DNA from: a phage
Sequence record: OZ346212.1
Reading direction: 5' to 3' (one strand)
Length of the DNA: 64,000 nt
Shown: one piece after another, positions 1 through 64,000 of the stretch
How positions within the stretch are numbered: the first letter of the stretch is position 1
How the letters are laid out: each line of letters starts with the position of its first letter
Translations under genes and position numbers: made by a program
Notes under the pieces: generated by a model
Databases searched by the model: none
The model's input: the letters and a program-made list of their open reading frames with translations, nothing else
Told to the model about the DNA's origin: nothing

Positions 1-351
1 ACATCTGACGGTCAAACTGAAAGAATTTATTACTCCAAGGCAAACACCTACCGCCTAGATGTAAGAATTACCTACTCCGGTGCTGCGCTTTCTACAACCG
101 AAAAAGATGCCATTATAGAGGCTCTTTTGCAGGTTGTTAACGGACTGGATGTTGCAGATACGTTGTATAATATCCAATTGGTAGGTGCTGCATCTGCTGC
201 TGTGTCAATAGGCAGATTTAATAGGCTGGTAATTCAAGTTAAATCCGTAGGAGCTTCTGATGAAGCTTACACTACAAACGATATTGTTGCGAACATGACC
301 GAGGTGTTTGACCTCGACGAAAGTAATATAACTTTCCAACAAACTATTTAA
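1..351 (+). CDS. structural (baseplate-region) protein, C-terminal fragment; 5' end lies outside window
   Basis: Frame 1 is open from nt 1 with no stop and is in frame with track ORF 127..351; sits directly upstream of baseplate/tail fiber genes. Confidence 0.5.
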   Translation, partial: TSDGQTERIYYSKANTYRLDVRITYSGAALSTTEKDAIIEALLQVVNGLDVADTLYNIQLVGAASAAVSIGRFNRLVIQVKSVGASDEAYTTNDIVANMTEVFDLDESNITFQQTI

Positions 352-362
352 GGCGGCGAGAT

Positions 363-1049
363 ATGGCAGAGATTAAGTCGGATGTTAACCACATCCACAC
401 TCTGCCAGATTTTGTTCAGGGAGGTCTTGACTACCTGCCTGGAGATTTTCTGGCTGAGAAGGTTAATTTAGTCACATTCTTAACCGTATACCTTAAAAGG
501 TTGGAGGATGTTGATAAGATGCTGGTAGGTTTGGCTGAAGGAAGATTGCTTAACAATGCCAGCGGAAGATACCTTGACGAAGTTGGTAATCAACTTGGTA
601 TTCTTAGGAATGGACTTTCAGATGCTGATTTTCGTGCCACACTAATTATTCAGCAGGCCGCAGCATCAAGGGGCGGGACTCGCGAAGATGTCATCTCCAC
701 CTTGCGACAATTGTTCGGAAGAGACAATTTCGATACGTGGAAAGGAGACAACTTCAGGTTTGACATAAATATTAGAAAAACTTGCTTTGACATATTGCAG
801 TCTATCGATCAGATCTTAGATATGCTACCATTGCCTTGTCATTTGCGTCTTACAGAATCGCAAGGGCAAGCTTTTGGTTTTGAAGGGGACTCTACAGCTC
901 TTGGCTTCGGATCAGTATGGGAAGAAAACCAGTTTGGAGTTGGTGGACTGGCTACTTTGCTGTATGTTCCTGACGTAAGACCTGATTGGGACACCACAAC
1001 CATTTATTGTGAAAGTATTACAGTAAACGCAACTAGACAGGAGGGTTAA
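363..1049 (+). CDS. putative baseplate/tail structural protein (228 aa)
   Basis: ORF in structural operon, start 11 nt after previous stop, stop overlaps next start (TAATG). Confidence 0.6.
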   Translation: MAEIKSDVNHIHTLPDFVQGGLDYLPGDFLAEKVNLVTFLTVYLKRLEDVDKMLVGLAEGRLLNNASGRYLDEVGNQLGILRNGLSDADFRATLIIQQAAASRGGTREDVISTLRQLFGRDNFDTWKGDNFRFDINIRKTCFDILQSIDQILDMLPLPCHLRLTESQGQAFGFEGDSTALGFGSVWEENQFGVGGLATLLYVPDVRPDWDTTTIYCESITVNATRQEG

Positions 1050-2767
1050 TGGCAACAGCTGTTTTTAAACCTTACCGTGATTACTCTACAATGGCTGCAC
1101 GGTTTCATTACCGAACAGTTCAGGATACTGCCGTTCCTGGTAGGGATTATGATCATGTTGAGGGCGATGTAACTATCCCAGTTGGGGCAACCAGTATTGA
1201 GATCCCCGTGGAAATTGTTGACAAATTACCCAACAGGTTGCCAAGAAGCTTCTTTATGGAGTTTTCATCAAAATCTCAAGGGGTGATGATTGGAACACAA
1301 AGGGCGAAATGTACAATAGTTTCAGATGAGAATCTTGACAGGATATCTTGGGATACTGTTGAGGAGAGAATGTTTCACCCAAGATATTGGGTTACAACCA
1401 CTCAGCAGACTGAAAGTACCTGTATTGTTGCAGATAACAACTGTTGTATTAACCGTTTAGTGTCAAGAACATATGGAGGTATGGCTGGGTGCATTTGGGA
1501 AACAGTTGACAAGTATGACCATTTCGGTATTGGGTTTGATGATCACTATGAGATGAGAAACACCAAGCTTTGGTTCAGAATGTCAATAACCAACGCCAGC
1601 AACTTCTCCACTCCTGAAAAGATGATTATGACTGTAGACCTTGTTGATGGCACAATCATCTATGTTCCTTTAGCTCAATATGCTGTCAGCATCTCAGAGG
1701 ATAAGAATGTTGCAGAAATTCATATTGATTTTGAGGACTGCGTCGGGATGGACCAGAACAACAACATGATGGGTGTTGATCCTCGGCAGGTGAGAAGGAT
1801 TTTAATACCGCTTATGCCTAAAGACTGGGTAAGTAATAGCACAGACCCGAGAACGGAAAATGTAAAGTGTGAGTTGCGCCTAGATCTGCTTCAGCCAGAC
1901 ACAGGCTGGAAAATGATGCAACTTAACAATATCCAGGTGAGAGAGCACGATGTTGGGATCTGCACCGCATATGACGATATGTGGAACGTGTCTCCTTTAA
2001 GGGTGTTGAACAATATCAAGCGTCTGGGCTATACCGGAACCATAAACCATTATGTTGGTATGAGTCATTATTATGACTACACATGGTCAGGAACCCAATG
2101 GTCTATAAACAGAACAGGAGCGCTAAACGCTGCAGCTTATAAATGGCATGATGATTTTATGTACAATGCCAAACGACATAACTTCGACGTTATGCAATCT
2201 GTAAGTTTTGAGCTTTTCAGCGATGCCTGCCCGTTGGAATGGACCCAAAGAGACTGGAACGATAACTACGCTAAAACAGGGTATACACCTTGTAGCTACC
2301 TCCTGTCTCCAACCATTGAAGAGGGTATGAATTTCCTTACTGCAGTATTTAAGAATTTTGCATCAGCCGCTATGAGAAACAACCTGCCAGTGATTATGCA
2401 GGTTGGTGAACCGTGGTGGTGGTACAATACCGATACTCGTAGACCTTGTATTTATGATTACCCTACAAAACAGGCGTTTTATGATGAGACAGGCGAGTAT
2501 GCATTAGATATTGGGACTATTGACGATCCTAAAACTGGCGGTGTTTACGATAAGTATGTAGCATTTTGTCGTGGTAAGCTTGGCGCTCGTATTGCGGCTA
2601 TTTCAAAGGCAATAAAGGCACACGCTGCATCAGCTCAGATGACAGCTCTGCTGTTTTCCCAACCATTATGGAAACCGAGCTTACGCAAAAGCTTAACCTT
2701 GCTGACCAATATAAAAAGGAAGCAGGTGCTCTTGATTTCTTCTGCACCGAGTGCTACGATTGGGTGA
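1049..2767 (+). CDS. putative tail fiber / baseplate-attached protein (572 aa)
   Basis: Large ORF translationally coupled to upstream gene; N-terminal stretch DYDHVEGDVTIPVGATSIEIPVEIVD resembles a Calx-beta-like beta-sandwich motif; position equivalent to fiber gene after baseplate genes. Confidence 0.65.
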   Translation: MATAVFKPYRDYSTMAARFHYRTVQDTAVPGRDYDHVEGDVTIPVGATSIEIPVEIVDKLPNRLPRSFFMEFSSKSQGVMIGTQRAKCTIVSDENLDRISWDTVEERMFHPRYWVTTTQQTESTCIVADNNCCINRLVSRTYGGMAGCIWETVDKYDHFGIGFDDHYEMRNTKLWFRMSITNASNFSTPEKMIMTVDLVDGTIIYVPLAQYAVSISEDKNVAEIHIDFEDCVGMDQNNNMMGVDPRQVRRILIPLMPKDWVSNSTDPRTENVKCELRLDLLQPDTGWKMMQLNNIQVREHDVGICTAYDDMWNVSPLRVLNNIKRLGYTGTINHYVGMSHYYDYTWSGTQWSINRTGALNAAAYKWHDDFMYNAKRHNFDVMQSVSFELFSDACPLEWTQRDWNDNYAKTGYTPCSYLLSPTIEEGMNFLTAVFKNFASAAMRNNLPVIMQVGEPWWWYNTDTRRPCIYDYPTKQAFYDETGEYALDIGTIDDPKTGGVYDKYVAFCRGKLGARIAAISKAIKAHAASAQMTALLFSQPLWKPSLRKSLTLLTNIKRKQVLLISSAPSATIG

Positions 2768-3120
2768 TGCAGGGAGGTATTGAAAAGGCAAAAGAGTCTG
2801 TAAACATACCTATCGTTAAGTTAGGTTGGCAACCGTCTGAAATACAATACCTTGCAGGGTTCGTTCCTAGTAAAGAGCTTGCTCCGGTATATGGCTACGA
2901 CCCAACCAGGAATTACCAAGAATTTTTATGGAGATGTATCTGCGGAAACATGGCAACCATAGAGTATAGATACCCTGAGGTAAAACAGTATGTGTGGGCA
3001 TACCCGCAAGTAATGTCTGACAGCATCACTGTTACAGCCAGAGATTCTACCGTGCTTCATATGGGGCAGGTTGCTCTGAAAGGGTATGTAGAAGATGTTG
3101 TCCCTCCAGACTTCTCATAA
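2767..3120 (+). CDS. hypothetical structural-module protein (118 aa; alternative start 2668 gives 150 aa)
   Basis: ATG at 2767 overlaps the TGA of upstream gene (TGATG); track ORF 2668..3120 would overlap upstream gene by 100 nt. Confidence 0.5.
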   Translation: MQGGIEKAKESVNIPIVKLGWQPSEIQYLAGFVPSKELAPVYGYDPTRNYQEFLWRCICGNMATIEYRYPEVKQYVWAYPQVMSDSITVTARDSTVLHMGQVALKGYVEDVVPPDFS

Positions 3121-3132
3121 TCAGGAGATAAA

Positions 3133-4173
3133 ATGTCAAAACCTAGTTTTCCATTAGAGATTTGGGCAGAGGAGGATCAGGTTCTGCCTAACACCCACAG
3201 ACAGAACAGGCTACGCCCGATCGATGATTTGTGGAGAAAAGGTTGGGATCTTGGTCAAAAGCCATCCTGTGAAGAACTTAACTATATTTTCAATATGCTC
3301 GGAACTTGGGCAAAATACATTGCTGACGAGCAGATCCCCGCTCAAGAAGGCCGTTATCTGGTACGTGATAATAACTTGAGCGATCTTTTGAACATCCCTG
3401 TTGCCCGTAGAAACCTTGGGATTATCACTAAGGAAGAGGCAGACGCCAGGTATGTAAAAGTTACAGGTGATACAATGACAGGCCCCTTGGGGTTGCAACG
3501 TATCAACTTTAAAGCTGCCGAGACAGATAAGGCTTGGATAGAGACAACTATTGGCCCAGATAAGACAACTCTCGACTTTGGGTTAAGTGATAATACCGGG
3601 TCGTTTGATGATGGTGGTACATCTACAGTGGATGCGTTTCGTTGGAGATTCCAGCCAACTCAGCCGGATATTAATCCAGAGTTCACTTTGATGTACCTTA
3701 ACGCGATCACGGCTAATCGTGCGCTGTTGAAAGTGGTAGGCAATGTTGAAGTTGTCGATAACATGAGGTGCAATAACCTTACTATCAGCAATACAGCAAC
3801 ATTCACCAACTGTAATGTGGCTAGTCAGTTGACGGCTGGGTCAGTATATGTTAATGGTGGTGCAAGTTGTGACAGTATGGTTGTAAGAAGCCAGCACTGT
3901 GTTGTCGGTAACAGAAATGTGGTGCGCTCCGTGAATGGAGTGACGGCTAACGGTAACGGTGATGTAACGATCACTATCCCGCAGACAGGTGTGCAAGACA
4001 TCAGAATCGGTGCAAGACTTGTGGACGGCGTTTCTGAATCTCCAATCCGCAACGGCTACGTTGTCACAGGCTGGCATTTCGGTGACAAAAAAGAGATGCG
4101 TGGTTCAACCTACTGGGCAGGACCCTTACAAAAACTTGTAAATGGTCAATGGATCACTGTTAATTATGCATAG
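3133..4173 (+). CDS. tail fiber / receptor-binding protein, paralog A (346 aa)
   Basis: SD AGGAGA upstream; N-terminus PLEIWAEEDQVL and C-terminus YWAGPLQKLVNGQWITVNYA shared with ORF 5186..6229, central region divergent; GDTMTGPL fiber-like motif. Confidence 0.8.
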   Translation: MSKPSFPLEIWAEEDQVLPNTHRQNRLRPIDDLWRKGWDLGQKPSCEELNYIFNMLGTWAKYIADEQIPAQEGRYLVRDNNLSDLLNIPVARRNLGIITKEEADARYVKVTGDTMTGPLGLQRINFKAAETDKAWIETTIGPDKTTLDFGLSDNTGSFDDGGTSTVDAFRWRFQPTQPDINPEFTLMYLNAITANRALLKVVGNVEVVDNMRCNNLTISNTATFTNCNVASQLTAGSVYVNGGASCDSMVVRSQHCVVGNRNVVRSVNGVTANGNGDVTITIPQTGVQDIRIGARLVDGVSESPIRNGYVVTGWHFGDKKEMRGSTYWAGPLQKLVNGQWITVNYA

Positions 4174-4187
4174 ATCGGAGGGCTAGC

Positions 4188-4772
4188 ATGAAAATACTTC
4201 AAGAGTTTAAACTTTACCAACCAGGATCTGGCGAATACCACTCCAACAAGGAAACCAAGGAGCTGACCCCTCAAGAGGTAGAGGATTACACCGCATACAC
4301 TGGGTATTTTTTACGTAATGATGATGGTGATTGGTATGTGCAGTCACGAACATTACGACAAGAAAATCCAGGGTGTATCTTCCTACTTGTTGACGAGAAG
4401 GGAATTCTTAAGACATCTACAGAAGAACCTGATGCCTTATGGCCTGCTCCAGGTCTTCGTGTGGTTATCGCCAAAAAAGAAGAGGTACCAGAAAACATTA
4501 TGCTTCACCACGACGCTTTGCGTTTAGTTGGTGATGAATTTGTCACAGACAATGAATTCTTTGTTCAACAGGCAGAGGGTGTCATAGAGACAGAACTTGC
4601 TTGGGCTACTGCTAGAATTGGTGCCTATCAAGACATGATTGACCTTGAATATGATCTTACTGATGACCAGAAACGTAACATCAGAGATTTGAAAATGTAC
4701 AGGGTAAAACTTCTTGAAATAGATACATCTAAAGCCCCTGACATTTTCTTCCCAGAGCGACCTACCCTCTAA
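4188..4772 (+). CDS. tail fiber assembly chaperone (Tfa-like, 194 aa)
   Basis: C-terminal segment ...DLTDDQKRNIRDLKMYRVKLLEIDTSKAPDIFFPERP matches the conserved C-terminus of caudoviral tail fiber assembly proteins; lies immediately downstream of a fiber gene. Confidence 0.75.
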   Translation: MKILQEFKLYQPGSGEYHSNKETKELTPQEVEDYTAYTGYFLRNDDGDWYVQSRTLRQENPGCIFLLVDEKGILKTSTEEPDALWPAPGLRVVIAKKEEVPENIMLHHDALRLVGDEFVTDNEFFVQQAEGVIETELAWATARIGAYQDMIDLEYDLTDDQKRNIRDLKMYRVKLLEIDTSKAPDIFFPERPTL

Positions 4773-4783
4773 GAGGAGGTGTT

Positions 4784-5098
4784 GTGGAGTTGGATTTGGC
4801 GGCATTGTACGGTATCTGCATGGGTACCGTTGTCCCGATCTGTGTATGGGCTTTCAACCAGTGGCACACCAAATGGAAAGACATTTCCAAGAGGTTGGAT
4901 GAGCTGGAGAAAGACCTCATCTTAGTGAAAAACAGTATGGTTACAAAAGATAAACTTGATTCCGTTATAGAGACCCGGTTAAGCAAGCTAGAGGCCGATA
5001 TTAACGACCTTAAGCAGGATGTCAGGACAGATGTCTCCGGCATCAGAGCCGATGTACAAAAGATTTTGCACATGCTCGTAGAGCATAGTAAAAGGTAA
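4784..5098 (+). CDS. hypothetical protein with N-terminal hydrophobic segment and coiled-coil (104 aa, GTG start)
   Basis: ORF preceded by GAGGAGG; start codon uncertain (GTG 4784 or TTG 4790). Confidence 0.5.
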   Translation: MELDLAALYGICMGTVVPICVWAFNQWHTKWKDISKRLDELEKDLILVKNSMVTKDKLDSVIETRLSKLEADINDLKQDVRTDVSGIRADVQKILHMLVEHSKR

Positions 5099-5125
5099 AC
5101 AAAGGTCAGAACGGAAAGGACTCCT

Positions 5126-5154
5126 CTTGCATTTTGTTCCCTAAAGTGTTAAAA
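5126..5154 (+). promoter_or_regulatory. sigma70-like promoter (TTGCAT-N17-TAAAAT)
   Basis: -35 TTGCAT at 5126, 17-nt spacer, -10 TAAAAT at 5149, followed by SD and ATG 5186. Confidence 0.5.
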
Positions 5155-5185
5155 TAGTCCTAAGGAATTTTCTCAGGAGAACGTG

Positions 5186-6229
5186 ATGACTAAACCAGTT
5201 ATCCCTCTTGATATTTGGGCCAATCAGGATGTTGTGCTTGAAAATACGGGAGAGTTGAATAAGTCTCAACCAAAAAAAGAAGAGAGATTGAAAGGTTGGG
5301 ATATGACACAAAGAGTGGCATGTGAAGTTGTTAACTTTGAACTTCACATGCTTTCTGCGTGGTTAAAGCATTTAACAGAAGATGTTGTCCCAGGATGGGA
5401 TAATAGATTCTTAAGGGTCACTAATAATCTAGCAGACGTTCCAGACAAAGCTGCTGCACGTCAAGTTCTCAATGTATACTCGCCTGAAGAAATGGACGAT
5501 CTGTATGTTGACAAGTCTGGAGACATAATGACTCAGACTCAAACTTTAGGCCTTCAAAGAATCGAGTTTGCATCTGCGTCAACAGACAATGCGGCAATAT
5601 ATACCACCATAACTCCAGACAAGACGACGATGGACTTCTGGATTATGGACAACATCGGTGGTGCTGACGGCACAGACCTTGATGATCCTTCTCACCAAAT
5701 AGACGGGTTCCGTTGGAGATTTCAACCTTCTGGTGGGCAGCCTGTGTTTTCGGCTATGAAGCTCAATGCTATAACTGCCAACCGTGCAAGACTGGCTATC
5801 CAAGGAAATCTTGAATGCAACGATGCAAAAAGTTCCTCTGCAAATGCCAATGCGGTCACGATACCAAGAGCCACTGTTAACGGACAACAATCCTGCGGAA
5901 GCGCTCAAATAGGTGGAAGAGTTGATTGTAACGATGAAACCGTTAGAGGCCAATATGCAACCGTTGGTGGAAGAAACGTGGTCCGCAGGGTAAACGGTAA
6001 CAGCGCAGACGGTAGTGGTAACCTTACTGTCCCTATGCCCAGTAGAGGGGTTGACGATGTAAGGATAGCGAACCGTTTCAAAACCACCTACAGAGAGTCA
6101 AGGGTCTACCCTGGACATGTGATGTGCTCTGGTAACTACGCTTATAAACACCCTTATCAAGGTGATTACTGGACAGGTGCTATCCAAAAACTTGTAAACG
6201 GTCAATGGATCACTATATCTTATGCTTAA
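5186..6229 (+). CDS. tail fiber / receptor-binding protein, paralog B (347 aa)
   Basis: ATG 5186 preferred over GTG 5183 by alignment with paralog A (MTKPVIPLDIW vs MSKPSFPLEIW); conserved C-terminus YWTGAIQKLVNGQWITISYA. Confidence 0.8.
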   Translation: MTKPVIPLDIWANQDVVLENTGELNKSQPKKEERLKGWDMTQRVACEVVNFELHMLSAWLKHLTEDVVPGWDNRFLRVTNNLADVPDKAAARQVLNVYSPEEMDDLYVDKSGDIMTQTQTLGLQRIEFASASTDNAAIYTTITPDKTTMDFWIMDNIGGADGTDLDDPSHQIDGFRWRFQPSGGQPVFSAMKLNAITANRARLAIQGNLECNDAKSSSANANAVTIPRATVNGQQSCGSAQIGGRVDCNDETVRGQYATVGGRNVVRRVNGNSADGSGNLTVPMPSRGVDDVRIANRFKTTYRESRVYPGHVMCSGNYAYKHPYQGDYWTGAIQKLVNGQWITISYA

Positions 6230-6240
6230 AAAGAGGGTAA

Positions 6241-6507
6241 ATGAAACTAACTCAGTTTTTATGGGGACTGGTTGCGGAATCTGATGACCCTACGAAAGTA
6301 TCCCAATCTAAGCTATGGTCGAACATAGGCATGGTGGTGATGACTGGGGTGTTTATTCATATGGGGTATAATGATACGCTTCCTGAATGGTATGCGTGGA
6401 TATATGCACCTTCAGTAGCCTGCCCCCAGCTTATTAGCAAATTCATCTCGCTCCGGTGGGGTTGCCAGCACCCTGACCACGTTAAAAACGAAGAGCAAAA
6501 AGCTTAA
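6241..6507 (+). CDS. hypothetical small protein with hydrophobic segments (88 aa), accessory gene downstream of fiber paralog B
   Basis: ORF with SD AAGAGGG upstream, 11 nt after fiber gene stop. Confidence 0.55.
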   Translation: MKLTQFLWGLVAESDDPTKVSQSKLWSNIGMVVMTGVFIHMGYNDTLPEWYAWIYAPSVACPQLISKFISLRWGCQHPDHVKNEEQKA

Positions 6508-6516
6508 GGAGAAATC

Positions 6517-8262
6517 ATGGCGCAAGACATGACAAGCTTCGAGCAGGCGGTAGATCAAGTAATTGTTGATTCTGAACGTTTGCACTTGATTGTCAACGGT
6601 AACGCTGTGGATGAAGTTGTCGTAGAGGATGGGACCACTATCCCTACGGTACGAAAAGCCATGCTTGACACCCTTTATTTTAAAACGCCACCAATCCCTT
6701 GGGCGTATGGTGCATCCACAACAGTTTTTAACCAGTTGTATGAGTTTAAAGGGGATACAGGCACTCAGTGGTGGTACGCCCCAGCAGCATCAAAATCTAA
6801 CCCGGTTAGAATGCCAGCAGATCCTTCACAATCTCCAAACTGGAGATTATACACCGACTCTGCAGTAATGGCAAAATACTACGCAAAACTTAACAGCCCA
6901 AGGTTCGAAGGTGACCCGCGAGTACCTACACCTCCAATGGACGATAAGTCAGAGTCCATAGCAAACACAGAGTTTGTTGTTGACTATGTTGATAGCATAT
7001 TTAAAGCCATGGAGGGGATGAAAGTTACTGTAGGATCTTTGGTGGTAAAAGGTCTTACAGAACTCGCTAACACTATAGTTGGTGGCACCCTTACCTTACA
7101 TGGACCTGTTAATGGGGCAGATTCTACTGCACGCTTTAGGAATCTAATCCTCACGGCAAATACTTCTACACTTACTTTTGCGTGGAGCGATCCTAAGCAT
7201 GCAGACTGGAGAAGTACAGAGCTGCAACCTCATGAAGTGTCCACCCACAGGGTTATAGCTGACACTATAACTTCTGGGAAACCAGTGGCTAATAATAACG
7301 ATGTGCATTTTGATGGTCTGGGTAATAACTTTTTTGACTACGTGTACATTCGTGGTAATGCCATGAAGGCAGCAACCGAACCGACATTGCAGGTAGATGG
7401 GACCACCAGGGTTAAGAACCTTGAGGTGACAGGTACCGTTACAGGGATAACATACTCTGTCGATGGCACCATGATCTACCCTAGCTATATTGAAAGCACT
7501 GGTGATGCATTGATAAATGGCGATTTGGAGGTTGGCGGGTCTGTAGTTATTCGAGGTACGGCCTCTATCCAAAACATAGCTCTGAATACCTTAAGAGTCA
7601 ATGAGCGTGCAACTTTTGAAGGAGAAGGGCTTACAGCCAACAAAGGTGTAATTACCGAGCTGACAACAACCACTTTAACTGCAACAGCTGCAAACTCTGA
7701 AAACTGCAACGTTACCCGCAACTTGCAGGTAAATGGAGATGTCAGTTTAAACGCAGCAGGGCCTGGCACCACCTCTGTTCACAACCTTGAAATATCCGGC
7801 ACGGTGACTGGGTGGTTGCCTGACTTCTCTAATGTCACCTTTGTCTGTAATGGCATTAACTCCAGTGGCAAGATAACCACCTCTCAAGAAATTGAGGCGG
7901 GTAAAACCATTACTGCCCCTACTTTCCACGCAGGAAAGGTAGATTTTGATTTAGAGGAGGTTGACGCGTCCAGTGGGACATGGACACCTAACGGGCAGGC
8001 CAGTATGTATGTTGTTCACGCGAAAGGGGATTTTACAATAGGACAGTGGCCTGGGACATCAGCGGAAGATAAACCTTATCCATTCACTGCGGTTATCTAT
8101 GTAATTCAGGATGCTGTAGGTCACAACGTGACTTTGCACGATAAGTATGCTATCCTGTCGGCAACACCTGTTATTAACAACAAGGCTAACAGTGTTACCT
8201 TGCTGCAATTAACGTATTGTGGTGTTGGTGATATCGTAGACGTAGTAATTGCACAACGTTAA
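6517..8262 (+). CDS. putative tail fiber protein (581 aa)
   Basis: SD AAGGAGA upstream; large ORF in structural operon, Thr/Gly/Asn/Val-rich composition typical of fiber shafts. Confidence 0.7.
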   Translation: MAQDMTSFEQAVDQVIVDSERLHLIVNGNAVDEVVVEDGTTIPTVRKAMLDTLYFKTPPIPWAYGASTTVFNQLYEFKGDTGTQWWYAPAASKSNPVRMPADPSQSPNWRLYTDSAVMAKYYAKLNSPRFEGDPRVPTPPMDDKSESIANTEFVVDYVDSIFKAMEGMKVTVGSLVVKGLTELANTIVGGTLTLHGPVNGADSTARFRNLILTANTSTLTFAWSDPKHADWRSTELQPHEVSTHRVIADTITSGKPVANNNDVHFDGLGNNFFDYVYIRGNAMKAATEPTLQVDGTTRVKNLEVTGTVTGITYSVDGTMIYPSYIESTGDALINGDLEVGGSVVIRGTASIQNIALNTLRVNERATFEGEGLTANKGVITELTTTTLTATAANSENCNVTRNLQVNGDVSLNAAGPGTTSVHNLEISGTVTGWLPDFSNVTFVCNGINSSGKITTSQEIEAGKTITAPTFHAGKVDFDLEEVDASSGTWTPNGQASMYVVHAKGDFTIGQWPGTSAEDKPYPFTAVIYVIQDAVGHNVTLHDKYAILSATPVINNKANSVTLLQLTYCGVGDIVDVVIAQR

Positions 8263-8271
8263 TATATCTAA

Positions 8272-8298
8272 CCGCTCCTGACGGGGCGGTTTTCTTAT
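8272..8298 (+). terminator. rho-independent terminator
   Basis: Hairpin CCGCTCC-tgac-GGGGCGG followed by TTTTCTTAT. Confidence 0.6.
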
Positions 8299-8310
8299 CT
8301 GGAGAACACA

Positions 8311-11300
8311 ATGCTTCCAATCCCTTTGCTAAAACTTGGTCGTCATTTCCTCGATAAGAGGGGTGGAATTAAGGAACTTGCTGTTCTGTCATACCCAATA
8401 GACAACAGTGATGGTACAAGCAACACAGTATCCTATGTAAATAGCTTAGCTATACTTTTTGATGATGGTCAGCTTAATATTACTGGCTATAACAAGTTCG
8501 GAGAGTGCCGCACTGGGGATCGTAGCCCTATAAACTATCCGAGCGAAACAGCCTGGAATGTTGATCATGTGTGGAGAGCAGACCGCGCGTTTGTGATCCG
8601 GACTTTTGATAACCAGTTTTTCTACATCGGCTGCACTGCAGGTCTTATCGGATCCACTGCGGCAGGCGGTAATGATGTTTGCGTAAACGAGTGGACACCA
8701 CTCCCAGAGCAGATTGTTAAAGGATTGCACCTTGACACCCACCCAGAACGCCTTATTGAGGTGATGGGCGGTATTAACAACACTGTCTGGGTTATTGCAG
8801 AGGCAGAAGGTACTGGCATACTTAACCTGTATGGATCTGGTAACAACACCTACGGATCTTTGCATGTAGATAAAAATCAGCATGCAACCCCTGTAAAGAT
8901 TGGTGAGACATCGGAAAATCCTGAAACAGGCCCTTGGAAAAACCCAAGCATCAACTGTGAGGTGCATGACAACTCTGTTATTTTCGGTGGTCCTAGGGGT
9001 TTCTGGATTGCTGGATACGACTTTCTGAGAAATAACAGTAGAAACGACCTTGTTTGGCCTCCTGTGCAGATTACTCGTAACGATTTGAGGGGCATTCCTG
9101 CAGATGAGGAGTGGAAAGGGTTTATGTGTGGTCCTAACGGGGCAGTAATTGCTACACAGAGGATGCATAGACCCGATGACCAGCAGCTTGTTAACGTATT
9201 TTATGGTCAAAACATTTGGGGAGATGATACATGGCGGGAACTGAATATCACCTACACCCATGAGGTAATGATGGCTCGTGGGTACGGCACAAGTGGCATT
9301 TTCTTCAATAATGGCACTAAGCAGTATCGTGGGTTCTCTCGCAACTTATGTAATGATATTGGTGCACAATCTGCAAACAATAGTCCTAGGGCCGATTTTA
9401 TCCACTATCAAGCTCTTGCTACAGCTAAATATGTTGAGCAACGCCTGCCAGTCAGCTGGACAGAGAGTGTTTATTTCCAAGGCATCCACAGAGAAGGTTT
9501 CTTAGGGACCTTTACTGTTGTTAATGGTAAACTTTGGTGGTCAGGTATCCCAAGGGGAAGTTTTACAGGCTCTAATAACCTGTTTGGCGGCAGACTTAAT
9601 AGTCAGGGGTTCACAGAGGTTCCTGAGAATTGGTATAAAAATGTCCCAGTAGACAGTTGGGGCGTTGATGATATTTTCGACGTTAATGGTGTTAGCAGTG
9701 TTAGCAATATCTACATTGGTGACACGGTCAAGATGAAATTGAAGCCTCAGCCAGAGGGAGCTACGTTCATCATTGACAAGATTGAACTGGTGAATGCTGC
9801 AGGTACGGTTGTTACAGATGCAAATTACCAATTCTCCACCAACTGGAACCACGGCGGGGCCAACGAAGTTGTTGTTACCCAGTATAACAGAAATGTTAAC
9901 AGACGTGGCCTGTACTCTGTAAAAATAACCTATCATGACAAGCATGGCACAGGCAGAACTCACACGACAAGGACTTTGAACTGGAACACCATAGTTCCTG
10001 CGTATCCGTCCAACGGCAAGTGGCATACCGTTGGTAGAAACAAGCAGTTCCATGTTAACGATACTGTATACTTTGGGCTGAATGGGACCCAGCCTGCAGT
10101 AGAAGGGGATACATCGTATATGGTCAGACTCCACAGAATGGATGCTGGATCAGTCACTTATGATGTGACCCAAGAGATCTACGATCAAAGACGCGCCACG
10201 TATGACAATATTGTGAAAACACAAGCCTTGTGGGAGTTCAATCCTAATGGCAAGGGTGGTAAAATGTTGCAGGTTAATGAGCAGAACGGAACGTCGTTGA
10301 CTGTTCACGAACACCCAGACCCTTGGCCTGATCCTGGAAAACCTCACCCGGGAGCTCGTACACTGAAAATTGTCAGCCATGATGCAGGATATTTCGGAAT
10401 ACGCTGGGAAGCTACAGTAAGATATGTCGACGGGACAACAAACAACATAGGGATTACACTTGGCGGCACTAGTGAAGATAGCTCGCTGAAAATTGCCTAC
10501 ACGCCCAGAGGTATCTCTATTGATAATATGGATGTTGTTCGCAATGGTTACGGCGATGTGAATGTCAAAGTTACTCTTGGCGAACATCTTGGTGGGGAAA
10601 GGATCATCATGTATGCCTTTGATCATGATCCACGCACCAATGGAACTTATGCAAATCAGGCATGGAGTTACCTGATAAATGCACCTGAGCCGAATACTAA
10701 AGAGTTCTACTATGGCATGAAGCGAGATGTGTGCAAGAAAACAGGAACACATGACTGGATTGCTATCTGCGTTAAAGATGAGCGCACAGCTTGGGATGAG
10801 CCTGTTAACAGATGGTTCATAGGTATTCCTACCAGAAGTGATAAGTATGTCGCAGAATATATTGTATGCATGGGCGGTACCAACCTAAACATGTGTTGGA
10901 ACGAAGATGTAAACAAATACTCTGATTATGACTATATGAGGGATTACTCTTGTAATTTGTGGTTTAACCAAACTACAGGTTACCCTCCAAGACAGGCGAG
11001 AGTAAACCCTGCAATCTTCACAGACACGCAGGTTTTCTTGACAAAACAGGCCAACGAGGTTCAGACCTTCAAGAATAAATACGATCCTAACAAGTGGTTC
11101 TACAACTGTTACGGCGCATTTTTCTGGGGACCTGGTGAGTTACCTGGTGGTGGATCTTGCTTGAATGAGGCAACTTACGCAAGTGACTACATCATGGGGC
11201 AGGTCAAGAAGTATAAGATAATCCCCGGTCCTGAGACTTTGGGCAATGCCGTTGACCCTTATATCATCATGACTGCACTGAGATCAAACATGGATGGGAC

Positions 11301-13947
11301 ATCCATGTCCATGCAAATTCCGGTAACAAACGGATACAAACGTGTTGTGATGATCATTAAGTGCGACCTGATAGGTAAACAAGTTCTTGCAGAAAACGGG
11401 ACATCCACACATCCTTTTGAGATCGCTCTGCACTATCAGTTTGCTGACTCACCTTTTGCAGGGGATAAGAGAATATCTGATACAGACGCACAGCGTTGTA
11501 AGAAAGTATTGTTGGGTGCAGGTTGGTGGTGGTATGAGTTTGATTTAACAGACAAATTCACCGACACGTCTAAAGTTGTAACAGGACTTCGTCTAGACCT
11601 TGGCGAGAACATGCACAAAGCTGTTTGTGATGGCACCTATGGTGACCCTACAATATACCTAAAATATGTTTCTTTTGAGCATCCGGAAGATGTTGTCTAC
11701 GGTCCAAAACTGAGATTGTTTGGCAGCTGGATTGCAAAAGATAGGGTAGGCATGGGTAAGAAGGTAAGAGGGTTCTTGGTTGATGCAGGAACAGAAGACA
11801 TGCTGGTTAATGCAGTATGGCCTGAATTACCTGGGACTCAGTGGGACAACTCAGCCAAATCTATAAACTGGTTTAACATTCATAGGGCCATGTGGACCAC
11901 TAACTGCTACTTGTGGAGAGAGCTTAACGATCAGGCCTTTGGATTCAGCGAGGGTAGAAGGATGGCGATCATTTGCTGGACAACACTGCAAAGATGTTAT
12001 GACCATGACTATGAGATTGGAGGCAGGGCATGGAAAAATATCAGGGATAGAATCATAACCAATTTTGCAGACGACAACGGTGGTGGAGCACATAACTTTG
12101 GCACAAGCCGACTCATCCATTTGAACGGATCCTCAGCCTACAAGAAAGAAGGTTACTCTGGGTCTATGATCGAGCGGGGTCTGGTGAAAGATGCTCGCGT
12201 ATTGATGGGCCAGCAACTTGCTGCCGCAGTAGGTCCCAGCGCAGTGCAGTCGGTTAAACCAGCGTGGTTCGATATTCCATTGTGGTCACCCGGAACACCG
12301 GGAACTGCTGCAATCAACCCTACCACTGGGGATCTGGAAATCTCCTGGGAAGACCTGAAGCAGGTCGGTGGTTGGGACAAAACAGGGTATCAGGTTCAAT
12401 GGTGGAGGGCTGACGGATCTTTAGCCGCTGATGAGTTTGTTAAGGACAATTTCTACACTATGTCCTCTGCAAAAGCACAGCAATTATTTGGTCAGGCAAC
12501 TCCGTCAACGATCACCATGTCTATGTGCTGTAAAGACAACAGGACTGGAGCTTTGGGGCCAAGGGTTGCTAAAGTTTTCTCAGGTATTAAATGGAATCTA
12601 CCTGTCCAAAGTATTTCATGGAAGCAAATAGGTGATAACAAGCTGCTGGTTACCCCTGCCTGTCAGTTCAACGCAACTCTTAACGTTGATCCTGCTGTTG
12701 CGGCAAACTCAGCTAAAGCTTCTGACTTCTCTGTGTCTAACACTGCTATGGCAGATGTGAGGAAGATTGACACGCTGAACGCCAGAATTACCTGTAAAAA
12801 CACTTATGGCACATTCCAAATCATCAACAACTTCACAGATGCTGATTCTAAGGTAGTGAGGACAGCAAGCCAGACTCTGAGTTTAGGAACTCTGGCCTAT
12901 GCGGCCCTGATCACCGAACAGTCGGCAACACTCCAAGGAGGTGGTGTAGGCAAGTCCATTACAACACCTGTGTGGAAGCCAAATGAGTGGGTTGTGTTTG
13001 ATTTGACTGTGGACTTCTCCAGCGATAATAACTGGACATGGGTAAGGAATTGTTTGTCACAGTTGATGGGCGGTCCAAGCTCCGTTAGTGATAGTCACGA
13101 CTCTACTGACCCGAGTGTGTTCCAGGTAGGTAAAACTCACCCAGAGACTGGAGAAACGTTGCCTGACAGGAAGTATGCTTTGGTTTGCATCTCTTACGGG
13201 AAGGCAGATGTCGCCTTCTCAGGGACACACACTTATAACGGAACCTACAACTTCTCAAGGAAGTATAGTCTCAAAGCAGGGAACATTATAGACGAGGTTG
13301 GTGCGCTGTATAATCCGGGCAACGGCATAGGGATTGTTGGTGGTAAACTGCAGATGCAGGAACCTTCTATTACCCCTTCCAACGTATCCGGGATTAGAAA
13401 GACTTGGGAAAGTAGTAATACCAACATTGCAACAGTGGATGCCACCACAGGACTGGTAACATTTAAAGCTACTGGGAATGTCACCATAAAGTTTGTAGTT
13501 ACTGATGATGTAGGGCGCAAAACGTCTTCAACATCTTTTACTGTCAAACAGATGGCACCACAGTGGAGAATGTGGATAGGTACAGCAACAAACGGGGCAT
13601 ACCCTAATCCGTCAGGTACTTCTGGTATGAAGACTTTCTCTACAAGCAAACCGATGGAGTACGGCAGCGGTCCTAAGGTAGGGCAGATGGTGTACTTTGG
13701 TGCGTATATTCCTGAAATTATAGGGCTTCCTAGAAGTCAGCTTCAGTTGCTGTTTGGGGCTGGTGTTGACGATCTTGCCACTTTCGGGTATAGCGACAAC
13801 ATCGAGGCTGCAAGGAGTTCAGGATGGGTAGGGTTCAGAATGGAGTCTGGAAAGGAAGGCAGGATTCTAGGGACAGCCTCTATAGGTGTTATGTTCCCTG
13901 GTGACCAGCAGTATCGTCTAGAAGCCTACGCAACCTTTTCTCGTTAA
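8311..13947 (+). CDS. giant multi-domain structural protein (1878 aa), putative tail fiber/adhesin with RCC1-like, FN3-like and Big_2-like segments
   Basis: Single uninterrupted ORF; N-terminal repeats (GYNKFGECRTGD, YGSGNNTYGSLHVD) resemble RCC1 propeller blades; near C-terminus ...IRKTWESSNTNIATVDATTGLVTFKATGNVTIKFVVTD matches the bacterial Ig-like group 2 pattern. Confidence 0.8.
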   Translation: MLPIPLLKLGRHFLDKRGGIKELAVLSYPIDNSDGTSNTVSYVNSLAILFDDGQLNITGYNKFGECRTGDRSPINYPSETAWNVDHVWRADRAFVIRTFDNQFFYIGCTAGLIGSTAAGGNDVCVNEWTPLPEQIVKGLHLDTHPERLIEVMGGINNTVWVIAEAEGTGILNLYGSGNNTYGSLHVDKNQHATPVKIGETSENPETGPWKNPSINCEVHDNSVIFGGPRGFWIAGYDFLRNNSRNDLVWPPVQITRNDLRGIPADEEWKGFMCGPNGAVIATQRMHRPDDQQLVNVFYGQNIWGDDTWRELNITYTHEVMMARGYGTSGIFFNNGTKQYRGFSRNLCNDIGAQSANNSPRADFIHYQALATAKYVEQRLPVSWTESVYFQGIHREGFLGTFTVVNGKLWWSGIPRGSFTGSNNLFGGRLNSQGFTEVPENWYKNVPVDSWGVDDIFDVNGVSSVSNIYIGDTVKMKLKPQPEGATFIIDKIELVNAAGTVVTDANYQFSTNWNHGGANEVVVTQYNRNVNRRGLYSVKITYHDKHGTGRTHTTRTLNWNTIVPAYPSNGKWHTVGRNKQFHVNDTVYFGLNGTQPAVEGDTSYMVRLHRMDAGSVTYDVTQEIYDQRRATYDNIVKTQALWEFNPNGKGGKMLQVNEQNGTSLTVHEHPDPWPDPGKPHPGARTLKIVSHDAGYFGIRWEATVRYVDGTTNNIGITLGGTSEDSSLKIAYTPRGISIDNMDVVRNGYGDVNVKVTLGEHLGGERIIMYAFDHDPRTNGTYANQAWSYLINAPEPNTKEFYYGMKRDVCKKTGTHDWIAICVKDERTAWDEPVNRWFIGIPTRSDKYVAEYIVCMGGTNLNMCWNEDVNKYSDYDYMRDYSCNLWFNQTTGYPPRQARVNPAIFTDTQVFLTKQANEVQTFKNKYDPNKWFYNCYGAFFWGPGELPGGGSCLNEATYASDYIMGQVKKYKIIPGPETLGNAVDPYIIMTALRSNMDGTSMSMQIPVTNGYKRVVMIIKCDLIGKQVLAENGTSTHPFEIALHYQFADSPFAGDKRISDTDAQRCKKVLLGAGWWWYEFDLTDKFTDTSKVVTGLRLDLGENMHKAVCDGTYGDPTIYLKYVSFEHPEDVVYGPKLRLFGSWIAKDRVGMGKKVRGFLVDAGTEDMLVNAVWPELPGTQWDNSAKSINWFNIHRAMWTTNCYLWRELNDQAFGFSEGRRMAIICWTTLQRCYDHDYEIGGRAWKNIRDRIITNFADDNGGGAHNFGTSRLIHLNGSSAYKKEGYSGSMIERGLVKDARVLMGQQLAAAVGPSAVQSVKPAWFDIPLWSPGTPGTAAINPTTGDLEISWEDLKQVGGWDKTGYQVQWWRADGSLAADEFVKDNFYTMSSAKAQQLFGQATPSTITMSMCCKDNRTGALGPRVAKVFSGIKWNLPVQSISWKQIGDNKLLVTPACQFNATLNVDPAVAANSAKASDFSVSNTAMADVRKIDTLNARITCKNTYGTFQIINNFTDADSKVVRTASQTLSLGTLAYAALITEQSATLQGGGVGKSITTPVWKPNEWVVFDLTVDFSSDNNWTWVRNCLSQLMGGPSSVSDSHDSTDPSVFQVGKTHPETGETLPDRKYALVCISYGKADVAFSGTHTYNGTYNFSRKYSLKAGNIIDEVGALYNPGNGIGIVGGKLQMQEPSITPSNVSGIRKTWESSNTNIATVDATTGLVTFKATGNVTIKFVVTDDVGRKTSSTSFTVKQMAPQWRMWIGTATNGAYPNPSGTSGMKTFSTSKPMEYGSGPKVGQMVYFGAYIPEIIGLPRSQLQLLFGAGVDDLATFGYSDNIEAARSSGWVGFRMESGKEGRILGTASIGVMFPGDQQYRLEAYATFSR

Positions 13948-13960
13948 CAAGGGGATAAAT

Positions 13961-13990
13961 AAAAAGGGGCCAAACGGCCCCTTTCTTTTT
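13961..13990. terminator. bidirectional rho-independent terminator between convergent operons
   Basis: AAAAA-GGGGCC-aaac-GGCCCC-TTTCTTTTT; A-tract upstream and T-tract downstream. Confidence 0.75.
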
Positions 13991-13994
13991 ATAG

Positions 13995-14195
13995 TTAGTA
14001 ATACTCCCAACATGCCCCATCTTCAGACGGCTTGACGCGCTTACCTTTATGGTCAACATAGGTATAGCCACAACCTTCACAAATAACAGGTGCTGCATAG
14101 CCTTCCTTCCACTGATCCTCAGTGATCAGACCTTCCAAATCTTTGCAGTCAAAGCCAAACAACTCTTCAGAGCAATCTTTACAAAAATCAGCCAT
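13995..14195 (-). CDS. small Cys-rich zinc-ribbon-like protein (66 aa)
   Basis: ORF with two CxxC pairs (CKDC...CEGC), SD GAGGA upstream. Confidence 0.55.
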   Translation of the reverse strand: MADFCKDCSEELFGFDCKDLEGLITEDQWKEGYAAPVICEGCGYTYVDHKGKRVKPSEDGACWEYY

Positions 14196-14198
14196 TTC

Positions 14199-14606
14199 TC
14201 AGTCCTCGCATTTAACAAATTTTTCTATAGATCCACCAAGCACAGCTTGTTGTTTGATGGCACTTTCTTCATCATAGTGGATAGACTTATGTTCCGTACC
14301 TCCAAACTTACCTGTGTGGAAGGTGTGCACCCAAATCTCTTTAGGAAGGGATTTATTCTCTTCCTCCACCAACTCCCACATACCCCACAAGTGATCTGTG
14401 ATATCTCTGATGAAATATCCCTCGCCGAGGTTTGTATTCACACTGTAAGCTGATTCGTGATCTCCGCAAATATAACGGAAGGCAGTGTACTCTTTACCTG
14501 GTGTGAAGTGAGTATCCATTAGTATGGCTGTTAAAGAATAAGGGTCTCGAAAGCCCAAGAACTTTAGTTTAACAATTTCGACATTTACATCTGCAAGATT
14601 ATCCAT
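14199..14606 (-). CDS. hypothetical protein (135 aa)
   Basis: Start moved to ATG 14606 (MDNLADV...) because SD GAGGAG and a - strand promoter lie inside the longer track ORF 14199..14663. Confidence 0.6.
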   Translation of the reverse strand: MDNLADVNVEIVKLKFLGFRDPYSLTAILMDTHFTPGKEYTAFRYICGDHESAYSVNTNLGEGYFIRDITDHLWGMWELVEEENKSLPKEIWVHTFHTGKFGGTEHKSIHYDEESAIKQQAVLGGSIEKFVKCED

Positions 14607-14634
14607 GACGATCTCCTCTGTTTGGTTGGTGAGA

Positions 14635-14664
14635 ATTATATATAGATCTGGTGGTGGCGTCAAG
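14635..14664 (-). promoter_or_regulatory. sigma70-like promoter on - strand (TTGACG-N18-TATAAT)
   Basis: Reverse complement of 14659..14664 is TTGACG and of 14635..14640 is TATAAT. Confidence 0.55.
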
Positions 14665-14767
14665 CTTAATTTTAAGAGATCTGAGAGGGTATTTTATTCA
14701 GGAAGGCAATCGCACAGGGTGGAGAAATTTATGAAGGCACAGGCCTCGTTTGAGGCCTTAAATTCTA

Positions 14768-15148
14768 TTATGACACTTTGACATAGCGCTCTGACAAAGC
14801 TGGGAAGCCAAAAGTAGTGCCTATACTACCATAGGCTATCCACCATTGGAGTTCATCGTGACACCATTTTCCGATCAGGAAGGTGCTGGGATAGCGGGTC
14901 AGTATTTTGGCATAAGCTTTAGGATCTGCATCTTCTGGGATAATGATGCTTGGAATATCTTTGTTATGACCACAGCAGCAGTTTAGCGTTTTCAAACCTG
15001 CTGCCCACAAACTCATGATAGGCTTAGCCATACACTTATCAAGGCACACACGTTTTTTGCCGTCACGAAGATTTTTAGGCACATCAACGATAACATTTGG
15101 ATGCTTGGCACCTTTTACTTTCCAATTATAGGATTTACACTTGCACAT
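14768..15148 (-). CDS. hypothetical Cys-rich protein (126 aa)
   Basis: ORF with SD GGAGAC upstream; multiple Cys clusters (CKCK, CLDKC, CCCGH) suggest metal binding. Confidence 0.6.
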   Translation of the reverse strand: MCKCKSYNWKVKGAKHPNVIVDVPKNLRDGKKRVCLDKCMAKPIMSLWAAGLKTLNCCCGHNKDIPSIIIPEDADPKAYAKILTRYPSTFLIGKWCHDELQWWIAYGSIGTTFGFPALSERYVKVS

Positions 15149-15198
15149 TTAATCAGTCTCCGTCTAGAAAGCCGCACTATACGTTTTTGAGGTATACT

Positions 15199-15369
15199 TT
15201 ACTTAAAGTCTTTATCACCTGCCACGATTGCATGAATCCACTCATTGTGATGCTCAATAGCGGTGAGATGTAACATGATGTAGTGATCGTCATTGCCAAA
15301 CATGATATGATAGGCTTTGGCAGCATTTTGATATAACTTCCACATCAGGTAATGATATCTTCGCCTCAT
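15199..15369 (-). CDS. hypothetical small protein (56 aa), not in ORF track
   Basis: ATG preceded by GGAGTAAGAG; fills the gap between flanking - strand genes. Confidence 0.4.
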   Translation of the reverse strand: MRRRYHYLMWKLYQNAAKAYHIMFGNDDHYIMLHLTAIEHHNEWIHAIVAGDKDFK

Positions 15370-15374
15370 GGCTC

Positions 15375-15845
15375 TTACTCCGGTTCAGGATCTGGGTAAT
15401 CTTCAATAATAAAGGGCCATCCGTTCCGCTTAGCCTCAGACTTATACTCAATCTCCTTCATTGCAAACTCTAACTGATTCTTAGCCGGAATACATGCCGG
15501 AGAATCATCAATCCAGATATCTGGGTAGATATCAAACTGCGCCAGGTAGGCTGCCTTCTGAACACCACCTGTGTAGAACACACCAACATCGAGCTCCTTG
15601 CGCCAATACTCAATGTCTACATTGTCTTGAGTAATGAATCGGAAAGTCACAAGGTAGACTGTCCACCCCTCCTTCTTCAGATCCCTGATCAGGCGGGAGA
15701 AGATGAAAGGGCTCGCATTAAACGTTCCATCAAAGTCGATGGCAATGATGTGCGTGCCGTGGCGAGTCTCATATGGATTGCTCGTGGTAAGATTGCTGTA
15801 ATTAAAAGGGACTTCTTCCCCGCAGTAGCTGTAGTCCATATTCAC
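15375..15845 (-). CDS. HAD-superfamily hydrolase, putative nucleotidase/phosphatase (156 aa)
   Basis: Motif I IIAIDFDGT (DxDxT) of HAD-like phosphatases; SD AAGGTG upstream. Confidence 0.65.
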   Translation of the reverse strand: MNMDYSYCGEEVPFNYSNLTTSNPYETRHGTHIIAIDFDGTFNASPFIFSRLIRDLKKEGWTVYLVTFRFITQDNVDIEYWRKELDVGVFYTGGVQKAAYLAQFDIYPDIWIDDSPACIPAKNQLEFAMKEIEYKSEAKRNGWPFIIEDYPDPEPE

Positions 15846-16117
15846 ACCTTCTCGTTGATAAATTTACGGGCGGTTTGGTGAGTTGTTTCTGCTGTCTTCA
15901 GAATGATATTAATTTTATCGTCAAGATCATTCATCTCGGCAGTTAATTCAGGAATCTCTCCGGCATGCATGGTGAAATCATACATAGACATGCCCAAGAT
16001 CTCATTGATGCGGCGGTTGCATTCTGCAGCACGCTGGTTCATTTTCCAAGCTAACACCAAAGCCTCCTGCGTAGCCTCTAGTGCAAAATCTAATACGTCG
16101 GCCTCTTCTTTCGTCAT
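15842..16117 (-). CDS. hypothetical protein (91 aa)
   Basis: ORF with SD GGAGAG, start overlaps downstream gene. Confidence 0.6.
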   Translation of the reverse strand: MTKEEADVLDFALEATQEALVLAWKMNQRAAECNRRINEILGMSMYDFTMHAGEIPELTAEMNDLDDKINIILKTAETTHQTARKFINEKV

Positions 16118-16174
16118 CTTAGTCTCTCCTGTTGTATTGTTGGTAGGTGTATGAATACCTTATAACTCACCTTT

Positions 16175-16741
16175 TTATTCAAACTGCAATAGTAAGTCCA
16201 CCACCGCGCTAGGTCTGTCAACAAATTCCCCAGGTCCACATGCCCACAGAGGGTATCCGTCTACATACCGCCAAATCCAACCTGCAGTGTGGAGTTCGAG
16301 CAGGGCAGTACCGTCCTTACTGTCAACCACTCTTTCCCACAGTGTCGGGCAGCGAAGCTTGAGGATCGGATCCCCTCCCTTATACCCATCCATGTAGATA
16401 CCCATTGCAAAGTTCAGCATCATCTTTTTGTGCACTGATCTTTTACTGAGGGTACTCATCACTTCCTCTTTGTGAATGTTTGTAAGCTTCTCCTTGGCTA
16501 CCCGCAGATCGTTGCAACCATTGTTCAGCAGATCTTCCAGACACTTGATCCGAAGGTCGTGAATGTCTTTGTCGTGTACCGTTGGCACAGGGTCGTAGCG
16601 GTATAGCACTGTTGATACAAGGTTGCTCGGGTGTGGGTCTGACAGCAACCCATAACCCCAATACTCTTCTGTATCTGAAAGGACAAGACACCCAATGTCT
16701 CTGTCAAGCTTTCCTGTGTTGTAAGCCACATTGACCGCCAT
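16175..16741 (-). CDS. hypothetical protein (188 aa)
   Basis: ORF in - strand operon with SD-like GGAGC upstream. Confidence 0.6.
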   Translation of the reverse strand: MAVNVAYNTGKLDRDIGCLVLSDTEEYWGYGLLSDPHPSNLVSTVLYRYDPVPTVHDKDIHDLRIKCLEDLLNNGCNDLRVAKEKLTNIHKEEVMSTLSKRSVHKKMMLNFAMGIYMDGYKGGDPILKLRCPTLWERVVDSKDGTALLELHTAGWIWRYVDGYPLWACGPGEFVDRPSAVVDLLLQFE

Positions 16742-16743
16742 GA

Positions 16744-16989
16744 CTATAGCTCCACTAGCAAAGTGCTTTCAAAGTGACGTTCATGCAGACCGTTGTAAGG
16801 GACCACTTCCACAACGCCATCACGGACATATGGGGCCATCATGGTGGTATAATCTCCAAACGGGTTGGTATTGTCACTAACCACAACCACCTTCTGCCCT
16901 TCCTTGGCAGAGTGCCAAATAGATCTGCACTTCATCAGGTGTTCGAGAGCCCCAGGTAAAATTTTGTTACGTTCTTTACGGGTCTTCAT
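16744..16989 (-). CDS. hypothetical protein (81 aa)
   Basis: ORF with SD AAGGAG upstream. Confidence 0.6.
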   Translation of the reverse strand: MKTRKERNKILPGALEHLMKCRSIWHSAKEGQKVVVVSDNTNPFGDYTTMMAPYVRDGVVEVVPYNGLHERHFESTLLVEL

Positions 16990-17435
16990 AACAGGTATAG
17001 CTCCTTATGAAAGTGATCTTTTAATTTCTCACTGAGAAACTTCTTGATACCTTCCTCTAAAGTGTTTTCGATGTAGTCCAGCTTAACTGCTTCGATGGAC
17101 ATATCATAGATCGCCAGCTCTAAGCTGTCAAGTCCCATCATAGCATGAACCATAAGATTTTCATCTTCAGATACATTCAGGGGACTTCCTATAACATCTG
17201 GAGGCAGAATAGTTTCCCAATTATTCTGGGTGGTAGTTCTCCCTCCCTCTACTTTACGGCGCAGTTCGAATGTGTTCTTAGTGTAGAACACTTCATAAGA
17301 AACGATACGACTGTCGCTCTCGTAATAAACGAAGTTCAGGTAGGAGCCTAGCCGCAGTCGGCAAACTTCTACCCCAAACCATTGTTTCTTATAAGAATTC
17401 AGGCTAATGCTGTCGCATTCACGTTTGCTCAACAC
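16986..17435 (-). CDS. hypothetical protein (149 aa; start GTG 17435 or TTG 17432)
   Basis: ORF preceded by AAGGAGAGAG; non-ATG start. Confidence 0.55.
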   Translation of the reverse strand: MLSKRECDSISLNSYKKQWFGVEVCRLRLGSYLNFVYYESDSRIVSYEVFYTKNTFELRRKVEGGRTTTQNNWETILPPDVIGSPLNVSEDENLMVHAMMGLDSLELAIYDMSIEAVKLDYIENTLEEGIKKFLSEKLKDHFHKELYLL

Positions 17436-17451
17436 GGCTCTCTCCTTTTTG

Positions 17452-17688
17452 TTAATCTTCGTAAATCAGGATTTCTGCTTTAGGTTTTCGTGCTTTCATG
17501 TCCAGCTCTATCCAGTGCACCATAGCTGTTTCAAGAAAAACAGCCTGGATGCATCCGTCCTCAGCAGCGTGTCCTAGCAGCATAACAAGATCTTCTCCTT
17601 CGTCATCTGCACCACGAACATACAGAATCTCCCCGGGTTCAAAATCTTTAACAACCTGATTGTTGGATAATTTACGAATTTTCGCCAT
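17452..17688 (-). CDS. small protein, member 4 of tandem paralog array (78 aa)
   Basis: Shares the PGE..V....DDEG...V..L...WIELDMK pattern with the three upstream 87-aa genes. Confidence 0.6.
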   Translation of the reverse strand: MAKIRKLSNNQVVKDFEPGEILYVRGADDEGEDLVMLLGHAAEDGCIQAVFLETAMVHWIELDMKARKPKAEILIYED

Positions 17689-17689
17689 A

Positions 17690-17953
17690 TTAGAAACCCT
17701 CTAAAAAGCTCTTGTAGAAAATAATTTCAGTATCTACACCAGTCACGATCTTATCGTTCCTGATTTCATCTGTAAGGTAGGTGTCAAAACGCAGAACCTG
17801 TGTGGTGTTGTCACACATCCACTCAGCTGTGACCATTGCGAAAATCTTAGCATCTTCATTATCTGGTGTGAATGTTACCACCTCACCGCACTTAAACTTT
17901 TCGATAGGCTGAGTGTTAGCTTTCGGTTCTGCGATAGTGATTTTTGTGGTCAT
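17690..17953 (-). CDS. small protein, member 3 of tandem paralog array (87 aa)
   Basis: SD GGAGGAG; motif F.CGEVV...IVTGVDTEIIFY parallels the neighbours. Confidence 0.65.
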   Translation of the reverse strand: MTTKITIAEPKANTQPIEKFKCGEVVTFTPDNEDAKIFAMVTAEWMCDNTTQVLRFDTYLTDEIRNDKIVTGVDTEIIFYKSFLEGF

Positions 17954-18216
17954 TATTCTCCTCCTTCTTTTGAATAGCTTGTCTCTCCAAGGATGGTAAT
18001 TTTGGTGTCAAGCTCTGTAACTTTCATGTTTGGCGGCAGATCGTACAACTCATTATTTTCTAAATCGAACCCCCACACACAATGTTCTCCTGTTTTGACA
18101 ATCATAACTATGTTTTGAATGCCGTCTCCGTCGCAACTTACCACAGTCCCACACGGAAAGCTGTCTGCACGCTTTTTGTTCTTCACCTTAGAATTGAATA
18201 CAATGCTGGTAGCCAT
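17953..18216 (-). CDS. small protein, member 2 of tandem paralog array (87 aa)
   Basis: SD GGAGGA; CGTVVSCDGDG...VTELDTKITILGE aligns with 18216..18479 product. Confidence 0.65.
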   Translation of the reverse strand: MATSIVFNSKVKNKKRADSFPCGTVVSCDGDGIQNIVMIVKTGEHCVWGFDLENNELYDLPPNMKVTELDTKITILGETSYSKEGGE

Positions 18217-18479
18217 TATTGTTCCTCCACCATAACTTCGCCAATAATTTCTATGCAGGCATCCATTTCTGTAACAACCAAACTGTGAGGTAGTTCTACA
18301 AACACCTTTCTGAACAGGTCAAATACCCCAACATATATGTTTGCAGGATGTGATTTTACAACAAGTGCTGTATTCACATCCCCAAGTTCATCAACAAACA
18401 TCACCACAGTGCCTGGAGCTACTGAGGACAGATACTTCTTAGTTTTACGGTTTGATGCAAATTTTAACTCTGTTGCCAT
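18216..18479 (-). CDS. small protein, member 1 of tandem paralog array (87 aa)
   Basis: SD GAGGAGG; PGTVVMFVDELGD...VTEMDACIEIIGE. Confidence 0.65.
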   Translation of the reverse strand: MATELKFASNRKTKKYLSSVAPGTVVMFVDELGDVNTALVVKSHPANIYVGVFDLFRKVFVELPHSLVVTEMDACIEIIGEVMVEEQ

Positions 18480-18494
18480 AAATAACCTCCTCTC

Positions 18495-19955
18495 TTACTT
18501 AGCGTACTCGATTAATTCCACAGTTTTACCAAAGCTCGGGATATAATTTTTATTATACCCCTCAGTGAGGACCCATAGAGTATCGTACTTTTTCCACTTG
18601 TTGTCAACAACCTTTTGTTCAAAGTTATGCTCAAAGTATAGGTCGGTCAGGACGATGACATCTTTTGCATTAGGTATGTTGGCATCCAGATACTCGAACA
18701 CGCAAGCAGCTGTTGTGCCCCATGTTGAGTGGACCTCATAGTTGATCATCTCGTCTATGTTGCCGCGAGTGTATACTTTAACCTCTCCAACCTCAGTTGA
18801 CCAACAGAACATTGTAACCTTAAACTCTTTATACAGATTGCACAATCCGGTGATTTCATTGAACATTTTCTTTAAAGTTCTTTGAGAGATCGAGCCAGAA
18901 ACGTCTAAAGCCACCACAATATCTATAGTGTTTTCCGGATTACGACCAGGAACAATAACGTGCTGGTTCTTGTTTATAGCCCCAACTTTTCGCATTGTGC
19001 TGGTCAAAGACCCAGATCGGCGACCAGGTTTTCTGTAGGTCAGTTCGGCCTTTCTTTTAGACAACATACGTTGCTTAATGATGTCTATATAGTTGATTAC
19101 AGGCTTACCTCTGTTCTTGACAAACTCACGCACCGCCTCAGGGCAACGGCCTCCGGACGCTTGCATTGCTGCCTCCAGCATATCACCAGAGTCCTGCATG
19201 GCCTGATCTTTATCAGATTGGCTGATTACAGGTTGTGGCTGATCATACCCCATAGCCTTTCCAAGATTATCACTGGTGCCACCGTTCCCACTCATGTGAT
19301 CATCGGTTTGTCGCTTATCACTTTGAGAGTTCTCACCTTTACCGTTCTTACTTTTACCGTTATTCTGATCTCTTTGCTTATCAAGAACTGCATAAACGTT
19401 CTCAGCAATCCATCCATGAAACTTCATGTCGCAGTAGCAGCTGGCTAAGAAGCCAAAAGGCTTACCTTTCATGAACGTAGTGCTTTTCCCCTTCGGGAAG
19501 AAAACACAAGGGGGTTTGCTAAAGTCAACCACAAGGCCTGTGTTGATAACGTGATCACAAGCAATATTGAACAGTTCCGGCTCAAAGCTTTTACCACGGA
19601 CTAGGTGATCACAGATAATATGCCCCACCTCATGTGACAGAAGGAAGGCCACCTCTTTCACAGATTTTGGGGAATAGAAAACTTCAGCCATCTCAAACTG
19701 CTCGTCAGTTAGAGAAGCCTTAAGAATAGCCTTGCGCTCATCAGCCAATCCCATAATGAACTCAGGACTGTAATAGATGCGTTTATGGTCGGTTGCCATG
19801 GTGGAGCACCATGTGTGGTTTTCTACGAACTGCAACCCTGACAGTAGTGTGCCATAAAACGGCAGCTTTTCAAGGAGATACATACGTGCAGCCTGCAACA
19901 TTCTCAGGGCATCATCTTTCTGCGAGGCAATGATTTCTGAACTTCTGCTATCCAT
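18495..19955 (-). CDS. metallopeptidase-like / von Willebrand factor A domain protein (about 486 aa)
   Basis: HExxH zinc-metallopeptidase-like motif (HEVGHIICDH) in N-terminal half; MIDAS-type VWA motif (VVALDVSGS) in C-terminal half; start set to ATG 19955 (SD GGAG) because ATG 19976 lies in the loop of a hairpin. Confidence 0.7.
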   Translation of the reverse strand: MDSRSSEIIASQKDDALRMLQAARMYLLEKLPFYGTLLSGLQFVENHTWCSTMATDHKRIYYSPEFIMGLADERKAILKASLTDEQFEMAEVFYSPKSVKEVAFLLSHEVGHIICDHLVRGKSFEPELFNIACDHVINTGLVVDFSKPPCVFFPKGKSTTFMKGKPFGFLASCYCDMKFHGWIAENVYAVLDKQRDQNNGKSKNGKGENSQSDKRQTDDHMSGNGGTSDNLGKAMGYDQPQPVISQSDKDQAMQDSGDMLEAAMQASGGRCPEAVREFVKNRGKPVINYIDIIKQRMLSKRKAELTYRKPGRRSGSLTSTMRKVGAINKNQHVIVPGRNPENTIDIVVALDVSGSISQRTLKKMFNEITGLCNLYKEFKVTMFCWSTEVGEVKVYTRGNIDEMINYEVHSTWGTTAACVFEYLDANIPNAKDVIVLTDLYFEHNFEQKVVDNKWKKYDTLWVLTEGYNKNYIPSFGKTVELIEYAK

Positions 19956-19968
19956 TAAAACTCCAGAA

Positions 19969-19983
19969 GGGGCCATCGGCCCC
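19969..19983 (-). terminator. hairpin between - strand genes, possible terminator/attenuator
   Basis: GGGGCC-atc-GGCCCC, followed on the - strand by U-rich ttctggagtttta. Confidence 0.35.
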
Positions 19984-19988
19984 TGTCA

Positions 19989-21029
19989 TTATTTAACGTG
20001 TTTGAAAATACCTGCCAACTCGGTCATTGTCATGCGGGTGGTCTTCATAAGATCTGTCATAGCTTTCTCCATAATTGGAGATACTACCATAAAGTTTCCT
20101 TTAGTGAAACCTTTATTCCAGTCGGTCACCAACAGGGGTTTAAGTCCAGCTCCAAGACGTTCACCAGTTAAAGCACAGCATTTGCGAATATACGAACTCT
20201 TAAATTGGCTGAACGACAGATCAACTTTCATACCTACATCGTAGAACGTTTGACAATAGAAAGTGTAAGCTTTGGCAATCTCAACATCATCAGGTAGTGC
20301 AGGAACCTCTTCTGTAAGCTCCTCTTCGACCTCCTGAGTCTCTTTTTCCTCTTCATGCACCTGTTGCGTCATTTCTTCAATCTCTTCTGTGATAGGCTCG
20401 TTTACAATGTCGGAAATGTGCTTCTTGGGTGCACGATAAGTAACTTTAGACATCGGTAGCATATCTTCCTCCTCTTCTTCGTCAAAGAGTGCTAGTTTAT
20501 CCTCTTCCGTTCCATATTGCAAGATGAAATCTTCAAAAGTATAATCACCTTTCAATTTCTCCATACGCTCTTCGCTCAGGTGGAGCATCATCTGCTGGAC
20601 AATTTTTCGATCAGTTTCGTCTTTAATCAAGACTGCAGTCTTTTTATCTACCAGACAGTCCTTTAGAGAGTTGCATCTCAATCCCACCACACAACAGTTA
20701 TCAACCGCATAAGGACCTTCATCATCTATCCGCTCCAGAGATGGGTAGAAAGGATTCCCCAGCCCGTTTTCATCTGTGTGCATGTCAAAAGGTATAAGGG
20801 TATAGTCGCATACTCCATCTCCTAAAAGTTTTTTACCAAATAGGAGGTATTCTTCCCATGACAGGTCGAACTCTATATCTCGTTTCCGTGCGTTATTCTG
20901 TTTGCGTCTATATTTTTTGAGCAAGCGCTCTAACTCTTCTGGTGTATAATATTTTTCAAGATTCATGAGTCGTCTCTCGTGCTCTGTAAGTGAAGAAATC
21001 GTATCAATTGTCTCAACAGATGTCAACAT
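19989..21029 (-). CDS. hypothetical protein with two related Cys-containing domains and an acidic linker (346 aa)
   Basis: ATG 21029 preferred over TTG 21032; internal duplication (...PSLERIDDEGPYAVDNCCVVGLRCN... and ...CCALTGERL...NFMVVSP...); internal ATG sits in a 29-bp repeat shared with 22292..22320. Confidence 0.6.
   Translation of the reverse strand: MLTSVETIDTISSLTEHERRLMNLEKYYTPEELERLLKKYRRKQNNARKRDIEFDLSWEEYLLFGKKLLGDGVCDYTLIPFDMHTDENGLGNPFYPSLERIDDEGPYAVDNCCVVGLRCNSLKDCLVDKKTAVLIKDETDRKIVQQMMLHLSEERMEKLKGDYTFEDFILQYGTEEDKLALFDEEEEEDMLPMSKVTYRAPKKHISDIVNEPITEEIEEMTQQVHEEEKETQEVEEELTEEVPALPDDVEIAKAYTFYCQTFYDVGMKVDLSFSQFKSSYIRKCCALTGERLGAGLKPLLVTDWNKGFTKGNFMVVSPIMEKAMTDLMKTTRMTMTELAGIFKHVK
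20431..20459. repeat. 29-bp sequence identical (inverted) to 22292..22320, includes an ATG
   Basis: Reverse complement of 20431..20459 = TACCGATGTCTAAAGTTACTTATCGTGCA = 22292..22320. Confidence 0.8.
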
Positions 21030-21039
21030 CAAAAACGTG

Positions 21040-21068
21040 TTGACTTTACTCTAACTCCACAATATAGT
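21040..21068 (+). promoter_or_regulatory. sigma70-like promoter (TTGACT-N17-TATAGT)
   Basis: Hexamers at 21040 and 21063 in the divergent intergenic region upstream of 21109. Confidence 0.55.
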
Positions 21069-21108
21069 GCACCCATTCGAAAGAAAACTAACATAGGAGC
21101 ACTTACTT

Positions 21109-22008
21109 ATGGCAAATCTTAACAGTTTTAGTACGCGGTGGAAACAGGACATAACAACCAATCTTTCAGCTGGGGACATCCTTTCTGCAATTTACGAGGC
21201 TTTAGATGATAAAGCTACTTCAAAAGCGGTTTGTACCAACCCATTAATTCCTATAGTGATGAAGGTTATTGAGCGTAGATTGGTATCTGGGTCTGATAAG
21301 TGGACATATTTAGATAATGAAGGACACACCTATTCCAATGGGTATGTCGATATAAAAGTAGAATACGCGGTATCATACCGCCGGAGCGGTTCTGTAACTT
21401 TCAACTTCTCTGGAGGTTTTCGATCTCTGGCTACCTCACCTTTTGTTTCCTCAGAGGAGAAGTATGAGCTGCCATTTCTTTGGATGATGGCTAACGCGAC
21501 AGGAAAAACCCCCGTTAGCATCCGAGTAAAATACAACTACAACGGATCTAGTAAGATCTATGCCGAAAGTGTCTCAGCAAGTTTTTATTTTGTGATGGGG
21601 GATGGAATCCTCAAACATATAAAGATGTGCGATATGCATGATGTTATAAATGAAGTGACTGATAAGAATGTTCTAGTGAAAGACCTCAACAATTTTTATA
21701 CACCTGGAGACTATTACGTCAGCCGTCCACTGTGCATCTTTAATGCCGCACACCCTCTAGGTGAGTATTTGATCGCCAATAGCGATATTGCCAATAACCG
21801 CTTCGAGGTAGCAAGAGTTCAGAATGAGGTATTGACATCTTGCAAGAGCGGTGATAAGTTTACCGAAGAAGAGATGGGTGTTTTAGAAATGATGGGATAT
21901 AAGTGTAGCCTTTGGGTAGATGAGGTGTTTAATGATTGCATCTATGGACAGGATATTTACCCATTAAAGAAGTATACTGATACAAGTTTAATTTATGCGA
22001 GGGTTTGA
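21109..22008 (+). CDS. hypothetical protein (299 aa)
   Basis: ORF with SD AGGAG 9 nt upstream. Confidence 0.65.
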   Translation: MANLNSFSTRWKQDITTNLSAGDILSAIYEALDDKATSKAVCTNPLIPIVMKVIERRLVSGSDKWTYLDNEGHTYSNGYVDIKVEYAVSYRRSGSVTFNFSGGFRSLATSPFVSSEEKYELPFLWMMANATGKTPVSIRVKYNYNGSSKIYAESVSASFYFVMGDGILKHIKMCDMHDVINEVTDKNVLVKDLNNFYTPGDYYVSRPLCIFNAAHPLGEYLIANSDIANNRFEVARVQNEVLTSCKSGDKFTEEEMGVLEMMGYKCSLWVDEVFNDCIYGQDIYPLKKYTDTSLIYARV

Positions 22009-22283
22009 CTATGATGAAGGCATGTGGTAATGTATATTACGTCGGTGAACATGTTCAGGCAGACAGTGTGTGGAAATCTATTAAGTCCACCACTGACGAT
22101 GCCCTTCTGAGTGGACTATGTTTCCCCAATCCGGGAGACATCCTCCCTCATCCTGGAGATTTTGTTGTCAACAAGATGGACGGTTATACCGTGTGCCTGA
22201 TGGTTGAAAAAATCTTTTTAGACACTAGACACAATCACCGTCTTGTGTTAAAATTTCAAGAATGTAAAATGACAATTGCCTAA
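22005..22283 (+). CDS. hypothetical protein (92 aa)
   Basis: ORF overlapping upstream stop (ATGA), SD GAGGG. Confidence 0.6.
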   Translation: MTMMKACGNVYYVGEHVQADSVWKSIKSTTDDALLSGLCFPNPGDILPHPGDFVVNKMDGYTVCLMVEKIFLDTRHNHRLVLKFQECKMTIA

Positions 22284-22291
22284 GGAGACCT

Positions 22292-22320
22292 TACCGATGT
22301 CTAAAGTTACTTATCGTGCA
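22292..22320. repeat. 29-bp repeat copy spanning the start codon of gene 22297..22653
   Basis: Identical to the reverse complement of 20431..20459. Confidence 0.8.
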
Positions 22321-22653
22321 GCTATTTACTGCAATGAACACCCAATCAATAATGATGGTCACTGCCTTTTTAAAGAAAATCAATTGGGCTGTATTGTCCT
22401 CCCTGATGAAGGGGAAGGTTATCTGATTGCATTGACAGGGTTTGAACCTGAGGCTCTGGAAGCCAATCTGGACTACCTGGTAGAAGAGGGTGCTGCAGAC
22501 CTGGTTGCCAATGGCCTCTCCATAAGCCTTGACGAAGTAGAGCGCTTCATGGGCAATTACCGTGTAGTGCGTGAGTTTACTATCGAGGTGGAAACTCCCG
22601 AGTGGAGTAGCCATGAAACTAATGCCGAAGAAAAAGAAGAGGAGGTAGAATAA
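22297..22653 (+). CDS. hypothetical acidic protein (118 aa)
   Basis: ATG 22297 with SD AAGGAG at 22282 preferred over track start 22276; N-terminus MSKVTYRA. Confidence 0.6.
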   Translation: MSKVTYRAAIYCNEHPINNDGHCLFKENQLGCIVLPDEGEGYLIALTGFEPEALEANLDYLVEEGAADLVANGLSISLDEVERFMGNYRVVREFTIEVETPEWSSHETNAEEKEEEVE

Positions 22654-22910
22654 TGAAAGTGCAGATCTTGACTAATGCCGAGAAGATGTTTATTGAAGAT
22701 ACACCTTTTGAAGCTGGTGAGCTACAGTTCGTTTATTTTGTTGACTTAGATAAGGTGTTTCCTGCACTGAATCTAGGTTTGGATGAAGTTCCTCATAAGG
22801 TTTTGTGCCAAGTTGTTCGTGCCTTAGCGGCAGAGGGGGAGTTCCACACCCTTCAAGATGTCCAGACCTACGGGTATCTTGAACTACAACGAGAAGAAGA
22901 GGTGGACTGA
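22653..22910 (+). CDS. hypothetical protein (85 aa)
   Basis: SD GAGGAGG upstream, start overlaps previous stop. Confidence 0.6.
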   Translation: MKVQILTNAEKMFIEDTPFEAGELQFVYFVDLDKVFPALNLGLDEVPHKVLCQVVRALAAEGEFHTLQDVQTYGYLELQREEEVD

Positions 22911-22912
22911 TA

Positions 22913-23293
22913 ATGGCTCAGTGGAAGACGACAGTTGACCTTCATGATCAGTGGTTAGGACGCATCACTGAAGACGGGAAGCTAGTGGAGTGGGACAATA
23001 AGCATGTTAGCGAGTTGGCAAGTATTGTGGCTGGCAAGTTACGCTCCAAGTTCCCTGAACAACTGGATCCTGATAGTTCAAAGTTCGATCCTGAGTTGGA
23101 GGATGTTGTATACTACTTCGATACCGTGGATGACTACGATGCGTGGTTTGCAGCACGGGAGCTTTACCCACAAGGCTCTGCTATGCGCCAGATGGAAGAA
23201 GATTATCCTCCGTGTGAGCAATTCAATAGTGCAATGACTTGCCTCTATGATTGGGCAGATAAGAACCTTGTCTGGATTCGGACTGCATTTTAG
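22913..23293 (+). CDS. hypothetical protein (126 aa)
   Basis: ORF with SD GAGGTGG upstream. Confidence 0.6.
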   Translation: MAQWKTTVDLHDQWLGRITEDGKLVEWDNKHVSELASIVAGKLRSKFPEQLDPDSSKFDPELEDVVYYFDTVDDYDAWFAARELYPQGSAMRQMEEDYPPCEQFNSAMTCLYDWADKNLVWIRTAF

Positions 23294-23337
23294 TGGGCAG
23301 GAATGGCGGCAAGGATGCCGCTTAAGGAGTAGTAGAG

Positions 23338-23607
23338 ATGTTATACCAGCAATATGAACTTCGTGCAGAAAAAGAGTTAAATTTTGACAAAGATATTCAC
23401 AGATATTATTATGGGAAAGTTAGAGGGCAAGCAAGAAAGTGTACTCCAACACTCTTTTATGCCAGCAGACGACTAGCGCCAGAAGAGGCAACAGCAGAAA
23501 GGGTTGCGTACAACTGGAGAGTCACGTATGATATTGACAGATTCGATGTGATATCTGTTTTGGAAAACTTTGAAAACACTTACACACAAGTAGAGGACTT
23601 TTACTAA
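23338..23607 (+). CDS. hypothetical protein (89 aa)
   Basis: ORF with SD AAGGAG upstream. Confidence 0.6.
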   Translation: MLYQQYELRAEKELNFDKDIHRYYYGKVRGQARKCTPTLFYASRRLAPEEATAERVAYNWRVTYDIDRFDVISVLENFENTYTQVEDFY

Positions 23608-24791
23608 TGTCAAGAAACGTATTCGAAAGTGGTCAAATCACTGTCCGTGAGTTGCCAGCTATTATTCAGTTTGCCCAACGTCATAGCCGATCTGTCCTAA
23701 TTTTGGGACCAATGGGTGTGGGTAAAAGCCAGGTGATGAAGCAGATCGCTGATAATATGTTCGGTGAGCGAGATGACAACCTTGTTGACGTGCGACTGTC
23801 AGATAAAGATCCTGCCGACTTATCTGGGCTACCTATCCCTGTAGAAGCGGATGGAACTACACGTACAGTGTTTGCAATTCCAGAATTTTGGCCTGCGGAT
23901 CCTGACTGGAGCGGAATTATCTTTCTGGATGAGCTCACTCATGCAGATAACTACCTGCAAAAGGTTGCAATGCAAATTATGCTTGACCACAAGTGCGGCA
24001 CCTATGCATTCCCTAAGGGTTCTGTTTTTGTGGCTGCGGGTAACCGTTCTACAGATGGTGCGGTTCTTTCGGCGCTCGAAGCCCCTCTGGCTAACCGTTT
24101 TATCATTGTAGAGGTTACAAGCAATGCAGAGGTGTTTATTGAGGACTACGCATTCCTCAACGGGGTTCACTCCTCTGTAATTGGGTATCTGAAAAGAGTT
24201 CCATCAGCTATTGATAATTATGAGGCTATGGCTGAGATTAATTGTCCATCTTTTGCCACACCACGATCTTGGGTTGCTGCATCTGACATCTTGCACGATT
24301 TTGACAGCGGTATTATTTCTGACGCTATGGCCCGTGTTCTTCTGCAAGGTGCTATTGGTCACACTGCAGCGGTAGAGATCTGGACATACCACACCAAGAA
24401 ACGCAATTTACCGGAAATCGGTCGGATTATGGCAGGTGGCTGCAAAGAATACGTAGGCCCTAAGCAGCCAGACATTTTGTGGATTCTTGGATCTGAAGGT
24501 TGTATCGCTATTCGTAATATGATGGAAAATGCAAGTATCTCAGACGAAGATCTTGTCAGCTGTGTGGCAAACTTCCTCGATTTCCTTTGGGAAAACTTCA
24601 AGGACGAGAACCGAGATTTTGTATTCTCAGTCTTTATGGCGATGATGAAACCTAATGCCTTAGGAAATGCCTTGCTTATCGGTAAAGGGCGTGACAAGAT
24701 TGTTGCTCAGCTGATCAAAGCATACCCAAACCTGATGAAGATTGTAAAAGAGTTTGGTGAAGAGTTTAGCGCCATTTTGGCTAAAGCTTAA
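23607..24791 (+). CDS. MoxR-like AAA+ ATPase (394 aa)
   Basis: Walker A GPMGVGKS and Walker B IIFLDELTHA; size and layout typical of MoxR/AAA_5 ATPases. Confidence 0.75.
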   Translation: MSRNVFESGQITVRELPAIIQFAQRHSRSVLILGPMGVGKSQVMKQIADNMFGERDDNLVDVRLSDKDPADLSGLPIPVEADGTTRTVFAIPEFWPADPDWSGIIFLDELTHADNYLQKVAMQIMLDHKCGTYAFPKGSVFVAAGNRSTDGAVLSALEAPLANRFIIVEVTSNAEVFIEDYAFLNGVHSSVIGYLKRVPSAIDNYEAMAEINCPSFATPRSWVAASDILHDFDSGIISDAMARVLLQGAIGHTAAVEIWTYHTKKRNLPEIGRIMAGGCKEYVGPKQPDILWILGSEGCIAIRNMMENASISDEDLVSCVANFLDFLWENFKDENRDFVFSVFMAMMKPNALGNALLIGKGRDKIVAQLIKAYPNLMKIVKEFGEEFSAILAKA

Positions 24792-24801
24792 GGGGGGTTG
24801 T

Positions 24802-25182
24802 ATGGCTAAAGTAGGTAAGCGGGGAAACTACCTGGTGGTATTGACCGAGGAGCCGGAGAAGGAGTACGAATGCAGCTCCACTTGCGTGATCGATATCCGA
24901 GAAAAAGATGTAGATGAAATCTGGTTTAAAATATTGGACGCTTGCGATAGCAGTGATTATTTCTTCATTTATGTCAACGATAAGGCTGGATTCTTCCATG
25001 ACGACGGAGAGTTGCCGTATGAAATCTATGAACTTGTAGAGGCTTGCCATCGTGGAGATGCGGAGTTGTTTGGCCTACGGCTGAAAAGCGGTAAATTCTT
25101 CTATCAAGATGAGTGCATGAATCTTCATAACTTTGTAGAGGGAACTTGCAACGATGGAGAGATTTTGGCACACTACGATTAA
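24802..25182 (+). CDS. hypothetical protein (126 aa)
   Basis: ATG 24802 with SD GGGGGG preferred over track start 24754, which overlaps the upstream gene. Confidence 0.6.
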   Translation: MAKVGKRGNYLVVLTEEPEKEYECSSTCVIDIREKDVDEIWFKILDACDSSDYFFIYVNDKAGFFHDDGELPYEIYELVEACHRGDAELFGLRLKSGKFFYQDECMNLHNFVEGTCNDGEILAHYD

Positions 25183-25194
25183 TTTCTAAGACCT

Positions 25195-25222
25195 CCCCCG
25201 CTTCGGCGGGGATTTTCTATTT
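25195..25222 (+). terminator. rho-independent terminator
   Basis: CCCCGC-ttcg-GCGGGG followed by ATTTTCTATTT. Confidence 0.65.
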
Positions 25223-25231
25223 GGAGTCATT

Positions 25232-25732
25232 GTGAAAATTAAGATCTTTGCTATTATTTTGAGCGCACTTTTATCGCTGCCTGTTGTTGCAGCACCAAAA
25301 CAAAAAGTATATCATACTTGCAAGCCCTCAGATACTAAGGAAAACATTCTGGCATGCAATATCTACAGGGAGGCTAGAGGGGATGGCACGATGGGTATGC
25401 TGGCATCAGGGTTTGCCACACTAAACAGGAAATCTCACCCCAAATACCCAGACACTATAAGAAAGATTGTCTACCAACCTAACCAGTTTTCGTGGACAAA
25501 CCACGGCAAAACTTTTAAGGTGACAGAAAAAGATTCATGGGATCACGCTAAAAGTCTTGCAAAGATGCTTCTAAAGGTCTATAATAACAACCATGTTGCA
25601 TACATGGCTATGGACATAACAGGTGGAGCAACACACTACCATACAACCAAAGTACGACCGAAATGGGCAAAAAAGATGCAGAGGACAGCTCAATTCGGGA
25701 GTCATATCTACTACAAGGAGCGCAATAAATGA
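25232..25732 (+). CDS. secreted SleB-like cell wall hydrolase (166 aa, GTG start)
   Basis: N-terminal signal-peptide-like segment (KIFAIILSALLSLPVVAAP); core NIYREARGDG...LNR...YPDTIRKIVYQPNQFSW matches the SleB-type lytic hydrolase pattern. Confidence 0.7.
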   Translation: MKIKIFAIILSALLSLPVVAAPKQKVYHTCKPSDTKENILACNIYREARGDGTMGMLASGFATLNRKSHPKYPDTIRKIVYQPNQFSWTNHGKTFKVTEKDSWDHAKSLAKMLLKVYNNNHVAYMAMDITGGATHYHTTKVRPKWAKKMQRTAQFGSHIYYKERNK

Positions 25733-26274
25733 TTGTAAACAGTAATGAAACTAAAGCAGTACTAACCGGAAATATGGAGGTCACCAGGGGCTCAATTTCT
25801 CTGAACAAAGAGACTTTTGGGCTAATCATTAAAGGGATTTACGAAGATAAGGTGCTGGCAAGCTGCCGTGAACCAATCTTCAATGCTGTGGACTCCCATG
25901 TTGAGTCTGGACGGGGTGATGTACCGATCATCATTCACTCTCCTACAGACCTTGAACCATACTTCTTTGTGCAGGACGTTGGATTGGGCATGTCGGAAGA
26001 GATGGTCCGCAACACTTTCATGAACCTCGGGGAGTCAACCAAGCGCAACAGCAACGCTCTGGTAGGTAATAAAGGTGTAGGTTCAAAGGCCCCGTTCAGC
26101 ATGGTGGACACTTTCGATGTGATCAGTGTGCCATACCAACACAACAGTGCTAAGTGCCGTGCATGCCGCTACGAAATAGTAGCAGCACCGGAATCACGCA
26201 AAGATGGCGATCCGATTGAATACGTAGTTGACCGTGATGGTAACATCATCGACATTATCTACGAGGAGGCGTAA
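25729..26274 (+). CDS. small GHKL-fold (HATPase_c-like) ATP-binding protein (181 aa)
   Basis: Bergerat-fold motifs in canonical order: N-box EPIFNAVDSH, G1 VQDVGLGM, G2 GNKGVGSKA; SD AAGGAG. Confidence 0.55.
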   Translation: MIVNSNETKAVLTGNMEVTRGSISLNKETFGLIIKGIYEDKVLASCREPIFNAVDSHVESGRGDVPIIIHSPTDLEPYFFVQDVGLGMSEEMVRNTFMNLGESTKRNSNALVGNKGVGSKAPFSMVDTFDVISVPYQHNSAKCRACRYEIVAAPESRKDGDPIEYVVDRDGNIIDIIYEEA

Positions 26275-27644
26275 TGGAAAAAGGGCAGTATGACGTAGGC
26301 ACAGATGCTGCCCTCATTGCAATCATGAGTGGTGAGAATGTCTTCGTTTCAGGACCTGCAGGTTGTGGGAAGACGTATCTCATCAACATGATCCAGTCAA
26401 TGTATGGAGACTCTTGCATAACGGTTGCCCCGACAGGGGTAGCCGCTTTAAACGTTAATGGAGCAACAGCACACCGAACATTCGATCTTGCAGCAGGTGT
26501 GAGCATGGAGTCGGACTGGACCGCAATAAGGGCAAAAACAGCAAAGCCTTTGAAAAGCAAGGCATTTACCATCCTAATTATCGATGAAATCTCTATGATC
26601 CGTGCTGATAAGTTTATAGAGATGGATAGGAAACTCCGCTTCCTTCGAAAAAATGACAAACCTTTCGGAGGCATACAGGTCATATTGTTTGGCGATTTTT
26701 ACCAGGCACCTCCTGTTGTCTCTTCTATGGAGAAGGAAGCCTACTTCAACTTCTACCATACGGACCTGTGTTGCTACACCGAATCTTGGAAAGAGCTTGA
26801 CCTCCACAACATAGCCCTAATAGATCAGTTCCGACAGGAGTCTATTCGATTTGCCACAATGCTTAACTGTGTTCGTGAGGGTCGTCGCATAAAAGAGGTT
26901 GTAGCAGAACTTAATGCTCGCTGTTACAAAGGTGGTGTACCAACAGATGCTCTCACAATTTGCGCCACCAACAAACAAGCAGAGGAAGTAAACAGAAGGT
27001 TCTATGATGCCATCAACGCCCCAGAGAAGGTATACACTGGTGAAATGAAGGGTAAGTTTCCCTCCACCCTGCCAGTTGAGCAGGAGATGAAGTTGAAAAT
27101 TGGCATGAAAGTTATGATAACCGCCAACGATGTTGACCCGACGCACAAAGTACCTTATTATGTTAACGGAACACGTGCCACAATTGTTAAATTTAAGAAC
27201 AAGGCGGTGGTGGTAGAGCTTGAAGATGGAACACAGGTTGACATAGAGCAGAGGTTGTGGGAGAATAACGAGTATAAGCCCTCTCAGAGATACAACATTG
27301 CAGAAAGGAAGATGGAGAAGTTTATAGAGAGGGTAGTGATTGGGTCATACAAGCAACTTCCTCTGAAATCTGGGTACGCCGTAACATCTCATAAAAGTCA
27401 AGGACTTACGCTAGATTGTTACAACCTAGACCTTGGAAAGAACGGAGCTTTCTCTCCTGGGATGACGTATGTCGCTTTGAGTAGAGTTAAGACAATACAA
27501 GGAATAAACTTGTTGCGTCCCCTAAGAGAAGTTGACATTATTGTTGACCCGCGAGTAGTAGAGTTTTACAATACAACATTCCCTGACTTAGACAAAATTG
27601 TCAGGAAAGATTTTGAAACCAGAGCAGAAGAGGGGGACGTATGA
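26274..27644 (+). CDS. Dda/Pif1/RecD-like SF1 DNA helicase (456 aa)
   Basis: Walker A GPAGCGKT, motif II IIDEISM, ...ILFGDFYQAPPV..., C-terminal ...SHKSQGLT... Confidence 0.85.
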   Translation: MEKGQYDVGTDAALIAIMSGENVFVSGPAGCGKTYLINMIQSMYGDSCITVAPTGVAALNVNGATAHRTFDLAAGVSMESDWTAIRAKTAKPLKSKAFTILIIDEISMIRADKFIEMDRKLRFLRKNDKPFGGIQVILFGDFYQAPPVVSSMEKEAYFNFYHTDLCCYTESWKELDLHNIALIDQFRQESIRFATMLNCVREGRRIKEVVAELNARCYKGGVPTDALTICATNKQAEEVNRRFYDAINAPEKVYTGEMKGKFPSTLPVEQEMKLKIGMKVMITANDVDPTHKVPYYVNGTRATIVKFKNKAVVVELEDGTQVDIEQRLWENNEYKPSQRYNIAERKMEKFIERVVIGSYKQLPLKSGYAVTSHKSQGLTLDCYNLDLGKNGAFSPGMTYVALSRVKTIQGINLLRPLREVDIIVDPRVVEFYNTTFPDLDKIVRKDFETRAEEGDV

Positions 27645-27982
27645 GTTTGTGGAGAAATATCGTTAACTACGTGTGTGGCAATCCGACTCCTGAAGAGAAG
27701 GATGTTGTGATTCACGATTTTACTAAAAGATCTCGTGAAAAAGATCTACTGCTAACAAAGGTGACTGATAAAGATCCTGCAGTAGGGGACTGGGCAGGTT
27801 TTGCGTTTACATCGGACAAATACACCTTTAACAAAGGTGACTACCTTGTTGTGGATTTTAACGAAGACATTGAGGGTGCTGAACCTTACTATCAAACCCT
27901 TATTGTTGCAGGGTGTGTTAATCTCTCTGCAGGTATGCACAGTTTGATTCTTTTTGAGCTTGACTCTGAAGACCTTGAGTAG
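27641..27982 (+). CDS. hypothetical protein (113 aa)
   Basis: ORF overlapping upstream stop, SD GAGGGGG. Confidence 0.6.
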   Translation: MSLWRNIVNYVCGNPTPEEKDVVIHDFTKRSREKDLLLTKVTDKDPAVGDWAGFAFTSDKYTFNKGDYLVVDFNEDIEGAEPYYQTLIVAGCVNLSAGMHSLILFELDSEDLE

Positions 27983-28043
27983 TAAGATGTGAGTATAAAG
28001 GGGAGGCACTCCTCCCCACAAAAACTAAGGAGAGCACCAAACG

Positions 28044-29369
28044 ATGAGTAAAACCAAATTAGAACTAACCTGGATAGGTAAAAACGAGCGCAAAAAGTTA
28101 GAGCCGCACATTTTGTTAGAAGATTCTAGCAAGTCTTACCACAGCCAGAAAGTGACCGAAAACGATATTTTTGATAATAAACTGATTTTTGGAGATAACT
28201 TATTAGCATTGAAGGCGCTAGAGCAAGAGTATGCAGGCAAAGTGAAGTGTGTTTACATAGACCCGCCATTCAATACCGGGAGGGCTTTTGAGCACTACGA
28301 TGATAGCCTGGAGCATTCCATTTGGCTGGGCTTAATGAGGGATAGGTTAGAAATAATTCGTAATCTTCTAAGTGATGATGGGGTAATATTCGTTCACTTA
28401 GATGATTGCGAAATGGCGTATTTAAAAGTTTTGATGGACGAGATTTTTGGTCGTGCAAATCAGTTAAATACCATATCGATGACCACAAATTCCCCTTCGG
28501 GATTTAAGGCAACAGGAGCCACAGTTTTCTCCACAGCAAACTTTTTGCTTGTATATGCAAAAGATCGCACCCAGAAACCGCTTAATAAAATCTATATACC
28601 TAAAGGGTACGATACAGGATATAACAAATACCTATTAAACCCGGATGACCATTATAAAAATTGGACGTGGTGCAGTATTGCCGATGCGTTTGCAAAGGCC
28701 AATGGCTATAAGGATGCAAAAGAAGCCAAGAAAAAACTGCCTGACACATTCGATGATGAATTAGCACAATTCGCAATTGATAATGCAGAACGTGTATTTC
28801 AATCTGTTGCAATTGGTGGTGGTGCTAAAATAAAGAGAAAAGAAACTATCGAGAAGTCAAAGAAAGATAGGGATAAGGTTTATGTACATCCAAATGAGGA
28901 TGTTGAAGGATTTTATATCGCAAATGGTAGGCAAATGGTCTTTTACTCCAATAGGCTTTTGGAAATTGACGGTGAGATGCAACCTGCGGAACTAATAACT
29001 GATGTTTGGACAGACATTAGTTGGAATGGAATAGCAAATGAAGGCGGCGTTAGTTTCAAAAATGGGAAAAAACCAGAAGCGCTTTTGAAGCGGATTTTCG
29101 AAATGTGTACGCGAGAAGGCGATTTGGTATTGGATTCATTCGGTGGTTCGGGAACTACTGCTGCTGTAGCTCACAAGATGAAAAGACGTTGGATCTCAAT
29201 CGAGCTAGGTGATCATTGTCATACCCATATTATTCCGCGCTTAGAAAAAGTGATCGATGGCGAAGATCAAGGTGGTATTTCTAAGTCTGTAAGCTGGCAA
29301 GGTGGTGGTGGCTTCCGTTATTACAAACTCACCCCGGCCTTAGTTGCGAAAGATAAGTCTGATCAATAA
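28044..29369 (+). CDS. DNA methyltransferase, N6-adenine/N4-cytosine class, beta-type motif order (441 aa)
   Basis: Catalytic motif IV IDPPFNTG precedes AdoMet motif I LDSFGGSGTT; SD AAGGAGAG. Confidence 0.8.
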   Translation: MSKTKLELTWIGKNERKKLEPHILLEDSSKSYHSQKVTENDIFDNKLIFGDNLLALKALEQEYAGKVKCVYIDPPFNTGRAFEHYDDSLEHSIWLGLMRDRLEIIRNLLSDDGVIFVHLDDCEMAYLKVLMDEIFGRANQLNTISMTTNSPSGFKATGATVFSTANFLLVYAKDRTQKPLNKIYIPKGYDTGYNKYLLNPDDHYKNWTWCSIADAFAKANGYKDAKEAKKKLPDTFDDELAQFAIDNAERVFQSVAIGGGAKIKRKETIEKSKKDRDKVYVHPNEDVEGFYIANGRQMVFYSNRLLEIDGEMQPAELITDVWTDISWNGIANEGGVSFKNGKKPEALLKRIFEMCTREGDLVLDSFGGSGTTAAVAHKMKRRWISIELGDHCHTHIIPRLEKVIDGEDQGGISKSVSWQGGGGFRYYKLTPALVAKDKSDQ

Positions 29370-29382
29370 AGAGTACAATCAA

Positions 29383-29688
29383 ATGATGAAACGTTATAAA
29401 CCATACACTTTTGAAATCGATTTCGAACTTGACGATATGTTCACTGTGGAAGCTCAGGCAGTTGTCCAGTTGCCAGACCCAGAGTGTCGTGATTCTGATG
29501 TTGACTATTATGGATTTAGACAGATCACTGATGTGCATGTTTACCACAACGGTGAAGAGGTGGACTTCCACCAATTGCCAAACGATATGCGCCACTCAAT
29601 TTACAAACGTGCAGCCCGTGAACTAGAGTCCTATCTGGATGCAGCGACGACAGCAGCTGCATTTGCTGAAGAAGTGGGAGGTTTCTGA
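29383..29688 (+). CDS. hypothetical protein (101 aa; track start 29344 is TTG overlapping MTase gene)
   Basis: First in-frame ATG after the MTase stop. Confidence 0.5.
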   Translation: MMKRYKPYTFEIDFELDDMFTVEAQAVVQLPDPECRDSDVDYYGFRQITDVHVYHNGEEVDFHQLPNDMRHSIYKRAARELESYLDAATTAAAFAEEVGGF

Positions 29689-30083
29689 TGATTACAGGTG
29701 TGAAGATTATCCAATACCACTTAACCAAATTGGAAGATGCTGAAAAAGAGCTTGCAGAAGTTCTAAATAGTGGATATACTTTGCTATCATGCGCCTGCTC
29801 AGACACCTACGCTGTGTGGACACTTATCCGGAAGGAGGAGCCTGCAGGGATCTTGGTGCCAAACCCTAAGATTATCAGTGAAGTGGATGACTGCTCTCAG
29901 GACGGCCTGTCAGAAGACTGGGAAGCATGGGAAGGTGGTGAAAACCCTGCACCAGGTAAGTGGGTAAAATACAAACTACGTAGCGGTGCACAGCACGCTG
30001 GATACTCTGATAACCTGGACTGGAGTCATTCTTCACCGGAATCATTGGTAAGTGCATATGATATCGTTGCTTTTCAGGAATAA
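29688..30083 (+). CDS. hypothetical protein (131 aa)
   Basis: SD GGGAGG, start overlaps upstream stop. Confidence 0.6.
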   Translation: MITGVKIIQYHLTKLEDAEKELAEVLNSGYTLLSCACSDTYAVWTLIRKEEPAGILVPNPKIISEVDDCSQDGLSEDWEAWEGGENPAPGKWVKYKLRSGAQHAGYSDNLDWSHSSPESLVSAYDIVAFQE

Positions 30084-30095
30084 GGAGAGAGTGTT

Positions 30096-30578
30096 ATGTC
30101 AGATTTTATGTGGAAAGTAGGTTATGCCTCTCCTGAAATGTGCGAGGCTTGCTTTGTAAAAATAGGCCGCGAGGATATTGACAAAGTGATCTTTAAGTTT
30201 CGTGATGTATCTGTGATCGGCAACCGAGTGCTTAAGCACTTAAAGAATCTGAAGCTCACCAAAAAGAAGTTCTTCGGACTTTTCGAAGAGAAAGTTGATG
30301 CTTGGACCCATTGCATTCAGGAAGCTAAATCTCACTACAGTGCTATCGTTACCCCAGAACGGGTAGCCAAGATGGAAGGATTCATCAACAGCACAGAGTT
30401 TGAGTGCCTAAAGGCTGCCCTTAATAGTTATCCAAAGTGCCTCAAACACCTTGACAAGTATGTAGAAAAGGATGGGGAAATGTATCTCACCCTGGACGCA
30501 TATTATGAGATGCAAGAAATTTTAAATTTAGATTTGACATTGGTATCCACCGAGTATACAATAGGTATCCGGGTTTAA
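30096..30578 (+). CDS. hypothetical protein (160 aa)
   Basis: SD AAGGAGAGAG upstream. Confidence 0.65.
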   Translation: MSDFMWKVGYASPEMCEACFVKIGREDIDKVIFKFRDVSVIGNRVLKHLKNLKLTKKKFFGLFEEKVDAWTHCIQEAKSHYSAIVTPERVAKMEGFINSTEFECLKAALNSYPKCLKHLDKYVEKDGEMYLTLDAYYEMQEILNLDLTLVSTEYTIGIRV

Positions 30579-30584
30579 CACTAG

Positions 30585-30611
30585 GCCCTGCCCGAAAGGG
30601 TGGGGCTTTTT
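30585..30611 (+). terminator. rho-independent terminator with GAAA tetraloop
   Basis: GCCCTGCCC-gaaa-GGGTGGGGC followed by TTTTT; near-identical hairpin recurs at 41573. Confidence 0.7.
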
Positions 30612-30629
30612 GCATTAGGAGACAGCAAA

Positions 30630-31394
30630 TTGAAATTTATCTACAAAGAACACTACCACAAAGGTGTTGTGTGGAGTCTATTTGACGGGTCTGGTGGTGC
30701 AGTCATTGACTGGGCAAAAGCTGGGTACCTGTGCCTGTGCTTTAATGCAGAAGGCGCTGATCACGGCAGTTATGCAGAGGTTATAACCGATCATCCCAAC
30801 ATTCACTATGTGGATTATTGGATTGACCCATGGTTCCCTCAGGAAACTTTTTGCATGTACCCAGCTCCAGACTTTATTCTTGCATTTCCTCCGTGCACGC
30901 ATTTAGCGGTATCAGGTGCTGCACATTTTAAGAAAAAGCTGGCTAAGGACCCTCTGATCCAAATTAATGCCGTAAAGGATGCTCGGGTTGCGGAAGAGCT
31001 GGGAGAGATTTACGATTGCCCGTGGCATGTAGAGAATCCTGTGGGTGTTATGTCCACACTGTGGCGCAAACCTGATTACCGTTTTCATCCTTCTGACTAT
31101 GGTGGGTATTTACCGGAGGATGATGTAAACCCTTGGTTTCCTGAATTTATAGCTCCACGTGATGCCTATCCAAAAATAACTTGCGGCTGGATAGGTAATG
31201 GATTTATAATCCCGCCCACAAAACCTGTCCCGCAAATAGTTGACGCGGTTAGCGGGTATTCTATGCAACACGCCAAGCTGGGTGGAAAGAGTGCAAGAAC
31301 GAAGATGATTCGAAGTCTCACACCACGTGGCTGGGCAAAAGCCGTATTCTTAGCAAACGAGCCTGTAGTAAGGAGCAGAATTAATGGGAAGTAA
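30630..31394 (+). CDS. DNA (cytosine-5)-methyltransferase-like protein (254 aa, TTG start)
   Basis: Motif I LFDGSGG, motif IV FPPCTH (PC dipeptide, Q replaced by T), motif VI VENPVG; TTG start at 30630 with SD AGGAGA because track ATG 30600 lies in the terminator hairpin. Confidence 0.5.
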   Translation: MKFIYKEHYHKGVVWSLFDGSGGAVIDWAKAGYLCLCFNAEGADHGSYAEVITDHPNIHYVDYWIDPWFPQETFCMYPAPDFILAFPPCTHLAVSGAAHFKKKLAKDPLIQINAVKDARVAEELGEIYDCPWHVENPVGVMSTLWRKPDYRFHPSDYGGYLPEDDVNPWFPEFIAPRDAYPKITCGWIGNGFIIPPTKPVPQIVDAVSGYSMQHAKLGGKSARTKMIRSLTPRGWAKAVFLANEPVVRSRINGK

Positions 31395-33462
31395 ATTTAT
31401 GGCATCTGCATACAACCGTTTCGGTGAGCCAAACCCGAAAGCAACTAAGTATAAAAGTGGGGGGAGTGTGAAACGAGACTATCGTGATGAAAAAGAAGTT
31501 GAAACTGTAGAGACTGTTTTAGAAAATACTAAAATTGTCCCTGTCCCACAACAAAATATCGGTCTGATGGCTGCACAATATTTTGGTGTGCGATCAGCAT
31601 TGTCCCAAGAAGACGGTGTGACAGTCACTGCAACATATTTCCCATATTACGACCGCTACGGAAATCTGTCTGGTTTCAAAAAGCGTGACTGGACTATTCC
31701 TAAAGAGCAAAGGGGCCATTTCTCCGTTGTTGGCATCGTAAAGGCCAACTCCCAGATGTTTGGTCAAAAGCTGTGTGCATCTTCCAACAACCGTAAGCAG
31801 ATTAATGTTTGTGAGGGAGAAGGTGATGTTATTGCAGCATGGCAGGCTGCATATCAAATACAAGTAAAAGGGATTCTCACCAACGCTAAAGCCCCGGCAA
31901 AGGTGAAACAGTGGGCTAAAGAGGTCCAGGACGGGATCGATGCAGTTATCAACGGGGGTGATTTGGCAGGAAAACCCTGCCTGCCTTTTGTTGGAATTAA
32001 CTGTGGATGTGCAAACGCAGTAGATACTTTTGCAAACAATGAGAAATTTATCCGTAGCTACGGAACAGTGGTCCTTGCAATGGACAACGATGCGGCTAAC
32101 GAGGTAGAGAAGCAAAAACACGTTATCAAAGGTGTTGAAGCCACACATAATATTGCAGCATTTTTGATGGCTGACAACGTTTACCACGTGGAATATCCTG
32201 GCGAGGTAAACGACCCTGATGGTGTAAAAGATATCCGTGACATGCTGAAGGCTAAAAAGCTGGAAGATATTGTAAACATGTTCCGGCATCCTGTTAAGTA
32301 TGTGCCTGATGCTGTGTCGGATTTAGAAGACTTCTCTATCGAATCTTTGCGGAAAAAGACTTCCAACGGGGTAGATATCAGCGCAGAGTTTCCAAAACTG
32401 CAAAAAATGCTAAAAGGCTTGCACAAAGGGACACTCGTAATGCTTACAGGTCCATCAGGAGGTGGTAAAACAACTGTAGCCAAAAAACTGGAACACTGTA
32501 TTGCAAGATACCTAATGGACCCGACATGTCCAAAGGCCGATGACTACGAAGAGGATGATCGTCTATGCATGATTCATCTTGAGGAGGACCCAGAGGAAGC
32601 AATTAACTCCTTGTATGCAAACCAGTTAGGGTTTGATGTTAAAGAGTTTGTTGAAGATCCTAGCCAGTTTTTAACTGATCAAGAACATGCAGAGATTCAC
32701 CAATCATGGGCAAAAGCTGGAAAAATCAAAGTGTTCAAACATTTCGGGTCTATTCCAGTGGACGAGTTGATTACCAAGCTTAAGCAAATGGTCTGCCTGT
32801 ACCATTGTCGCTATATTGTGCTGGATCACCTGTCTATGGTAATTTCAGGGCTTAATGTTAAAGATGAGCGAAAAGAACTGGACATGGCTATGACTCAGCT
32901 GGCTGCGTTTTGTAAGCAGTTTAACGTGTTTATCTTGGTGATCGCTCACCTCAAACGTACAGAGATTGTGCCTCCTAAGGACAAGGATGGTAACCCATTA
33001 CCTTTCTGGTATCCTGTGCGAAAAGAGAATTTGCGAGGATCGGCTGGGCTTGAACAGTTGAGTTGGGTAGTCATAGGTGTCGAGGCCGAAGAAATGGTGG
33101 ATCGTTCTCGTGGGCGTGTCCGTCTGGTAGGTCTTAAAAACCGTCCAGCAAAAACTTTAGGTATTGCTGACACTTTAGTTATGGACCCACATACAGGTAA
33201 GTTCCATGATGCCAGTAATTGGTACTGGGACAAAGAAATGCAGATGTTTACAGACGGAGAAGGTGGGGAGGTTGTTTGGAGACCTCAGGCCATGTTTGAG
33301 GACCAAGAGCATGCAGTTGTAGAAACACCTATGGGCAAGGTTGTAGCCGATAAGGTTGTAACTCCTACTATTAAGCCTGTTGACACGCAGGAAGACCTTC
33401 AGTACGATGATCCATCCTCTGATCCGGTCCCCGGTTTTGAGGATGATGAAACACCTTTTTAA
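31384..33462 (+). CDS. T7 gp4-type primase-helicase (692 aa)
   Basis: N-terminal TOPRIM-like acidic motifs (CEGEGD, AMDNDAAN); C-terminal DnaB-like helicase Walker A GPSGGGKT and Walker B IVLDHL. Confidence 0.8.
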   Translation: MGSKFMASAYNRFGEPNPKATKYKSGGSVKRDYRDEKEVETVETVLENTKIVPVPQQNIGLMAAQYFGVRSALSQEDGVTVTATYFPYYDRYGNLSGFKKRDWTIPKEQRGHFSVVGIVKANSQMFGQKLCASSNNRKQINVCEGEGDVIAAWQAAYQIQVKGILTNAKAPAKVKQWAKEVQDGIDAVINGGDLAGKPCLPFVGINCGCANAVDTFANNEKFIRSYGTVVLAMDNDAANEVEKQKHVIKGVEATHNIAAFLMADNVYHVEYPGEVNDPDGVKDIRDMLKAKKLEDIVNMFRHPVKYVPDAVSDLEDFSIESLRKKTSNGVDISAEFPKLQKMLKGLHKGTLVMLTGPSGGGKTTVAKKLEHCIARYLMDPTCPKADDYEEDDRLCMIHLEEDPEEAINSLYANQLGFDVKEFVEDPSQFLTDQEHAEIHQSWAKAGKIKVFKHFGSIPVDELITKLKQMVCLYHCRYIVLDHLSMVISGLNVKDERKELDMAMTQLAAFCKQFNVFILVIAHLKRTEIVPPKDKDGNPLPFWYPVRKENLRGSAGLEQLSWVVIGVEAEEMVDRSRGRVRLVGLKNRPAKTLGIADTLVMDPHTGKFHDASNWYWDKEMQMFTDGEGGEVVWRPQAMFEDQEHAVVETPMGKVVADKVVTPTIKPVDTQEDLQYDDPSSDPVPGFEDDETPF

Positions 33463-33520
33463 TGTTTAACAAAGAGTGGGAGGGGTAGTACAACCGCCTC
33501 CCCTTTAAGGAGAACTGTAT

Positions 33521-35944
33521 ATGAGCATGTGGTCGTTCGACTTTGAGTCATCCGGTTTGCTGGAAGACCCAGATCTTTATTATCACTGCGGCCTGTTTAA
33601 AGAGCTGAATAAGAACCGTTTTATGCTGTTCCTTCCTCTAAATGACCGCACACACTACTCCGAGGAGGATATAGAAAAGGCTAAGAACTTCATTCTGGCA
33701 AAGAAAACTCTTTATAAAGATTTTGAAGTTCGCATAGCAGATTTTTCAGAGTTGGAAGGTTGGCTTACAGGAAATTCTGACTGGTCACCAACAGCTTTGA
33801 ACTGCCATAACTGCTACAGTTATGACTTTATGCTGATGGAAAGATTATCTGGTATTCATTTTGATATGTTCCGTGATCCTAAGTGTATGGGGACTATCAA
33901 CGATCACCAGGTTAACCTGTTTGATACGTTGGCGATGAGCCGAATCTTGTGGCCTGATCGCCCTTTACCAAAAGGTTGTCCGGACTCTGTATTCAACCCG
34001 GTTACTAAGAAAATGCAGCCTGTTGGTCCTCACGGCCTTATGGCATGGGGCTACGCCCTTGGTAACCAGAAAGTTCAAATTGATGACTGGCGCGATCTTC
34101 CGTTATGGAAGTATGTGGATCGTGTATTTGAGGACGTTATCATCCAGGAGCTGCTCTGGAAAGAGCTGGTAGCGGAATCAAAAGGTGTATTCTACGGCAA
34201 ATCTGACATGCAGAACTTTATGTACGATCCTGCCAAAGAGAAGCCGAAAGGGTTCAAGAAGATCACCTGGAAGAACGCATTACGTCGAGGCATGTTGCAG
34301 CACTTCCTGATGGAGCTGCAGGCCCGTCAGGGTGTATACTTCGACATAGATGGGGCTATTGCTTTACGTGACCGCTGCGATGCGTGGATGAAAGAGATCG
34401 CTGATCGTGTTGAACCACAACTGCCTTTAAAAGAGCTGTCAATGTCTCAGCGGCCCAAGTTCCCTGAAAAGCCGTTTAACCAAGATGGGACAATCTCTAA
34501 TAATGGTTGGAAATGGTTAAAAGATAAGCTTGGCTATCCTGTGGACATGAGTGCTTTAGAGTTCAAAGCCCCACCTAAGCGAGCATTTACCTCTACAGGA
34601 GATGTCAGTAAGATGGGGATAAAATGGTGTGAAGAGATGGGCTGCAAAGACCACGATAAGATGGCTGATTTCTTGAGAGGTTATATTAAGGGCACCTCCA
34701 CACCACAACCTTTACCTAAAGAGCTGATGGATCAGGCAATAAGCGATCTGCAACAGAAGCGAATGCCTGACTGCAAGATACCTATGAAAATCAGCAATCA
34801 GGACGACATTAAGCGATACCTGATCAGTGCTGGTTGGCTTCCGACAATGTGGAGAACTAAGGATGTAACTAAGGACAGCAAGAAGAAAGCTCTACCTGAT
34901 GCAGATGTTGATGCACGAGTATATGCATACATGGACGAGCTTTTAGAGTCAGAGTATTGTGACCTAATTATCAACTTCTGGAACAAAACTGATGCTAAGT
35001 TTCAGACAACAGTGCACAAGTTCCGAAGCTTTCCTAACTCCGAAAGGATTAAAAAGGAAGTGTTCGGGAAAATACGCAGAAAAGCCAGGGCACTTATTAC
35101 TTCTCCGCAACTGAAAGATACGTTTGGACACCTATGTCCGAATCTTGAAAAATTGAACGGAGAGATGGCTAAAGATATCGTCTTGTGGTTATCATTGCGA
35201 AACCGCAGATCGGTCCTTGATCCAATCAAGGAGGATAAGGTTGATACTGGTCTTCTTAATCACCCACGTTTGAAGATTGACCATAAGCTTCCTGCTAAAA
35301 GCTCTGGATTAACAAACACTTCCCGACAGAAACACAGTATTTGTGCAAACATGCCTAAACCATCTCCTAAAGTGGTTATGGGTAAAGAGATGCGTAGCTT
35401 GTGGGGTGTTCCTCCTGGATACTTTGAGATCGGTATTGACGGGTCCAACTTAGAGCAGCTTATCGGGGCTTGGGGTGCCTTTGAGTTCGACAACGGCTTG
35501 TACTATGATGTTGTAAGTAACGGGGACGCACACCAAAACAATGCTGAGGCATATACAAAAGTAGCAGGCAGAGAGGTGTCTCGTAACGACGGTAAACCTA
35601 TCACGTATGGGGTTATGTACGGGGCACAAAAAGATAAAGTTGCAGATATGCTGGATATCTCCCCAGAGTTGGGGCAAAGGGTGATCGATGCACTTTGGGA
35701 TGCCAACCCAGGTCTTAAGGGGCGCAAAGAGGATCTGGAGAAATTCTGGGAAGCAACAGGTAAGAAGTTTATCTACTCTTTTGATGGTCATGCTATCTGG
35801 ACCCGATCTAAACACTCTTTACTTAATGCATACCAACAAAATGGCGGCGCATCGTTGTGTGACTTAGTTGGGATACTCATGCACCATCAAATGGTGAAGC
35901 GTGGGTGGTACGATGAAGGTGTTCGTCGTATTATCTATTACCAT
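33521..35944 (+). CDS. DNA polymerase, family A, exon 1 (exo domain through motif B)
   Basis: Exo I SFDFES; motif A ...EIGIDGSNLEQL...; motif B ...RNDGKPITYGVMYGA...; the ORF reaches a stop 2 codons after the proposed 5' splice site and lacks motif C. Confidence 0.8.
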
Positions 35945-36786
35945 AAATAACATTGTGGCTTCGTGCAGTGATGCACGTCGAAAACCTCTTTAATTGACGG
36001 GAAGGCTAAGTTGACTTTTACACCTAAACATGGTAAAAGCTCAATATGCTAATCCGCAGCGAAGACTAAAGGGGTGTAGTTAAAATGGCTAGATCAGTTG
36101 AGTATCACGGATATACCGTGTTTGATGATGGAACAATACCTTTATCGAAACGTGATCATACAACAATGTTTTGTTTTGATAATGGTCGAGGTTACCTTTG
36201 CGTAACCATGTTCATCGAGGGGAAGCAGTGCACAAAAGGTGTCCACCACTTGGTTGCTGAATGCTTTGTATCAAACCCTGATCCTGAAAGGCTCACATGG
36301 GTGAACCATAAGGACGGAAACAAATACAACAATGCATACTGGAACCTTGAATGGACCACCCCTGGTGGAAATATCAAACACGCTTATGATAATGACCTCA
36401 GAGTAAGGCCAGTCGGTGAGTATAATGCCAACGCTGTACTGACCGAGGATGAGGTAACGGAGATTTGCGAACTGTTACAAAGTGGTTTACGACAATGCGA
36501 GATTAGGGATCTTGGGTATCCTTATGAGACGGTCAGAGCCATAAAGCAAAGAAGACAGTGGAAACATATCTCTAAAAACTACACCTGGTAGTAACGTTCA
36601 GAGACTATCGAAAGCATAGCGCCAACATAAATTGGTGCGAAGAAGCGAGTAGAGTAGACCAGCAAGTGCGGTCGAAATGGGAGGTGCCTTGGTAACAAGG
36701 TAGTGAGATAGTCCGATCCATACAGGAAACTGTATGGCTGTGCACGTAATGGTGCGGGGTAGCTTAACGACCTACCTGAACTATTG
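35945..36786 (+). ncRNA. group I self-splicing intron (842 nt) interrupting the DNA polymerase gene
   Basis: Core elements P aattgacgggaagg (35992), Q aatccgcagcgaag (36051), R gttcagagactatcg (36596), S gagatagtccgatcc (36705); exon ends in U pairing with intron GUGG; intron ends in G; removal restores RIIYYH-DEYQLQV (motif C). Confidence 0.75.
36085..36591 (+). CDS. HNH homing endonuclease encoded within the intron (168 aa)
   Basis: HNH_3-like motif VHHLVAECF...VNHKDGNKYNNAYWNLEWTT; lies between Q and R elements (P6-loop position). Confidence 0.8.
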   Translation: MARSVEYHGYTVFDDGTIPLSKRDHTTMFCFDNGRGYLCVTMFIEGKQCTKGVHHLVAECFVSNPDPERLTWVNHKDGNKYNNAYWNLEWTTPGGNIKHAYDNDLRVRPVGEYNANAVLTEDEVTEICELLQSGLRQCEIRDLGYPYETVRAIKQRRQWKHISKNYTW

Positions 36787-37140
36787 GATGAGTACCAACT
36801 TCAAGTCCCTGACACACCGAAGTATAAGACTGTGTACACCTTCGACACAATCGAAGAACTGGAAGCATTTAAGGCAGAGCAGGAGGCCAAACTTCATGTG
36901 TTCGACGGTCATAAGTACAAAAAGGCACGCAAGGATGAGGACGGAAACGAAGTGGTTGACAGAGACGGAAACACGGTGTACGATCCTATCCTGAACGATG
37001 ACGGAAAGCTTGAACTTATCTGGAGCCCTGTGGGTGAAATGGTGGTGCATTGCTTCTGGCAAGCTTCTAAAATGATGGGCGTCCCGTTCCAGATCACGGG
37101 TGAATACCTGTGTGGTCGTAATTGGGGTGATTGTCACTAA
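36787..37140 (+). CDS. DNA polymerase, family A, exon 2 (motif C to C-terminus)
   Basis: Begins DEYQLQV in frame with exon 1; no plausible independent start or RBS. Confidence 0.7.
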   Translation, partial: DEYQLQVPDTPKYKTVYTFDTIEELEAFKAEQEAKLHVFDGHKYKKARKDEDGNEVVDRDGNTVYDPILNDDGKLELIWSPVGEMVVHCFWQASKMMGVPFQITGEYLCGRNWGDCH

Positions 37141-37189
37141 TGTAAACTATCAACACATGGAAGTGTTGTTGAGCAAAGAGGAGACTTTT

Positions 37190-37474
37190 ATGGTAGTAGA
37201 ACCAACAAAAACATTTACATCCATGACTATCCCTGTTATTATGCAGGTGGAGTGTGTTCAGGTATCTCAAGTGTGGCCTGGCACCAAAATCCCGACAGGG
37301 CCTGATTTCTTTCAGGTTGGCAAAGTGTACAATGTCTGGAAGGCACCAGATTGTTACCCTTTCATCAAAGATGACCGTGGGATGCTGTGGTATCTTGGAA
37401 ATGATTTGACACTGCACCTTGGGAATGCTATTATTGCAGTATTCAGACTTAACAAGAAGGAGACTGATCAATGA
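37190..37474 (+). CDS. small protein of the KDDxGxxW family (94 aa)
   Basis: ATG 37190 with SD AAAGAGGAGA; motif FIKDDRGMLWYL shared with the next two genes. Confidence 0.55.
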   Translation: MVVEPTKTFTSMTIPVIMQVECVQVSQVWPGTKIPTGPDFFQVGKVYNVWKAPDCYPFIKDDRGMLWYLGNDLTLHLGNAIIAVFRLNKKETDQ

Positions 37475-37698
37475 CGACTTTGGTTAAAGCTACCTTTGTA
37501 GAAGAAAAGATGACAGACCTGTCATTCTTTAAAGAAGGAAAGACCTACGAGGTTTATTACGATAAAGCTCGTGCAAATAAAATGATTAAAGACGAGGAAG
37601 GGGTTGCCTGGTTTATCTCCCATCTGGCAAACGGTGAGTATCATATCTACGGAACCACCCTGCTTGCCAAGTTTGTAGCTGTTGAAGAGGACCTATGA
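37471..37698 (+). CDS. small protein of the KDDxGxxW family (75 aa)
   Basis: SD AAGGAGA; motif MIKDEEGVAWFI. Confidence 0.6.
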   Translation: MTTLVKATFVEEKMTDLSFFKEGKTYEVYYDKARANKMIKDEEGVAWFISHLANGEYHIYGTTLLAKFVAVEEDL

Positions 37699-37889
37699 AA
37701 GTAAAGTATCTGGCTGAGGGTATGAGTAGGTATTTCACCCTTGGTGAAGAATATTGGCCATTTACAAGCAACGGCGATGTCTACGTGAAAGATAATTTCG
37801 GCACGCCATGGTTTTTGCACCCTAACGGGTTAGGGTATTCTATTTATCGCAGTGCAATGAGCGACACAACCCTTGCAGAGTTTGTATAG
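37695..37889 (+). CDS. small protein of the KDDxGxxW family (64 aa)
   Basis: SD-like GAAGAGG; motif YVKDNFGTPWFL. Confidence 0.6.
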   Translation: MKVKYLAEGMSRYFTLGEEYWPFTSNGDVYVKDNFGTPWFLHPNGLGYSIYRSAMSDTTLAEFV

Positions 37890-37899
37890 AGGAGGTAGA

Positions 37900-38271
37900 A
37901 TGTTAGTAAAAGGTACTCACACAGTCAAACAACGTATCGAAGTTGAGATCGATGACTGCGAGCTGAAGCATATTTTACGGTCATGTTCCAACGTTTTGCT
38001 CCTTAGTATTCTCCAGGAGCGAGCGGAGAACGAGTTCTTAAATGCACTGGCAGGCCGCCCTGGTGATTTCTGTGTGCGTAAGCGTGGTGACAACAAGTCA
38101 TGGCTGTGGGAGATAGACGCAGAATGGGATTACCATAAAAATGAGGGTATAGATGAACCTATTCGTGAATTGACGGACAACGAGGTTCAGATGTACAATG
38201 AAGTTTGTCAGTGGGCAAAAAGTCAACAAACTTATCTTGATCCTTGGTGGATGATCGAAAATAGTCGTTGA
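37900..38271 (+). CDS. hypothetical protein (123 aa)
   Basis: ATG 37900 with SD GAGGAGG preferred over upstream track start 37873. Confidence 0.6.
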   Translation: MLVKGTHTVKQRIEVEIDDCELKHILRSCSNVLLLSILQERAENEFLNALAGRPGDFCVRKRGDNKSWLWEIDAEWDYHKNEGIDEPIRELTDNEVQMYNEVCQWAKSQQTYLDPWWMIENSR

Positions 38272-38347
38272 CAGGAAGTAAGATTAGATATAAGATGCTT
38301 CACACAAACAGAGCGTTGATTGTTTAACACTTAAGGAGACCGCTAAG

Positions 38348-38602
38348 ATGAAAATTACTCTGAAGCCAGAATGCGTTGAAAATGACCGAGCTTTTAAAGA
38401 TTGCACAATCGGTGCAATTTATGAAGCAGAGTTTTGTGAGAACCCTTTGGTAAAAGCCCTTCTGGAAGAAGGAGCTCCTCTATCACAGGAAGAGCTTGAT
38501 GAGTTGGAAAACTCAGCACAGTGCCTTACCTTTAAAGATGATGAAGGAGACTCTGTCTGGTGCACTGTTAATGAAGTAGTTTTTGTAAAACCTGAACATT
38601 AA
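38348..38602 (+). CDS. small protein, paralog pair member (84 aa)
   Basis: SD AAGGAGA; KPECVENDRAFKDCT...TFKDDEGDSVWCT aligns with 38666..38938. Confidence 0.6.
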   Translation: MKITLKPECVENDRAFKDCTIGAIYEAEFCENPLVKALLEEGAPLSQEELDELENSAQCLTFKDDEGDSVWCTVNEVVFVKPEH

Positions 38603-38605
38603 TGC

Positions 38606-38634
38606 TTGACAACAGTCATAGGGCCTACTATAAT
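38606..38634 (+). promoter_or_regulatory. consensus sigma70 promoter (TTGACA-N17-TATAAT) with inverted repeat AGGGCC/GGCCCT flanking the -10
   Basis: Perfect hexamers at 38606 and 38629. Confidence 0.7.
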
Positions 38635-38665
38635 GGCCCTATCAAAACGAAAGGGGACCACAGCA

Positions 38666-38938
38666 ATGACCAAACAATATCAACGAATTAAAGCCAAGGT
38701 TAAGCCAGACTATCTGGAGAAGGACTCTGCTTTTCGGGACTGCACAGCTGACAAAGTTTACACAGGGGCCGTCCTGTTGAACGATGAACTTGAAGTAGAT
38801 ATTCTGGGTAAAGAGGCCACTATTAAGGACGACCAAGGCGATTATGTTTGCTGCACCACACGTGAGCTAGAAATCTTAGAATACTTCGGTGAAATCTTCA
38901 CCTCTCTTGATGATTACTTAGATGATGAGGAAGCGTGA
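38666..38938 (+). CDS. small protein, paralog pair member (90 aa)
   Basis: Start moved to ATG 38666 because track start 38606 lies inside the promoter; KPDYLEKDSAFRDCT...TIKDDQGDYVCCT. Confidence 0.6.
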   Translation: MTKQYQRIKAKVKPDYLEKDSAFRDCTADKVYTGAVLLNDELEVDILGKEATIKDDQGDYVCCTTRELEILEYFGEIFTSLDDYLDDEEA

Positions 38939-39327
38939 TGAAAAATATTTGGGATATCGATATCTTTGAAGCCTCTAAGCTTGATGGTGCTGATGGAGTG
39001 ATTATGGTGTCTGATGGCAAAGCAACACTAACTTCCGGAGATATCATCTATGCCTTGGACGAGCTGGCGCTTCTGAAATCTACCGGTAACACTTTAGAGG
39101 AGCGTCTTCAAGGCTTCGCCTTCAAAGAAGGCACAAATACCGCCATGATGTGCACCACACGGACAGTTCAAGTTGGTAACGGTGTCTATATGATCATTGC
39201 TGTGTGTCCTAAATTCAGCAACGTCAACAAAGATGATGCTGACGCTGTCAACGATGTGGTTGTTCTCTTCGTGGGTGACGCTATGGCAGATCTGATGAAT
39301 GCAGGAGAAGCAGCAAATGAAGACTGA
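38935..39327 (+). CDS. hypothetical protein (130 aa)
   Basis: SD GAGGAAG, start overlaps upstream stop. Confidence 0.6.
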   Translation: MMKNIWDIDIFEASKLDGADGVIMVSDGKATLTSGDIIYALDELALLKSTGNTLEERLQGFAFKEGTNTAMMCTTRTVQVGNGVYMIIAVCPKFSNVNKDDADAVNDVVVLFVGDAMADLMNAGEAANED

Positions 39328-39619
39328 AAACATCACCCCCGCAGGGTTCTTAAAAGTATACCGTGAACTGCTATATACTACAGAGGACAGTGTTCTAGAG
39401 TATCCAGAATATCTTTTGCTGTATAAGTATCTGCAGGAGGCTGGTGAAAATCTGCCAGTTAGTGCAGAAGGTGGTCCGAACTGGATATACAGCGCATGGA
39501 GAAAGGTTGACATTCTCCCAGATCCGGGTAAAGATATGGTAGTTTGGCAGCTTATCAACAACATCGGGATTCCAATCTTTGATGAAGCTGTTAAAATCTA
39601 TTTTGAACTTGACGATTAA
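39317..39619 (+). CDS. hypothetical protein (100 aa)
   Basis: ATG 39317 with SD AGGAGAAG; overlaps end of upstream gene. Confidence 0.5.
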   Translation: MKTENITPAGFLKVYRELLYTTEDSVLEYPEYLLLYKYLQEAGENLPVSAEGGPNWIYSAWRKVDILPDPGKDMVVWQLINNIGIPIFDEAVKIYFELDD

Positions 39620-39636
39620 TATCAGGAGACCTTAAG

Positions 39637-39882
39637 ATGGCTGAAGTAGTTGCTCGCGCAGGACAGAAAGTACGTTGTGTGGAAGTAGGTTTTGGTGGCA
39701 AAGGGTGTCAAAACTTGACTCAAGGTAAGGAATACGCTGTTATTTCTGGTGGTGGCGACGAGAGTATTGTGTTCGAGGGCCACATCCTGGATGCTGAAAA
39801 CTTTGAAATCTTTGACGACGATGGAGATCCGATCACCTGCCTGCTGGACGGGAATTGGGGAACTTTCGAAGTGATTGGCTAA
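39637..39882 (+). CDS. hypothetical Gly-rich small protein (81 aa)
   Basis: SD AGGAGAC upstream. Confidence 0.6.
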   Translation: MAEVVARAGQKVRCVEVGFGGKGCQNLTQGKEYAVISGGGDESIVFEGHILDAENFEIFDDDGDPITCLLDGNWGTFEVIG

Positions 39883-39965
39883 CAAATACCTATTGTAATT
39901 TACAGAAGGGGATGCTAAAATAGTGTCTCCTTCTATGTTGTTCAAATAAAATCGGAGATTCCATA

Positions 39966-40331
39966 ATGGAACAAATGAACGATCAAGCGTCGGTTGCGAT
40001 GAACGAGCAAGAACAACCTCAAGAATTTTTCTTAGGGTTAAGTAAAGATCAAGTGTCTCTTCTGCTAGTGCTTTCTTCTTTCATGGGAAGACTTCAGGAG
40101 CTCACACAACAGCCAGAGGCTGAACAATTATTCCAAGCTTTGCGTGAAGAAGAAAAATATCGTCGTTTGGACTATGCCTTAGGTTGGGTAGCTCAACAAC
40201 GAGATATGCTGATGGCCCTCTCTGGGACCACAAGTTTTGCAATGGGGCTGTTGGCTCAAGTTCAGGACAAATTAATTCAAGCAGGGTTTGCACACACGGC
40301 AAACACTAACGAAGAACAAGGAGACAAATAA
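39966..40331 (+). CDS. hypothetical protein (121 aa)
   Basis: SD GGAGA upstream; start of next gene overlaps stop. Confidence 0.6.
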   Translation: MEQMNDQASVAMNEQEQPQEFFLGLSKDQVSLLLVLSSFMGRLQELTQQPEAEQLFQALREEEKYRRLDYALGWVAQQRDMLMALSGTTSFAMGLLAQVQDKLIQAGFAHTANTNEEQGDK

Positions 40332-41557
40332 TGAGCGTTATTCAACAATTCGCTAACCCGATGAATCCGCGTGAAACTGTTTTACTGGCTCACGGCATGA
40401 TTAAACGTGTCAGCATCAAGCCTATCAAAGGTGCTGATCCTACAACAGGTATTAAAACCACTGTGTGGCAAGGTAAGAAAATTGAATCCAGCCACACCAT
40501 CTCTTTACTGATTTCTGAACTGGATTCCTCTGATAACCTGCTTCAAGGTGGTGAAGAAGTTTGGATCAGCATGGGTGATAAGCTGCTTAAACCTGGTCAT
40601 CAAGACTCTGTCTCTGTTAAAATTGATGACAAGTGGGAAACCGTAACGCCGGGATGGATCGTAAATATTCCTTTGAAGGCAAACGAGCATAACGGTAAGA
40701 CCTATTACAAAGGCTCACTGGCTAAGATGGTCAAGCTGGGTGCAGGAGAGGCTCCAGCAGCGACTCAGCAGCAAAAACAGCAACAAGGTGCACAATCACA
40801 AGGCCAGAAGCAGAAACCTCAGCAGAATGCCAATCAGGACGTTTTACGCATCTATGGTGATGTGACTCAGATTGTTGGCAACGTGGTTACTGTTAATGAC
40901 CACAAGATTGGCGAAGGTGCTATGGTTGTAACTGATGAGCAGCTTAAAGACCTGGTGGTAGGTGGTCGTGTTGCAGCCATTGTTGACAAAGACACCGGAA
41001 ACATTATCAGTGGTTTCAAGGCCTATCCTCCTAAGGCAGAGAACGGCACTCAAGGCTCTGGTGGCAAGCGTAAATCCTCTTACGACCCTATCGGTGTGGA
41101 AACGGGGCATAGCATCAATGCGTTGCAGATCATCCTGGATCGCGGGTTTAAGGTAGACGACCCACTGGGCGTGGCTAAAACACTGCACGTAGTCACCATT
41201 GAGCTTAAGAAAGAGTATGCTCAAGCCACCAACCGAGCTGAAGATGAAGTAGGTGCCAGTGTCGGTAATGCGGTGTTGAACGCTTGTCGCCGTATTGACA
41301 AGAAAACGAAAGTTGATGATTTTGCAGTGGCAATTACTGCAGAAGCAAAAGATGTCTTGACTAATCTAGCTGAGCCGTTGTACGATTGGATCAAGAACGG
41401 TGCTGAGTCCACTGACCATCAAGAACCTCAGGCTGCCAAACAGGAAGCAGCTCCACAGCAAAACACTGTAGACGCTCCTCCTGTAAATGATGCGGAAGAT
41501 GACCCAATGGATCAGAATCCAGCACAGTACGTCTTTGATGATGACATCCCATTTTAA
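40331..41557 (+). CDS. ssb: single-stranded DNA-binding protein with host-like acidic C-terminal tip (408 aa)
   Basis: C-terminus ...VFDDDIPF ends in the hexapeptide DDDIPF of E. coli SSB; Gln/Gly-rich linker precedes it; located in replication module. Confidence 0.65.
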   Translation: MSVIQQFANPMNPRETVLLAHGMIKRVSIKPIKGADPTTGIKTTVWQGKKIESSHTISLLISELDSSDNLLQGGEEVWISMGDKLLKPGHQDSVSVKIDDKWETVTPGWIVNIPLKANEHNGKTYYKGSLAKMVKLGAGEAPAATQQQKQQQGAQSQGQKQKPQQNANQDVLRIYGDVTQIVGNVVTVNDHKIGEGAMVVTDEQLKDLVVGGRVAAIVDKDTGNIISGFKAYPPKAENGTQGSGGKRKSSYDPIGVETGHSINALQIILDRGFKVDDPLGVAKTLHVVTIELKKEYAQATNRAEDEVGASVGNAVLNACRRIDKKTKVDDFAVAITAEAKDVLTNLAEPLYDWIKNGAESTDHQEPQAAKQEAAPQQNTVDAPPVNDAEDDPMDQNPAQYVFDDDIPF

Positions 41558-41572
41558 CATTTAGTTAACATA

Positions 41573-41600
41573 GCCCTGCCAGAAAGGGTGGGGTATTTTT
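41573..41600 (+). terminator. rho-independent terminator
   Basis: GCCCTGCC-agaaa-GGGTGGGG followed by TATTTTTGT. Confidence 0.65.
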
Positions 41601-41619
41601 GTATAAGGAGATCTAAAAA

Positions 41620-42036
41620 ATGACATTAGAAGATATCATTGTTAAACCTGAGAACTATGACCAATACAACCTGTCAACTCAATCTGTAGACCTTGGATGC
41701 GCCACGGTCAGTGCGTGGCTGGTTAACGGAAAAGAGCTGGATAAATGCTTAGAAGCTCACATGTCTATTAACAAGTTTCTGGATGAAAATACTCACTGGC
41801 TTGAGGGTGCAGGAGTATATGCTTCATGGTTGGAAAGTATGGGATTCGACTACCAATCTGAAGAAGGGTGGTGGAGCTATTTAGCTATCTGCCCAGAGAC
41901 GCTGCAATGCTTCATGAAATATTCTGAAGATTTGGAGTACCGGGCGGTGGTTGATAGTGCTATTGCCCGTTATAGCCGTAAACCTTTTTCCCACGACATT
42001 AAAACTGTGGAAGAGTTTGTTGAAGTTTTCTGTTGA
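41620..42036 (+). CDS. hypothetical protein (138 aa)
   Basis: SD AAGGAGA upstream. Confidence 0.6.
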   Translation: MTLEDIIVKPENYDQYNLSTQSVDLGCATVSAWLVNGKELDKCLEAHMSINKFLDENTHWLEGAGVYASWLESMGFDYQSEEGWWSYLAICPETLQCFMKYSEDLEYRAVVDSAIARYSRKPFSHDIKTVEEFVEVFC

Positions 42037-42132
42037 CACAGGTGGAAAGGTGTGCAATTATAACTTCATAGAACGGGAGGACGTGATGAACGAAGAAAAC
42101 TGGGATGTATAACTAACAGGAGGCCACTGCCC

Positions 42133-42330
42133 ATGATTTATCGAATCCGTGTAAGAGAAGATGCACCAGGCTGTTACTTTGACTGGCGTGGGTGGTGGTT
42201 TCTCCACCCAATGGATGGACTCACAGATAGAATGCTGGATGCTGCCCTTTATACAGATACCGACATAGAATATAATCTCTATCTGAAGGACGGTATAGAT
42301 AACGGCCTGTTTGAAGCAATTCCTGTGTAA
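42133..42330 (+). CDS. hypothetical small protein (65 aa)
   Basis: SD AGGAGG upstream. Confidence 0.55.
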   Translation: MIYRIRVREDAPGCYFDWRGWWFLHPMDGLTDRMLDAALYTDTDIEYNLYLKDGIDNGLFEAIPV

Positions 42331-42398
42331 GAGACTGTAATAGCTATGTTTTATGATCTTCCTGTAGCACCACCACCTGTTGAACCCGGAGAACTAAG

Positions 42399-42824
42399 AT
42401 GATCTATGAAATGCCAAAACTGATTCGTGACGATGCCCAAAACGCCCACACCTTTATCATGGGCAAGCGCATGGATATTATTTGTCATAAAGATTTCTGG
42501 GAAGGTAGTTACTTCACAGAATATTTTGGTAAACTGGATAATGGTCTGCTGATCCAGTTCTACACCGATGCGGAAAACAATATCTGCTGGGAGTTCGAAA
42601 CTGAAGATATCCATAAACTTTTCACCTTCCTAGGTATTAAGGTTGAGGCCAAGTTTGAAGAAGGCGAGTGCGACGATTGTGGATTCTACGAGGTAACAGA
42701 TTTCTATCTCCCAAGTGGTGAGAACCTTTACTATGAAAGCCACTTCGGCAACTCAAATATGCCACAAGGTTGGGATGAGTTTTTTGAAATTGCGGAAGAG
42801 GAGCTGACATACCGTGATTATTGA
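42399..42824 (+). CDS. hypothetical protein (141 aa)
   Basis: SD GGAGAA upstream. Confidence 0.6.
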   Translation: MIYEMPKLIRDDAQNAHTFIMGKRMDIICHKDFWEGSYFTEYFGKLDNGLLIQFYTDAENNICWEFETEDIHKLFTFLGIKVEAKFEEGECDDCGFYEVTDFYLPSGENLYYESHFGNSNMPQGWDEFFEIAEEELTYRDY

Positions 42825-43272
42825 TACTGTAGCGGGAGATTTAATCTCCCTTTTTAAGAGCGGTGCTGGTCACCTGATCCACGGTTGTAACTGCTTTCAT
42901 ACAATGGGTGCAGGCATAGCGAAAGATATTGCCCGTGAGTTCCCTCAAGCACTGGCAGCCGACAAAGAGACTGCCTATGGTAATCTGGACAAGCTGGGTA
43001 TGTTTTCTTGTTGGGAGCATTTTGCCAAGAACAGGGTCGTATATGGAATCAACCTGTATACCCAGTTCTACCCAGGGCCCAATGCTGAATACTTCTCAAT
43101 AATGAAAGGTTTTGAGCGAGTCAACGAGGTATTCAAAGGTGTGTCATTGCCGTTCTACATTCCTAAAATTGGATGCGGTATTGGCGGTCTAAAGTGGGAA
43201 CATGTAGAAGATGTAATTAATCTTGCAACCACAGATATTGATGTGGTTGTAGTAGAGTACAAAAAGTGTTGA
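42814..43272 (+). CDS. macro-domain (ADP-ribose-binding/processing) protein (152 aa, GTG start)
   Basis: Macro-domain pattern: ...GDLISLF...AGHLIHGCNCFHTMGAGIAKDI (matches VNAAN...GGGV..AI region) and ...LPFYIPKIGCGIGGL (matches the FP.I.TG..G region). Confidence 0.65.
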   Translation: MIIDTVAGDLISLFKSGAGHLIHGCNCFHTMGAGIAKDIAREFPQALAADKETAYGNLDKLGMFSCWEHFAKNRVVYGINLYTQFYPGPNAEYFSIMKGFERVNEVFKGVSLPFYIPKIGCGIGGLKWEHVEDVINLATTDIDVVVVEYKKC

Positions 43273-43297
43273 CGACCATCTTCTGAGGTGATATAGT
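43269..43297 (+). promoter_or_regulatory. sigma70-like promoter (TTGACG-N17-TATAGT)
   Basis: Hexamers at 43269 and 43292. Confidence 0.6.
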
Positions 43298-43523
43298 TTC
43301 CACAACAACTAAGAGAGGAGAGCACTGTGGAGACTAAAATCTTAATTCTTGCTGTGGTAGATACAACCGAAGGAGCTATATTCGAATCTGCAGGGGGGTA
43401 TTTCTACCTACCATACGGAAAAAGAACTTCCGAGCCAAGTAAAGATTCAATCCTCAAGGTGTTCCCGTGTGCTTTCTGGCTGGAGATTTTGGTATAAGAT
43501 TGCAGAGGATTTGGGAGAGAATT

Positions 43524-43718
43524 ATGAGAAACAAGAAAGAGCTTTACTCTGGTGAGTGGATCAACGATCAACAGGTGGGAGAGGTAACCTGCTTCCGATG
43601 TTTTACCAGGTACAATCTTAAAACTGCACCAAAAAGTGTTCCAAAGACTGACGGTTATTACATAAAAGAACCTCATTGCCCAAAATGTAAATGCCGATTA
43701 TACTGGAGTAACCTGTAA
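43524..43718 (+). CDS. small zinc-ribbon protein (64 aa)
   Basis: ATG 43524 with SD GGGAGAGA; CFRCF...CPKCKC cysteine pairs. Confidence 0.55.
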   Translation: MRNKKELYSGEWINDQQVGEVTCFRCFTRYNLKTAPKSVPKTDGYYIKEPHCPKCKCRLYWSNL

Positions 43719-43722
43719 AAGA

Positions 43723-43750
43723 TTGACATCTGAAAACTGCAGTGTATAAT
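43723..43750 (+). promoter_or_regulatory. consensus sigma70 promoter (TTGACA-N16-TATAAT)
   Basis: Hexamers at 43723 and 43745. Confidence 0.7.
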
Positions 43751-43781
43751 ATATGCATAAACTAACAGAGAGTGATGTATT

Positions 43782-43973
43782 ATGGTAATTTTTAACCGGG
43801 ATGGTATCATAGTTAGACAGCACCCGTTCCTTGAATACTATCAAATTGAGCAATGGTGCTACGGGGATTGCAGTCACTCCTATGGGCAAAGTTGGGGATA
43901 TCGTACAGTTTTTGAATCCACAGACCTTGACAAAGTAAAACAGAAAGTTTTAGAACTTCTTAACAACAAGTGA
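43782..43973 (+). CDS. hypothetical small protein (63 aa)
   Basis: ORF downstream of promoter 43723. Confidence 0.55.
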   Translation: MVIFNRDGIIVRQHPFLEYYQIEQWCYGDCSHSYGQSWGYRTVFESTDLDKVKQKVLELLNNK

Positions 43974-43983
43974 GTATCGTGCC

Positions 43984-44316
43984 ATGGTAACATTGGAAAG
44001 ACGTAAAGCTATTGCCGCCACACTGGCAGACATCTTTTGGGATTGTAATTTAAAATCTACCCGAAATTGTGGTGCATCTGTAGATGTATTATTCCCACGG
44101 CCTACTATTGTTGCAATGGGCAACCTGCTCGATGTGGTATATGGAGCATGGGACAAGGAAGGTGGATTCTATATCTGGCAACCTGACTACGGGACTTGGA
44201 AAGAGGTTAGTGGTTCTTCGGACTTCACTCCTGCAGTGGCTAAAATGGATGGCTGGAAAATCTATGTCGGTAACGACATGGAACTGAAAGGCGAAATTGT
44301 TTACTGGTTACCTTAA
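43984..44316 (+). CDS. hypothetical protein (110 aa)
   Basis: ORF in + strand early operon. Confidence 0.55.
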   Translation: MVTLERRKAIAATLADIFWDCNLKSTRNCGASVDVLFPRPTIVAMGNLLDVVYGAWDKEGGFYIWQPDYGTWKEVSGSSDFTPAVAKMDGWKIYVGNDMELKGEIVYWLP

Positions 44317-44337
44317 GAAAGTCCAGGAGATAAAGTT

Positions 44338-44583
44338 ATGAACAAAGGGTGGACATTTGTAGACGGCGTTAAAAACATGCCTCTAGGAAAGTATATTGTA
44401 GCCATGGCAGATGAGAATGGCAAGGTTGATTTCGGAGTTTGCGAGGTTGTTCTTGCAGGATCTGGTGACTATGCTCACAAAACTGGGATAATTAACGGTC
44501 ATTTCTACTTTGATTACAACCCTGTTGTGGCGTATATGGCTATGCCAGAGTTCGAGCTCCCAAAGGAAGGTGCAGATGTTTAA
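44338..44583 (+). CDS. hypothetical protein (81 aa)
   Basis: SD AGGAGA upstream. Confidence 0.6.
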   Translation: MNKGWTFVDGVKNMPLGKYIVAMADENGKVDFGVCEVVLAGSGDYAHKTGIINGHFYFDYNPVVAYMAMPEFELPKEGADV

Positions 44584-44773
44584 GCTTAAATCTGCATGGA
44601 ACATCGCTGTGGGGGACGAGATCCGTATCCCAGGTGGAAAGACCATTATGAAAATATCTCGTATCGAGTACGAAGGTGATCGTGTATTTCATATCTTTGC
44701 AGAAGATGGTCGAGAGATTTATATACAGGTAGGATCTCACATCTATATTCGTAAGAAAGGGGAGGACAAATGA
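44576..44773 (+). CDS. hypothetical small protein (65 aa)
   Basis: ATG 44576 with SD AAGGAAGG; track start 44510 lies deep inside upstream gene. Confidence 0.5.
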   Translation: MFKLKSAWNIAVGDEIRIPGGKTIMKISRIEYEGDRVFHIFAEDGREIYIQVGSHIYIRKKGEDK

Positions 44774-45099
44774 CAGAGATCATCATTTCAACTGCAGGGT
44801 ATGTATTCCTGACAATCATTGCACTGGCTATTTTGGTGACAGTGTATGGGTTTGTTATCCTTCCTATCCTTGAGACATTTAGTTTGTGTCGGTGTTGGAG
44901 AAAAGCTTACGGTCCACAACCATGGAAGGACTGGCCCCACCTGGTGCGCTTAGCGTTCTCTTATGCTTACGATCACTCCAGTAGTGCATGCATAACCGGA
45001 TACCACGCCCACAACTGGAGCTGGGAAGGGTTGAGGAAATGGAATGTTACAAAGACCATACCTCTGCGCATGTACAAACCTAAAAACAAAGACAACTGA
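44770..45099 (+). CDS. hypothetical membrane protein (109 aa)
   Basis: SD GGGGAGG; N-terminal hydrophobic helix IISTAGYVFLTIIALAILVTVYGFVILPIL. Confidence 0.6.
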   Translation: MTEIIISTAGYVFLTIIALAILVTVYGFVILPILETFSLCRCWRKAYGPQPWKDWPHLVRLAFSYAYDHSSSACITGYHAHNWSWEGLRKWNVTKTIPLRMYKPKNKDN

Positions 45100-45129
45100 T
45101 ACTTGAAAATTCCTGGCATATCAAGTATA

Positions 45130-45600
45130 AGGGGGATTTCTAAAATGGATTTCCTCCTTTTGATATTTCACCGGGCTGGATATTTTAAAATTCTTAGAAA
45201 ATCAGAAAATGGATCGAAAACTAAAATGGATTTTTCAGAGTAGGCGCGACAAGCTGAATAACTCATCCTATCGTTTGCACCATATTCCAGGCCACCATTA
45301 TAGATTTCCCACACATGCTAACCTCTCCCTACTAGAACTTCCTCCACTTACCCTTGACCTTCTATGGTAACAATCTAACCGCTATCTTGAAGTTGCGGTG
45401 CAGCTTTCCAGGTACTCGATCTACTTTTCATTTCAGGGCTTGGATTTTCTGAAAATTTTTCTCGATAAATTTCTCAGTACTCGATCTGTTTTTCGTTTTC
45501 TGAATCGGATTTTCTGGAAATCGTTCCGGCTCTCAACCTGAAATTTTTGGGGACGAAATCGATTTTTCGTTTTCAGAAATGGATTTTTAAAATTTCTATA
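45130..45600. repeat. AT-rich noncoding region with iteron-like short direct repeats
   Basis: AAATGGAT(T/C) x4, GTACTCGATCT x2, GGATTTTCTG x2, TTTCGTTTTC x2; no credible ORF. Confidence 0.6.
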
Positions 45601-45648
45601 TGGGAATATTTTAGTGGATACTGTTTTATAGGAAATTGTTACGGAGGG

Positions 45649-45666
45649 TAATTAGCATGCTAATTA
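45649..45666. promoter_or_regulatory. 18-bp perfect palindrome TAATTAGCATGCTAATTA (candidate protein-binding site)
   Basis: Perfectly self-complementary 18-mer in noncoding DNA. Confidence 0.5.
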
Positions 45667-45689
45667 AATTTATTAAATGCGAGGAGTTC

Positions 45690-45960
45690 TCATTTAGAAT
45701 TTTGAATGATAATCATTCTCGTTTGCAGAATAACGGGCAGGCCCGGTGATTGTCTCCCGGCCCCTGTTGCCCCGGCTTGTTATTATAGTATCACACAGGA
45801 CAAAGAAAGCAAGGACTTTTTGCATAAATTTTTAAATGATAATGATAACCGTTCTCATTTTATGCAGCGCCCATCCCCGGTGGTTGTCTCCCCCGTCACC
45901 GGTGCCTGCCGTCCTTTCGATATGTATATTGTGCCACCTGGCGGGGCCGCTGTCAACACT
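45690..45960. repeat. two tandem structured noncoding repeats with Fur-box-like head (ATGATAAT...) and conserved core CCCGGTG(A/G)TTGTCTCCC
   Basis: Copy 1 about 45692..45790, copy 2 about 45838..45960; track ORF 45706..46062 spans them but looks noncoding. Confidence 0.5.
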
Positions 45961-46120
45961 TTTCAAAAAATTTTTCTAACCTGGTGCGCTAACCGTTGCA
46001 ACCTGGCGGGGCCAGCCTGGCAGGACCTAACTGACCAGGTAGGGGAGAATGAAGGCTTGTAAACCTGGTGGGCCTATGCTACAGGATAGGTAACAATTGA
46101 AGAGGAGGTACAAAAATGAT

Positions 46121-46231
46121 ATGATCCCCCTGGAAAATGTAGCTATTAATGACTCTGAGGCTATCGCCCTGGTTGAAAAGGCTATGGCGGGAGCGTTGGA
46201 ACATAAAGAAGAGTACGAAAATGGTGGTTAA
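46121..46231 (+). CDS. hypothetical small protein (36 aa), not in ORF track
   Basis: ATG preceded by strong SD GAGGAGG at 46102; ends in TAA inside motif GGTTAACCTGGCGGGG. Confidence 0.4.
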   Translation: MIPLENVAINDSEAIALVEKAMAGALEHKEEYENGG

Positions 46232-46283
46232 CCTGGCGGGGGCGGCAGGTGGATTCTATCATAAAAATAATTTAAAATAGTAG

Positions 46284-46311
46284 TTGACAACAAGGTTAAT
46301 CATGGTATTAT
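46284..46311 (+). promoter_or_regulatory. sigma70-like promoter (TTGACA-N16-TATTAT)
   Basis: Hexamers at 46284 and 46306. Confidence 0.6.
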
Positions 46312-46361
46312 TACCCTACAAGGTGAACAACACCGCACTAACCAGTAAAGAGGATAAATTT

Positions 46362-46559
46362 ATGAACGCATACGGGATCAAAGTACGTCGCAACACTCGC
46401 CAGGTGGTCACCAATCAAGTGATTTGCCGGGTGGATGTAACCATCAACAACGGGCAAGGCCTTTATAAATTTCGTCGCGGTCATAGCTATACCCTGCAAC
46501 AGCTTAATCGTTGCGCCCTGACAAAAGGTCAGATCAACCACTGGTTTAATAAAAAATAA
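46362..46559 (+). CDS. hypothetical small basic protein (65 aa)
   Basis: ATG 46362 with SD AAAGAGGA; track start 46284 lies in the promoter. Confidence 0.55.
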   Translation: MNAYGIKVRRNTRQVVTNQVICRVDVTINNGQGLYKFRRGHSYTLQQLNRCALTKGQINHWFNKK

Positions 46560-46562
46560 GTA

Positions 46563-46591
46563 TTGACATACAGTCAGACACCAAATACACT
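46563..46591 (+). promoter_or_regulatory. sigma70-like promoter (TTGACA-N17-TACACT)
   Basis: Consensus -35 with weaker -10. Confidence 0.5.
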
Positions 46592-46623
46592 AAAAGCACA
46601 AAAGACACTAAGAGGATAAAATC

Positions 46624-46809
46624 ATGAAAACCACTACCTTTAATTTTGATAATGCAGACTTTTCTTTTTCTGATGTCAAGAACTGCCGCCGTGATCGTGG
46701 ATTTTACAAGGCTTATAATCTGGTGGGCCTGGACGATGACAATAATTTGCACGAAGTAGCTGAGATCCAGCTTGACAGATTGGACGGGAAAGTACTAAAA
46801 ACTTATTGA
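46624..46809 (+). CDS. hypothetical small protein (61 aa)
   Basis: SD AAGAGGA upstream. Confidence 0.6.
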   Translation: MKTTTFNFDNADFSFSDVKNCRRDRGFYKAYNLVGLDDDNNLHEVAEIQLDRLDGKVLKTY

Positions 46810-46810
46810 G

Positions 46811-46857
46811 TTTATTTTTAGATGGCCTTGACACCAGGGCCATCAATAAAGTAAACT
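46811..46857 (+). promoter_or_regulatory. promoter-stem-loop cassette, copy 1
   Basis: TTTATTTTTAG-ATGGCC-ttgacaccag-GGCCAT-CAATAAAGTAAAC; -35 TTGACA sits in the hairpin loop, -10-like TAAACT 18 nt downstream. Confidence 0.6.
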
Positions 46858-46889
46858 AACCACAGTTGAGCGGAAAAGGAGGCTTAAAG

Positions 46890-47009
46890 ATGAGCACTAC
46901 ACGCCAGCACACAAAGGTAACCATCATCGTTTGCATCATTGGGTACATCCTGGCGCAAATGTTGATGGGTAGCGCCAACGGTGTCGCAAAATTTTTCTTA
47001 AACTTTTAA
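46890..47009 (+). CDS. hypothetical small hydrophobic peptide (39 aa), not in ORF track
   Basis: ATG with SD AAAGGAGG directly downstream of cassette copy 1. Confidence 0.4.
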   Translation: MSTTRQHTKVTIIVCIIGYILAQMLMGSANGVAKFFLNF

Positions 47010-47037
47010 TTGACAAGCTAACTTAAATCGATATAAT
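47010..47037 (+). promoter_or_regulatory. consensus sigma70 promoter (TTGACA-N16-TATAAT)
   Basis: Hexamers at 47010 and 47032. Confidence 0.7.
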
Positions 47038-47088
47038 AAGCACATAAACGGGAAAACTTCCCAGAACACACAAAAGGAGAAAAACACC

Positions 47089-47430
47089 ATGACTACTATG
47101 ACCGCCTCAGAAAAAGCTATGCAGATCGCTGAACTGAAAAAACAGATCGCAGACCTTGAGAATAAGATCGATAACTTTGAAATCGACGAGGACAAGTACG
47201 ACGAAAACTATGATGAATGGTTAGACGAGATCTACGGCGAAATTATGATCGGAAACATTTCTTTTCTTCCGTCGCGTATCCTCAAGGAGCTAGATCCTAT
47301 CGCTTACCGCTGCGGATTTAGCGACTACATCGACAGCCTGGATATTGAGGACGATGAAGAATACCAGGAATTACAGACAGAGTTAGAAGAAGCAAAAGAA
47401 GAGCTTGCGGAGCTGGAAGAAAACGAGTAA
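47089..47430 (+). CDS. hypothetical acidic coiled-coil protein (113 aa)
   Basis: SD AAAGGAGA; leader hairpin GGGAA-aac-TTCCC at 47050. Confidence 0.65.
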   Translation: MTTMTASEKAMQIAELKKQIADLENKIDNFEIDEDKYDENYDEWLDEIYGEIMIGNISFLPSRILKELDPIAYRCGFSDYIDSLDIEDDEEYQELQTELEEAKEELAELEENE

Positions 47431-47433
47431 GCT

Positions 47434-47478
47434 TATTTTTAGATGGCCTTGACACCAGGGCCATCAATAAAGTAAACT
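47434..47478 (+). promoter_or_regulatory. promoter-stem-loop cassette, copy 2 (identical to copy 1 over 45 nt)
   Basis: TTATTTTTAGATGGCCTTGACACCAGGGCCATCAATAAAGTAAAC. Confidence 0.6.
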
Positions 47479-47519
47479 TTATACTGTTAACACTGAACTA
47501 ATGCATAGGAGTTAAAACC

Positions 47520-47765
47520 ATGGCAGCACTAATCACCAAATATTATGCCCCTACCAACACCAAAAGCGCCCGTATCATGGTAAAAGGCTTCGGACGTAAA
47601 AAGGTGTACACCTGGGATTATGCCTTAGACACGGAAGACAACTACACCAACGCAATGACCGATTTTATTAATGAACTAAATAAGCAGATCTTGACAAGTT
47701 ATAAAGTGACCGATATTGCTTATATAGGTGAAGGCGGGATCTGTTTTGTAGGCATTGTGAAATAG
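47520..47765 (+). CDS. hypothetical small protein (81 aa)
   Basis: RBS context ATAGGAGTTAAAACCATGGC shared with gene 51771. Confidence 0.6.
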   Translation: MAALITKYYAPTNTKSARIMVKGFGRKKVYTWDYALDTEDNYTNAMTDFINELNKQILTSYKVTDIAYIGEGGICFVGIVK

Positions 47766-47815
47766 TTATTTTTTCGGTGGTCCTGGTTGCAGGGCCATCT
47801 ATAAAGATAATTTAT
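47766..47815 (+). promoter_or_regulatory. degenerate copy of the promoter-stem-loop cassette
   Basis: TTATTTTTTCGGTGGTCCTGGTTGCAGGGCCATCTATAAAGATAA aligns with the cassette but -35 and stem are degraded. Confidence 0.35.
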
Positions 47816-47839
47816 TAACACCATGAAAGGAGAAAGTAC

Positions 47840-48193
47840 ATGATCAGCGGGGCAAGTTTTATTATTGGCGCTATTGCTACGGCTTTAATTGTAAATAAGA
47901 TCCAGGATAAAAAGGAAAGAGGAAGTACCGCCCTTGCAGAATATCCATTTTGGGCATTCAACGATAACGAAGATTATATTATAAAGTATAAAAATAAAGA
48001 AGGTGACCAAGTAACACCGCGACCGATCCCGGCTTACAAAATGCAGGAAACACTATACCGCCTGGAGGCGGGTGGCGCAAAAATTGTAGACTTTTGGGGA
48101 TACGACCACACAGATCAGGAAGTTATAAAGCGCCGTATCCGGGCTATTCAGGCCAATATTGAAGTTAGCAAGGGGGGAATATATGAAAATTAA
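47840..48193 (+). CDS. hypothetical protein with N-terminal transmembrane helix (117 aa)
   Basis: SD AAAGGAGA; N-terminus ISGASFIIGAIATALIV. Confidence 0.6.
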   Translation: MISGASFIIGAIATALIVNKIQDKKERGSTALAEYPFWAFNDNEDYIIKYKNKEGDQVTPRPIPAYKMQETLYRLEAGGAKIVDFWGYDHTDQEVIKRRIRAIQANIEVSKGGIYEN

Positions 48194-48380
48194 TTTCGAG
48201 AAAATTGTAAAGCGCCCTCATGATTCCGAAGAGCTGCCAGAACGCCGCCAGCGTAACAATAAACTGAATAAGCCAAAAAGGTTTGGGAAGATCTGGCGTA
48301 ATCATTATGATCGTAAATTGCCCGGCCTACTTTTGGAACGTGAACGACAGGCAGAACGATACCGCCATAAAGACAAATAA
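48183..48380 (+). CDS. hypothetical small basic protein (65 aa)
   Basis: ATG 48183 with SD AAGGGGGG; overlaps end of upstream gene. Confidence 0.5.
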   Translation: MKINFEKIVKRPHDSEELPERRQRNNKLNKPKRFGKIWRNHYDRKLPGLLLERERQAERYRHKDK

Positions 48381-48388
48381 CAACCAAC

Positions 48389-48417
48389 GCCCCGCCATTG
48401 TGCGGGGCTTTTTATTT
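48389..48417 (+). terminator. rho-independent terminator
   Basis: GCCCCGC-cattgt-GCGGGGC followed by TTTTTATTT. Confidence 0.75.
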
Positions 48418-48537
48418 CTATCCTACGAATAGCGCCCCTGGTTGGCCCTGTAAGCGCCAAAAAGGCCCCCACCTATGCAATCGCCCCTTTAACCTGAAAA
48501 CATCGCCCAGGGCCGTTTCATGGCGTTAAAAATATCA

Positions 48538-48565
48538 TTGACATCGTCAACAGGTTAGCTATACT
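48538..48565 (+). promoter_or_regulatory. sigma70-like promoter (TTGACA-N16-TATACT)
   Basis: Hexamers at 48538 and 48560. Confidence 0.6.
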
Positions 48566-48597
48566 AACCACATCAAAGAGAGAAAGGAGTAAACGCC

Positions 48598-48858
48598 ATG
48601 CGTAAATTAAAAAATTTTGATAAAGTTGATGTTATCCTGAATAATTTTTACTACTGCAACAACAAGGCTATTTGGTGGCGTGATAGTTCCACCGATAAAG
48701 TCAGGGCGCGCTTTCTTCAGGGGCACTGGCAAGGCCGCCCAGTGATTAAAATCATGGGGCAATCGGTAGCGTTTAAAAATTGCCGCCGTGTTGATGACGT
48801 TGAGGAGATTTTAAACATTTTGCGCCACAATAATTTAAAAAATAGTGTTGACAAGTAA
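48598..48858 (+). CDS. hypothetical basic protein (86 aa)
   Basis: SD AAAGGAG upstream. Confidence 0.6.
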   Translation: MRKLKNFDKVDVILNNFYYCNNKAIWWRDSSTDKVRARFLQGHWQGRPVIKIMGQSVAFKNCRRVDDVEEILNILRHNNLKNSVDK

Positions 48859-48875
48859 GCCTCAATAAGTATACT
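48848..48875 (+). promoter_or_regulatory. sigma70-like promoter (TTGACA-N16-TATACT) overlapping the 3' end of the upstream gene
   Basis: Hexamers at 48848 and 48870. Confidence 0.55.
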
Positions 48876-48932
48876 TAAACACACAGGCGGGAAAACTTCC
48901 CGCCACTAACAAAGAAAATAGGAGAAAATATC

Positions 48933-49556
48933 ATGACCACCGTTAACATTACCGCAGGTTACAATTTATCTTTCGACGTGCTGACCGACGAACAAAAAGA
49001 AAAAGCCGTTGAAATGGTCCGCGAAAGAGAAGAACACAGCGGGGATAACTTTTTTGCAGAAAGTGTAATTGAATACTATAAAGAATATGTTTTTCCAGAG
49101 TATGGCCTTGAAGATACCGAAGTACATTGGTCAGGCTTTTGGTGCCAGGGTGACGGCGCGTCAATCAGTGCTGAAAACGTGGATTTAGAAAAATTTTTAC
49201 GTAAAGTAAAGGCCCTGACCAAGTTCCGATCAATTCGTCACTTGTTCGGCACAATGCACGATGGCGAGTTATCAGCCAGTGTTGAACGCGACAAGTACAG
49301 CCATTACAGCCATGAAAACACTGTAAGCGGGTACATTGATACCACTTGGCTAGATCTGACCGCCAAACAAGAAAACAAAGTGGAAGACCTGGAAGAACTG
49401 ATCACCGAGACGGTACGGGAGCTATCCCGCAAGGTTTACGTAGACCTGGAGGAGGCCTATCTAGAACAGTTCACCGCAGAAAACCTGATCGGCCTTATCG
49501 AGGCCAATGATTGGCGGTTTGATGTCGATGAATATGGTGAGATGACTTTTTCATAA
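48933..49556 (+). CDS. hypothetical acidic protein (207 aa)
   Basis: SD AGGAGAA; leader hairpin GGCGGGAA-aac-TTCCCGCC at 48886. Confidence 0.65.
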   Translation: MTTVNITAGYNLSFDVLTDEQKEKAVEMVREREEHSGDNFFAESVIEYYKEYVFPEYGLEDTEVHWSGFWCQGDGASISAENVDLEKFLRKVKALTKFRSIRHLFGTMHDGELSASVERDKYSHYSHENTVSGYIDTTWLDLTAKQENKVEDLEELITETVRELSRKVYVDLEEAYLEQFTAENLIGLIEANDWRFDVDEYGEMTFS

Positions 49557-49564
49557 ATAAAGTG

Positions 49565-49592
49565 TTGCAATAACCTAAAAACCTGCTATATT
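49565..49592 (+). promoter_or_regulatory. sigma70-like promoter (TTGCAA-N16-TATATT)
   Basis: Hexamers at 49565 and 49587. Confidence 0.5.
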
Positions 49593-49646
49593 AAAACTCA
49601 AGGGGGCAAGACGTTTGCCCCAACACAAAACAAAGAGGATAACATC

Positions 49647-50027
49647 ATGAAAAACACTACCAAGGCTATTGACACCGTTATGTTTAACCTGGTTACATTC
49701 CGTGAAGATATGAAAGATCTTCCTCGTGAAACAGTGTGCGACCATATCGAAAACTATCGCAAACTAATCAAAGAGTTGCCTTTAAAACGTGATCAATATG
49801 CGGCTAACGCCATGCTTAATGCCATGATCAAAAAGATGATCCAGTGTGATTTAACCCTGGCCTATGATTATGCAGGCGGTCGTTTTGCAGTATACAATCA
49901 GCCCGTGCCCGGTATGAGCACCACCGAAGAATTGCACGCGCTCAATCTAAAACAAGACGTGTGGGATAGTATGCCTCGCGTGGTGGTATGGGTAGAAAGC
50001 GGAAAGATTTACGGCGATAATTTTTAA
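49647..50027 (+). CDS. hypothetical protein (126 aa)
   Basis: SD AAAGAGGA; leader hairpin GGGGCAA-gacgt-TTGCCCC at 49603. Confidence 0.6.
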   Translation: MKNTTKAIDTVMFNLVTFREDMKDLPRETVCDHIENYRKLIKELPLKRDQYAANAMLNAMIKKMIQCDLTLAYDYAGGRFAVYNQPVPGMSTTEELHALNLKQDVWDSMPRVVVWVESGKIYGDNF

Positions 50028-50036
50028 TCAGGTAGC

Positions 50037-50063
50037 AGGCGGCATATTTGCCGCCTTATTGTT
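50037..50063 (+). terminator. terminator-like hairpin with weak U-tract
   Basis: AGGCGGCA-tatt-TGCCGCCT followed by TATTGTT. Confidence 0.5.
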
Positions 50064-50091
50064 AATCAGAACTGTAAAAGAGGTACATAGA

Positions 50092-50463
50092 ATGGAATTT
50101 ATTATTTTGGCTGTATTGGTTGCCTTGTTTAACGCCTGGATCGCTGGCAAGATGGGAAGATCCGCCTTTTTATGGTTTATTATATCTATTTTCCTGGGGG
50201 TGGTTGCAACTATTGTATTGGTTATCCTTGCAATTGTTGACAAGGGGAATAATAGAAAGGGTAAAGTATTTTCAGACCTGTACGACGCTCAAACGTTTGT
50301 CAACGCCTATTATAGTGATCTTCCAGTCTCCCTACGTTGCAGCCTTGCACAACAGGTTTTCGATGAAGCTAAAACCAGAGATCACGCCCATGAGATTTGT
50401 TTAACTGAGGCGGATCGCCTATTTGAGAGGAATAGAAAATATGTGGACCAGCCGTTTAAATAA
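50092..50463 (+). CDS. hypothetical membrane protein (123 aa)
   Basis: ATG 50092 with SD AAAGAGG; two hydrophobic helices near N-terminus. Confidence 0.55.
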   Translation: MEFIILAVLVALFNAWIAGKMGRSAFLWFIISIFLGVVATIVLVILAIVDKGNNRKGKVFSDLYDAQTFVNAYYSDLPVSLRCSLAQQVFDEAKTRDHAHEICLTEADRLFERNRKYVDQPFK

Positions 50464-50573
50464 TGCCACGTTAATTAACCCCTTTAGTAAAGATTTGAAG
50501 CCAGCCGCCTGGCGGGATGGATTCAATAACGAACGCTTTATTTTCAGGCCTGATCTTGAGGAATTTTATAACA

Positions 50574-50699
50574 ATGGATCGAACAACAGCGGAGATAATT
50601 TTTCTTGTGGTGTGTGTCGTGATAGGACTCCTGGGGGCCATTGTAGATCGCGTCACTACTACCAGAAGGAAAGGGGGAGACGATGACAACCAAGGATAA
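50574..50699 (+). CDS. hypothetical small membrane peptide (41 aa)
   Basis: Internal ATG of track ORF 50517..50699; hydrophobic helix IIFLVVCVVIGLLGAIV; start uncertain. Confidence 0.35.
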   Translation: MDRTTAEIIFLVVCVVIGLLGAIVDRVTTTRRKGGDDDNQG

Positions 50700-50802
50700 G
50701 CCCCGCACCGATAAGGTGCGCCGTGTTATGGTATGGCTTGAGATCATCGCCCTTGAAATATTGTTAGGCGTAGGGATGTATTTTATCTCTGTAAGTAACT
50801 GA
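50683..50802 (+). CDS. hypothetical small membrane peptide (39 aa), not in ORF track
   Basis: ATG preceded by AAGGGGGAGA; hydrophobic helix; followed by terminator. Confidence 0.4.
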   Translation: MTTKDKPRTDKVRRVMVWLEIIALEILLGVGMYFISVSN

Positions 50803-50806
50803 TAAC

Positions 50807-50838
50807 GGCCCCCGATCCCTGGGGGGCCTAACTTTTTT
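50807..50838 (+). terminator. rho-independent terminator
   Basis: GGCCCCC-gatccct-GGGGGCC followed by TAACTTTTTT. Confidence 0.7.
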
Positions 50839-50861
50839 CAAAAAATTTTTCTTCCGGGGTG

Positions 50862-50890
50862 TTGCAATCCGGTCCTGAATATGGATAATA
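50862..50890 (+). promoter_or_regulatory. sigma70-like promoter (TTGCAA-N17-ATAATA)
   Basis: Shares AATATGGATAATA with promoter 51679. Confidence 0.5.
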
Positions 50891-50945
50891 ACAATCAACG
50901 GGGAAACATCCCCACCAACACAAAAACCAGAAAGGAGAAACAAAA

Positions 50946-51146
50946 ATGAGCAACAATATCCGCGTTATTAACTTCAAAAAAGAAGAAAAAATTGCCGTGC
51001 TGATTGACGGTCAAGAAATCTTCAAGGGCGACTATGAAGATCATCAAACGGCGATTAGTATCACTCGCGTGATTGGTTACCATAATTTTTACCCCCAAGG
51101 CGCTGAGGCGGCGGTTAAACGAATCAAAGAGATTGTAGGCCTGTAA
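50946..51146 (+). CDS. hypothetical small protein (66 aa)
   Basis: SD AAAGGAGA; leader hairpin GGGGA-aaca-TCCCC at 50900. Confidence 0.6.
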   Translation: MSNNIRVINFKKEEKIAVLIDGQEIFKGDYEDHQTAISITRVIGYHNFYPQGAEAAVKRIKEIVGL

Positions 51147-51148
51147 AA

Positions 51149-51194
51149 TTTATTTTTAGATGGCCTTGACTCTAGGGCCATCAATAAAGTAAAT
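51149..51194 (+). promoter_or_regulatory. promoter-stem-loop cassette, copy 3
   Basis: TTTATTTTTAGATGGCCTTGACTCTAGGGCCATCAATAAAGTAAAT; differs from copies 1-2 at 3 positions. Confidence 0.6.
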
Positions 51195-51239
51195 TTAAAC
51201 CCTGTTAAAATACCACGCAGTTAACAAGGAGTAATGATC

Positions 51240-51539
51240 ATGTTTATCCAGGCTAATAATCTTTATTTCTTTGATGGTCAGATCGTAGATGGTGTGGAAG
51301 TGGAGATCACTGGGTGCCCTGGTGGTCAGGCTATGACTTTTCGGAATAATGCCTTTGATGATTCTCATATCGTTATGAGAATGGAAGTTACAAAGCTGGA
51401 CGACAAGAAAACGCTCATTGACTATTCCGTGAAAGATCATCCAGACTACCACATGATCTATGGTGATTTGTGCATTGTTGACCGTGACAAGGTGGGCGGC
51501 ATTGTGATCGCTATTGTGAACGATGTTTTCTCTGTATAG
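51240..51539 (+). CDS. hypothetical protein (99 aa)
   Basis: ATG 51240 with SD AAGGAG. Confidence 0.55.
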   Translation: MFIQANNLYFFDGQIVDGVEVEITGCPGGQAMTFRNNAFDDSHIVMRMEVTKLDDKKTLIDYSVKDHPDYHMIYGDLCIVDRDKVGGIVIAIVNDVFSV

Positions 51540-51597
51540 TTCCGGCAAATGATGCAAAATAAGGCCCCTAGCAGGGCCTACAGCGATATAATCACAT

Positions 51598-51632
51598 AAA
51601 GGCCATGCAACCGCATGGCCTTTATTATTTTG
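51598..51632 (+). terminator. rho-independent terminator
   Basis: AAAGGCCATGC-aacc-GCATGGCCTTT followed by ATTATTTTGG. Confidence 0.8.
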
Positions 51633-51678
51633 GCGTTACAGCGGCCCCAAGGCGCTTAAAAATTTTTTAAAGAAGTAC

Positions 51679-51707
51679 TTGCATCAAGCCCTACAATATG
51701 GATAATA
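51679..51707 (+). promoter_or_regulatory. sigma70-like promoter (TTGCAT-N17-ATAATA)
   Basis: Hexamers at 51679 and 51702. Confidence 0.5.
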
Positions 51708-51717
51708 GGACGTGTCA

Positions 51718-51731
51718 GGGGGGGGGGGGGG
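51718..51731 (+). repeat. homopolymeric G14 tract between promoter and RBS of gene 51771
   Basis: 14 consecutive G, then a, gg, cccc. Confidence 0.9.
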
Positions 51732-51770
51732 AGGCCCCAATCATTAACCGGATAGATAGGAGTTAAAACC

Positions 51771-52055
51771 ATGGCTATTGTTACCGCTGGCGATGTAGTA
51801 GAAATGGAAGCAAAATACTTAAAAGCGGGTATGCATATCCTACGCAACGATCTTGAACTGGTCCTGACAATGGTTGACTATAACCCAGGGCAAGATTATC
51901 CAAGTGTTGACTACTTTTTTGAGTATGTTGATGAAGAGTTGAAAGAGGATGAGGCCTATTGCGGTGAGTTCTGCAACTTCTTTTGTCCTGATGAGGTTGT
52001 AAAGGTTATCTATCAACCTGGCGTAGCTTTCCCGCTGCACGCTATCAATAAATAA
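51771..52055 (+). CDS. hypothetical acidic protein (94 aa)
   Basis: RBS context ATAGGAGTTAAAACCATGGC. Confidence 0.6.
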   Translation: MAIVTAGDVVEMEAKYLKAGMHILRNDLELVLTMVDYNPGQDYPSVDYFFEYVDEELKEDEAYCGEFCNFFCPDEVVKVIYQPGVAFPLHAINK

Positions 52056-52060
52056 ACCTG

Positions 52061-52084
52061 GCGGGGCCGAAAAGGCCCCCGCCT
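52061..52084 (+). terminator. GC-rich hairpin (terminator-like, weak U-tract)
   Basis: GGCGGGGCC-gaaaa-GGCCCCCGCC directly after the stop codon. Confidence 0.45.
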
Positions 52085-52117
52085 GAAATTATGAAAAATA
52101 AAAAGAGGCAAACTATC

Positions 52118-52351
52118 ATGATGGAACAAATTAAACGCGCTGAGGCTATTAATGGCAATGTAATCTATTTTGTCAGCAAAAACGAAAAAGGCGTACCCTA
52201 TGCGGCGGTAATAGTACAGCCTGACGGCGATTATTGGTGCACTGTGTACGGCGCTTATTCTTTTGGGCGTCCAGTGCATGATAAAATTTTGAAAGTAGCG
52301 AACCCTACCGGGAAAAATATTACAGCAGAAAAATTTTTTGAAAAAAGTTGA
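52118..52351 (+). CDS. hypothetical small protein (77 aa)
   Basis: ATG 52118 with SD AAAGAGG. Confidence 0.55.
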   Translation: MMEQIKRAEAINGNVIYFVSKNEKGVPYAAVIVQPDGDYWCTVYGAYSFGRPVHDKILKVANPTGKNITAEKFFEKS

Positions 52352-52378
52352 CATGACCATATAAAACTGTAGTATATA
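52348..52378 (+). promoter_or_regulatory. sigma70-like promoter (TTGACA then AGTATA/TATATA)
   Basis: Consensus -35 at 52348; -10 register ambiguous (17 or 19 nt spacer). Confidence 0.45.
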
Positions 52379-52427
52379 AATCAAAGGGGGCAACAAGCCC
52401 CACCAACCACAAAGAGGATAAAAAATC

Positions 52428-52607
52428 ATGGCTATTATTGCAAAGACCGAGATCGTAGGCTTAGATTCTATTCTCCTCGCATATGAGGAAGCTATAGAAA
52501 TGTATGTGGTTTCCTATGGTGAGTATATCCGTGAATATGAATCTATTGATCTAGCTTTTGAATGTTATATTCGCCAGGTTAATAAAGCGTACGATGATTA
52601 TCGTTAA
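52428..52607 (+). CDS. hypothetical small protein (59 aa), not in ORF track
   Basis: ATG with SD AAAGAGGA downstream of leader hairpin GGGGC-aacaa-GCCCC at 52386. Confidence 0.5.
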   Translation: MAIIAKTEIVGLDSILLAYEEAIEMYVVSYGEYIREYESIDLAFECYIRQVNKAYDDYR

Positions 52608-52698
52608 AATAGTTTGACAACAAACAACCATCTAACAAAGCATAATACATAAGGTGGTAGAATGATCCGCCACCCGGAACAAAGAAGAGGTAAACACC

Positions 52699-52944
52699 AT
52701 GAAAAGCAATAAAGGTTATAACGGTTACAAAAACAAAACTCATTGGAATGTAAGCCTTTGGATTAATAACGATGAGTCATTGTACCGGTTGGCCCAAGGA
52801 TTTATTAACGCTAATGCTAATCGTAATGATGCGGCGCGGGATATGATGCTTTTTCTGGAGCTAACCGGACAAGATAAGACCCCGGACGGCTTCAAGTACA
52901 GCACTACGGCGATCCGTGCCGCGATGGTTGGAATGAAACACTAA
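52699..52944 (+). CDS. hypothetical small protein (81 aa)
   Basis: SD AAGAAGAGG upstream; last + strand gene before convergent intergenic region. Confidence 0.6.
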   Translation: MKSNKGYNGYKNKTHWNVSLWINNDESLYRLAQGFINANANRNDAARDMMLFLELTGQDKTPDGFKYSTTAIRAAMVGMKH

Positions 52945-53259
52945 AAGCACATAGCCGCCAGATCTCAGAATTTACGTACGCTCACCAGTCTATAGCCTGC
53001 TAAGTATTTATTCCAACCATAGAATAACGGAATAGTCAATACCTGCATAAAATAATTATTCGTGTAAACTGCATAACATAAATCGGCTAGGATGTCAACA
53101 TTTTTCGTAAACAGCTCGAAATTATAACGGTGAGTTATAATAAACAGAGAAATCTTTAGTCGTCTAATGTTTACTGTACATTACTATACTGACTGGAATC
53201 ATTAGATGACTAAGAGAAAGATAAGAAATCATTAACAATGCAATTGTTTTATTCGTAAC

Positions 53260-53560
53260 AATAAGGCAACTATGCAAACGGATGGCATGGCGCGACGGAG
53301 TCGCGACATAATATAAAAGCAGTAACCATCACCCCCGTGATAGTTTGTCTGCAAACTATTAATCAGATCATAGTTGCCTTGTATTTAGTTAATCATGACA
53401 TAACAAGCAAGGCAACTATAGATCTGCTAATAGTTGCCCTGCTTTTATATTATGTCATAGATTATTAGCCTGTTAATTGTTAGTCAGTCAAATCAACAAC
53501 GTTATCATTTCAGTCTTTATTGTTGTTGATCGTTATTGTTATCATGCAAACGAATGGCAT
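53260..53560. repeat. repeat cluster in convergent intergenic region
   Basis: AAGGCAACTAT in forward (53262, 53411) and inverted (53372, 53432) orientation; hairpin TAGTTTG-tctg-CAAACTA; direct repeat TGCAAACG(G/A)ATGGCATGGC at 53273 and 53541. Confidence 0.6.
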
Positions 53561-53936
53561 GGCTTATCATTTTTGAGTAAACAATCTATACGTGAACAGT
53601 GAGGCAAGTTAGCAGCCGATAGATTAGATATTAACCTGCAGACTTCTGACCGTCTAGACGTCTAAACGCCCACACAACAAGGATTATACATACAATACTG
53701 AATGTAAACAGGGCCGCAAAAATGCTACCATACCACAGATTGTAAATTTTTCATGCAGCACTTGACAAAGAGGAGAACTTAATTTTATCAGGATAGGCAA
53801 GAATGTCAAGGCATGACTGCTCACTAAACAAGCAAACAGTCATGTGTGGGAGGTAAGTGATTGTGGTGGTAGGAAATTTAGTTGAAAGATGTGTTATAGG
53901 TGCTTCCAGCACTTTAGCCGGGCAGCTAATTGTGTG

Positions 53937-54152
53937 TCAGTCCAGCGGTTCATCCTCTACTTCACTGAAATCAATGTTCATGGTCTCTTCCCAACCATCG
54001 ATCTCAGCACAAGAGTGGAGTTCTTTAGGGTTTACTCCTAAAGCCTCAGCAACAGAGTCTATATTTAACACCTCTGGCAGGTATGATTCATCAAATTCAA
54101 GGTAAATCAGGCCACGAGTGTTGTCAGCTCCACCAAATATTTCTATCTTCAT
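53937..54152 (-). CDS. hypothetical acidic small protein (71 aa)
   Basis: SD GAGGAG upstream on - strand. Confidence 0.6.
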   Translation of the reverse strand: MKIEIFGGADNTRGLIYLEFDESYLPEVLNIDSVAEALGVNPKELHSCAEIDGWEETMNIDFSEVEDEPLD

Positions 54153-54273
54153 AAAATCTCCTCTGGAAATGAGAGTGTGAACAGGGTTTTATACGTCCCA
54201 ATGCACAGGAATTATGCACGTTTTCCTCTTCAGGCCATGCTTTAGCATGAGGAACCTGTGTGGGCTCGGTGCT

Positions 54274-54486
54274 TCATAGTCTACCACCTCTGAACTCTTC
54301 GTGCTCAGGCATAATAGAGAACCAGATATCTACGATGTCCTCCCACGTCAGGTCATCAGCCTCAGGATCTGTCTGGGACGAAGATGAAGAGTCCTCAGAA
54401 TCTAAGTTTTCCTCTTTAACTGGCTCATCCAAGGGACATATGGTCACTCCTTCGGATGTCTCTTCAGATGCATGTGTGTTGATCAT
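54274..54486 (-). CDS. hypothetical highly acidic small protein (70 aa)
   Basis: ORF in - strand block; weak SD. Confidence 0.5.
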   Translation of the reverse strand: MINTHASEETSEGVTICPLDEPVKEENLDSEDSSSSSQTDPEADDLTWEDIVDIWFSIMPEHEEFRGGRL

Positions 54487-54791
54487 GTTCCACCCGTGAG
54501 TATTCCGGCAACAGCTGCTATGGACGTAATGATCATCAGGATCACCACTAAAACTTCGGACAATGTTCTCATTGTGTACTCCATATTCTACAAACTATGT
54601 GTGGATACTATCACTGGATCGGTAATGTGTCAACAGAAACGCCGCGAGGGTTTGGTTAAAATCCGAGCGTATGGTGATTTGGGTCAAAACGGACGTGCGT
54701 TCTCGCTACGCTCGAAAGAGAGATTTGTTTGTAGGAAGCTCTTAAACGCTCTGTAATGAGATTATCTGTCCAAGGTATGCAATCGTGCACC

Positions 54792-54821
54792 AGATAAAGA
54801 AAAGGACGCCACAGAGCGTCC
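54792..54821 (-). terminator. rho-independent terminator on - strand
   Basis: GGACGC-cacaga-GCGTCC with U-tract on the - strand side. Confidence 0.6.
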
Positions 54822-54846
54822 TAGGTGTCTTAAATTTGATATTTTG

Positions 54847-55146
54847 CTATACCCATGAGGGCTTATCAAGGTTGGAGTAGCTGAAAGGTGTCAAAAGGTG
54901 ACTGTCAAAATCTCTCAAACTATCTAAATCTTTTTCCTCGTCCTGACACCATCTGTGCCTACATTTATTGTTGTAGTGCATAGAATGCATAGCGTTCTGC
55001 AACTTAACAGGTACAAGTGATTCAGGAGTAGATAGTATTGTTGGGTATGCCAGAATCACCTCAAACAGTGGAAACACATCGAAACTAAAGTCTACCTCTG
55101 CAGAGGTTGATGGCATATAGGAGTATTTAGCCGCCTTTGTAGACAT
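54847..55146 (-). CDS. hypothetical protein (99 aa)
   Basis: ATG 55146 with SD GAGGTGG preferred over the first Met of the track ORF. Confidence 0.55.
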   Translation of the reverse strand: MSTKAAKYSYMPSTSAEVDFSFDVFPLFEVILAYPTILSTPESLVPVKLQNAMHSMHYNNKCRHRWCQDEEKDLDSLRDFDSHLLTPFSYSNLDKPSWV

Positions 55147-55154
55147 AATCCACC

Positions 55155-55481
55155 TCACACAGGTTTGATAATACCTTTACCGAATAATTCTTCGTATCTA
55201 ATCTTATCCGGATCCCACTCTTGGATAATTTCGAAGACAATATCCAACCCAGGGATAATCACTTCTCCAGTGTCAAGTTTGGCAAGAACAAAACCAGAAG
55301 GCTGAATGGTTTCCCAGTTGCGCCGATTGGAATAGAAGACCTCGAAAATATCGCCGACCTTTATCTGTTGATCAAGATGTTCAAGATTCTCTTTCATATA
55401 GACGCAGCGGATTTTTCGTGCAGGCCATAGACCACCTGCATCACGTTCATTTAGCTCTTTTACAGTAATCGGTATACCCAT
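55155..55481 (-). CDS. hypothetical protein (108 aa)
   Basis: SD AAGGAG upstream. Confidence 0.65.
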   Translation of the reverse strand: MGIPITVKELNERDAGGLWPARKIRCVYMKENLEHLDQQIKVGDIFEVFYSNRRNWETIQPSGFVLAKLDTGEVIIPGLDIVFEIIQEWDPDKIRYEELFGKGIIKPV

Positions 55482-55504
55482 CTCAAATCTCCTTCATAGA
55501 TAGT

Positions 55505-55530
55505 AAAGAGGGGCCCAAGCCCCCCTCTTT
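55505..55530 (-). terminator. GC-rich terminator hairpin after gene 55535..55840
   Basis: AGAGGGGC-ccaa-GCCCCCCTCT, U-rich on the - strand side. Confidence 0.55.
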
Positions 55531-55534
55531 GTCA

Positions 55535-55840
55535 TCATTCTACAGAGCGTTTGAACAGAATGTCTGCCTCAGACATGTGCTCAACCTCTTCTTCGATTTT
55601 AGCGCGACGTTTTTCAGCCTCATAGCGAATATCGAACTCGGTAGCCACCAGAGATTTGATGAATTTAGGAGAATACAGGTGATCCTGCTTCTCAACGAGA
55701 ATGATATCCTTAATGGCATCTTTCAGATCTTTAATCTGAAGTTGGAGTTCTACCAGTTCTTCGATTGTTTTGCGAAGGCGATCACGCTCTGCAGTGTCAG
55801 AAGGAAGAGAGGTGAACAGTTCAACTTTAGATTTAGCCAT
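55535..55840 (-). CDS. hypothetical coiled-coil protein (101 aa)
   Basis: SD AAGGAGAC upstream. Confidence 0.65.
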   Translation of the reverse strand: MAKSKVELFTSLPSDTAERDRLRKTIEELVELQLQIKDLKDAIKDIILVEKQDHLYSPKFIKSLVATEFDIRYEAEKRRAKIEEEVEHMSEADILFKRSVE

Positions 55841-55868
55841 AGTAAGAGTCTCCTTATGTTGTTTTAAA

Positions 55869-56120
55869 TTAACGTTCTACAAAAATACCGTTCAGTTCAA
55901 TAACCAGGAATTTCTGGTCTTCACTATCGTCTCGTGCCAGCACCTCACAGACGTATCGGTCATCCCCATCATCATCGCAGTCAAATACAAGACTGAGGAC
56001 TTTATCATGGTAAACCTTCGCCACTACCGCCTCGTAAGTATTGCCGATTGTGAATCCAAGATAATCTCCGATGCATTTGACAACAACATGGTCTCCAGCA
56101 TTTAAGTCAATCTTCGTCAT
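55869..56120 (-). CDS. hypothetical acidic small protein (83 aa)
   Basis: ATG 56120 with SD AAGGAG preferred over track start 56186. Confidence 0.55.
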   Translation of the reverse strand: MTKIDLNAGDHVVVKCIGDYLGFTIGNTYEAVVAKVYHDKVLSLVFDCDDDGDDRYVCEVLARDDSEDQKFLVIELNGIFVER

Positions 56121-56275
56121 TACTGCGCTCCTTGGGTAATAATACTGTATGTAAAACTTTAACCAGAGATGTGAATAACGCCCCAAAACACACCGATAGC
56201 GCTAAAACAGACAAGGCCATCATTAAAGCTTCAGTAAAATCAGTCATTCCTCACCTCTTGTTAGCCACTATACTA

Positions 56276-56539
56276 TCATTTATCCTTTTCGTCAAGAACT
56301 TTTTTAAATCTTTCAGGGATATCTCCCGTTCTTAGATAGTTCATGACCTCGCAAGGTTCCCACTTGAATTTCTTACAGAGCAGGGCGGCTGAGATTGTTT
56401 CATTGCGAAAAGAAAGGATATTAATATCCCACTCTGAGAACCCCAACTTCCGAAGGGTAGCTACAGAAATCCTCACCGCAACCCAGCAGCAAAAACATGC
56501 AACAAACGCCACTGCTACAACCCACATCAGGATGTTCAT
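56276..56539 (-). CDS. hypothetical membrane-anchored small protein (87 aa)
   Basis: SD AAGGTG; N-terminal hydrophobic helix ILMWVVAVAFVACFCCWVAV. Confidence 0.6.
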   Translation of the reverse strand: MNILMWVVAVAFVACFCCWVAVRISVATLRKLGFSEWDINILSFRNETISAALLCKKFKWEPCEVMNYLRTGDIPERFKKVLDEKDK

Positions 56540-56628
56540 ATAAGCACCTTACTGAAATACAAGACACAGTGTTAAGGTTACTGACCAGCAAATAATTAGC
56601 AGGACCATTGCAACCTTGGCAAGATTTA

Positions 56629-56916
56629 TCATAGTGCCTCTAAGATTTCATATCCTTCAGGTCGAAATACAAGCCACTCCGTGGCTCCGTTTGGTCGATA
56701 CGCTTTATACAGAACAACCTGATCTCGGCACATGCACATGGCTACATAGTTTTCATCCACACCTGCAGCCTGCATTGCATCTTCTTCTCCGGCAACTGCT
56801 TTGCTTACAACTTCCTTGGTAGGTAGGTGTGCGATCAGCTCGTCACCATCATTAATTCCAAAATGACTGAGTTCTCCATTGGTATCTTTAATCTTAATCT
56901 TAACCAGATCTTTCAT
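56629..56916 (-). CDS. hypothetical small protein (95 aa)
   Basis: SD GGAGAAAG; start overlaps the stop of gene 56916..57245. Confidence 0.6.
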   Translation of the reverse strand: MKDLVKIKIKDTNGELSHFGINDGDELIAHLPTKEVVSKAVAGEEDAMQAAGVDENYVAMCMCRDQVVLYKAYRPNGATEWLVFRPEGYEILEAL

Positions 56917-57245
56917 TAGTCTTTCTCCAGGTTCAAAGGTCCTAAGATTTCATATGCCAGATTAGAAGTTACCAGAGGGTCTTCTGCATCTTTAGTATTG
57001 TACCACCCGTGAATAACCAGAGTCCCACTTTGTTTCATATCCAACTGGAACTGTTCTGCAGTTTCCTCATCCAGCTCCAAGATTTCCATAAGGTATTTGA
57101 TGTTAGGAAGGTATGCAGCTGTTACAGTTCCCTCCACCAAACCTTCGGGCCAACCTACATCCGGATGACAAGTAGGAACCAGGTTGGTCAACTTAATGGT
57201 GTACGCTTTTTCTGCACGAGCCTTCAGTAACGGGTCAATCTTCAT
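56916..57245 (-). CDS. hypothetical protein (109 aa)
   Basis: SD GAGGAGG; translationally coupled. Confidence 0.6.
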   Translation of the reverse strand: MKIDPLLKARAEKAYTIKLTNLVPTCHPDVGWPEGLVEGTVTAAYLPNIKYLMEILELDEETAEQFQLDMKQSGTLVIHGWYNTKDAEDPLVTSNLAYEILGPLNLEKD

Positions 57246-57595
57246 TATTCGTCCTCCTCTTCGGTGCCTGCTTCCAGTAATAAGTTAAGAATATCTTCTG
57301 CACAAGGCTCATAGAACTCTTGGCCTTCATTATCGATGATTTTGTAGTCATCTCCACGAATAATCAGGGGATCACTCTCAAAATTATCGAGACCTTTAAC
57401 AACGACAACACGATCGATTGCCATCATTGTAAGAACTTTATCGACATCTTCCTCTGCTACACCATACTGCAGCAGAATGTCTTTGGTAGGAGGAACAGCA
57501 TCCACCACAACGCCGTTACCAAAACCTTCTGGAAGTTTAGCTAAAATATCTTCCGGAACCACATTCACATCAAAACCGGTAATTTCTACTTTCAT
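57245..57595 (-). CDS. small acidic protein, MK(I/V)K family A (116 aa)
   Basis: MKVEITGFDV...LPEGFGNGVV resembles products of 57596..57856 and 59020..59289. Confidence 0.6.
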   Translation of the reverse strand: MKVEITGFDVNVVPEDILAKLPEGFGNGVVVDAVPPTKDILLQYGVAEEDVDKVLTMMAIDRVVVVKGLDNFESDPLIIRGDDYKIIDNEGQEFYEPCAEDILNLLLEAGTEEEDE

Positions 57596-57856
57596 TTACA
57601 GCACCTCTTCGTCAACTACTTCATAAAAATGGCCTGGGATTGCAATAGCGTTCTCACCTTCACCTGCAAACACAGTTCCGTCAAGAATCAACATCATAAG
57701 AATTTCTGTAATATCCTCTTCCGGAACGTTGCCAAAACCTTTAATCAGCTCGTAGGTTGGAATATTTACATCTAAGATGTCACCATCTTTAGAACGGAAA
57801 TCAACACCGTCCTGAATCTCTGCCGTTTCAAGGTTTTTCAATTTAATCTTCATCAA
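57596..57856 (-). CDS. small acidic protein, family A paralog (86 aa)
   Basis: SD AGGAGAC; MMKIKLKNLE...IKGFGNVPEED. Confidence 0.6.
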   Translation of the reverse strand: MMKIKLKNLETAEIQDGVDFRSKDGDILDVNIPTYELIKGFGNVPEEDITEILMMLILDGTVFAGEGENAIAIPGHFYEVVDEEVL

Positions 57857-57932
57857 TCGGTCTCCTGTCTTGTTAAGATGAAGGTATTATTTCACACAGG
57901 GTTGGCGTTGTCAACACCTGTGTGCAAGAAAA

Positions 57933-58328
57933 TTACTGAAACAGTGCGGATAAATTACCTTCTGGTGGGAACTTATCTGCCAAAAACGGTGTTAGCACAG
58001 TAGCCTTCTGAAGATCTGGGGTCCACTCGTTGTTCAGAACATCCCAGTAGTACGCAATGTTGCTGTGTGGGTGCCGCATTACGAACTTTTTCCCTTCGTA
58101 GTCGTCTGAAACCTCTACAGAAGAAATAACAACAGAATCTTCAAGGGTTTCTTCATAGAAAGATCCCCCTTCAAATTTCCAACGAGATGCAAGAGCCCCT
58201 GCCTTGAACGCTGCAGATAACGGACTGTCGGCAAGAACATACATTTCTTGCACTCTGTCGCTGCGATCTTTGCTTCTTACGTTGTATACAGTATCTGAGC
58301 TATACTCAACACGGTATAGGCTTACCAT
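57933..58328 (-). CDS. small protein, family B paralog (131 aa)
   Basis: SD GAGGAGG; ...RHPHSNIAYYWDVLNNEWTP... aligns with ...HPDSRVKHYWNSRTKTWTP... of 60140..60538. Confidence 0.65.
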   Translation of the reverse strand: MVSLYRVEYSSDTVYNVRSKDRSDRVQEMYVLADSPLSAAFKAGALASRWKFEGGSFYEETLEDSVVISSVEVSDDYEGKKFVMRHPHSNIAYYWDVLNNEWTPDLQKATVLTPFLADKFPPEGNLSALFQ

Positions 58329-58660
58329 TACCGCACCTCCTCAATAACTTCCACATCTGAACCTACCACAAATGCAAAAGGACAGGTTTCATGAAAGACA
58401 TCTGGATCGCCGCCAAGCTTGCTAACAATCTCTCCACCACTAATAAACACAAGCTCACCGATATTCATCAGATTGCTGAAATAGTAACCATAATGATTAA
58501 AGAATGCAGCAGGGTCAGGTAGACTGGTAGCCTCAAGCACTACATCGGTTGAGGTTACTTTCTTATCATAACCTCTCGCCTTTTGAGATGCAAGATCTGC
58601 AGAATCCTCAGGAGACCGGAGATGCACAGGAATTGTTTCACCAATAAAGCGTACTTTCAT
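58328..58660 (-). CDS. small protein, family C-like (110 aa)
   Basis: ATG 58660 preferred; C-terminus ...VGSDVEVIEEVR resembles family C endings. Confidence 0.55.
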   Translation of the reverse strand: MKVRFIGETIPVHLRSPEDSADLASQKARGYDKKVTSTDVVLEATSLPDPAAFFNHYGYYFSNLMNIGELVFISGGEIVSKLGGDPDVFHETCPFAFVVGSDVEVIEEVR

Positions 58661-58664
58661 ATTA

Positions 58665-58928
58665 TCACCCAACAACCATAGCTTCAAAAGGAGTCATGAA
58701 CGAATAAACGGCATCATCATCTGCTTCAGGGAATGCTCCCAAAGACTTCATATCTGAACCCTTGACAAATACAAGGTTTTGATCAAAGGCTTCTTGGGGG
58801 TCAATCCGATACATATTTCGTAGAATATCGCTTACCTCCTCATCAAGAGGTGAGTATGCTGTGCACGTTTTTCCGATCAAGCTTTGAGAATCAGGGTATC
58901 CACCTGAAGTTTTAAAATAAACAATCAT
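58665..58928 (-). CDS. hypothetical small protein (87 aa)
   Basis: SD GAGGTGA upstream. Confidence 0.6.
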   Translation of the reverse strand: MIVYFKTSGGYPDSQSLIGKTCTAYSPLDEEVSDILRNMYRIDPQEAFDQNLVFVKGSDMKSLGAFPEADDDAVYSFMTPFEAMVVG

Positions 58929-59019
58929 ATAGTATCACCTCTGGTAAGAGATTGGGATTCCTTTCCCACAAATAATTACAAATCTTCCTTATCGAGGAAG
59001 TATGCTAATCCAAGCAGGA

Positions 59020-59289
59020 TTATTCCTCTACAATCTCATACACATCAGGAGTTACAATCAACTCTTCTCCGTTACCCGGTGCAACAAACACCACCAAACC
59101 TTCAGGTGTGTGCTTTTTAGCCATCTCGATAACATCTTCTCGCAGAGCTGGCTCCATCAGATCAAAACCTTCACCCAGGGCATCACGAACCACCTTCATA
59201 TAGTCAACTGGTTGTGCTTCAACAATCATGCCTTCAACCAGTCCACAGTTTTTGTCTGCCAGCTCAGTTTTGAATAATTTAATTTTCAT
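59020..59289 (-). CDS. small acidic protein, family A paralog (89 aa)
   Basis: SD GAGGAGAC; MKIKLFKTELA...ALGEGFDL. Confidence 0.6.
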   Translation of the reverse strand: MKIKLFKTELADKNCGLVEGMIVEAQPVDYMKVVRDALGEGFDLMEPALREDVIEMAKKHTPEGLVVFVAPGNGEELIVTPDVYEIVEE

Positions 59290-59426
59290 TTAGAGGTCTC
59301 CTCAATTATTTGATATTAATAGCCGTAACCTAACACATTAACTACAACTGCGATTGCAAACATAATTTCAAAGCATGCAATCTCTACATTTGGGACTAAT
59401 TTCTTAATCACACCCATTGTAGCACC

Positions 59427-59747
59427 TCATTCTCCAAAGTCAATCTTTACTTTGCCTTTCCCCTTACCTTTCTTTCCACCGCATTTAGCCAGCTGACGTG
59501 CTGCAACATCTACCATACGGTCAGTTGCCTCGTAAGCATCACTGCCTTTAGCCTTGGCAATAACTTCTTTTCCAGAATTGTCAAAAATGAACGCCATAAC
59601 TTCCTGGTGATCATTTTCAACTTTTACACTTACACGTGCATAGTTAACAGAGGGATGTAAACGCTCCAGCTTGGACATTTTGCGGGAAATAAAAGATACC
59701 ATACCTTCTGTGATTTCTACATTGTTGCCAGTGATTTCAATTTGCAT
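59427..59747 (-). CDS. ribosome hibernation promoting factor / RaiA (S30AE family) homolog (106 aa)
   Basis: MQIEITGNNVEITEGMVSFISRKMSKLERL...VKVEND...GSDAYEATDRMVDVAARQLAK parallels bacterial HPF/YfiA along the whole length; Lys/Gly-rich C-terminal tail. Confidence 0.75.
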   Translation of the reverse strand: MQIEITGNNVEITEGMVSFISRKMSKLERLHPSVNYARVSVKVENDHQEVMAFIFDNSGKEVIAKAKGSDAYEATDRMVDVAARQLAKCGGKKGKGKGKVKIDFGE

Positions 59748-59830
59748 AACGTGTTCCTTTTAAGGAAGAGGGAATAACTATCTCTCTTTGAAAACAATGA
59801 TACTAAATCTGAAGCGTTGTGTCAACAGTT

Positions 59831-60122
59831 TTTACAGCTTGTTGTCGATAGTTTTTAAAATATCCACAGCAAGATCTGCCATTTTTCGAACATACTCTGC
59901 AAACTCAACAGGATCCTTGATCAAAGAATTCACAGGGTCGTACCCTAGAGCGTTTAAAATGGCTGCAGCATCTACAACCTTCTCATCATTTGCGAAGATC
60001 TCTCCGTCAAACTTGTAGGTCTATTTTGAGTCAACCTTAGCAGAGCAGGGTTTGTCCATGCTTGTTACACCATCGTCTTTAAACTCTCCTGCGTTATCAA
60101 TATTTAGAATTAAATCCATCAT
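59831..60122 (-). pseudogene. disrupted small gene: in-frame TAG then a second stop and a frame change
   Basis: ATGATG at 60122 with SD GTGAGGTG; 33 codons to TAG (60021..60023); 26 more codons to TAA; protein-like sequence continues in the +1 frame to the stop at 59831. Confidence 0.4.
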
Positions 60123-60139
60123 GGTGACACCTCACTGTT

Positions 60140-60538
60140 TCAGTTTAGCTTTTCTTCAACAACCCCATAACTTGGGGCAGAGTCAAGAGCTTTCTGGTTT
60201 AAAAGTGGCGTAGCAGAATCTGCAAACGGTGTCCAAGTTTTTGTTCTGGAATTCCAGTAATGCTTCACTCTGGAATCTGGATGCACTATAACAAAAACTT
60301 TTTCACTTGTCAACACATTAATTTCTTCTACACCCTTGCTGATAATTTCTCCGTCATAGCCCCCAGTCTGGTATCCTTCGTACCAGGTTCTTGCATAGGC
60401 ATAGCCAGCCTGCCAGCATGCAGCCTCCTCCGAGGTGGAGACTACGTAGAAGTCTTTCTCAAATTCCGGAATACGCCCTTGCTTTACGCTCCAAGCTCCG
60501 CGAATTTTCATTGTTACTTTGAAAAGCTTGTTCTTCAT
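60140..60538 (-). CDS. small protein, family B paralog (132 aa)
   Basis: Coupled to upstream gene; aligns with 57933..58328 product. Confidence 0.65.
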   Translation of the reverse strand: MKNKLFKVTMKIRGAWSVKQGRIPEFEKDFYVVSTSEEAACWQAGYAYARTWYEGYQTGGYDGEIISKGVEEINVLTSEKVFVIVHPDSRVKHYWNSRTKTWTPFADSATPLLNQKALDSAPSYGVVEEKLN

Positions 60539-60539
60539 A

Positions 60540-60794
60540 CTACCGCTCTACAATCTCTACGTCTGTTCCTACACCGAAGGCATAGTAATGTTCTTCCCCA
60601 AAGTAATACTTGGGGACACCCGCTTTGATCAGATCTAACCCGCGAATAAATACCACACCGTGTGATACAGTGGAATGCTTCTGACGCACAGGATCGTTGT
60701 CAGGCAACCATTCAAAGTACACCGCAGGTACAACCTTTCCCTTCAGGAAGGATTGTCCCAAGTAGACGTTAGAATCAAGAATTTTAACCTTCAT
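60540..60794 (-). CDS. small protein, family C paralog (84 aa)
   Basis: SD GGAGGAC; MKVKILDSNVYLGQSFLKGKVV aligns with MMKVKVLDSSFYIGQEPLVGKVF of 60784..61011. Confidence 0.65.
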   Translation of the reverse strand: MKVKILDSNVYLGQSFLKGKVVPAVYFEWLPDNDPVRQKHSTVSHGVVFIRGLDLIKAGVPKYYFGEEHYYAFGVGTDVEIVER

Positions 60795-61011
60795 TCTCGT
60801 CCTCCACTATCTCTGCATCCTCACCAAGGGCAAAGTTGTAGGTCCACTGGCTGTCAAAGCAGTCCTGAGATGCACCAGCGGCAATAAGATCTGCACCTTT
60901 TATTTTTAAAAGGTCAGGATAATCTTCGTTAGGGATAGCGGTAAACACTTTCCCCACTAAGGGCTCCTGACCAATATAGAAGCTTGAATCTAAAACTTTA
61001 ACTTTCATCAA
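60784..61011 (-). CDS. small protein, family C paralog (75 aa)
   Basis: SD GAGGGAG; overlaps downstream gene start by 11 nt. Confidence 0.65.
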   Translation of the reverse strand: MMKVKVLDSSFYIGQEPLVGKVFTAIPNEDYPDLLKIKGADLIAAGASQDCFDSQWTYNFALGEDAEIVEDENEG

Positions 61012-61295
61012 CGGTCTCCCTCAGGCGGTTGTGGGACGTAAACACTGTTACGAATATCGTCAGCAGTGTAGTAATAAGTGGTTCCAACCCTATCTCGGGC
61101 TGCAATGTACTCTGCTATACCAACAAGTGCCATTGATTTGGTGGCGTATCTTCCCCACTCGTTAGCTCCCCAGTAGAATTTAGACCAGTAGGGAATAAGA
61201 CCGAACAAATATACCTTTTGACGAACTTCCCAGTAAGTGCCTTTTCCGACAAGTTTAAACTCTACTTCACTACTGTTAATCTTTTTCATTATCAA
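61008..61295 (-). CDS. hypothetical Trp/Tyr-rich small protein (95 aa)
   Basis: SD GAGGGAG; start overlaps stop of upstream gene. Confidence 0.6.
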   Translation of the reverse strand: MIMKKINSSEVEFKLVGKGTYWEVRQKVYLFGLIPYWSKFYWGANEWGRYATKSMALVGIAEYIAARDRVGTTYYYTADDIRNSVYVPQPPEGDR

Positions 61296-61588
61296 TCTCC
61301 CTCTACCGTGGTCGGATTGTCAGTAAGAAATTGAGCATTGGCTGGAGGCACGCCTGACATTTTCCACACAACCATAAGTTTATAACCAGGCACTCTATTA
61401 AGTGCAGATCGAGTAGAGTTTGTGCACGTATACTTTCGCTTTCCAAACCCGTTCTCCATCATAATCCAGTACCCAGTATCTTTGTCACCAGGTATCGGTA
61501 GACCACCTTCATCAACCCACTGAATTGACCACGGCACGATGGCTACAGCTTTATATTTAAACTTTTTAAACCACTCAAAAAGTTTCAT
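61292..61588 (-). CDS. hypothetical small protein (98 aa)
   Basis: ORF coupled to downstream gene. Confidence 0.6.
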   Translation of the reverse strand: MKLFEWFKKFKYKAVAIVPWSIQWVDEGGLPIPGDKDTGYWIMMENGFGKRKYTCTNSTRSALNRVPGYKLMVVWKMSGVPPANAQFLTDNPTTVEGD

Positions 61589-61888
61589 AATTCAGCCCCG
61601 CATAGACATAATCACTATAAATAGGCAAACAATGAATCCGAATGCCACGCCACCCATAAACGTTAATATTGATGCAATCATAGTCAATCAGCCTCGCCTG
61701 GCAACTCTTCTACCTTAACATGCCGAAAAGTGTTACCGTAATGGTTGATCCATGACATCAGCTCACTTTCTTGCTCTTCCTCTGGGATGAACTCTCGAAT
61801 ACTGACAAGTTTTAAGAAAACCTAATCACAATCTGCACCCATTCTACCAGACAGACAATAGTGCTTCATAAAAACCCTCCCGCCCGGT

Positions 61889-62083
61889 TTAGAATATTGC
61901 TTCTTCCATTGCGCCTGAGAGCAACAAAGAGGTGATCTGGCTAACATTCATCTCAGACTCTACTTCCTCCCCTTTGAAAGGTTCGCGGCAGAATAGGACT
62001 GTTTCAGGACTTTTACTTCGAACAATATAATACAAATCATTCAATGTGTTGTAGTAATAAGTGTTAAAACGTAAGTTTTTCAT
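61889..62083 (-). CDS. hypothetical small protein (64 aa)
   Basis: SD AAGAGGA; followed by a weak hairpin and about 200 nt with no credible ORF. Confidence 0.55.
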   Translation of the reverse strand: MKNLRFNTYYYNTLNDLYYIVRSKSPETVLFCREPFKGEEVESEMNVSQITSLLLSGAMEEAIF

Positions 62084-62367
62084 TTTCTAGTCCTCTTCTT
62101 AGATTTTTGGGGAGAAACGCTTTCTGCAATACGAGACAGACGTTCTTCTGAAGCCTTACCTACTCCAGGTTTTTTGAGTGGATTATCTTTATGACCACAA
62201 TCCAACTGGATATTGGATACCTCTCCAACTTTGTAAGTCAATTCTAGCAAAAGGTTGTCGTCCTTGTCAAATGTTTTTACGATAAATTTTTTATCGTTCT
62301 CCTGAACTTCATATCTGGTACCTGCAGTATACAGCATGGTGCCATCAGCATAGGATATCCAGATCAT
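62080..62367 (-). CDS. hypothetical basic small protein (95 aa)
   Basis: SD AAGGAGG; coupled. Confidence 0.6.
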   Translation of the reverse strand: MIWISYADGTMLYTAGTRYEVQENDKKFIVKTFDKDDNLLLELTYKVGEVSNIQLDCGHKDNPLKKPGVGKASEERLSRIAESVSPQKSKKRTRK

Positions 62368-62711
62368 TGAGCCTCCTTTTGCTGCAACAGCATTAACTCT
62401 TTGTTAGAGATCTTTACTGCTGTTTTTATTGTTCCATCTTCACGAAACCACGACCAGAACTCTACAGTGTCACCACTATCAAGTAAAGCATGCCCATGGT
62501 AAAAATCTTTGTCCTTAGACAGTTTCTCATCTATATCTGCATCAACACATTCGTGATCCAGAGCATTTTGCCTGAACGCATCGGTTATGCCAATGCACGC
62601 CTTGCTCTCAAGACTGGTATATCCGATATCTTTTAATTCAGTTTCCCAAGTCCAGTACCCTATAAAAGCTAAAACAGCTACCCACAGTAATAACGTTTTA
62701 ATCTTTGGCAT
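62364..62711 (-). CDS. hypothetical exported/membrane-anchored protein (115 aa)
   Basis: SD AAGAGG; N-terminal hydrophobic segment TLLLWVAVLAFIGYWTW. Confidence 0.6.
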   Translation of the reverse strand: MPKIKTLLLWVAVLAFIGYWTWETELKDIGYTSLESKACIGITDAFRQNALDHECVDADIDEKLSKDKDFYHGHALLDSGDTVEFWSWFREDGTIKTAVKISNKELMLLQQKEAQ

Positions 62712-62773
62712 TCTCTCTACCTCTTTCTTAGTTTATTTCACTATGGCACATCCTTTGTGCCATATCTCAACTA

Positions 62774-63238
62774 CTACTTAAATAGTAGTTCAAAATAGTG
62801 CAAAATTAACAGAAGTTGAACTACACCTAGTGCAACGGCGAGTATGTTAATCTTAGAATCGAAAAACTTCTTAACTTTTACTCTAAAAGGTTCCTTAATG
62901 TCCTTTACGATCCTATCTATAGATGACCTCATATCTCTGATTACCATCCTGAACATTAAAGACGGATGCTCCCCCATCTCCGTAACGGAATCGAAAACAT
63001 ACTCTCTTCGGTCATAAGGGCCGCCAGCTCTGCGTATTAACCTCTCCACAGAGACCTCGAACGTCACACCTGTAACGTAATCATCTATAACAAGTCGTGA
63101 CGGGTCTTTACCTTTACTATCAAGAGGTATCAAAGTTATCTTTCCAGATTTTGTTAAAATTTCCCCTTTTTCAAGCAAGGTGTACCAATGCTCTCTGCCA
63201 AGACTGTTGAGGCACGTTTTTACATATTTAACAAACAT
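62774..63238 (-). CDS. hypothetical protein with C-terminal transmembrane helix (154 aa)
   Basis: ATG 63238 with SD GAGGGGTGA preferred over GTG 63244; C-terminus ILAVALGVVQLLLILHYF. Confidence 0.55.
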   Translation of the reverse strand: MFVKYVKTCLNSLGREHWYTLLEKGEILTKSGKITLIPLDSKGKDPSRLVIDDYVTGVTFEVSVERLIRRAGGPYDRREYVFDSVTEMGEHPSLMFRMVIRDMRSSIDRIVKDIKEPFRVKVKKFFDSKINILAVALGVVQLLLILHYFELLFK

Positions 63239-63240
63239 CG

Positions 63241-63426
63241 TCACCCCTCATCGCACGTCTGATATAACCACTCTATAAAATCTTGATACCATTCGCCCTC
63301 TGAGCGCTCCGTAGGCCAATAATCTTCACCCTCTCGTGCATTAAAATCTGAGTATTCAACTTTCCACTCCTTTACCAGCTCGTGGAGAAGGTTTTCAGCC
63401 TGCTCTAAAGATTTATTTTTTACCAT
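63241..63426 (-). CDS. hypothetical acidic small protein (61 aa)
   Basis: ATG 63426 with SD AAGGAG preferred over TTG 63444. Confidence 0.55.
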   Translation of the reverse strand: MVKNKSLEQAENLLHELVKEWKVEYSDFNAREGEDYWPTERSEGEWYQDFIEWLYQTCDEG

Positions 63427-63509
63427 TGCTGTCTCCTTTTTCAAGATAGTTATACATCAGAACTGCACCACCTAAGATGGCTACCAGTAACAATATCCCA
63501 GATAGCATC

Positions 63510-63662
63510 TCAATAAACATGGCTTGAAACACTGGAAGGTCTCCCTAAATTAACGCACCATTTTAAATACATGCTCTTTTCCCATAAAGGTGCCTGGCTA
63601 AGATCTGCGTAGAACGCAATCTCTTTAAGAACAGTATAGATAGTTTTAGGTGCGGTCTCCAT
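63510..63662 (-). CDS. hypothetical small protein (50 aa; start uncertain)
   Basis: Internal ATG of track ORF 63510..63698 with SD AAGGAG; a competing 35-aa hydrophobic ORF overlaps in another frame. Confidence 0.35.
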   Translation of the reverse strand: METAPKTIYTVLKEIAFYADLSQAPLWEKSMYLKWCVNLGRPSSVSSHVY

Positions 63663-63873
63663 CCCTACTCTCCTTCCTGATATTCTTGTAGTAATCAACT
63701 AGGCACATTATTACGATGAAGATAACAACAGGCCAAAAAGGTGCAGCAGTGATGATGGTGATAAAATCATCAAACTTCACCCTTCGTCTGGACACGATGC
63801 ATACACCTGTCAAGAATACCGCTGTTATAACGGACATTACCAGGTAACCTATTAGCACAACATTTATACTCAT
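63646..63873 (-). CDS. hypothetical small membrane protein with two transmembrane helices (75 aa)
   Basis: SD GGGAGG; hydrophobic helices VVLIGYLVMSVITAVFLTGVCIV and PVVIFIVIMCLV. Confidence 0.6.
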   Translation of the reverse strand: MSINVVLIGYLVMSVITAVFLTGVCIVSRRRVKFDDFITIITAAPFWPVVIFIVIMCLVDYYKNIRKESRDGDRT

Positions 63874-63903
63874 TGGTCCTCCCTTTGTAGGTTAAATTGT
63901 ATA

Positions 63904-64000
63904 CTACAAATGGTCGCTGAGGGTGTCAAGAAAATTATCCCGTTCTTTCTCAGAGTTTTCATGTGTGTAGCTGAAAAACATATCGAGAATAACCTTATTG
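63904..64000 (-). CDS. 3' end of a - strand gene whose start lies beyond the window end
   Basis: Frame open from the window edge to TAG at 63904..63906; no RBS before the internal ATG at 63981. Confidence 0.3.
   Translation of the reverse strand, partial: NKVILDMFFSYTHENSEKERDNFLDTLSDHL

Follow-up and report, generated by a model that had tools for sequence, protein, structure and literature searches.

A host-derived truncated type III Mod and a compact PPCT-family C5-methyltransferase as predicted orphan DNA methylases of a Vequintavirus

The window analyzed here, a stretch of 64,000 nucleotides of phage DNA (record OZ346212.1), likely carries a pair of independent orphan DNA methyltransferases, each sequence-specific, within the phage replication module, and newly made phage DNA is probably methylated by both. 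The first, ORF A, is a C-terminally truncated host Mod protein that was recently captured by a Vequintavirus ancestor, a history absent from the earlier note on this DNA. The second, ORF B, has a PPC-T motif IV, which family alignments indicate to be the norm of its compact phage cytosine methylase family and not an oddity.

Genomic Locus

Both genes were found on the plus strand where the earlier note had placed them, with three small ORFs between them:

28044..29369, + strand: ORF A, type III Mod-type DNA methyltransferase without the C-terminal domain (naswa_99), 441 aa
29383-29688, 29688-30083 and 30096-30578, + strand: three small ORFs between the methylase genes (naswa_100 to naswa_102), with PHROG matches
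30630..31394, + strand: ORF B, compact C5-cytosine methyltransferase in the "PPCT" phage family phrog_757 (naswa_103), 254 aa

The region showed 100% identity with Escherichia phage naswa (MN850595.1; Vequintavirus), and approximately 100 further Vequintavirus records matched it at 97–99% identity. Both genes already carry a methylase annotation in the naswa GenBank record. The PHROG matches of naswa_100 to naswa_102 were to families of unknown function only, and PADLOC returned no match for these three ORFs. Homology between naswa_100 and the missing Mod C-terminal domain was looked for, and none was found.

Origin and Truncation of ORF A

The following features were located in ORF A:

28260..28271, + strand: motif IV DPPF, the catalytic loop of amino-methyltransferases (aa 73-76, from the translation)
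29139..29153, + strand: motif I FGGSG, the S-adenosylmethionine-binding loop (aa 366-370)
29355..29385, + strand: truncation scar, where 11 nt present in E. coli mod are deleted

ORF A is a beta-class amino-methyltransferase, as the earlier note had proposed, since motif IV precedes motif I; more precisely, it is a Mod subunit of the kind found in type III restriction-modification systems. It matched Pfam PF01555 (N6_N4_Mtase) with an E-value of 3.8e-42 (145 bits, cut-off 26.7) and the PADLOC MTase_III profile PDLC03636 with an E-value of 2e-204, covering profile positions 2–444 of 575. The best PDB relatives were the type III Mods 6k0w, 4zcf, and 7dsu, and DPPF aligned with DPPY in the Mods of EcoP15I (4zcf) and H. 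pylori (6k0w). The nearest solved type III Mods are N6-adenine enzymes, and N6-adenine is probably the base specificity of ORF A.

A chromosomal E. coli Mod of 568 aa was identical to ORF A at 421 of 439 residues (96%), with three residue differences in the target-recognition region (aa 180–330). At the DNA level, the mod gene showed ~94.9% identity to ORF A and was present in 29 of 5,426 complete E. coli genomes, on the chromosome every time. It adjoins a 912-aa protein with a PADLOC REase_III match (E-value 9e-191), and this mod/res pair is located in a defence island next to tRNA-Sec. Compared with the host gene, ORF A had a dN/dS of 0.09 (dS 0.19) and is under purifying selection.

The scar was resolved by DNA alignment of window positions 29300–29440 against L012 positions 10257–10400. 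The deletion shifts the frame to KDK-SDQ-stop, with the TAA at 29367–29369; ~25 nt of out-of-frame mod homology remain before homology is over, and megablast homology ends at query nt 1315–1318. The scar and the leftover out-of-frame homology indicate that capture ran from host to phage. The cut corresponds to EcoP15I residue ~521, in the linker between the methyltransferase domain (ending at 516) and the C-terminal domain (539–644). The 441-aa form, frameshifted tail included, is common to Vequintavirus records, the truncated form is conserved in ~88 phage records, and a second phage lineage has a similar 444-aa Mod form. Unlike in type III systems, there is no res gene beside ORF A at the locus.

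In EcoP15I, the Mod dimer is made via the N-terminal and methyltransferase domains, and Res is extensively contacted by the C-terminal domain of one Mod protomer (PMC4490356). ORF A retains the N-terminal dimerization, catalytic, and target-recognition domains, and given the loss of the Res-docking domain it is predicted to work as a stand-alone Mod dimer. Such a dimer would methylate adenine N6 within the asymmetric site read by the host system, on one of the two strands, and the progeny would be immune to that single type III system. The best reading of ORF A is that of a stand-alone methylase captured from a host, which may guard the phage against that one system. Its identity, fold, motif equivalence, origin, truncation, and purifying selection are direct observations, and from them we infer its activity, modified base, target site, and protective role in this phage.

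Sequence and Family Features of ORF B

The features of ORF B and of the DNA upstream were as follows:

30534-30562, + strand: putative sigma-70-like promoter TTGACA-17-TACAAT, a consensus match only
30583-30608, + strand: putative intrinsic-terminator hairpin and T-run, a consensus match only
30617-30621, + strand: putative AGGAG ribosome-binding site, a consensus match only
30681..30698, + strand: motif I FDGSGG (aa 18-23), aligned with FAGLGG of M.HhaI and FDG of DNMT3B
30885..30902, + strand: motif IV FPPCTH (aa 86-91), with Cys89 the predicted catalytic nucleophile
31029..31046, + strand: motif VI VENPVG (aa 134-139), with Glu135 the predicted N3-protonating residue
31167..31190, + strand: motif VIII-like Y180-x-K182-x-T184-C-x-W187, replacing the canonical Q-x-R-x-R
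31215..31277, + strand: hypervariable loop (aa 196-216), candidate minimal target-recognition element
31311..31331, + strand: motif IX-like RSLTPRG (aa 228-234), at the start of a long C-terminal helix

The TTG start codon lies 8 nt downstream of the AGGAG site and agrees with the GenBank CDS of naswa_103. The last 11 nt of ORF B also belong to a primase/helicase gene, which starts at 31384; this overlap suggests co-expression with the replication genes.

Pfam and NCBIfam searches with ORF B itself gave no matches, and homologues at 55–56% identity exceeded the Pfam PF00145 threshold. Profile–profile alignment (hhalign) with canonical C5 methyltransferases covered 111 columns at an E-value of 2.5e-4 and kept motifs I, IV, and VI in register, placing F18DG, C89, T90, and E135NP on F18AG, C81, Q82, and E119NV of M.HhaI. 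The C5-type assignment that the earlier note had drawn from LFDGSGG (aa 17–23), FPPCTH, and VENPVG was thus upheld by the profile alignment. An AlphaFold2 model was obtained with a pLDDT of 93. The sequence pattern and the strand order in this model suggest that the Y-x-K-x-T-C-x-W segment is the motif VIII equivalent. A weak hhalign match (E-value 0.05) aligned RSLTPRG with RKLTPRE in canonical enzymes; a canonical motif X (GN) could not be recognized in ORF B. The earlier remark that so short a protein has little room for target recognition was also accurate: the loop at ~aa 200–216 is the sole hypervariable, indel-rich stretch past the catalytic core, with the top column entropy and indels of at most 16 columns.

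Homologues of ORF B were found in 1,504 of 50,697 phage records and, when clustered at 50% identity, make up more than 1,000 groups. Among 70 diverse members, Cys89 was present in all, E135, P137, Y180, and W187 were invariant, K182 and T184 occurred in 69, and R228, S229, P232, and G234 were at least 90% conserved; ORF B keeps every invariant residue. The variable loop falls into two subtypes, GYSxQH (naswa) and NPGW (KarlJaspers). The earlier suspicion of an inactive enzyme or another chemistry behind PCT is not supported. The catalytic Cys is followed by Thr in 63 of the 70 members, and the Cys and the Glu of ENP do not vary. DNMT3A and DNMT3B, which are active 5mC enzymes, read PCN. The 54%-identical Dcm-like enzyme of K42/KarlJaspers makes 5mC, and mutating the equivalent residues abolishes it (preprint, bioRxiv 10.1101/2023.08.16.553469).

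In the predicted mechanism, Cys89 of the PPC motif would attack C6 of a flipped-out cytosine while Glu135 of ENP protonates N3; the methyl group would pass from S-adenosylmethionine to C5, and beta-elimination would free the enzyme. Target choice would be made through the short hypervariable loop and conserved flanking loops, a separate domain being absent. Gene identity, fold, and motif equivalence are observed here as well; activity, modified base, target sites, and any protective role of ORF B in this phage are predictions.

Extent of Protection

Our literature search found no methylation results for this phage or any Vequintavirus. The BASEL study described the Vequintavirinae as "exceptionally susceptible" to the restriction-modification systems tested, and its set includes phages with a locus 97% identical to this one; any protection by these methylases must therefore be narrow. 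The extensive genome modification against host restriction that the earlier note had envisaged does not fit two sequence-specific orphan methylases in so susceptible a group, and extensive protective modification by these two genes is unlikely.

Alternative Interpretations

An unlikely role for ORF A is a mainly dominant-negative one, in which mixed dimers with host Mod are unable to dock Res properly and the type III enzyme is disarmed during infection. The dimerization domains of EcoP15I differ from the C-terminal domain that contacts Res (PMC4490356), ORF A keeps the former and not the latter, and its near-identity to host Mod favors mixed dimers. However, Res of EcoP15I also touches the ModA methyltransferase domain, and docking may survive loss of the C-terminal domain; pre-formed host enzyme meets the incoming DNA before any phage protein exists; and the conserved catalytic motifs and low dN/dS throughout the catalytic domain indicate that methyl transfer itself is selected. 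The reading is also inferential throughout. We consider it very unlikely that one or both proteins are inactive relics, ORF A a decaying mod pseudogene and ORF B a degenerate, non-enzymatic C5-like fold serving in DNA binding or as a decoy. A frameshifting deletion does truncate ORF A, ORF B lacks the motif IV Gln, the motif VIII R-x-R, and motif X and falls under every curated C5 model, and published assays show no evident restriction protection in Vequintavirinae. Yet ORF A combines a dN/dS of 0.09 with fully intact catalytic motifs and a cut exactly at a domain boundary, its truncated form is conserved across phages and recurs in similar length in another lineage, and ORF B has every invariant residue of a large family with one active homologue.

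Also very unlikely, and the least probable of the three, is that ORF B transfers a non-methyl group (e.g., carboxymethyl from carboxy-S-adenosylmethionine, as CmoX does) or has a substrate that is not cytosine in duplex DNA; PPCT would then signal another chemistry. The CmoX motif SPPC resembles FPPC of ORF B, native E. coli carboxy-S-adenosylmethionine suffices for CmoX activity, motif VIII of ORF B is without the canonical arginines, and the K42 study sought 5mC only. A very weak alignment (E-value ~0.1) of the family GGKS loop on motif X (FGNSV) would put Lys where engineered M.MpeI N374K and CmoX R350 bind carboxylate, but this alignment is non-significant and would reverse the usual IX/X order. 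The 5mC signal of the K42 homologue is clear and requires its catalytic residues, and there is no CmoA or amide-ligase gene among the annotations in 50 kb around the locus. DNMT3A and DNMT3B, which match ORF B most closely in structure, make ordinary 5mC and likewise have no Gln in motif IV.

Comparison with Known Systems

ORF A shares with E. coli Mod WP_024226319.1 the DPPF/FGGSG beta-class core and the N-terminal and target-recognition domains, at 96% identity over 439 aa. It stops 128 residues short of that protein and so has no C-terminal domain, the one that contacts Res in EcoP15I Mod (4zcf).

With the canonical C5 methyltransferases (PF00145; M.HhaI, M.HaeIII, E. coli Dcm), ORF B shares the fold, motifs I, IV (Pro-Cys), and VI (Glu-Asn), probably motif IX, and a predicted covalent-catalysis mechanism. 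It is 70–220 residues shorter and without a separate target-recognition domain, reads PPCT for PCQ, ENP for ENV, and Y-x-K-x-T for Q-x-R-x-R, has no recognizable motif X, and scores under the PF00145 and NCBIfam thresholds. The catalytic domains of DNMT3A and DNMT3B (PDB 6u8p, 4u7t, and others) are likewise compact, with a motif IV that is without the canonical Gln (PCN-DLS; ORF B family consensus PPCT-DLA). Their sequence identity to ORF B is only ~14%, and membership of the DNMT3 clade is not claimed for it. In DNMT3, the R-x-R of motif VIII and a motif X at the C terminus remain recognizable, and the enzyme acts as an oligomer with regulatory domains. The phage C5-carboxymethyltransferase CmoX (PDB 8yf3; PMC12783734) also has a Pro-Pro-Cys motif IV. 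Its solved chain has 333 aa, its defining features are SPPC and Arg350 in motif X, and it usually occurs alongside phage cmoA and a ligase (PMC12783734); no CmoX hallmark was confirmed for ORF B.

The K42/KarlJaspers (Bas06) Dcm-like enzyme (E-value 2e-87) belongs to the same compact family of ~236–254 aa, although its phage is a Drexlerviridae siphovirus and that of ORF B a Vequintavirus myovirus. The loop preceding GGKS is NPGW in KarlJaspers and GYSMQH in ORF B, and with this difference in subtype the target sequence may differ; the CCWGG specificity of the K42 enzyme was itself assumed from E. coli Dcm (bioRxiv 10.1101/2023.08.16.553469). The K42 enzyme, near-identical to that of KarlJaspers, is the trigger of retron Ec86/Eco1, and 5mC was detected on retron msDNA by LC-MS/MS and lost in a C82A/E128A/K175A/K176A mutant (bioRxiv 10.1101/2023.08.16.553469). 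C82, E128, and K175 correspond to C89, E135, and K182 of ORF B, K176 corresponds to I183, and the two enzymes have FPPCT, ENPVG, Y-x-K-x-T-C-x-W, GGKS, and RSLTPRG in common.

Locus Identity and Surroundings

Over nucleotides 28044-31394, the window matched Escherichia phage naswa (MN850595.1), a member of Vequintavirus (rV5-like myoviruses), with 100% identity, and about 100 further Vequintavirus records matched this region at 97-99% identity. The two genes examined here are the following:

28044-29369, + strand: ORF A, 441 aa, equivalent to naswa_99 ("putative adenine methyltransferase")
30630-31394, + strand: ORF B, 254 aa, equivalent to naswa_103 ("putative site specific DNA methylase")

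Orthologues in the BASEL phage collection are labelled "putative N6 adenine methyltransferase" and "Dcm-like C5 cytosine methyltransferase". Both ORFs lie on the + strand within a replication module that runs from rIIA/rIIB and a Dda/Pif1-like helicase through ORF A, three small ORFs and ORF B to a primase/helicase gene and the DNA polymerase. ORF B overlaps the start of the primase/helicase gene by 11 nt, and the two methylase genes are probably expressed together with the replication genes.

ORF B begins at a TTG codon (30630), 8 nt past an AGGAG site. Within the upstream stretch 30534-30621, a near-consensus sigma-70 promoter was predicted (TTGACA-17-TACAAT, 11 of 12 consensus positions), about 20 nt ahead of a strong terminator hairpin at 30583-30608, and the ribosome-binding site and TTG start directly follow this hairpin. 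With a predicted promoter pointing at a terminator, ORF B and the primase/helicase gene may be controlled by attenuation or by a hairpin that stabilises the 5' end.

Downstream, the DNA polymerase region (33521-36591) contained an ORF ending at 35950 (809 aa) followed by a separate 168-aa ORF (36085-36591), whereas the naswa equivalent is a single 925-aa CDS. The genome in the window thus differs from naswa at this point. This region matched relatives such as APECc02, where it is annotated "DNA polymerase (x2) | HNH endonuclease", and the polymerase gene appears to be interrupted by, or to lie ahead of, a homing-endonuclease insertion. Records named "Campylobacter phage" (MG065635, MG065659 and about 14 more) were ~98% identical to E. 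coli Vequintavirus at the methylase locus, and other such records matched siphovirus-type (E. coli) homologues of ORF B. Their Campylobacter jejuni host labels look wrong or derived from contamination.

ORF A Is a Type III Mod Subunit by Sequence

ORF A matched Pfam PF01555 with 145.2 bits (cut-off 26.7; E 3.8e-42), and its DPPF motif (aa 73-76) lies upstream of FGGSG (aa 366-370), with the expected target-recognition domain in between, the motif order of the beta class to which the earlier note had assigned it. The PADLOC profile for type III methylases (MTase_III, PDLC03636) was matched at E 2e-204 over profile positions 2-444 of 575 only. The best solved relatives were likewise type III Mods, the methylase subunits of these systems: H. 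pylori 6k0w (E 1.3e-28), EcoP15I 4zcf (E 2.2e-24) and Mbo45V (7dsu). These matches identify ORF A by sequence as a type III Mod subunit, that is, a beta-class N6/N4 amino-methyltransferase. By homology, it would methylate adenine at N6 on one strand of an asymmetric site, and the DPPF motif alone may also leave room for N4-cytosine methylation. Both the PADLOC profile and the EcoP15I alignment placed the missing part at the C-terminal domain that contacts Res, the restriction subunit. No Res-like gene was annotated in the 50 kb surrounding ORF A; next to it lie the small ORFs, followed by ORF B and by the gene for the primase/helicase.

Host Origin and Truncation of ORF A

A large-database search recovered an E. 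coli protein of 567 aa that was 96% identical to ORF A, and other bacterial homologues from many phyla at 60-75% identity, mostly 560-600 aa long. The E. coli gene was present in 29 of 5,426 complete E. coli genomes, always on the chromosome, and shared ~94.9% nucleotide identity with the phage copy from nt 1 to nt 1315 or 1318 of ORF A. In strain 2014C-3011, its 568-aa product, WP_024226319.1, had 421 of 439 residues identical to ORF A by BLASTP and matched PDLC03636 from end to end (E 7e-285), and the 912-aa protein encoded after it, WP_024226320.1, matched the PADLOC profile REase_III (E 9e-191). This mod/res pair belongs to a defence island next to tRNA-Sec (NZ_CP027591.1, 5062284-5071633). 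Further genes of the island are a mad1-like HTH gene, a DrmD-like SNF2 helicase (PADLOC E 1e-208), AbiD and one hypothetical gene, and an ArdA fragment and remnants of integrase genes lie nearby.

Aligning the phage DNA with E. coli mod revealed an 11-nt deletion in the phage copy right after ...AAAGATAAGT, which shifts the frame to a TAA stop. Beyond this stop, ~25 nt of out-of-frame mod sequence persist (the host ...INKEYN codons) before homology ceases. Given this deletion scar and the full length of the bacterial relatives, the gene must have passed from host to phage. Comparison of the two copies gave a dN/dS of 0.09 (dS 0.19), which indicates that the truncated gene has been kept under strong purifying selection, and three substitutions only separate the proteins at aa 180-330, the expected place of the target-recognition domain.

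The truncation falls at host residue 440, which aligned with residue ~521 of EcoP15I Mod. In EcoP15I Mod, the last residue of the methyltransferase domain is 516, and residues 539-644 make up the C-terminal domain. Its N-terminal and methyltransferase domains mediate dimerisation, the dimer can work as a methylase on its own, and extensive contacts with Res are made by the C-terminal domain of one Mod protomer (PMC4490356). Since the cut precedes that domain, ORF A corresponds to a Mod without its Res-docking domain. The 441-aa form, including the frameshifted tail, is common to Vequintavirus records. We found nothing specific in the literature on captured Mods that lack the C-terminal domain. 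For ORF A, the modest new points are that it was acquired from the host recently and that the truncation coincides exactly with a domain boundary.

An unrelated large-phage context (Logan SRR16894903 contig, gene 6001-7335) containing NrdD/NrdG, HNH, PhoH, ClpP and a Dam-type methylase encodes a Mod homologue of 444 aa that shares 84% identity with ORF A and likewise has no C-terminal domain, which suggests that this form spreads among phages. Another relative, of 442 aa, has an SNF2/ResIII helicase and a TnsA-like nuclease as neighbours. We also considered whether naswa_100, the small ORF starting at the mod scar (29344-29688), could be the detached C-terminal domain, and rejected this, as it had no homology past the INKEYN remnant and no PDB relative. 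It gave weak PHROG matches labelled "DNA methyltransferase" (phrog_1573, E 2e-5; phrog_2060, E 8e-3), and PADLOC returned no matches for any of the three small ORFs between ORF A and ORF B (naswa_100 to naswa_102).

ORF B Belongs to a Compact C5 Methyltransferase Family

ORF B had no match in Pfam (PF00145 was absent even at E 10), NCBIfam or PADLOC, and matched PHROG 757, "DNA methyltransferase", at E 1e-86. With 24.7-28.5 bits (cut-off 22), three homologues sharing 55-56% identity with ORF B passed the PF00145 threshold over profile positions 4-94, which cover motifs I-IV. Homologues formed 3,553 clusters at 90% identity and 1,021 at 50%, nearly all of 200-260 aa. This family, called the PPCT family here after its motif IV, occurred in 1,504 of 50,697 phage records, including Drexlerviridae, Dhillonvirus, RB49-like phages, phiKO2 and many Klebsiella siphoviruses. 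An M.HhaI query for canonical C5 methylases matched 1,668 of the same records; this query sequence is validated indirectly by these matches, those listed being mostly annotated as cytosine or DNA methylases, at up to 46% identity. The PPCT family is abundant, compact and poorly modelled, and under-described though its frequency in phage genomes is similar to that of the canonical enzymes; its description is a modest new point. Its members may rank with the smallest C5 DNA methyltransferases.

The motifs LFDGSGG, FPPCTH and VENPVG were present exactly as the earlier note had described them, and alignment with characterised C5 methylases brought motifs I, IV and VI into register. Specifically, hhalign against six canonical sequences (E 2.5e-4) placed F18DG on F18AG of M.HhaI, C89 on C81, T90 on Q82 and E135NP on E119NV; the alignment was significant only with this six-sequence profile, the E value against M.HhaI alone being 0.14. 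A HMMER family profile also aligned the motifs with DNMT3B and M.HaeIII in matches that were marginal (E ~0.3), no PDB chain reaching significance, and the one hit of phmmer with ORF B against PDB sequences, to motif I of M.HaeIII, had E=1. A confident AlphaFold2 model, built on a 70-sequence alignment, reached a pLDDT of 93.1 and a pTM of 0.91, and Foldseek against the PDB retrieved almost only DNMT3A/3B catalytic domains and a prophage C5 methylase (best E 1.1e-5). The modelled fold is accordingly that of a predicted C5 methyltransferase beyond the generic Rossmann core. Searching BFVD with the model identified the PPCT-type fold as a domain of very large proteins of uncultured phages annotated as helicase/UvrB-like, A0A6J5SE15 (1397 aa; E 3e-11) and A0A6J5NPY6 (1126 aa; E 5e-9), at 22-26% identity.

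Within the 70 sequences (down to 33% identity), C89, G96, E135, P137, P154, Y180, W187 and P195 were invariant. The residue after the catalytic Cys, T90 in ORF B, was T in 63 of 70, D in three, E in three and Q in one, so that "PCT" is the family norm and not a lesion. The Gln of the canonical PCQ is absent from ORF B, and in the profile alignment motif IV of DNMT3B reads PCN; with N at this position in DNMT3, 5mC formation does not depend on a Gln there. Motif VI, E135-N136-P137, aligned with E119-N-V and supplies the predicted N3-protonating Glu.

Departures from the canonical order were found toward the C-terminus. The motif VIII pattern Q-x-R-x-R was not found in ORF B; the corresponding strand, assigned from sequence pattern and the strand order of the model, reads Y180-x-K182-x-T184, and a conserved 30-residue insertion (PxxYGGYLP...RDAY) precedes this position in the family. 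RSLTPRG resembles motif IX (RxLTxRE), with a weak hhalign match (E 0.05). Motif X (GN[AS]V) was not recognisable in ORF B, and sub-alignment placements by hhalign were non-significant and mutually inconsistent. An equivalence of R233 with M.HhaI N304 and DNMT3A R891 was considered and dropped, as RSLTPRG aligned better with motif IX. Past the core, the sole hypervariable, indel-rich segment in the family is ~aa 200-216, a loop that is likely the minimal recognition element of ORF B.

Predicted Activity and Possible Target of ORF B

A homologue of ORF B has been characterized in siphovirus K42, whose 711-bp dcm gene is the trigger of retron Ec86 (preprint, bioRxiv 10.1101/2023.08.16.553469). 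In that study, 5mC in msDNA measured by LC-MS/MS was high with the wild-type K42 enzyme and low with a C82A/E128A/K175A/K176A mutant or empty vector, and the K42 genome was 95.4% identical to that of KarlJaspers (Bas06). The KarlJaspers protein (711 bp, 236 aa) shared 54% identity with ORF B (E 2e-87). In it, C82 belongs to FPPCT, E128 to ENPVG and K175/K176 to YFKKTC, and the aligned residues of ORF B are C89, E135 and K182/I183.

The target site of ORF B may differ from that of the K42/KarlJaspers enzyme, because the variable loop is of an NPGW type in KarlJaspers and of a GYSxQH type in naswa. The CCWGG specificity of the K42 enzyme was itself assumed from E. coli Dcm and backed by msDNA mutants only (bioRxiv 10.1101/2023.08.16.553469). 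The architecture of E. coli Dcm is unlike that of ORF B, and the "Dcm-like" label of the BASEL records is assumed. We found no measured target specificity for the PPCT family in the literature. CCWGG occurred 122 times in the window (observed/expected 0.81) and is not avoided; neither GATC nor CCWGG counts in the window showed an avoidance that would reveal specificity. Several GC-rich 6-bp palindromes were strongly under-represented across the window, 1-64000 (observed/Markov-expected): GGCGCC (0/6.9), TGGCCA (1/9.0), TGCGCA (1/5.5), CGATCG (2/9.7) and GGGCCC (2/7.0). CTAG was also low (64 observed, 133 expected), and these counts may reflect restriction-site avoidance.

Biological Role and Alternative Readings

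ORF A and ORF B are best described as putative orphan sequence-specific methylases. ORF A probably makes the phage immune to a single, specific E. coli type III system, and for ORF B protection of a single class of cytosine-containing sites is probable, possibly at the cost of triggering retron Ec86 or type IV restriction. The BASEL study reported Vequintavirinae to be "exceptionally susceptible" to the tested restriction-modification systems and concluded that they have no effective general protection. Consequently, the protection afforded by these genes would be narrow, and the "extensive genome modification" proposed in the earlier note does not agree with this susceptibility. We found nothing specific in the literature on Vequintavirus methylomes.

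Conservation of family residues in ORF B and the dN/dS of ORF A make it unlikely that either protein is catalytically inactive. For ORF B, the earlier note had raised inactivity or a different chemistry from the PCT motif; this suggestion is not supported, given PCT as the family norm, PCN in DNMT3B and 5mC formation by the K42 homologue. A more specific form of different chemistry would be that of CmoX, the phage DNA cytosine C5-carboxymethyltransferase that uses carboxy-S-adenosylmethionine. The marks of CmoX are SPPC, an Arg where M.HhaI has N304 in motif X, and phage cmoA/cmoY genes close by; ORF B has FPPC, its motif X was not located, and the annotation lists no cmoA or ligase nearby. 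With these defining features unconfirmed and 5mC as the product of the K42/KarlJaspers homologue, we consider CmoX-like chemistry in ORF B very improbable.

Two unconventional readings extend these alternatives, and we favour neither, judging both improbable. The ORF B family might use a cofactor other than S-adenosylmethionine, e.g., carboxy-S-adenosylmethionine, in some hosts; the lack of canonical motif VIII arginines and of motif X, together with a Lys-containing GGKS loop, speaks for this. ORF A, in turn, could act as a "Trojan" subunit that enters host Mod dimers and blocks productive Res docking, a protein-level anti-type-III mechanism. Mixing with host Mod is conceivable because of the 96% identity and the retained dimerisation surfaces, and such a dominant-negative subunit would be compatible with EcoP15I architecture. 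Two narrowly protective methylases remain the preferred reading.

Comparison with Known Systems

As a worked example, ORF A illustrates a very recent phage capture of a host type III mod gene, trimmed at the boundary of the Res-docking domain. It predicts the E. coli strains to which the phage is pre-adapted (~0.5% of complete genomes) and offers a simple test of the role of that domain. For ORF B, a 5mC-writing enzyme can be a liability, since retron Ec86 or type IV restriction can be triggered; its presence or absence may thus influence the host range of Vequintavirus phages, with relevance to phage therapy and defence studies. The field changes little: the annotations of more than 100 deposited Vequintavirus genomes already list both genes as methylases, both belong to known kinds of system, and 5mC formation by one member of the ORF B family has experimental support.

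Follow-up and report, generated by a model that had tools for sequence, protein, structure and literature searches.

The window, by which we mean the whole 64,000-nt stretch of DNA analyzed here, comes from a Vequintavirus (an rV5-like coliphage) whose nearest relative is phage AlexBoehm. On its plus strand, a family A DNA polymerase gene is interrupted at motif C by an 842-nt group I intron, within which lies an HNH homing-endonuclease gene. The polymerase ORF (33521..35950, 809 amino acids) ends in ...RRIIYYHK and a stop codon. Its Pfam DNA_pol_A match breaks off at profile position 261 of 381, and the ORF therefore lacks motif C, as the original prediction had it from the ORF list. Exon 1 (33521..35944) comprises 808 codons ending in ...IIYYH, the final one being CAT at 35942-35944, and was delimited by the ORF list, the partial Pfam match and an alignment to T7 DNA polymerase. 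The intron (35945..36786) reads AAAUAA...CUAUUG and is identified by Rfam family RF00028, intron-less alleles and a joined coding sequence in GenBank; because of its first nucleotides, the unspliced RNA contains an in-frame stop codon at 35948-35950. Exon 2 (36787..37140, 117 codons plus the stop, DEYQLQV...GDCH) opens with the Asp-Glu of motif C, as judged from the spliced ORF, the T7 sequence and the intron-less alleles. It had also been claimed that deletion of 35945..36786 restores an HDE-type motif C, and this held: ...IIYYH is fused in frame to DEYQLQV... in a 925-amino-acid ORF (...IIYYHDEYQLQV...; about 106 kDa), whose junction aligns with ...WVHDEIQV of T7 (H653-D654-E655). We take T7 H653 to be the equivalent of H881 of Escherichia coli Pol I, the histidine of the motif C HDE. 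Across the junction, marked here and below by a slash, the predicted spliced RNA reads ...UACCAU/GAUGAG..., corresponding to ...UAUUACCAU/GAUGAGUACCAA... in the DNA.

The 3' splice site, originally placed by frame restoration only, is now fixed independently by four intron-less alleles. All four of these relatives are contiguous at 35944/36787 with zero gap (...TATTACCAT/GACGAATATCAG...). The boundary cannot slide, because the first intron base is A and the first base of exon 2 is G, and because exon 1 ends in T and the intron in G. Phage C15 possesses an uninterrupted 925-amino-acid polymerase identical to the spliced product of the window, and the GenBank protein QXV75624.1 (MZ501048) results from a splice at the same boundaries. 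The sequence and the intron-less alleles place the terminal guanosine (omega G) of the 3' splice site at 36786 on the plus strand, the G with which the intron was expected to end, and 13 of 13 homologous introns end in G immediately before GAU/GAC GAR. The alleles also differ silently at the start of exon 2, where the intron-bearing ones have GAT GAG TAC CAA and each of the four intron-less ones examined has GAC GAA TAT CAG. The intron-less sequence of C15 and DrSchubert is ...TACCATGACGAATATCAG..., and the intron-type silent changes are GATGAGTACCAA. Position +3 of exon 2 is T in four of four Vequintavirus intron-containing alleles compared and C in four of four intron-less ones.

A covariance-model scan for group I introns had been suggested as a check on the original prediction. 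With E-value thresholds, a scan of all 64 kb on both strands against 4227 Rfam families returned Intron_gpI (RF00028) as its only match, at 35935-36736 (39.1 bits, E = 1.8e-6), spanning the full length of the model (1-253 of 253). A local RF00028 scan gave the same 39.1 bits (E = 3e-8). This significant match does not reach the gathering score of 50 because P6 holds a 507-nt ORF, and there the alignment contains an unaligned insertion of 510 nt; at gathering thresholds the Rfam scan of the window returned no match, and the intron is seen only under E-value thresholds. The ORF-less sibling intron of JLBYU08 scores 72.5 bits, and six further ORF-less or LAGLIDADG-bearing homologues score 54-91 bits. 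Those of rV5 (64.7), Avunavirus (91.2), K412 (77.3), KASIA (69.4) and VLCpiM5b (69.8) all exceed the gathering score. No tRNA or other structured RNA besides the intron was found in the 64-kb window. Other kinds of intervening sequence were considered. An intein was rejected because of the in-frame stop codons in the insert and the ribozyme core, and a group II intron because none was matched and the architecture of the insert does not fit one. A further intron at another place in the polymerase of the window was rejected because exon 1 is continuous and no further Rfam match was obtained.

The secondary structure was examined in 13 introns, namely that of the window and twelve homologues from other phage genera at the same codon junction, using an unfitted MAFFT alignment and a set of hand-anchored helices. 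The core elements P (aattgacgggaagg, 35992-36005), Q (aatccgcagcgaag, 36051-36064), R (gttcagagactatcg, 36596-36610) and S (gagatagtccgatcc, 36705-36719) were located by sequence, all on the plus strand like the helices below, and in the order and at the places that had been proposed. The P1 hairpin (35941..35958; from the sequence and the Rfam alignment) is formed by CCAU/AA at 35941-35946 and the guide UUGUGG at 35953-35958. The U35944·G35955 wobble marks the 5' splice site, in accordance with the earlier suggestion that the last exon nucleotide pairs with GUGG. The motif UACCAU/A...UUGUGG is kept in 13 of 13 homologous introns, and this invariance leaves no covariation to test in P1. A candidate P10 of only 4 bp can form between CAUU at 35951-35954 and the exon 2 nucleotides GAUG at 36787-36790. 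The P2 hairpin (35962..35977, CGUGCA-GUGA-UGCACG) has compensatory changes in six of six pairs, with 78/78 cells paired across the 13 introns. P3 pairs CCUCUU (35985..35990) with GGGAGG (36679..36684); the cells of its 5' strand are 100% paired, and pairing and covariation of the 3' strand are seen in both alignments, with compensatory changes at five of six positions in the hand-anchored helices and four of six in the MAFFT alignment.

The P4-P5 domain (35995..36058) holds elements P and Q and is defined by the pairing of P4, in which UG(A)CGGG at 35995-36001, with A35997 bulged, faces UCCGCA at 36053-36058. In the hand-anchored set, P4 is paired in 78/78 cells and has one G-C to U-A compensatory position. 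P5, P5a and P5b occupy 36004-36050, and the P5 extension varies in length and is aligned poorly by MAFFT. The P6 domain (36059..36597) encloses the ORF and was assigned by the pairing of P6 and P6a, with P6b drawn from the window sequence. P6 (GCG 36059-61 with CGU 36595-97) is paired in 38/39 cells. P6a (ACUA 36065-68 with UAGU 36589-92), which includes the stop codon of the ORF, is paired in 52/52 cells, all four positions being compensatory. P6b joins GGUGUAG (36073-79) to CUACACC (36579-85); the ORF-less JLBYU08 sibling has a simple CAUCC-GAGA-GGAUG hairpin at this place. P7 consists of GACUAU (36603..36608, inside element R) and AUAGUC (36708..36713, inside element S), and the pairing and covariation of its 3' strand are observed in both alignments (73/78 cells with two compensatory positions in the hand-anchored helices; 93.6% paired with MAFFT). 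Between P7 and P3' lies an IA2-type insertion of P7.1 and P7.2 (36609..36673), recognized in the sequence and the MAFFT alignment. P7.1 (36609-36647, inner stem CGCCAA/UUGGUG, in which the slash separates the two strands) is variable and absent in K412, and is joined by GUAGAGUAG to P7.2 (GACC 36657-60 with GGUC 36670-73), which is 100% paired in the MAFFT alignment with three of four pairs compensatory. By the criterion stated in PMC3428280, an intron of subgroup IA2 has two extra helices, P7.1 and P7.2, that separate P7 from P3' and are connected by G-U-A, and the window intron has this arrangement, linker included. The P8 hairpin (36685..36702, UGCCUUG-GUAA-CAAGGUA) is paired in 65/65 cells, and all five tested positions are compensatory. 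P9, P9.1 and P9.2 (36720-36735, 36741-36756 and 36758-36776) are paired in every cell of the hand-anchored set (65/65, 52/52 and 65/65), with 4/5, 4/4 and 4/5 positions compensatory.

Taken over all helices, the MAFFT alignment has 88.1% of cells paired versus 72.8 ± 0.9 in shuffles, and 52 pairs change on both sides versus 33 ± 2.9, a control that takes no account of sequence relatedness; none of 500 shuffles reached the observed value. Slid registers of the same alignment are 36-44% paired. Of the 702 cells in the hand-anchored helices, 693 are paired (shuffles, 533.5 ± 8.9), and 41 of 54 positions are compensatory, with anchors chosen by hand and one mis-picked P7.2 (Aeromonas 2L372D) kept and counted against the structure. 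The paired fractions over the two alignments are 95-97% for P6, 94% for P7, 89-100% for P8 and 96-100% for P9. MAFFT misaligns the stretch from P4' through P6 in VLCpiM5b, as well as the variable P5 and P6b extensions, so that these helices score lower, and support for P6b and the P5a/P5b extension is thus confined to the window sequence and its close relatives. The strong compensatory covariation in the homologous introns argues for the predicted fold from P2 to P9.2.

The 168-amino-acid ORF (36085..36591, plus strand) lies in the P6b loop, between elements Q and R as the ORF list had indicated. It encodes an I-HmuI-like HNH homing endonuclease, as identified by I-HmuI (PDB ID: 1U3E), PHROG 59 and Pfam HNH_3. 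The earlier assignment to an HNH_3-type endonuclease is upheld by PHROG 59 (E = 6.5e-38) and I-HmuI (E = 4.4e-6), and Pfam HNH_3 itself stays below its threshold (17.7 bits, E = 0.0027; cut-off 24.8). In the I-HmuI match, only residues 12-100 align, and H75, N87 and N96 are aligned. Given this homology, including the His-Asn-Asn core, a nicking mechanism is the best guess. An Asn occupies the place of I-HmuI Asp74, as in the SPA01, 2L372D and CB7 relatives, and catalytic competence is consequently not guaranteed. A Shine-Dalgarno-like AAGGGG is present at 36069-36074, partly within P6b. The protein is identical to QXV75625.1 and belongs to a 155-member 90% cluster, nearly all listed members of which are 168 amino acids long. 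In Pakpunavirus, as in Seunavirus and phages related to it, this loop is occupied by orthologues with 50-55% identity. The orthologue in SPA01 appears to be frameshifted.

The same intron is already annotated in GenBank (as the joined CDS of MZ501048.1), and introns of this type have long been known. In that record, of the BASEL phage AlexBoehm, the intron is identical at 842 of 842 nt, the HNH protein is identical, and the genes follow each other in the same order as in the window. The polymerase (bas56_0073) is given as a joined CDS and bas56_0074 as a putative homing endonuclease; the join was derived from comparative genomics (PMC8594841). Exon 1 is only 90.9% identical to that of AlexBoehm, which places the window phage in another Vequintavirus lineage. 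The intron CB7_50 of Pectobacterium phage CB7 (a Certrevirus of the Vequintavirinae) was found by RT-PCR on infected cells to be removed from the mRNA (PMC7344957), and an intron of Shewanella phage KASIA was likewise removed, as established by RT-PCR and cDNA sequencing (PMC8541194). CB7_50 and the second KASIA intron share with the window the ...YH/DE... junction, the same UACCAU/A...UUGUGG P1 and homologous P3-P9.2. The HNH protein of CB7_50 is smaller (127 amino acids) and distantly related, and its start codon overlaps P4'. The KASIA intron, unlike that of the window, has no ORF, and CB7 has a second intron upstream that is absent from the window. For the T7-like coliphages PhiI and W31, PMC3428280, with reference to Bonocora and Shub (2004), describes self-splicing IA2 introns that have an HNH gene in P6a and lie at "site 881" when numbered as in E. 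coli; their endonuclease is I-TslI, and a ribosome-binding site is discussed as limiting its expression. By this description, they resemble the window intron in host gene, insertion site, P7.1/P7.2 and an HNH ORF in P6a, but the phages that carry them are podoviruses, whereas the window phage is an rV5-like myovirus. The introns of SPO1, SP82 and Bastille, which encode the nicking HNH enzymes I-HmuI, I-HmuII and I-BasI, also reside in phage family A polymerases, but in the fingers subdomain, at site 674 when numbered as in E. coli (PMC3428280), and the hosts of these phages are Gram-positive, unlike that of the window phage.

Based on this architecture, we propose that the polymerase gene is transcribed as a single pre-mRNA, in which the intron RNA would fold into the P1-P9.2 ribozyme. 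Free guanosine would attack after U35944, within the U·G wobble of P1. The freed 3'-OH of exon 1 would then attack after G36786, with exon 2 held by the short P10 (GAUG with CAUU), and the product would be an mRNA for the 925-amino-acid polymerase with an intact HDE motif. Translation of unspliced RNA would terminate two codons into the intron and yield an inactive 809-amino-acid fragment. During mixed infections, the HNH protein may nick intron-less alleles near the insertion site, and recombinational repair would copy the intron and neighboring exon sequence into the nicked allele. Self-splicing, endonuclease activity and the endonuclease cleavage site are what we infer for the window phage. 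We are highly confident that a mobile group I intron, containing P7.1 and P7.2 as in subgroup IA2, separates the His and Asp-Glu codons of motif C.

It is very improbable that the insert stays unspliced and that the endonuclease gene instead splits the polymerase into polypeptides of 809 and 117 amino acids that reassemble after translation. Split genes of this kind exist, an example being NrdA of Aeromonas phage Aeh1, split by mobE. An ORF from the TTG at 36784 covers exon 2, two distinct "DNA polymerase" CDSs are given in several GenBank records, and one HNH-containing insertion of CB7 did not splice (PMC7344957). However, a free-standing gene has no need of a complete covarying ribozyme core, ORF-less versions of 254-343 nt occur at the same junction, and the break falls inside one catalytic motif, parting His from Asp-Glu. 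Moreover, position 36784 is preceded by no Shine-Dalgarno-like sequence (CCUGAACUAUUG), and introns homologous to this one are spliced out at the same site (PMC7344957, PMC8541194). The premature stop codon at 35948-35950 is the sole point in favor of a pseudogene, broken by a decayed mobile element in a phage that replicates with another polymerase. We give this explanation hardly any credence, since purifying selection on both exons is clear and they encode the same protein as the uninterrupted gene of C15, with 38 silent nucleotide differences. In addition, dozens of viable isolates carry the allele, and the 50 kb examined of the collinear AlexBoehm record include no annotation of a second polymerase.

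A dead or domesticated HNH ORF within a splicing ribozyme, with the intron inherited only vertically or via general recombination, is an unlikely explanation. The Asn at the Asp74 position, the subthreshold HNH_3 score and the apparent frameshift in SPA01 point in this direction, and the ORF-less derivatives are common, in keeping with the cycle of gain, decay and loss that homing endonuclease genes undergo. On the other hand, the ORF is intact at 168 amino acids in nearly all listed members of the 155-member cluster, H75, N87 and N96 are conserved, and a 1,520-nt tract of 100% identity in 91-96% surroundings suggests a very recent localized transfer.

The distribution of the alleles bears on intron mobility. 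Among approximately 117 Vequintavirus records, which are 95-99% identical, alleles with the HNH intron, with an ORF-less intron and without an intron coexist; about 30-33 records have the HNH intron, and the remainder either have an ORF-less intron or lack one altogether. In rV5, JLBYU08, K412, KASIA and VLCpiM5b, the intron at the same junction has no ORF and measures 254-343 nt; RudolfGeigy carries an ORF-less intron of 276 nt. As such introns break the same essential codon junction, the genes concerned can work only if the RNA is removed. The tract of complete identity to AlexBoehm extends over 35759..37278 on the plus strand: it takes in the intron and exon 2, together with 186 nt of exon 1 on one side and 138 downstream nt on the other. 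Identity to AlexBoehm is lower over the whole of exon 1 (90.9%), in the primase/helicase gene (96.2%) and downstream (93.2%). The tract is probably the co-conversion tract of a recent homing event, judging from sequence comparison. The presence/absence polymorphism and the identity tract are consistent with homing, and they are no proof that the endonuclease drove the transfer.

With the 276-nt rV5 intron, the window intron has in common the first 18 nt, P7.2 and the last ~50 nt, but its core is shared with the JLBYU08 intron. We tentatively suggest, as a possibility that we consider clearly less than even, that the intron is a recombinant mosaic of two ribozyme lineages competing for one site and, jointly with this, that the cluster of silent changes in exon 2 is an immunity signature. 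The changes at +6, +9 and +12 could keep an I-HmuI-like nickase that recognizes the 3' exon from attacking intron-bearing DNA, and the U at +3 would be needed for P10. If this is true, the allele series in one phage collection would be a ready system for studying intron competition and endonuclease target discrimination.

The window intron leaves the knowledge of group I introns and homing endonucleases unchanged, and its main value concerns annotation quality. Default pipelines miss the intron, as the Rfam scan at gathering thresholds is empty, and in the deposited records of rV5, the type phage, and many relatives, the polymerase is either truncated and accompanied by small spurious ORFs or split into two "DNA polymerase" genes. 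At the same time, this one codon junction offers a natural allele series of intron-less, ORF-less, HNH-bearing and LAGLIDADG-bearing forms. Several of these alleles are present in public BASEL phages and are usable for work on homing, co-conversion and intron competition.

The family A DNA polymerase ORF at 33521..35950 stops early, after 809 aa (C terminus ...RRIIYYHK*), and its Pfam DNA_pol_A match reaches only position 261 of 381 in the profile. When 35945..36786 is left out, the frame is restored and a 925-aa ORF with the junction ...IIYYHDEYQLQV... is obtained. The alignment with T7 DNA polymerase runs unbroken over this junction (riiyyHDEyql versus mawvHDEiqv; T7 H653-D654-E655), indicating that the gene is interrupted within motif C, after the His and before the Asp-Glu. 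In all four intron-less alleles, the junction reads ...TATTACCAT followed by GACGAATATCAG... with zero gap at 35944/36787, and the splice boundary is unable to slide because the flanking bases differ. The uninterrupted 925-aa protein of phage C15 is identical to the spliced product of the window, with 38 silent differences between the coding sequences. The gene of Escherichia phage AlexBoehm, spliced at the equivalent positions, gives exactly the GenBank protein QXV75624.1, and thus the deposited join has the same boundaries. The intron opens with AAA UAA, so that translation of the unspliced mRNA ends after 809 aa. Both the observation and the interpretation in the original prediction, a group I intron splitting the polymerase at motif C, were correct.

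The region matched 117 phage records at 90–99% identity, nearly all of them Vequintavirus (rV5-like E. coli myophages). The top match was AlexBoehm, with which the window is collinear from AlexBoehm position 33832 onward; the gene order at the locus is primase/helicase, DNA polymerase, and small ORFs. No tRNA genes were found in the window (1..64000). Sixteen records (MG0656xx) labeled as Campylobacter phages, e.g., the UNVERIFIED “Campylobacter phage C15” (segment L018), are 95–99% identical to E. coli Vequintaviruses here, and their host label is doubtful. Three states of the locus were found in close relatives: an uninterrupted polymerase (e.g., DrSchubert, C15, slur16, and V18), a 276-nt ORF-less insert (rV5, RudolfGeigy, and phita32), and the 842-nt insert; JLBYU08 has a 329-nt ORF-less insert. 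The HNH intron is present in about 30–33 of the ~117 Vequintavirus records. The rV5 intron (L002, DQ832317, 2901..3176) is almost exactly window-like in its first 18 nt, P7.2, and last ~50 nt and diverged in P2, P4–P6, P7, P8, and P9, and the JLBYU08 intron has the core of the window and the P2 of rV5. These alleles look like recombinant mosaics. The polymerase genes of Avunavirus 18-1-2, CB7, and GEC_vB_MG each have a second group I intron match (36.5–47.5 bits; segments L007 14..217, L013 362..565, and L008 69..217, respectively) ~380 nt upstream, and no counterpart was found in the polymerase of the window. Mangalyan (L021 1..2117) and VB-EcoM-WM carry a ~322-aa in-frame insertion in polymerase exon 1. 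The insertion, with a weak Hint_2 match below threshold (E = 2.6e-4), is probably an intein that shares its host gene with the HNH intron.

An Rfam scan of the window at default (gathering) thresholds gave no match. When covariance-model matches were reported by E value, Intron_gpI was detected at 35935–36736 over the full model with 39.1 bits, below the gathering score of 50 because of a 510-nt unaligned insertion in P6. The E value was 3e-8 locally and 1.8e-6 over the whole window, where this was the sole hit, and no other Rfam match was found at E ≤ 0.05 in 1..64000. Homologues carrying an ORF are likewise penalized (GEC_vB_MG, 39.3 bits; CB7, 46.6 bits), and ORF-less ones exceed the Rfam threshold (JLBYU08, 72.5; rV5, 64.7; Avunavirus 18-1-2, 91.2; K412, 77.3; KASIA, 69.4; and VLCpiM5b, 69.8 bits). 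The predicted core elements P, Q, R, and S occur in that order at 35992–36005, 36051–36064, 36596–36610, and 36705–36719.

The fold was examined by comparing the window intron with those of 12 further phages, all at the ...YH/DE... junction: rV5, JLBYU08, Avunavirus 18-1-2, Seunavirus GEC_vB_MG, PVP-SE1 (Seunavirus), LTH01, Mydovirus VLCpiM5b, Certrevirus CB7, Aeromonas 2L372D, Pakpunavirus SPA01, Vibrio K412, and Shewanella KASIA. All 13 introns keep UACCAU/A...UUGUGG and end in G before GAU/GAC. In a plain MAFFT alignment without ORF interiors, with the structure derived from the window, 88.1% of cells were paired and 52 pairs were changed on both sides, compared with 72.8 ± 0.9% and 33 ± 2.9 in shuffles, which ignore the kinship among the sequences; by no measure were these values matched in any of 500 shuffles. 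When the 3′ partners were slid by 1–3 columns, only 36–44% stayed paired. In hand-anchored stems, the anchors of which were picked by the analyst, 693 of 702 cells were standard pairs (41 of 54 positions compensatory), against 533.5 ± 8.9 (maximum 563) when the 3′ strands were swapped among sequences. P2, P3, P6a, P7.2, P8, P9, P9.1, and P9.2 are especially clear, and the P3/P7 pseudoknot is supported. The support for the long P5 and P6b extensions comes only from the window sequence and near relatives. Between P7 and P3′, the fold has P7.1 and P7.2 linked via GUA, which is the feature given for subgroup IA2 in PMC3428280.

At the 5′ splice site, the last exon-1 base, U35944, pairs with G35955 in P1. 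P10 is possible between the exon-2 start GAUG and CAUU (35951–35954) in the guide region. Consistent with this pairing, exon-2 position +3 is U in all four intron-containing Vequintavirus alleles compared and C in all four intron-less ones. Alleles with either the HNH intron or the 276-nt intron of the rV5 type have GAT GAG TAC CAA as the first four exon-2 codons (36787..36798), compared with GAC GAA TAT CAG in the four intron-less alleles; all four differences within these 12 nt are silent. Of the bases typical of intron-bearing alleles, JLBYU08 has only the +3 T. The other three changes could reflect co-conversion from a donor or endonuclease immunity.

P6b (GGUGUAG 36073-79 with CUACACC 36579-85) closes the loop that holds the ORF (36085..36591); the stop codon of the ORF forms part of P6a, and an SD-like AAGGGG (36069-74) is partly within P6b. 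Its assignment as an HNH endonuclease holds by matches to I-HmuI (PDB 1U3E; E = 4.4e-6, residues 12–100, with H75, N87, and N96 aligned) and PHROG 59 “HNH endonuclease” (E = 6.5e-38), but the Pfam HNH_3 match is below threshold. Opposite I-HmuI D74 in the alignment, the protein has Asn, and so do its relatives in SPA01, 2L372D, and CB7. In GEC_vB_MG, LTH01, and SPA01, the corresponding loop holds orthologues with 50–55% identity. The 90% cluster of the protein has 155 members, almost all of 168 aa, and relatives are encoded in >550 phage records. The SPA01 orthologue (L011) is seemingly frameshifted at an A run near its 5′ end, reflecting either a decaying gene or a sequencing error.

Within this one ribozyme family, both the endonuclease gene and the loop that holds it vary, and introns without an ORF also occur. 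The HNH gene of the window intron lies in P6; CB7 and 2L372D have a smaller HNH starting inside P4′; and the homologous PVP-SE1 intron at the same junction (L015 1501..2419) has, after P7, a LAGLIDADG_2 gene (Pfam E = 1.4e-16) in the P7.1 region, in place of an HNH in P6. The smaller HNH proteins (2L372D, L010; CB7_50, L013) are 127–130 aa, and their first codons, AUG GGU AAU CAG CAG, are the conserved P4′ (Q) element, so that coding and ribozyme sequences overlap. The varied and absent ORFs fit the usual cycle in which endonucleases are gained and lost. A free-standing 215-aa NUMOD4 + HNH_3 + HTH endonuclease gene sits in the short spacer directly past the polymerase stop codon in phita32 (L005 3551..4198) and is absent in the window and RudolfGeigy.

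The window and AlexBoehm are 90.9% identical in exon 1 overall and 93.2% downstream; 35759..37278, a 1,520-nt tract centered on the intron, is 100% identical. It takes in the intron and exon 2 together with the final 186 nt of exon 1 and 138 nt beyond exon 2, and it resembles the product of a recent gene conversion, as would be expected after recent homing with co-conversion. We infer both splicing of the intron and cleavage by the ORF protein: in the explanation that fits best, guanosine-initiated splicing would restore the HDE motif, and the endonuclease would drive homing, probably via nicking as in I-HmuI (PMC3017599). Synthesis of the polymerase as two polypeptides is very unlikely, as the ribozyme core covaries, the same site holds ORF-less versions, exon 2 has no ribosome-binding site, and homologous introns at this junction are spliced out of the mRNA in CB7 (PMC7344957) and KASIA (PMC8541194).

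The intron is of a known, experimentally characterized kind, and a public annotation of it already exists: the AlexBoehm record carries a joined polymerase CDS. Residue 881 in E. coli numbering is the His of HDE. The T7-like coliphages PhiI and W31 are reported to have self-splicing IA2 introns at “site 881” with an HNH ORF in P6a (PMC3428280), so their insertion site is the same as that of the window intron. The BASEL authors, whose AlexBoehm record contains the join, state that their intron boundaries were set via genome comparison (PMC8594841). In the 2013 rV5 paper, the polymerase is given as 775 aa, and the terminase gene is the only one for which introns are mentioned (PMC3606486). In the record of this type phage (rV5; L002, DQ832317/NC_011041, 579..3530), a truncated polymerase ORF 228 (775 aa) is annotated, with small hypothetical ORFs 227–225 covering the 276-nt intron and exon 2. 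Two “DNA polymerase” CDSs appear in many other records. These erroneous annotations arose because the intron was unrecognized, and the value of the locus lies in annotation correction and in its possible use as an experimental system.

Follow-up and report, generated by a model that had tools for sequence, protein, structure and literature searches.

Gene content of the locus

The window, a 64,000-nucleotide stretch of sequence record OZ346212.1, belongs to a Vequintavirus, an rV5-like E. coli myovirus with 99% identity to phage naswa. A total of 119 phage records match positions 36700–40400, headed by naswa at 99.4%. Within this region lie three consecutive small genes (A1, A2 and A3), an intervening gene (X) and two further small genes (B1 and B2); A1–A3, B1 and B2 are labeled 'hypothetical protein' in every annotated record (Table 1). 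The rV5 genome paper, whose gene numbers we give alongside our own names, lists the neighboring genes C, D, E, F and G as 218 to 214 and reports no database homologue for any of genes 214–224. The trio starts 49 nt 3' of the DNA polymerase gene, inside the replication module, and the ATGA overlaps that join A1 to A2 and A2 to A3 suggest that the three genes are translationally coupled. The proteins are acidic, with isoelectric points between 4.1 and 6.5.

Table 1. Genes, candidate genes and promoter sites at the locus and elsewhere in the window
Feature	Position	Strand	Description
A1 (rV5 gene 224)	37190..37474	+	94 aa; own family, phrog_12922
A2 (rV5 gene 223)	37471..37698	+	75 aa; central trio member; phrog_12623
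A3 (rV5 gene 222)	37695..37889	+	64 aa; predicted beta-barrel domain; phrog_12802
X (rV5 gene 221)	37900..38271	+	123 aa; intervening gene; phrog_6273
B1 (rV5 gene 220)	38348..38602	+	84 aa, pI 4.2; phrog_12544
B2 (rV5 gene 219)	38666..38938	+	90 aa, pI 4.2; phrog_11936
E (rV5 gene 216)	39637..39882	+	81 aa; fourth A-type member; phrog_4927
Weak candidate for a further member	55869..56120	-	83 aa; LNAGDHVVVKCI...FTIGNTYEA...DDDGDDRYVC
Promoter-like site within A1 3' end, upstream of A2	37406..37434	+	TTGACA-17-TATTAT, 11/12
Sigma-70-type promoter before B1	38268..38296	+	TTGACA-17-TAAGAT, 10/12
Perfect consensus sigma-70 promoter before B2	38606..38634	+	TTGACA-17-TATAAT, 12/12

Two groups of paralogues

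An earlier note on this DNA described A1–A3 as a tandem group with a common motif and B1 and B2 as aligning with each other, and both descriptions hold. The motifs of the trio are GKVY at residue 44 and IKDDRGMLWYL at 59 in A1, GKTY at 23 and IKDEEGVAWFI at 39 in A2, and GEEY at 17 and VKDNFGTPWFL at 31 in A3. Those of the pair are KPE, DRAFKDCT and FKDDEGDSVWCT in B1 and KPD, DSAFRDCT and IKDDQGDYVCCT in B2. Pairwise similarity, expressed as Smith–Waterman z scores against 1000 shuffles, was significant within each group for A1–A2 (z = 9.6), A2–A3 (z = 5.9) and B1–B2 (z = 16.3); A1–A3 reached only 2.5, and the trio is therefore joined through A2. The B pair was also recovered by hhalign (97.4%), with each protein matching the other's PHROG at about 1e-6. 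All six A-versus-B pairs, by contrast, had z scores of 1.6 or less, and X had no similarity to A, B or E by Smith–Waterman or hhalign.

Among the 341 six-frame ORFs of at least 60 aa in the window, exactly five (A1–A3, B1 and B2) contain the pattern [ILVFM]-K-D-[DEN]-x-G, where 0.4 would be expected, although because of paralogy these amount to only two independent occurrences. Taken at the level of sequence, these comparisons show that the A trio and the B pair are two independent tandem-duplicated families of small acidic, putatively accessory proteins.

Promoters and start sites

B1 and B2 had each been credited with its own sigma-70 promoter, one of them perfect, and this was borne out: the spacers differ among five Vequintavirus genomes but the promoter hexamers do not, and a clade about 55% diverged (L014 included) has 12/12 promoters at both positions. 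The B1 promoter was predicted earlier as P220 in the rV5 genome paper, whose P224 is identical to the site within A1, which carries an extended -10 (TG); the perfect promoter before B2 is absent from that paper's list, and the late promoters predicted there have a different motif. Some annotations begin B2 at an ATG at 38633, which falls within the -10 hexamer. Since this longer start overlaps the promoter and the ATG at 38666 is preceded by a ribosome-binding site (AAAGGGGA), the latter is the better start, and it is the one annotated in ECP26. Conserved sigma-70 consensus promoters, together with the position in the replication module, make early expression of these genes plausible; our literature search found no transcriptome of an rV5-like phage.

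Family A belongs to a larger phage domain superfamily

Word-indexed protein searches returned close Vequintavirus relatives only, whereas a profile run exhaustively against 1.8 billion representative proteins gave 17 hits. These include small single-domain proteins (P0081 and P0085), phage-like proteins with two to five tandem copies of the domain (P0079, P0080, P0082, P0084 and P0087) and one protein with two copies fused to DUF3310 (P0088). The domain spans about 60–75 aa and has the signature (F/Y)(F/W)TxGKxYxV, followed after 8–12 residues by (I/V)xDDxGxxW. Large cellular repeat proteins (P0077, P0078, P0083 and P0086), whose scores were the sum of many weak repeats, were not used. A tblastn match in Cronobacter phage CR9 (E value = 2) was discarded as well: the 151-aa gene that contains it follows the ligase gene, is non-syntenic and fails the HMMs.

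An independent family HMM, built solely from units outside this phage group, recovered A2 (7.5e-10), A1 (1e-7), A3 (3.4e-7) and gene E (2.6e-4). Against the wide family, hhalign gave 97–99% for the Vequintavirus A set and 93–94% for gene E (P about 1e-7), and phrog_4927, the family of gene E, was matched by 5 of the 22 family units with a best E value of 2e-8. These profile comparisons place A1, A2, A3 and E in a large, phage-specific domain superfamily, and by the same measure the firm relative of the trio in the window is gene E, which the earlier note missed, and not the B pair. Gene E lies 1.7 kb downstream of the trio, outside the interval that the earlier note covered. Two further ORFs in the window are weak candidates. 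One of them (55869..56120) scored an E value of 0.011 with the independent HMM, and its family, phrog_12851, is also matched by Bas11 gp61, which itself matches the family HMM; its membership is tentative.

The domain has no model in Pfam or NCBIfam. PHROGs splits it into families 3523, 3249, 4927, 16833, 10169 and 17857, all labeled 'unknown function', which have the signature FTxGKxYxV...DDxG in common with A1–A3 and E and are cross-hit by A1–A3, by E and by family units from outside; phrog_3523 comprises the multi-repeat proteins. The four window members are likewise separated into distinct PHROGs families (Table 1). The nearest Pfam match, of gene E to DUF7244 (PF23896), reached 14.5 bits and an E value of 0.039, under the gathering threshold of 27 bits, and no match to DUF7244 came from A1–A3, B1–B2 or any of the 22 family units. 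Scans of all ten neighboring proteins against Pfam, NCBIfam and PADLOC found nothing for A or B, and PADLOC, a library of defence systems, gave no anti-defence or defence-related match.

Predicted fold of family A and its resemblance to Gp54 of Bas11

Structure prediction, which the earlier note had proposed for all five proteins, gave a confident model for A2 (pLDDT 90.1) and an unusable one for B1 (pLDDT 51). We ran AlphaFold2 on the A alignment with A2 first and A1 and A3 as alignment rows. The A2 model has six strands (residues 2–10, 25–31, 36–40, 46–48, 56–60 and 64–73), with a loop between strands 1 and 2 at residues 11–24 that contains a short helix. It superposes globally on the crystal structure PDB 9AXB, clearly above other folds, which points to the six-stranded beta-barrel fold of Gp54 from Escherichia phage Bas11 (JohannLBurckhardt); in A1, the loop that joins strands 1 and 2 of the barrel would carry a long insert. 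Resemblance to SH3-like small barrels (the RecD SH3 domain 5LD2 and FeoA) was far weaker, and SH3 domains have five strands and a 3-10 helix, whereas the predicted family A fold has six strands. On the A2 model, GKxY opens strand 2, KDDxG forms the end of strand 3 and the following turn, and the tryptophan starts strand 4, so that the motif described in the earlier note is, on this prediction, structural. In a Foldseek search against viral models, this fold was matched by dozens of small proteins from coliphages, with more than one in the same genome, and in Bas11 four ORFs match the family HMM at E < 0.01.

Gp54 corresponds to bas11_0054 of MZ501085, with agreement at every residue that the paper names. 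It is a six-stranded barrel with a long strand 1–2 loop and a topology described as very rare (PMC11578894). It binds and activates the fused toxin–antitoxin CapRel(SJ46), by partial unfolding, and is non-essential and without known function, although the authors raise the possibility that it inhibits a different defence system (PMC11578894). In the same study CapRel was not activated even by close homologues of Gp54 (PMC11578894), and activation is therefore not a property of the family. Our literature search turned up no subsequent study of what Gp54 does.

The two share some general features: Gp54 has 66 aa and the proteins here 64–94 aa, and in both cases the protein is an accessory of a lytic coliphage and its gene has other small genes around it. 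They differ in that Gp54 has HSGLTW in place of the KDDxG turn, comes from a Drexlerviridae siphovirus and not a Vequintavirinae myovirus, and falls in a different PHROG, matching phrog_7421 only. The proposed link comes from one predicted structure, that of A2, and is not detected by sequence comparison: hhalign of Gp54 against family A gave 0.15%, HMM searches of PDB sequences gave no hit to it, and searches of PDB sequences with the A, wide-family and B profiles returned matches at chance level only. Smith–Waterman z scores of Gp54 against the family (2.4–3.1) are consistent from one comparison to the next but weak. In the non-significant hhalign alignment, the family-invariant glycine and tryptophan are aligned with G24 and W43 of Gp54; the CapRel interface includes both of these residues, and G24D is the escape mutation (PMC11578894); from this we infer that the two pairs of residues may be equivalent.

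Family B and its relationship to family A

B1 and B2 are confined to rV5-like phages, namely 116 records, each with both copies, and the diverged clade. No fold could be assigned to them, and they constitute a separate, rV5-restricted family. The earlier note had united all five genes in one family. Its two paralogue groups stand, but the join between them is not supported: in the profile–profile comparison that the note had proposed, A versus B gave hhalign probabilities of 0.2–17.8%, which overlap those of unrelated controls, and the independent family HMM missed B1 and B2 (E values of 2–7). When B1 and B2 were compared with the superfamily, hhalign gave 0.6–8%, inside the control range. In detail, A-type against B scored 1.9% (P = 0.025), while the wide family against B reached 17.8% (P = 0.0014) in an alignment that kept the two motifs in the same order; once relatives about 55% diverged were added, the A–B comparisons fell to 0.2–8% (P = 0.004–0.3). 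The control neighbor families X, C, D and F had P values of 0.06–0.9, with one at 0.017 (B1 versus C). A match of the B profile to gene C (8e-4) proved to be an artefact of a B2–C fusion protein (P0063) in the alignment.

A common origin of A1–A3 and B1–B2 from one ancestral small-protein gene is, on these numbers, a tentative proposal that we regard as doubtful. It would make B a strongly diverged barrel with a helical insert between strands 2 and 3 and one strand fewer. Consistent with it are the confinement of the [ILVFM]KD[DEN]xG pattern to these five genes, the in-order alignment of TxGxxY and KDDxG in the best comparison, a P value of about 0.01 for B versus E, the turnover of A/E-type genes at the locus that holds B, and the weak order of elements in the B1 model (strand, loop, strand, helices, strand–turn–strand), which is compatible with such a barrel. 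However, the probability decreased with more diverse B sequences, an unrelated control reached a P value of 0.017, and the independent HMM missed B. Moreover, B scored no higher than z = 1.6 against the A proteins of the window and 3.3 against any member tested, and no PHROG was matched by both an A-type and a B protein.

Selection, possible dispensability and turnover

Compared with four other Vequintavirus genomes, every gene had a dN/dS of 0–0.29 at dS values of up to 1.1, including 0.08–0.09 for A3 and 0.06 for B2, and the A1 protein was 100% identical at a dS of 0.67. The A and B genes are thus real genes under purifying selection. The same values, and the identity of A1 in particular, argue against ongoing diversifying selection and do not support the description of the family as diversifying.

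Despite this constraint, the repertoire changes, and single genes may be dispensable. A2 is frameshifted in the viable laboratory phage WalterGehring (Bas51), and variants of A1 include one that is frameshifted (P0051) and one with an internal duplication. Diverged IMG/VR relatives (L013–L015) have two A genes and not three, and in L014 one more gene of the A/E type has been inserted between B1 and B2, where it follows the perfect promoter. The regions behind the polymerase gene in PVP-SE1, KpS8, W70 and P7_Pc, four related phages that represent Seunavirus, Mydovirus, Certrevirus and the unclassified W70, lack homologues of A and B.

Possible roles of the proteins

On balance, and by a modest margin of confidence, we favor an explanation in which the locus encodes two families, one of them Gp54-like, of binding modules that are made early or with replication and are probably directed at the host. 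The proteins lack catalytic motifs and would most likely be non-enzymatic binding modules. Host RNA polymerase would read B1 and B2 from their consensus promoters, while A1–A3 would be expressed by coupled translation behind the polymerase gene, with a promoter-like site before A2, so that the products would probably appear early or along with the replication genes. Their probable targets would be host proteins, bound for takeover or counter-defence, and the modules could themselves be detected by immune proteins of the host, as Gp54 is by CapRel. The repertoire would then be adjusted as cassettes at the locus are duplicated, lost or inserted. A functional analogy is offered by small acidic early proteins of the T7 Ocr type, which likewise lack catalytic motifs, are served by host-type promoters and are non-essential, as A and B may be, but have no structural or sequence relationship to A or B; Ocr itself inhibits one defence system and triggers another (PMC11578894).

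The perfect conservation of A1 and the coupling to the polymerase gene would fit a replication role at least as well as a host-directed one. The main alternative, favored by the extreme conservation of A1, is accordingly that the A-type barrels are accessory factors of the phage replication machinery, acting on the polymerase, the helicase or DNA. The ATGA-linked arrangement of the trio directly behind the polymerase gene and the low dN/dS of all genes agree with such a role, which we nevertheless consider unlikely: in the related genera examined no such genes follow the polymerase, a viable phage carries a frameshifted A2, copy number differs between clades, and acidic proteins are unfavorable for DNA binding. 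In Bas11, the gene for Gp54 has small hypothetical genes and not replication genes as neighbors, and a Dcm-like methyltransferase gene lies upstream of it. It is far less probable still that the proteins are minor virion or decoration proteins. Phrog_14592, a 'virion structural protein' family, was weakly matched by A2 (E value 0.05) and by two family units (about 1e-3), and one Foldseek match, from a different Vequintavirus, bears the annotation 'putative minor capsid protein', but both annotations are unverified. Against a virion role, the rV5 gene table carries no mark of mass-spectrometry evidence ('MS evidence') for genes 214–224, the location is within the replication module, and the sigma-70 promoters in front of the genes differ in motif from the late promoters predicted for rV5.

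Implications for coliphage accessory proteins

Beyond the host-directed explanation for this locus, we raise a broader and more speculative reading, to which we give a minor share of our confidence: that a large, as yet unnamed superfamily of evolvable binding modules in phages is built on the Gp54-like six-stranded barrel, with B1/B2 as a helix-inserted offshoot. The barrel would be deployed as single genes, as proteins with two to five tandem repeats and as multi-copy arrays within one genome (at least four copies here; Bas11 and other T1-like phages also have several), and phages would duplicate and swap the modules against host proteins or defence sensors.

The useful outcome is the predicted structural link, through a widespread and unnamed domain family, between the rV5 gene array and Gp54, so far an orphan that has a rare fold and is known solely because CapRel senses it. 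If correct, this link would give Gp54 a family and many testable relatives that are common in coliphages, come in several copies per genome and have no Pfam entry, including genes in the BASEL phages Bas51–Bas58, which are easy to manipulate. For annotation, five or six 'hypothetical proteins' per genome can be grouped in more than 100 genomes. Should the proteins be host-binding effectors or immune triggers, the rV5-like array, which combines three coupled copies and a separate one with natural knock-outs and variable copy number, would be a convenient system in which to ask what these barrels bind.

Genes in and around the small-gene block

The family A DNA polymerase gene, which precedes the tandem small paralogues A1 to A3 with their predicted beta-barrel fold, is interrupted by a group I intron that matches Rfam RF00028 over the full length of the model (39 bits, E 4e-8) and carries an ORF for an HNH homing endonuclease (Table). 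The polymerase gene is unbroken in phage naswa; in Bas51 and Bas52 it is annotated as split. Gene D (rV5 gene 217) scored 30.8 bits (E 3e-7) against Pfam DUF7238, which is above threshold, and also matched phrog_1451; no other gene of this block has a Pfam family.

The product of rV5 gene 214 is a protein of 408 aa with a Gln-rich linker and the C-terminal end DDDIPF, which is the C-terminal tail motif of Escherichia coli SSB. Searches of this protein against Pfam and NCBIfam returned no match. It may be the phage's single-stranded-DNA-binding protein and recruit the partners of host SSB.

The rV5-like region also occurred, at ~95-100% identity, in 16 GenBank records named 'Campylobacter phage' with Campylobacter jejuni as host (phage collection). 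Because of this identity to a coliphage region, the records look mislabelled or contaminated.

Coordinates of features in the window and in the diverged relative L014
Feature	Coordinates	Strand	Remark
DNA polymerase exon 1	end near 35934-35950		
Group I intron	35935-36736		
HNH homing endonuclease ORF	36085-36591		within the intron
DNA polymerase exon 2	end at 37140		
Sigma-70-like site	37406-37434		extended -10, 11/12 match; in the 3'-terminal part of A1, before A2
Gene D (rV5 gene 217)	39299-39619		
rV5 gene 214	40331-41557		
Small ORF, weak barrel-family HMM match	55869-56120	-	E 0.011
Small ORF, weak barrel-family HMM match	62080-62367	-	E 0.016
Additional barrel gene of L014	1822-2196		L014 coordinates

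Variation within the small-gene block

Proteins P0032, P0051 and P0063 represent natural variants among the relatives of A1 and of B2, the latter belonging to the separate B1-B2 paralogue pair. One A1 variant, with 15 member sequences, contains an internal duplication of 11 aa in the interval between GKxY and KDDxG; a frameshifted A1 is also known, as is a protein in which B2 is fused to the product of the following gene, C. The sigma-70-like site within A1 is identical in sequence to P224, a promoter predicted for rV5.

Two small ORFs elsewhere in the window gave weak matches to the barrel-family HMM, and the first of them (55869-56120) contains both the N-terminal xGDxVxxKCI element and the DDDGDxxYVC turn. 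In one diverged relative, L014 (IMG/VR UViG_3300045988_159287), the interval from B1 to B2 holds an additional gene, placed immediately after the perfect TTGACA-17-TATAAT promoter, whose product has a barrel domain of the A/E type (E 1.2e-5 with the family HMM). For cassettes of this kind the locus acts as a hot spot of insertion.
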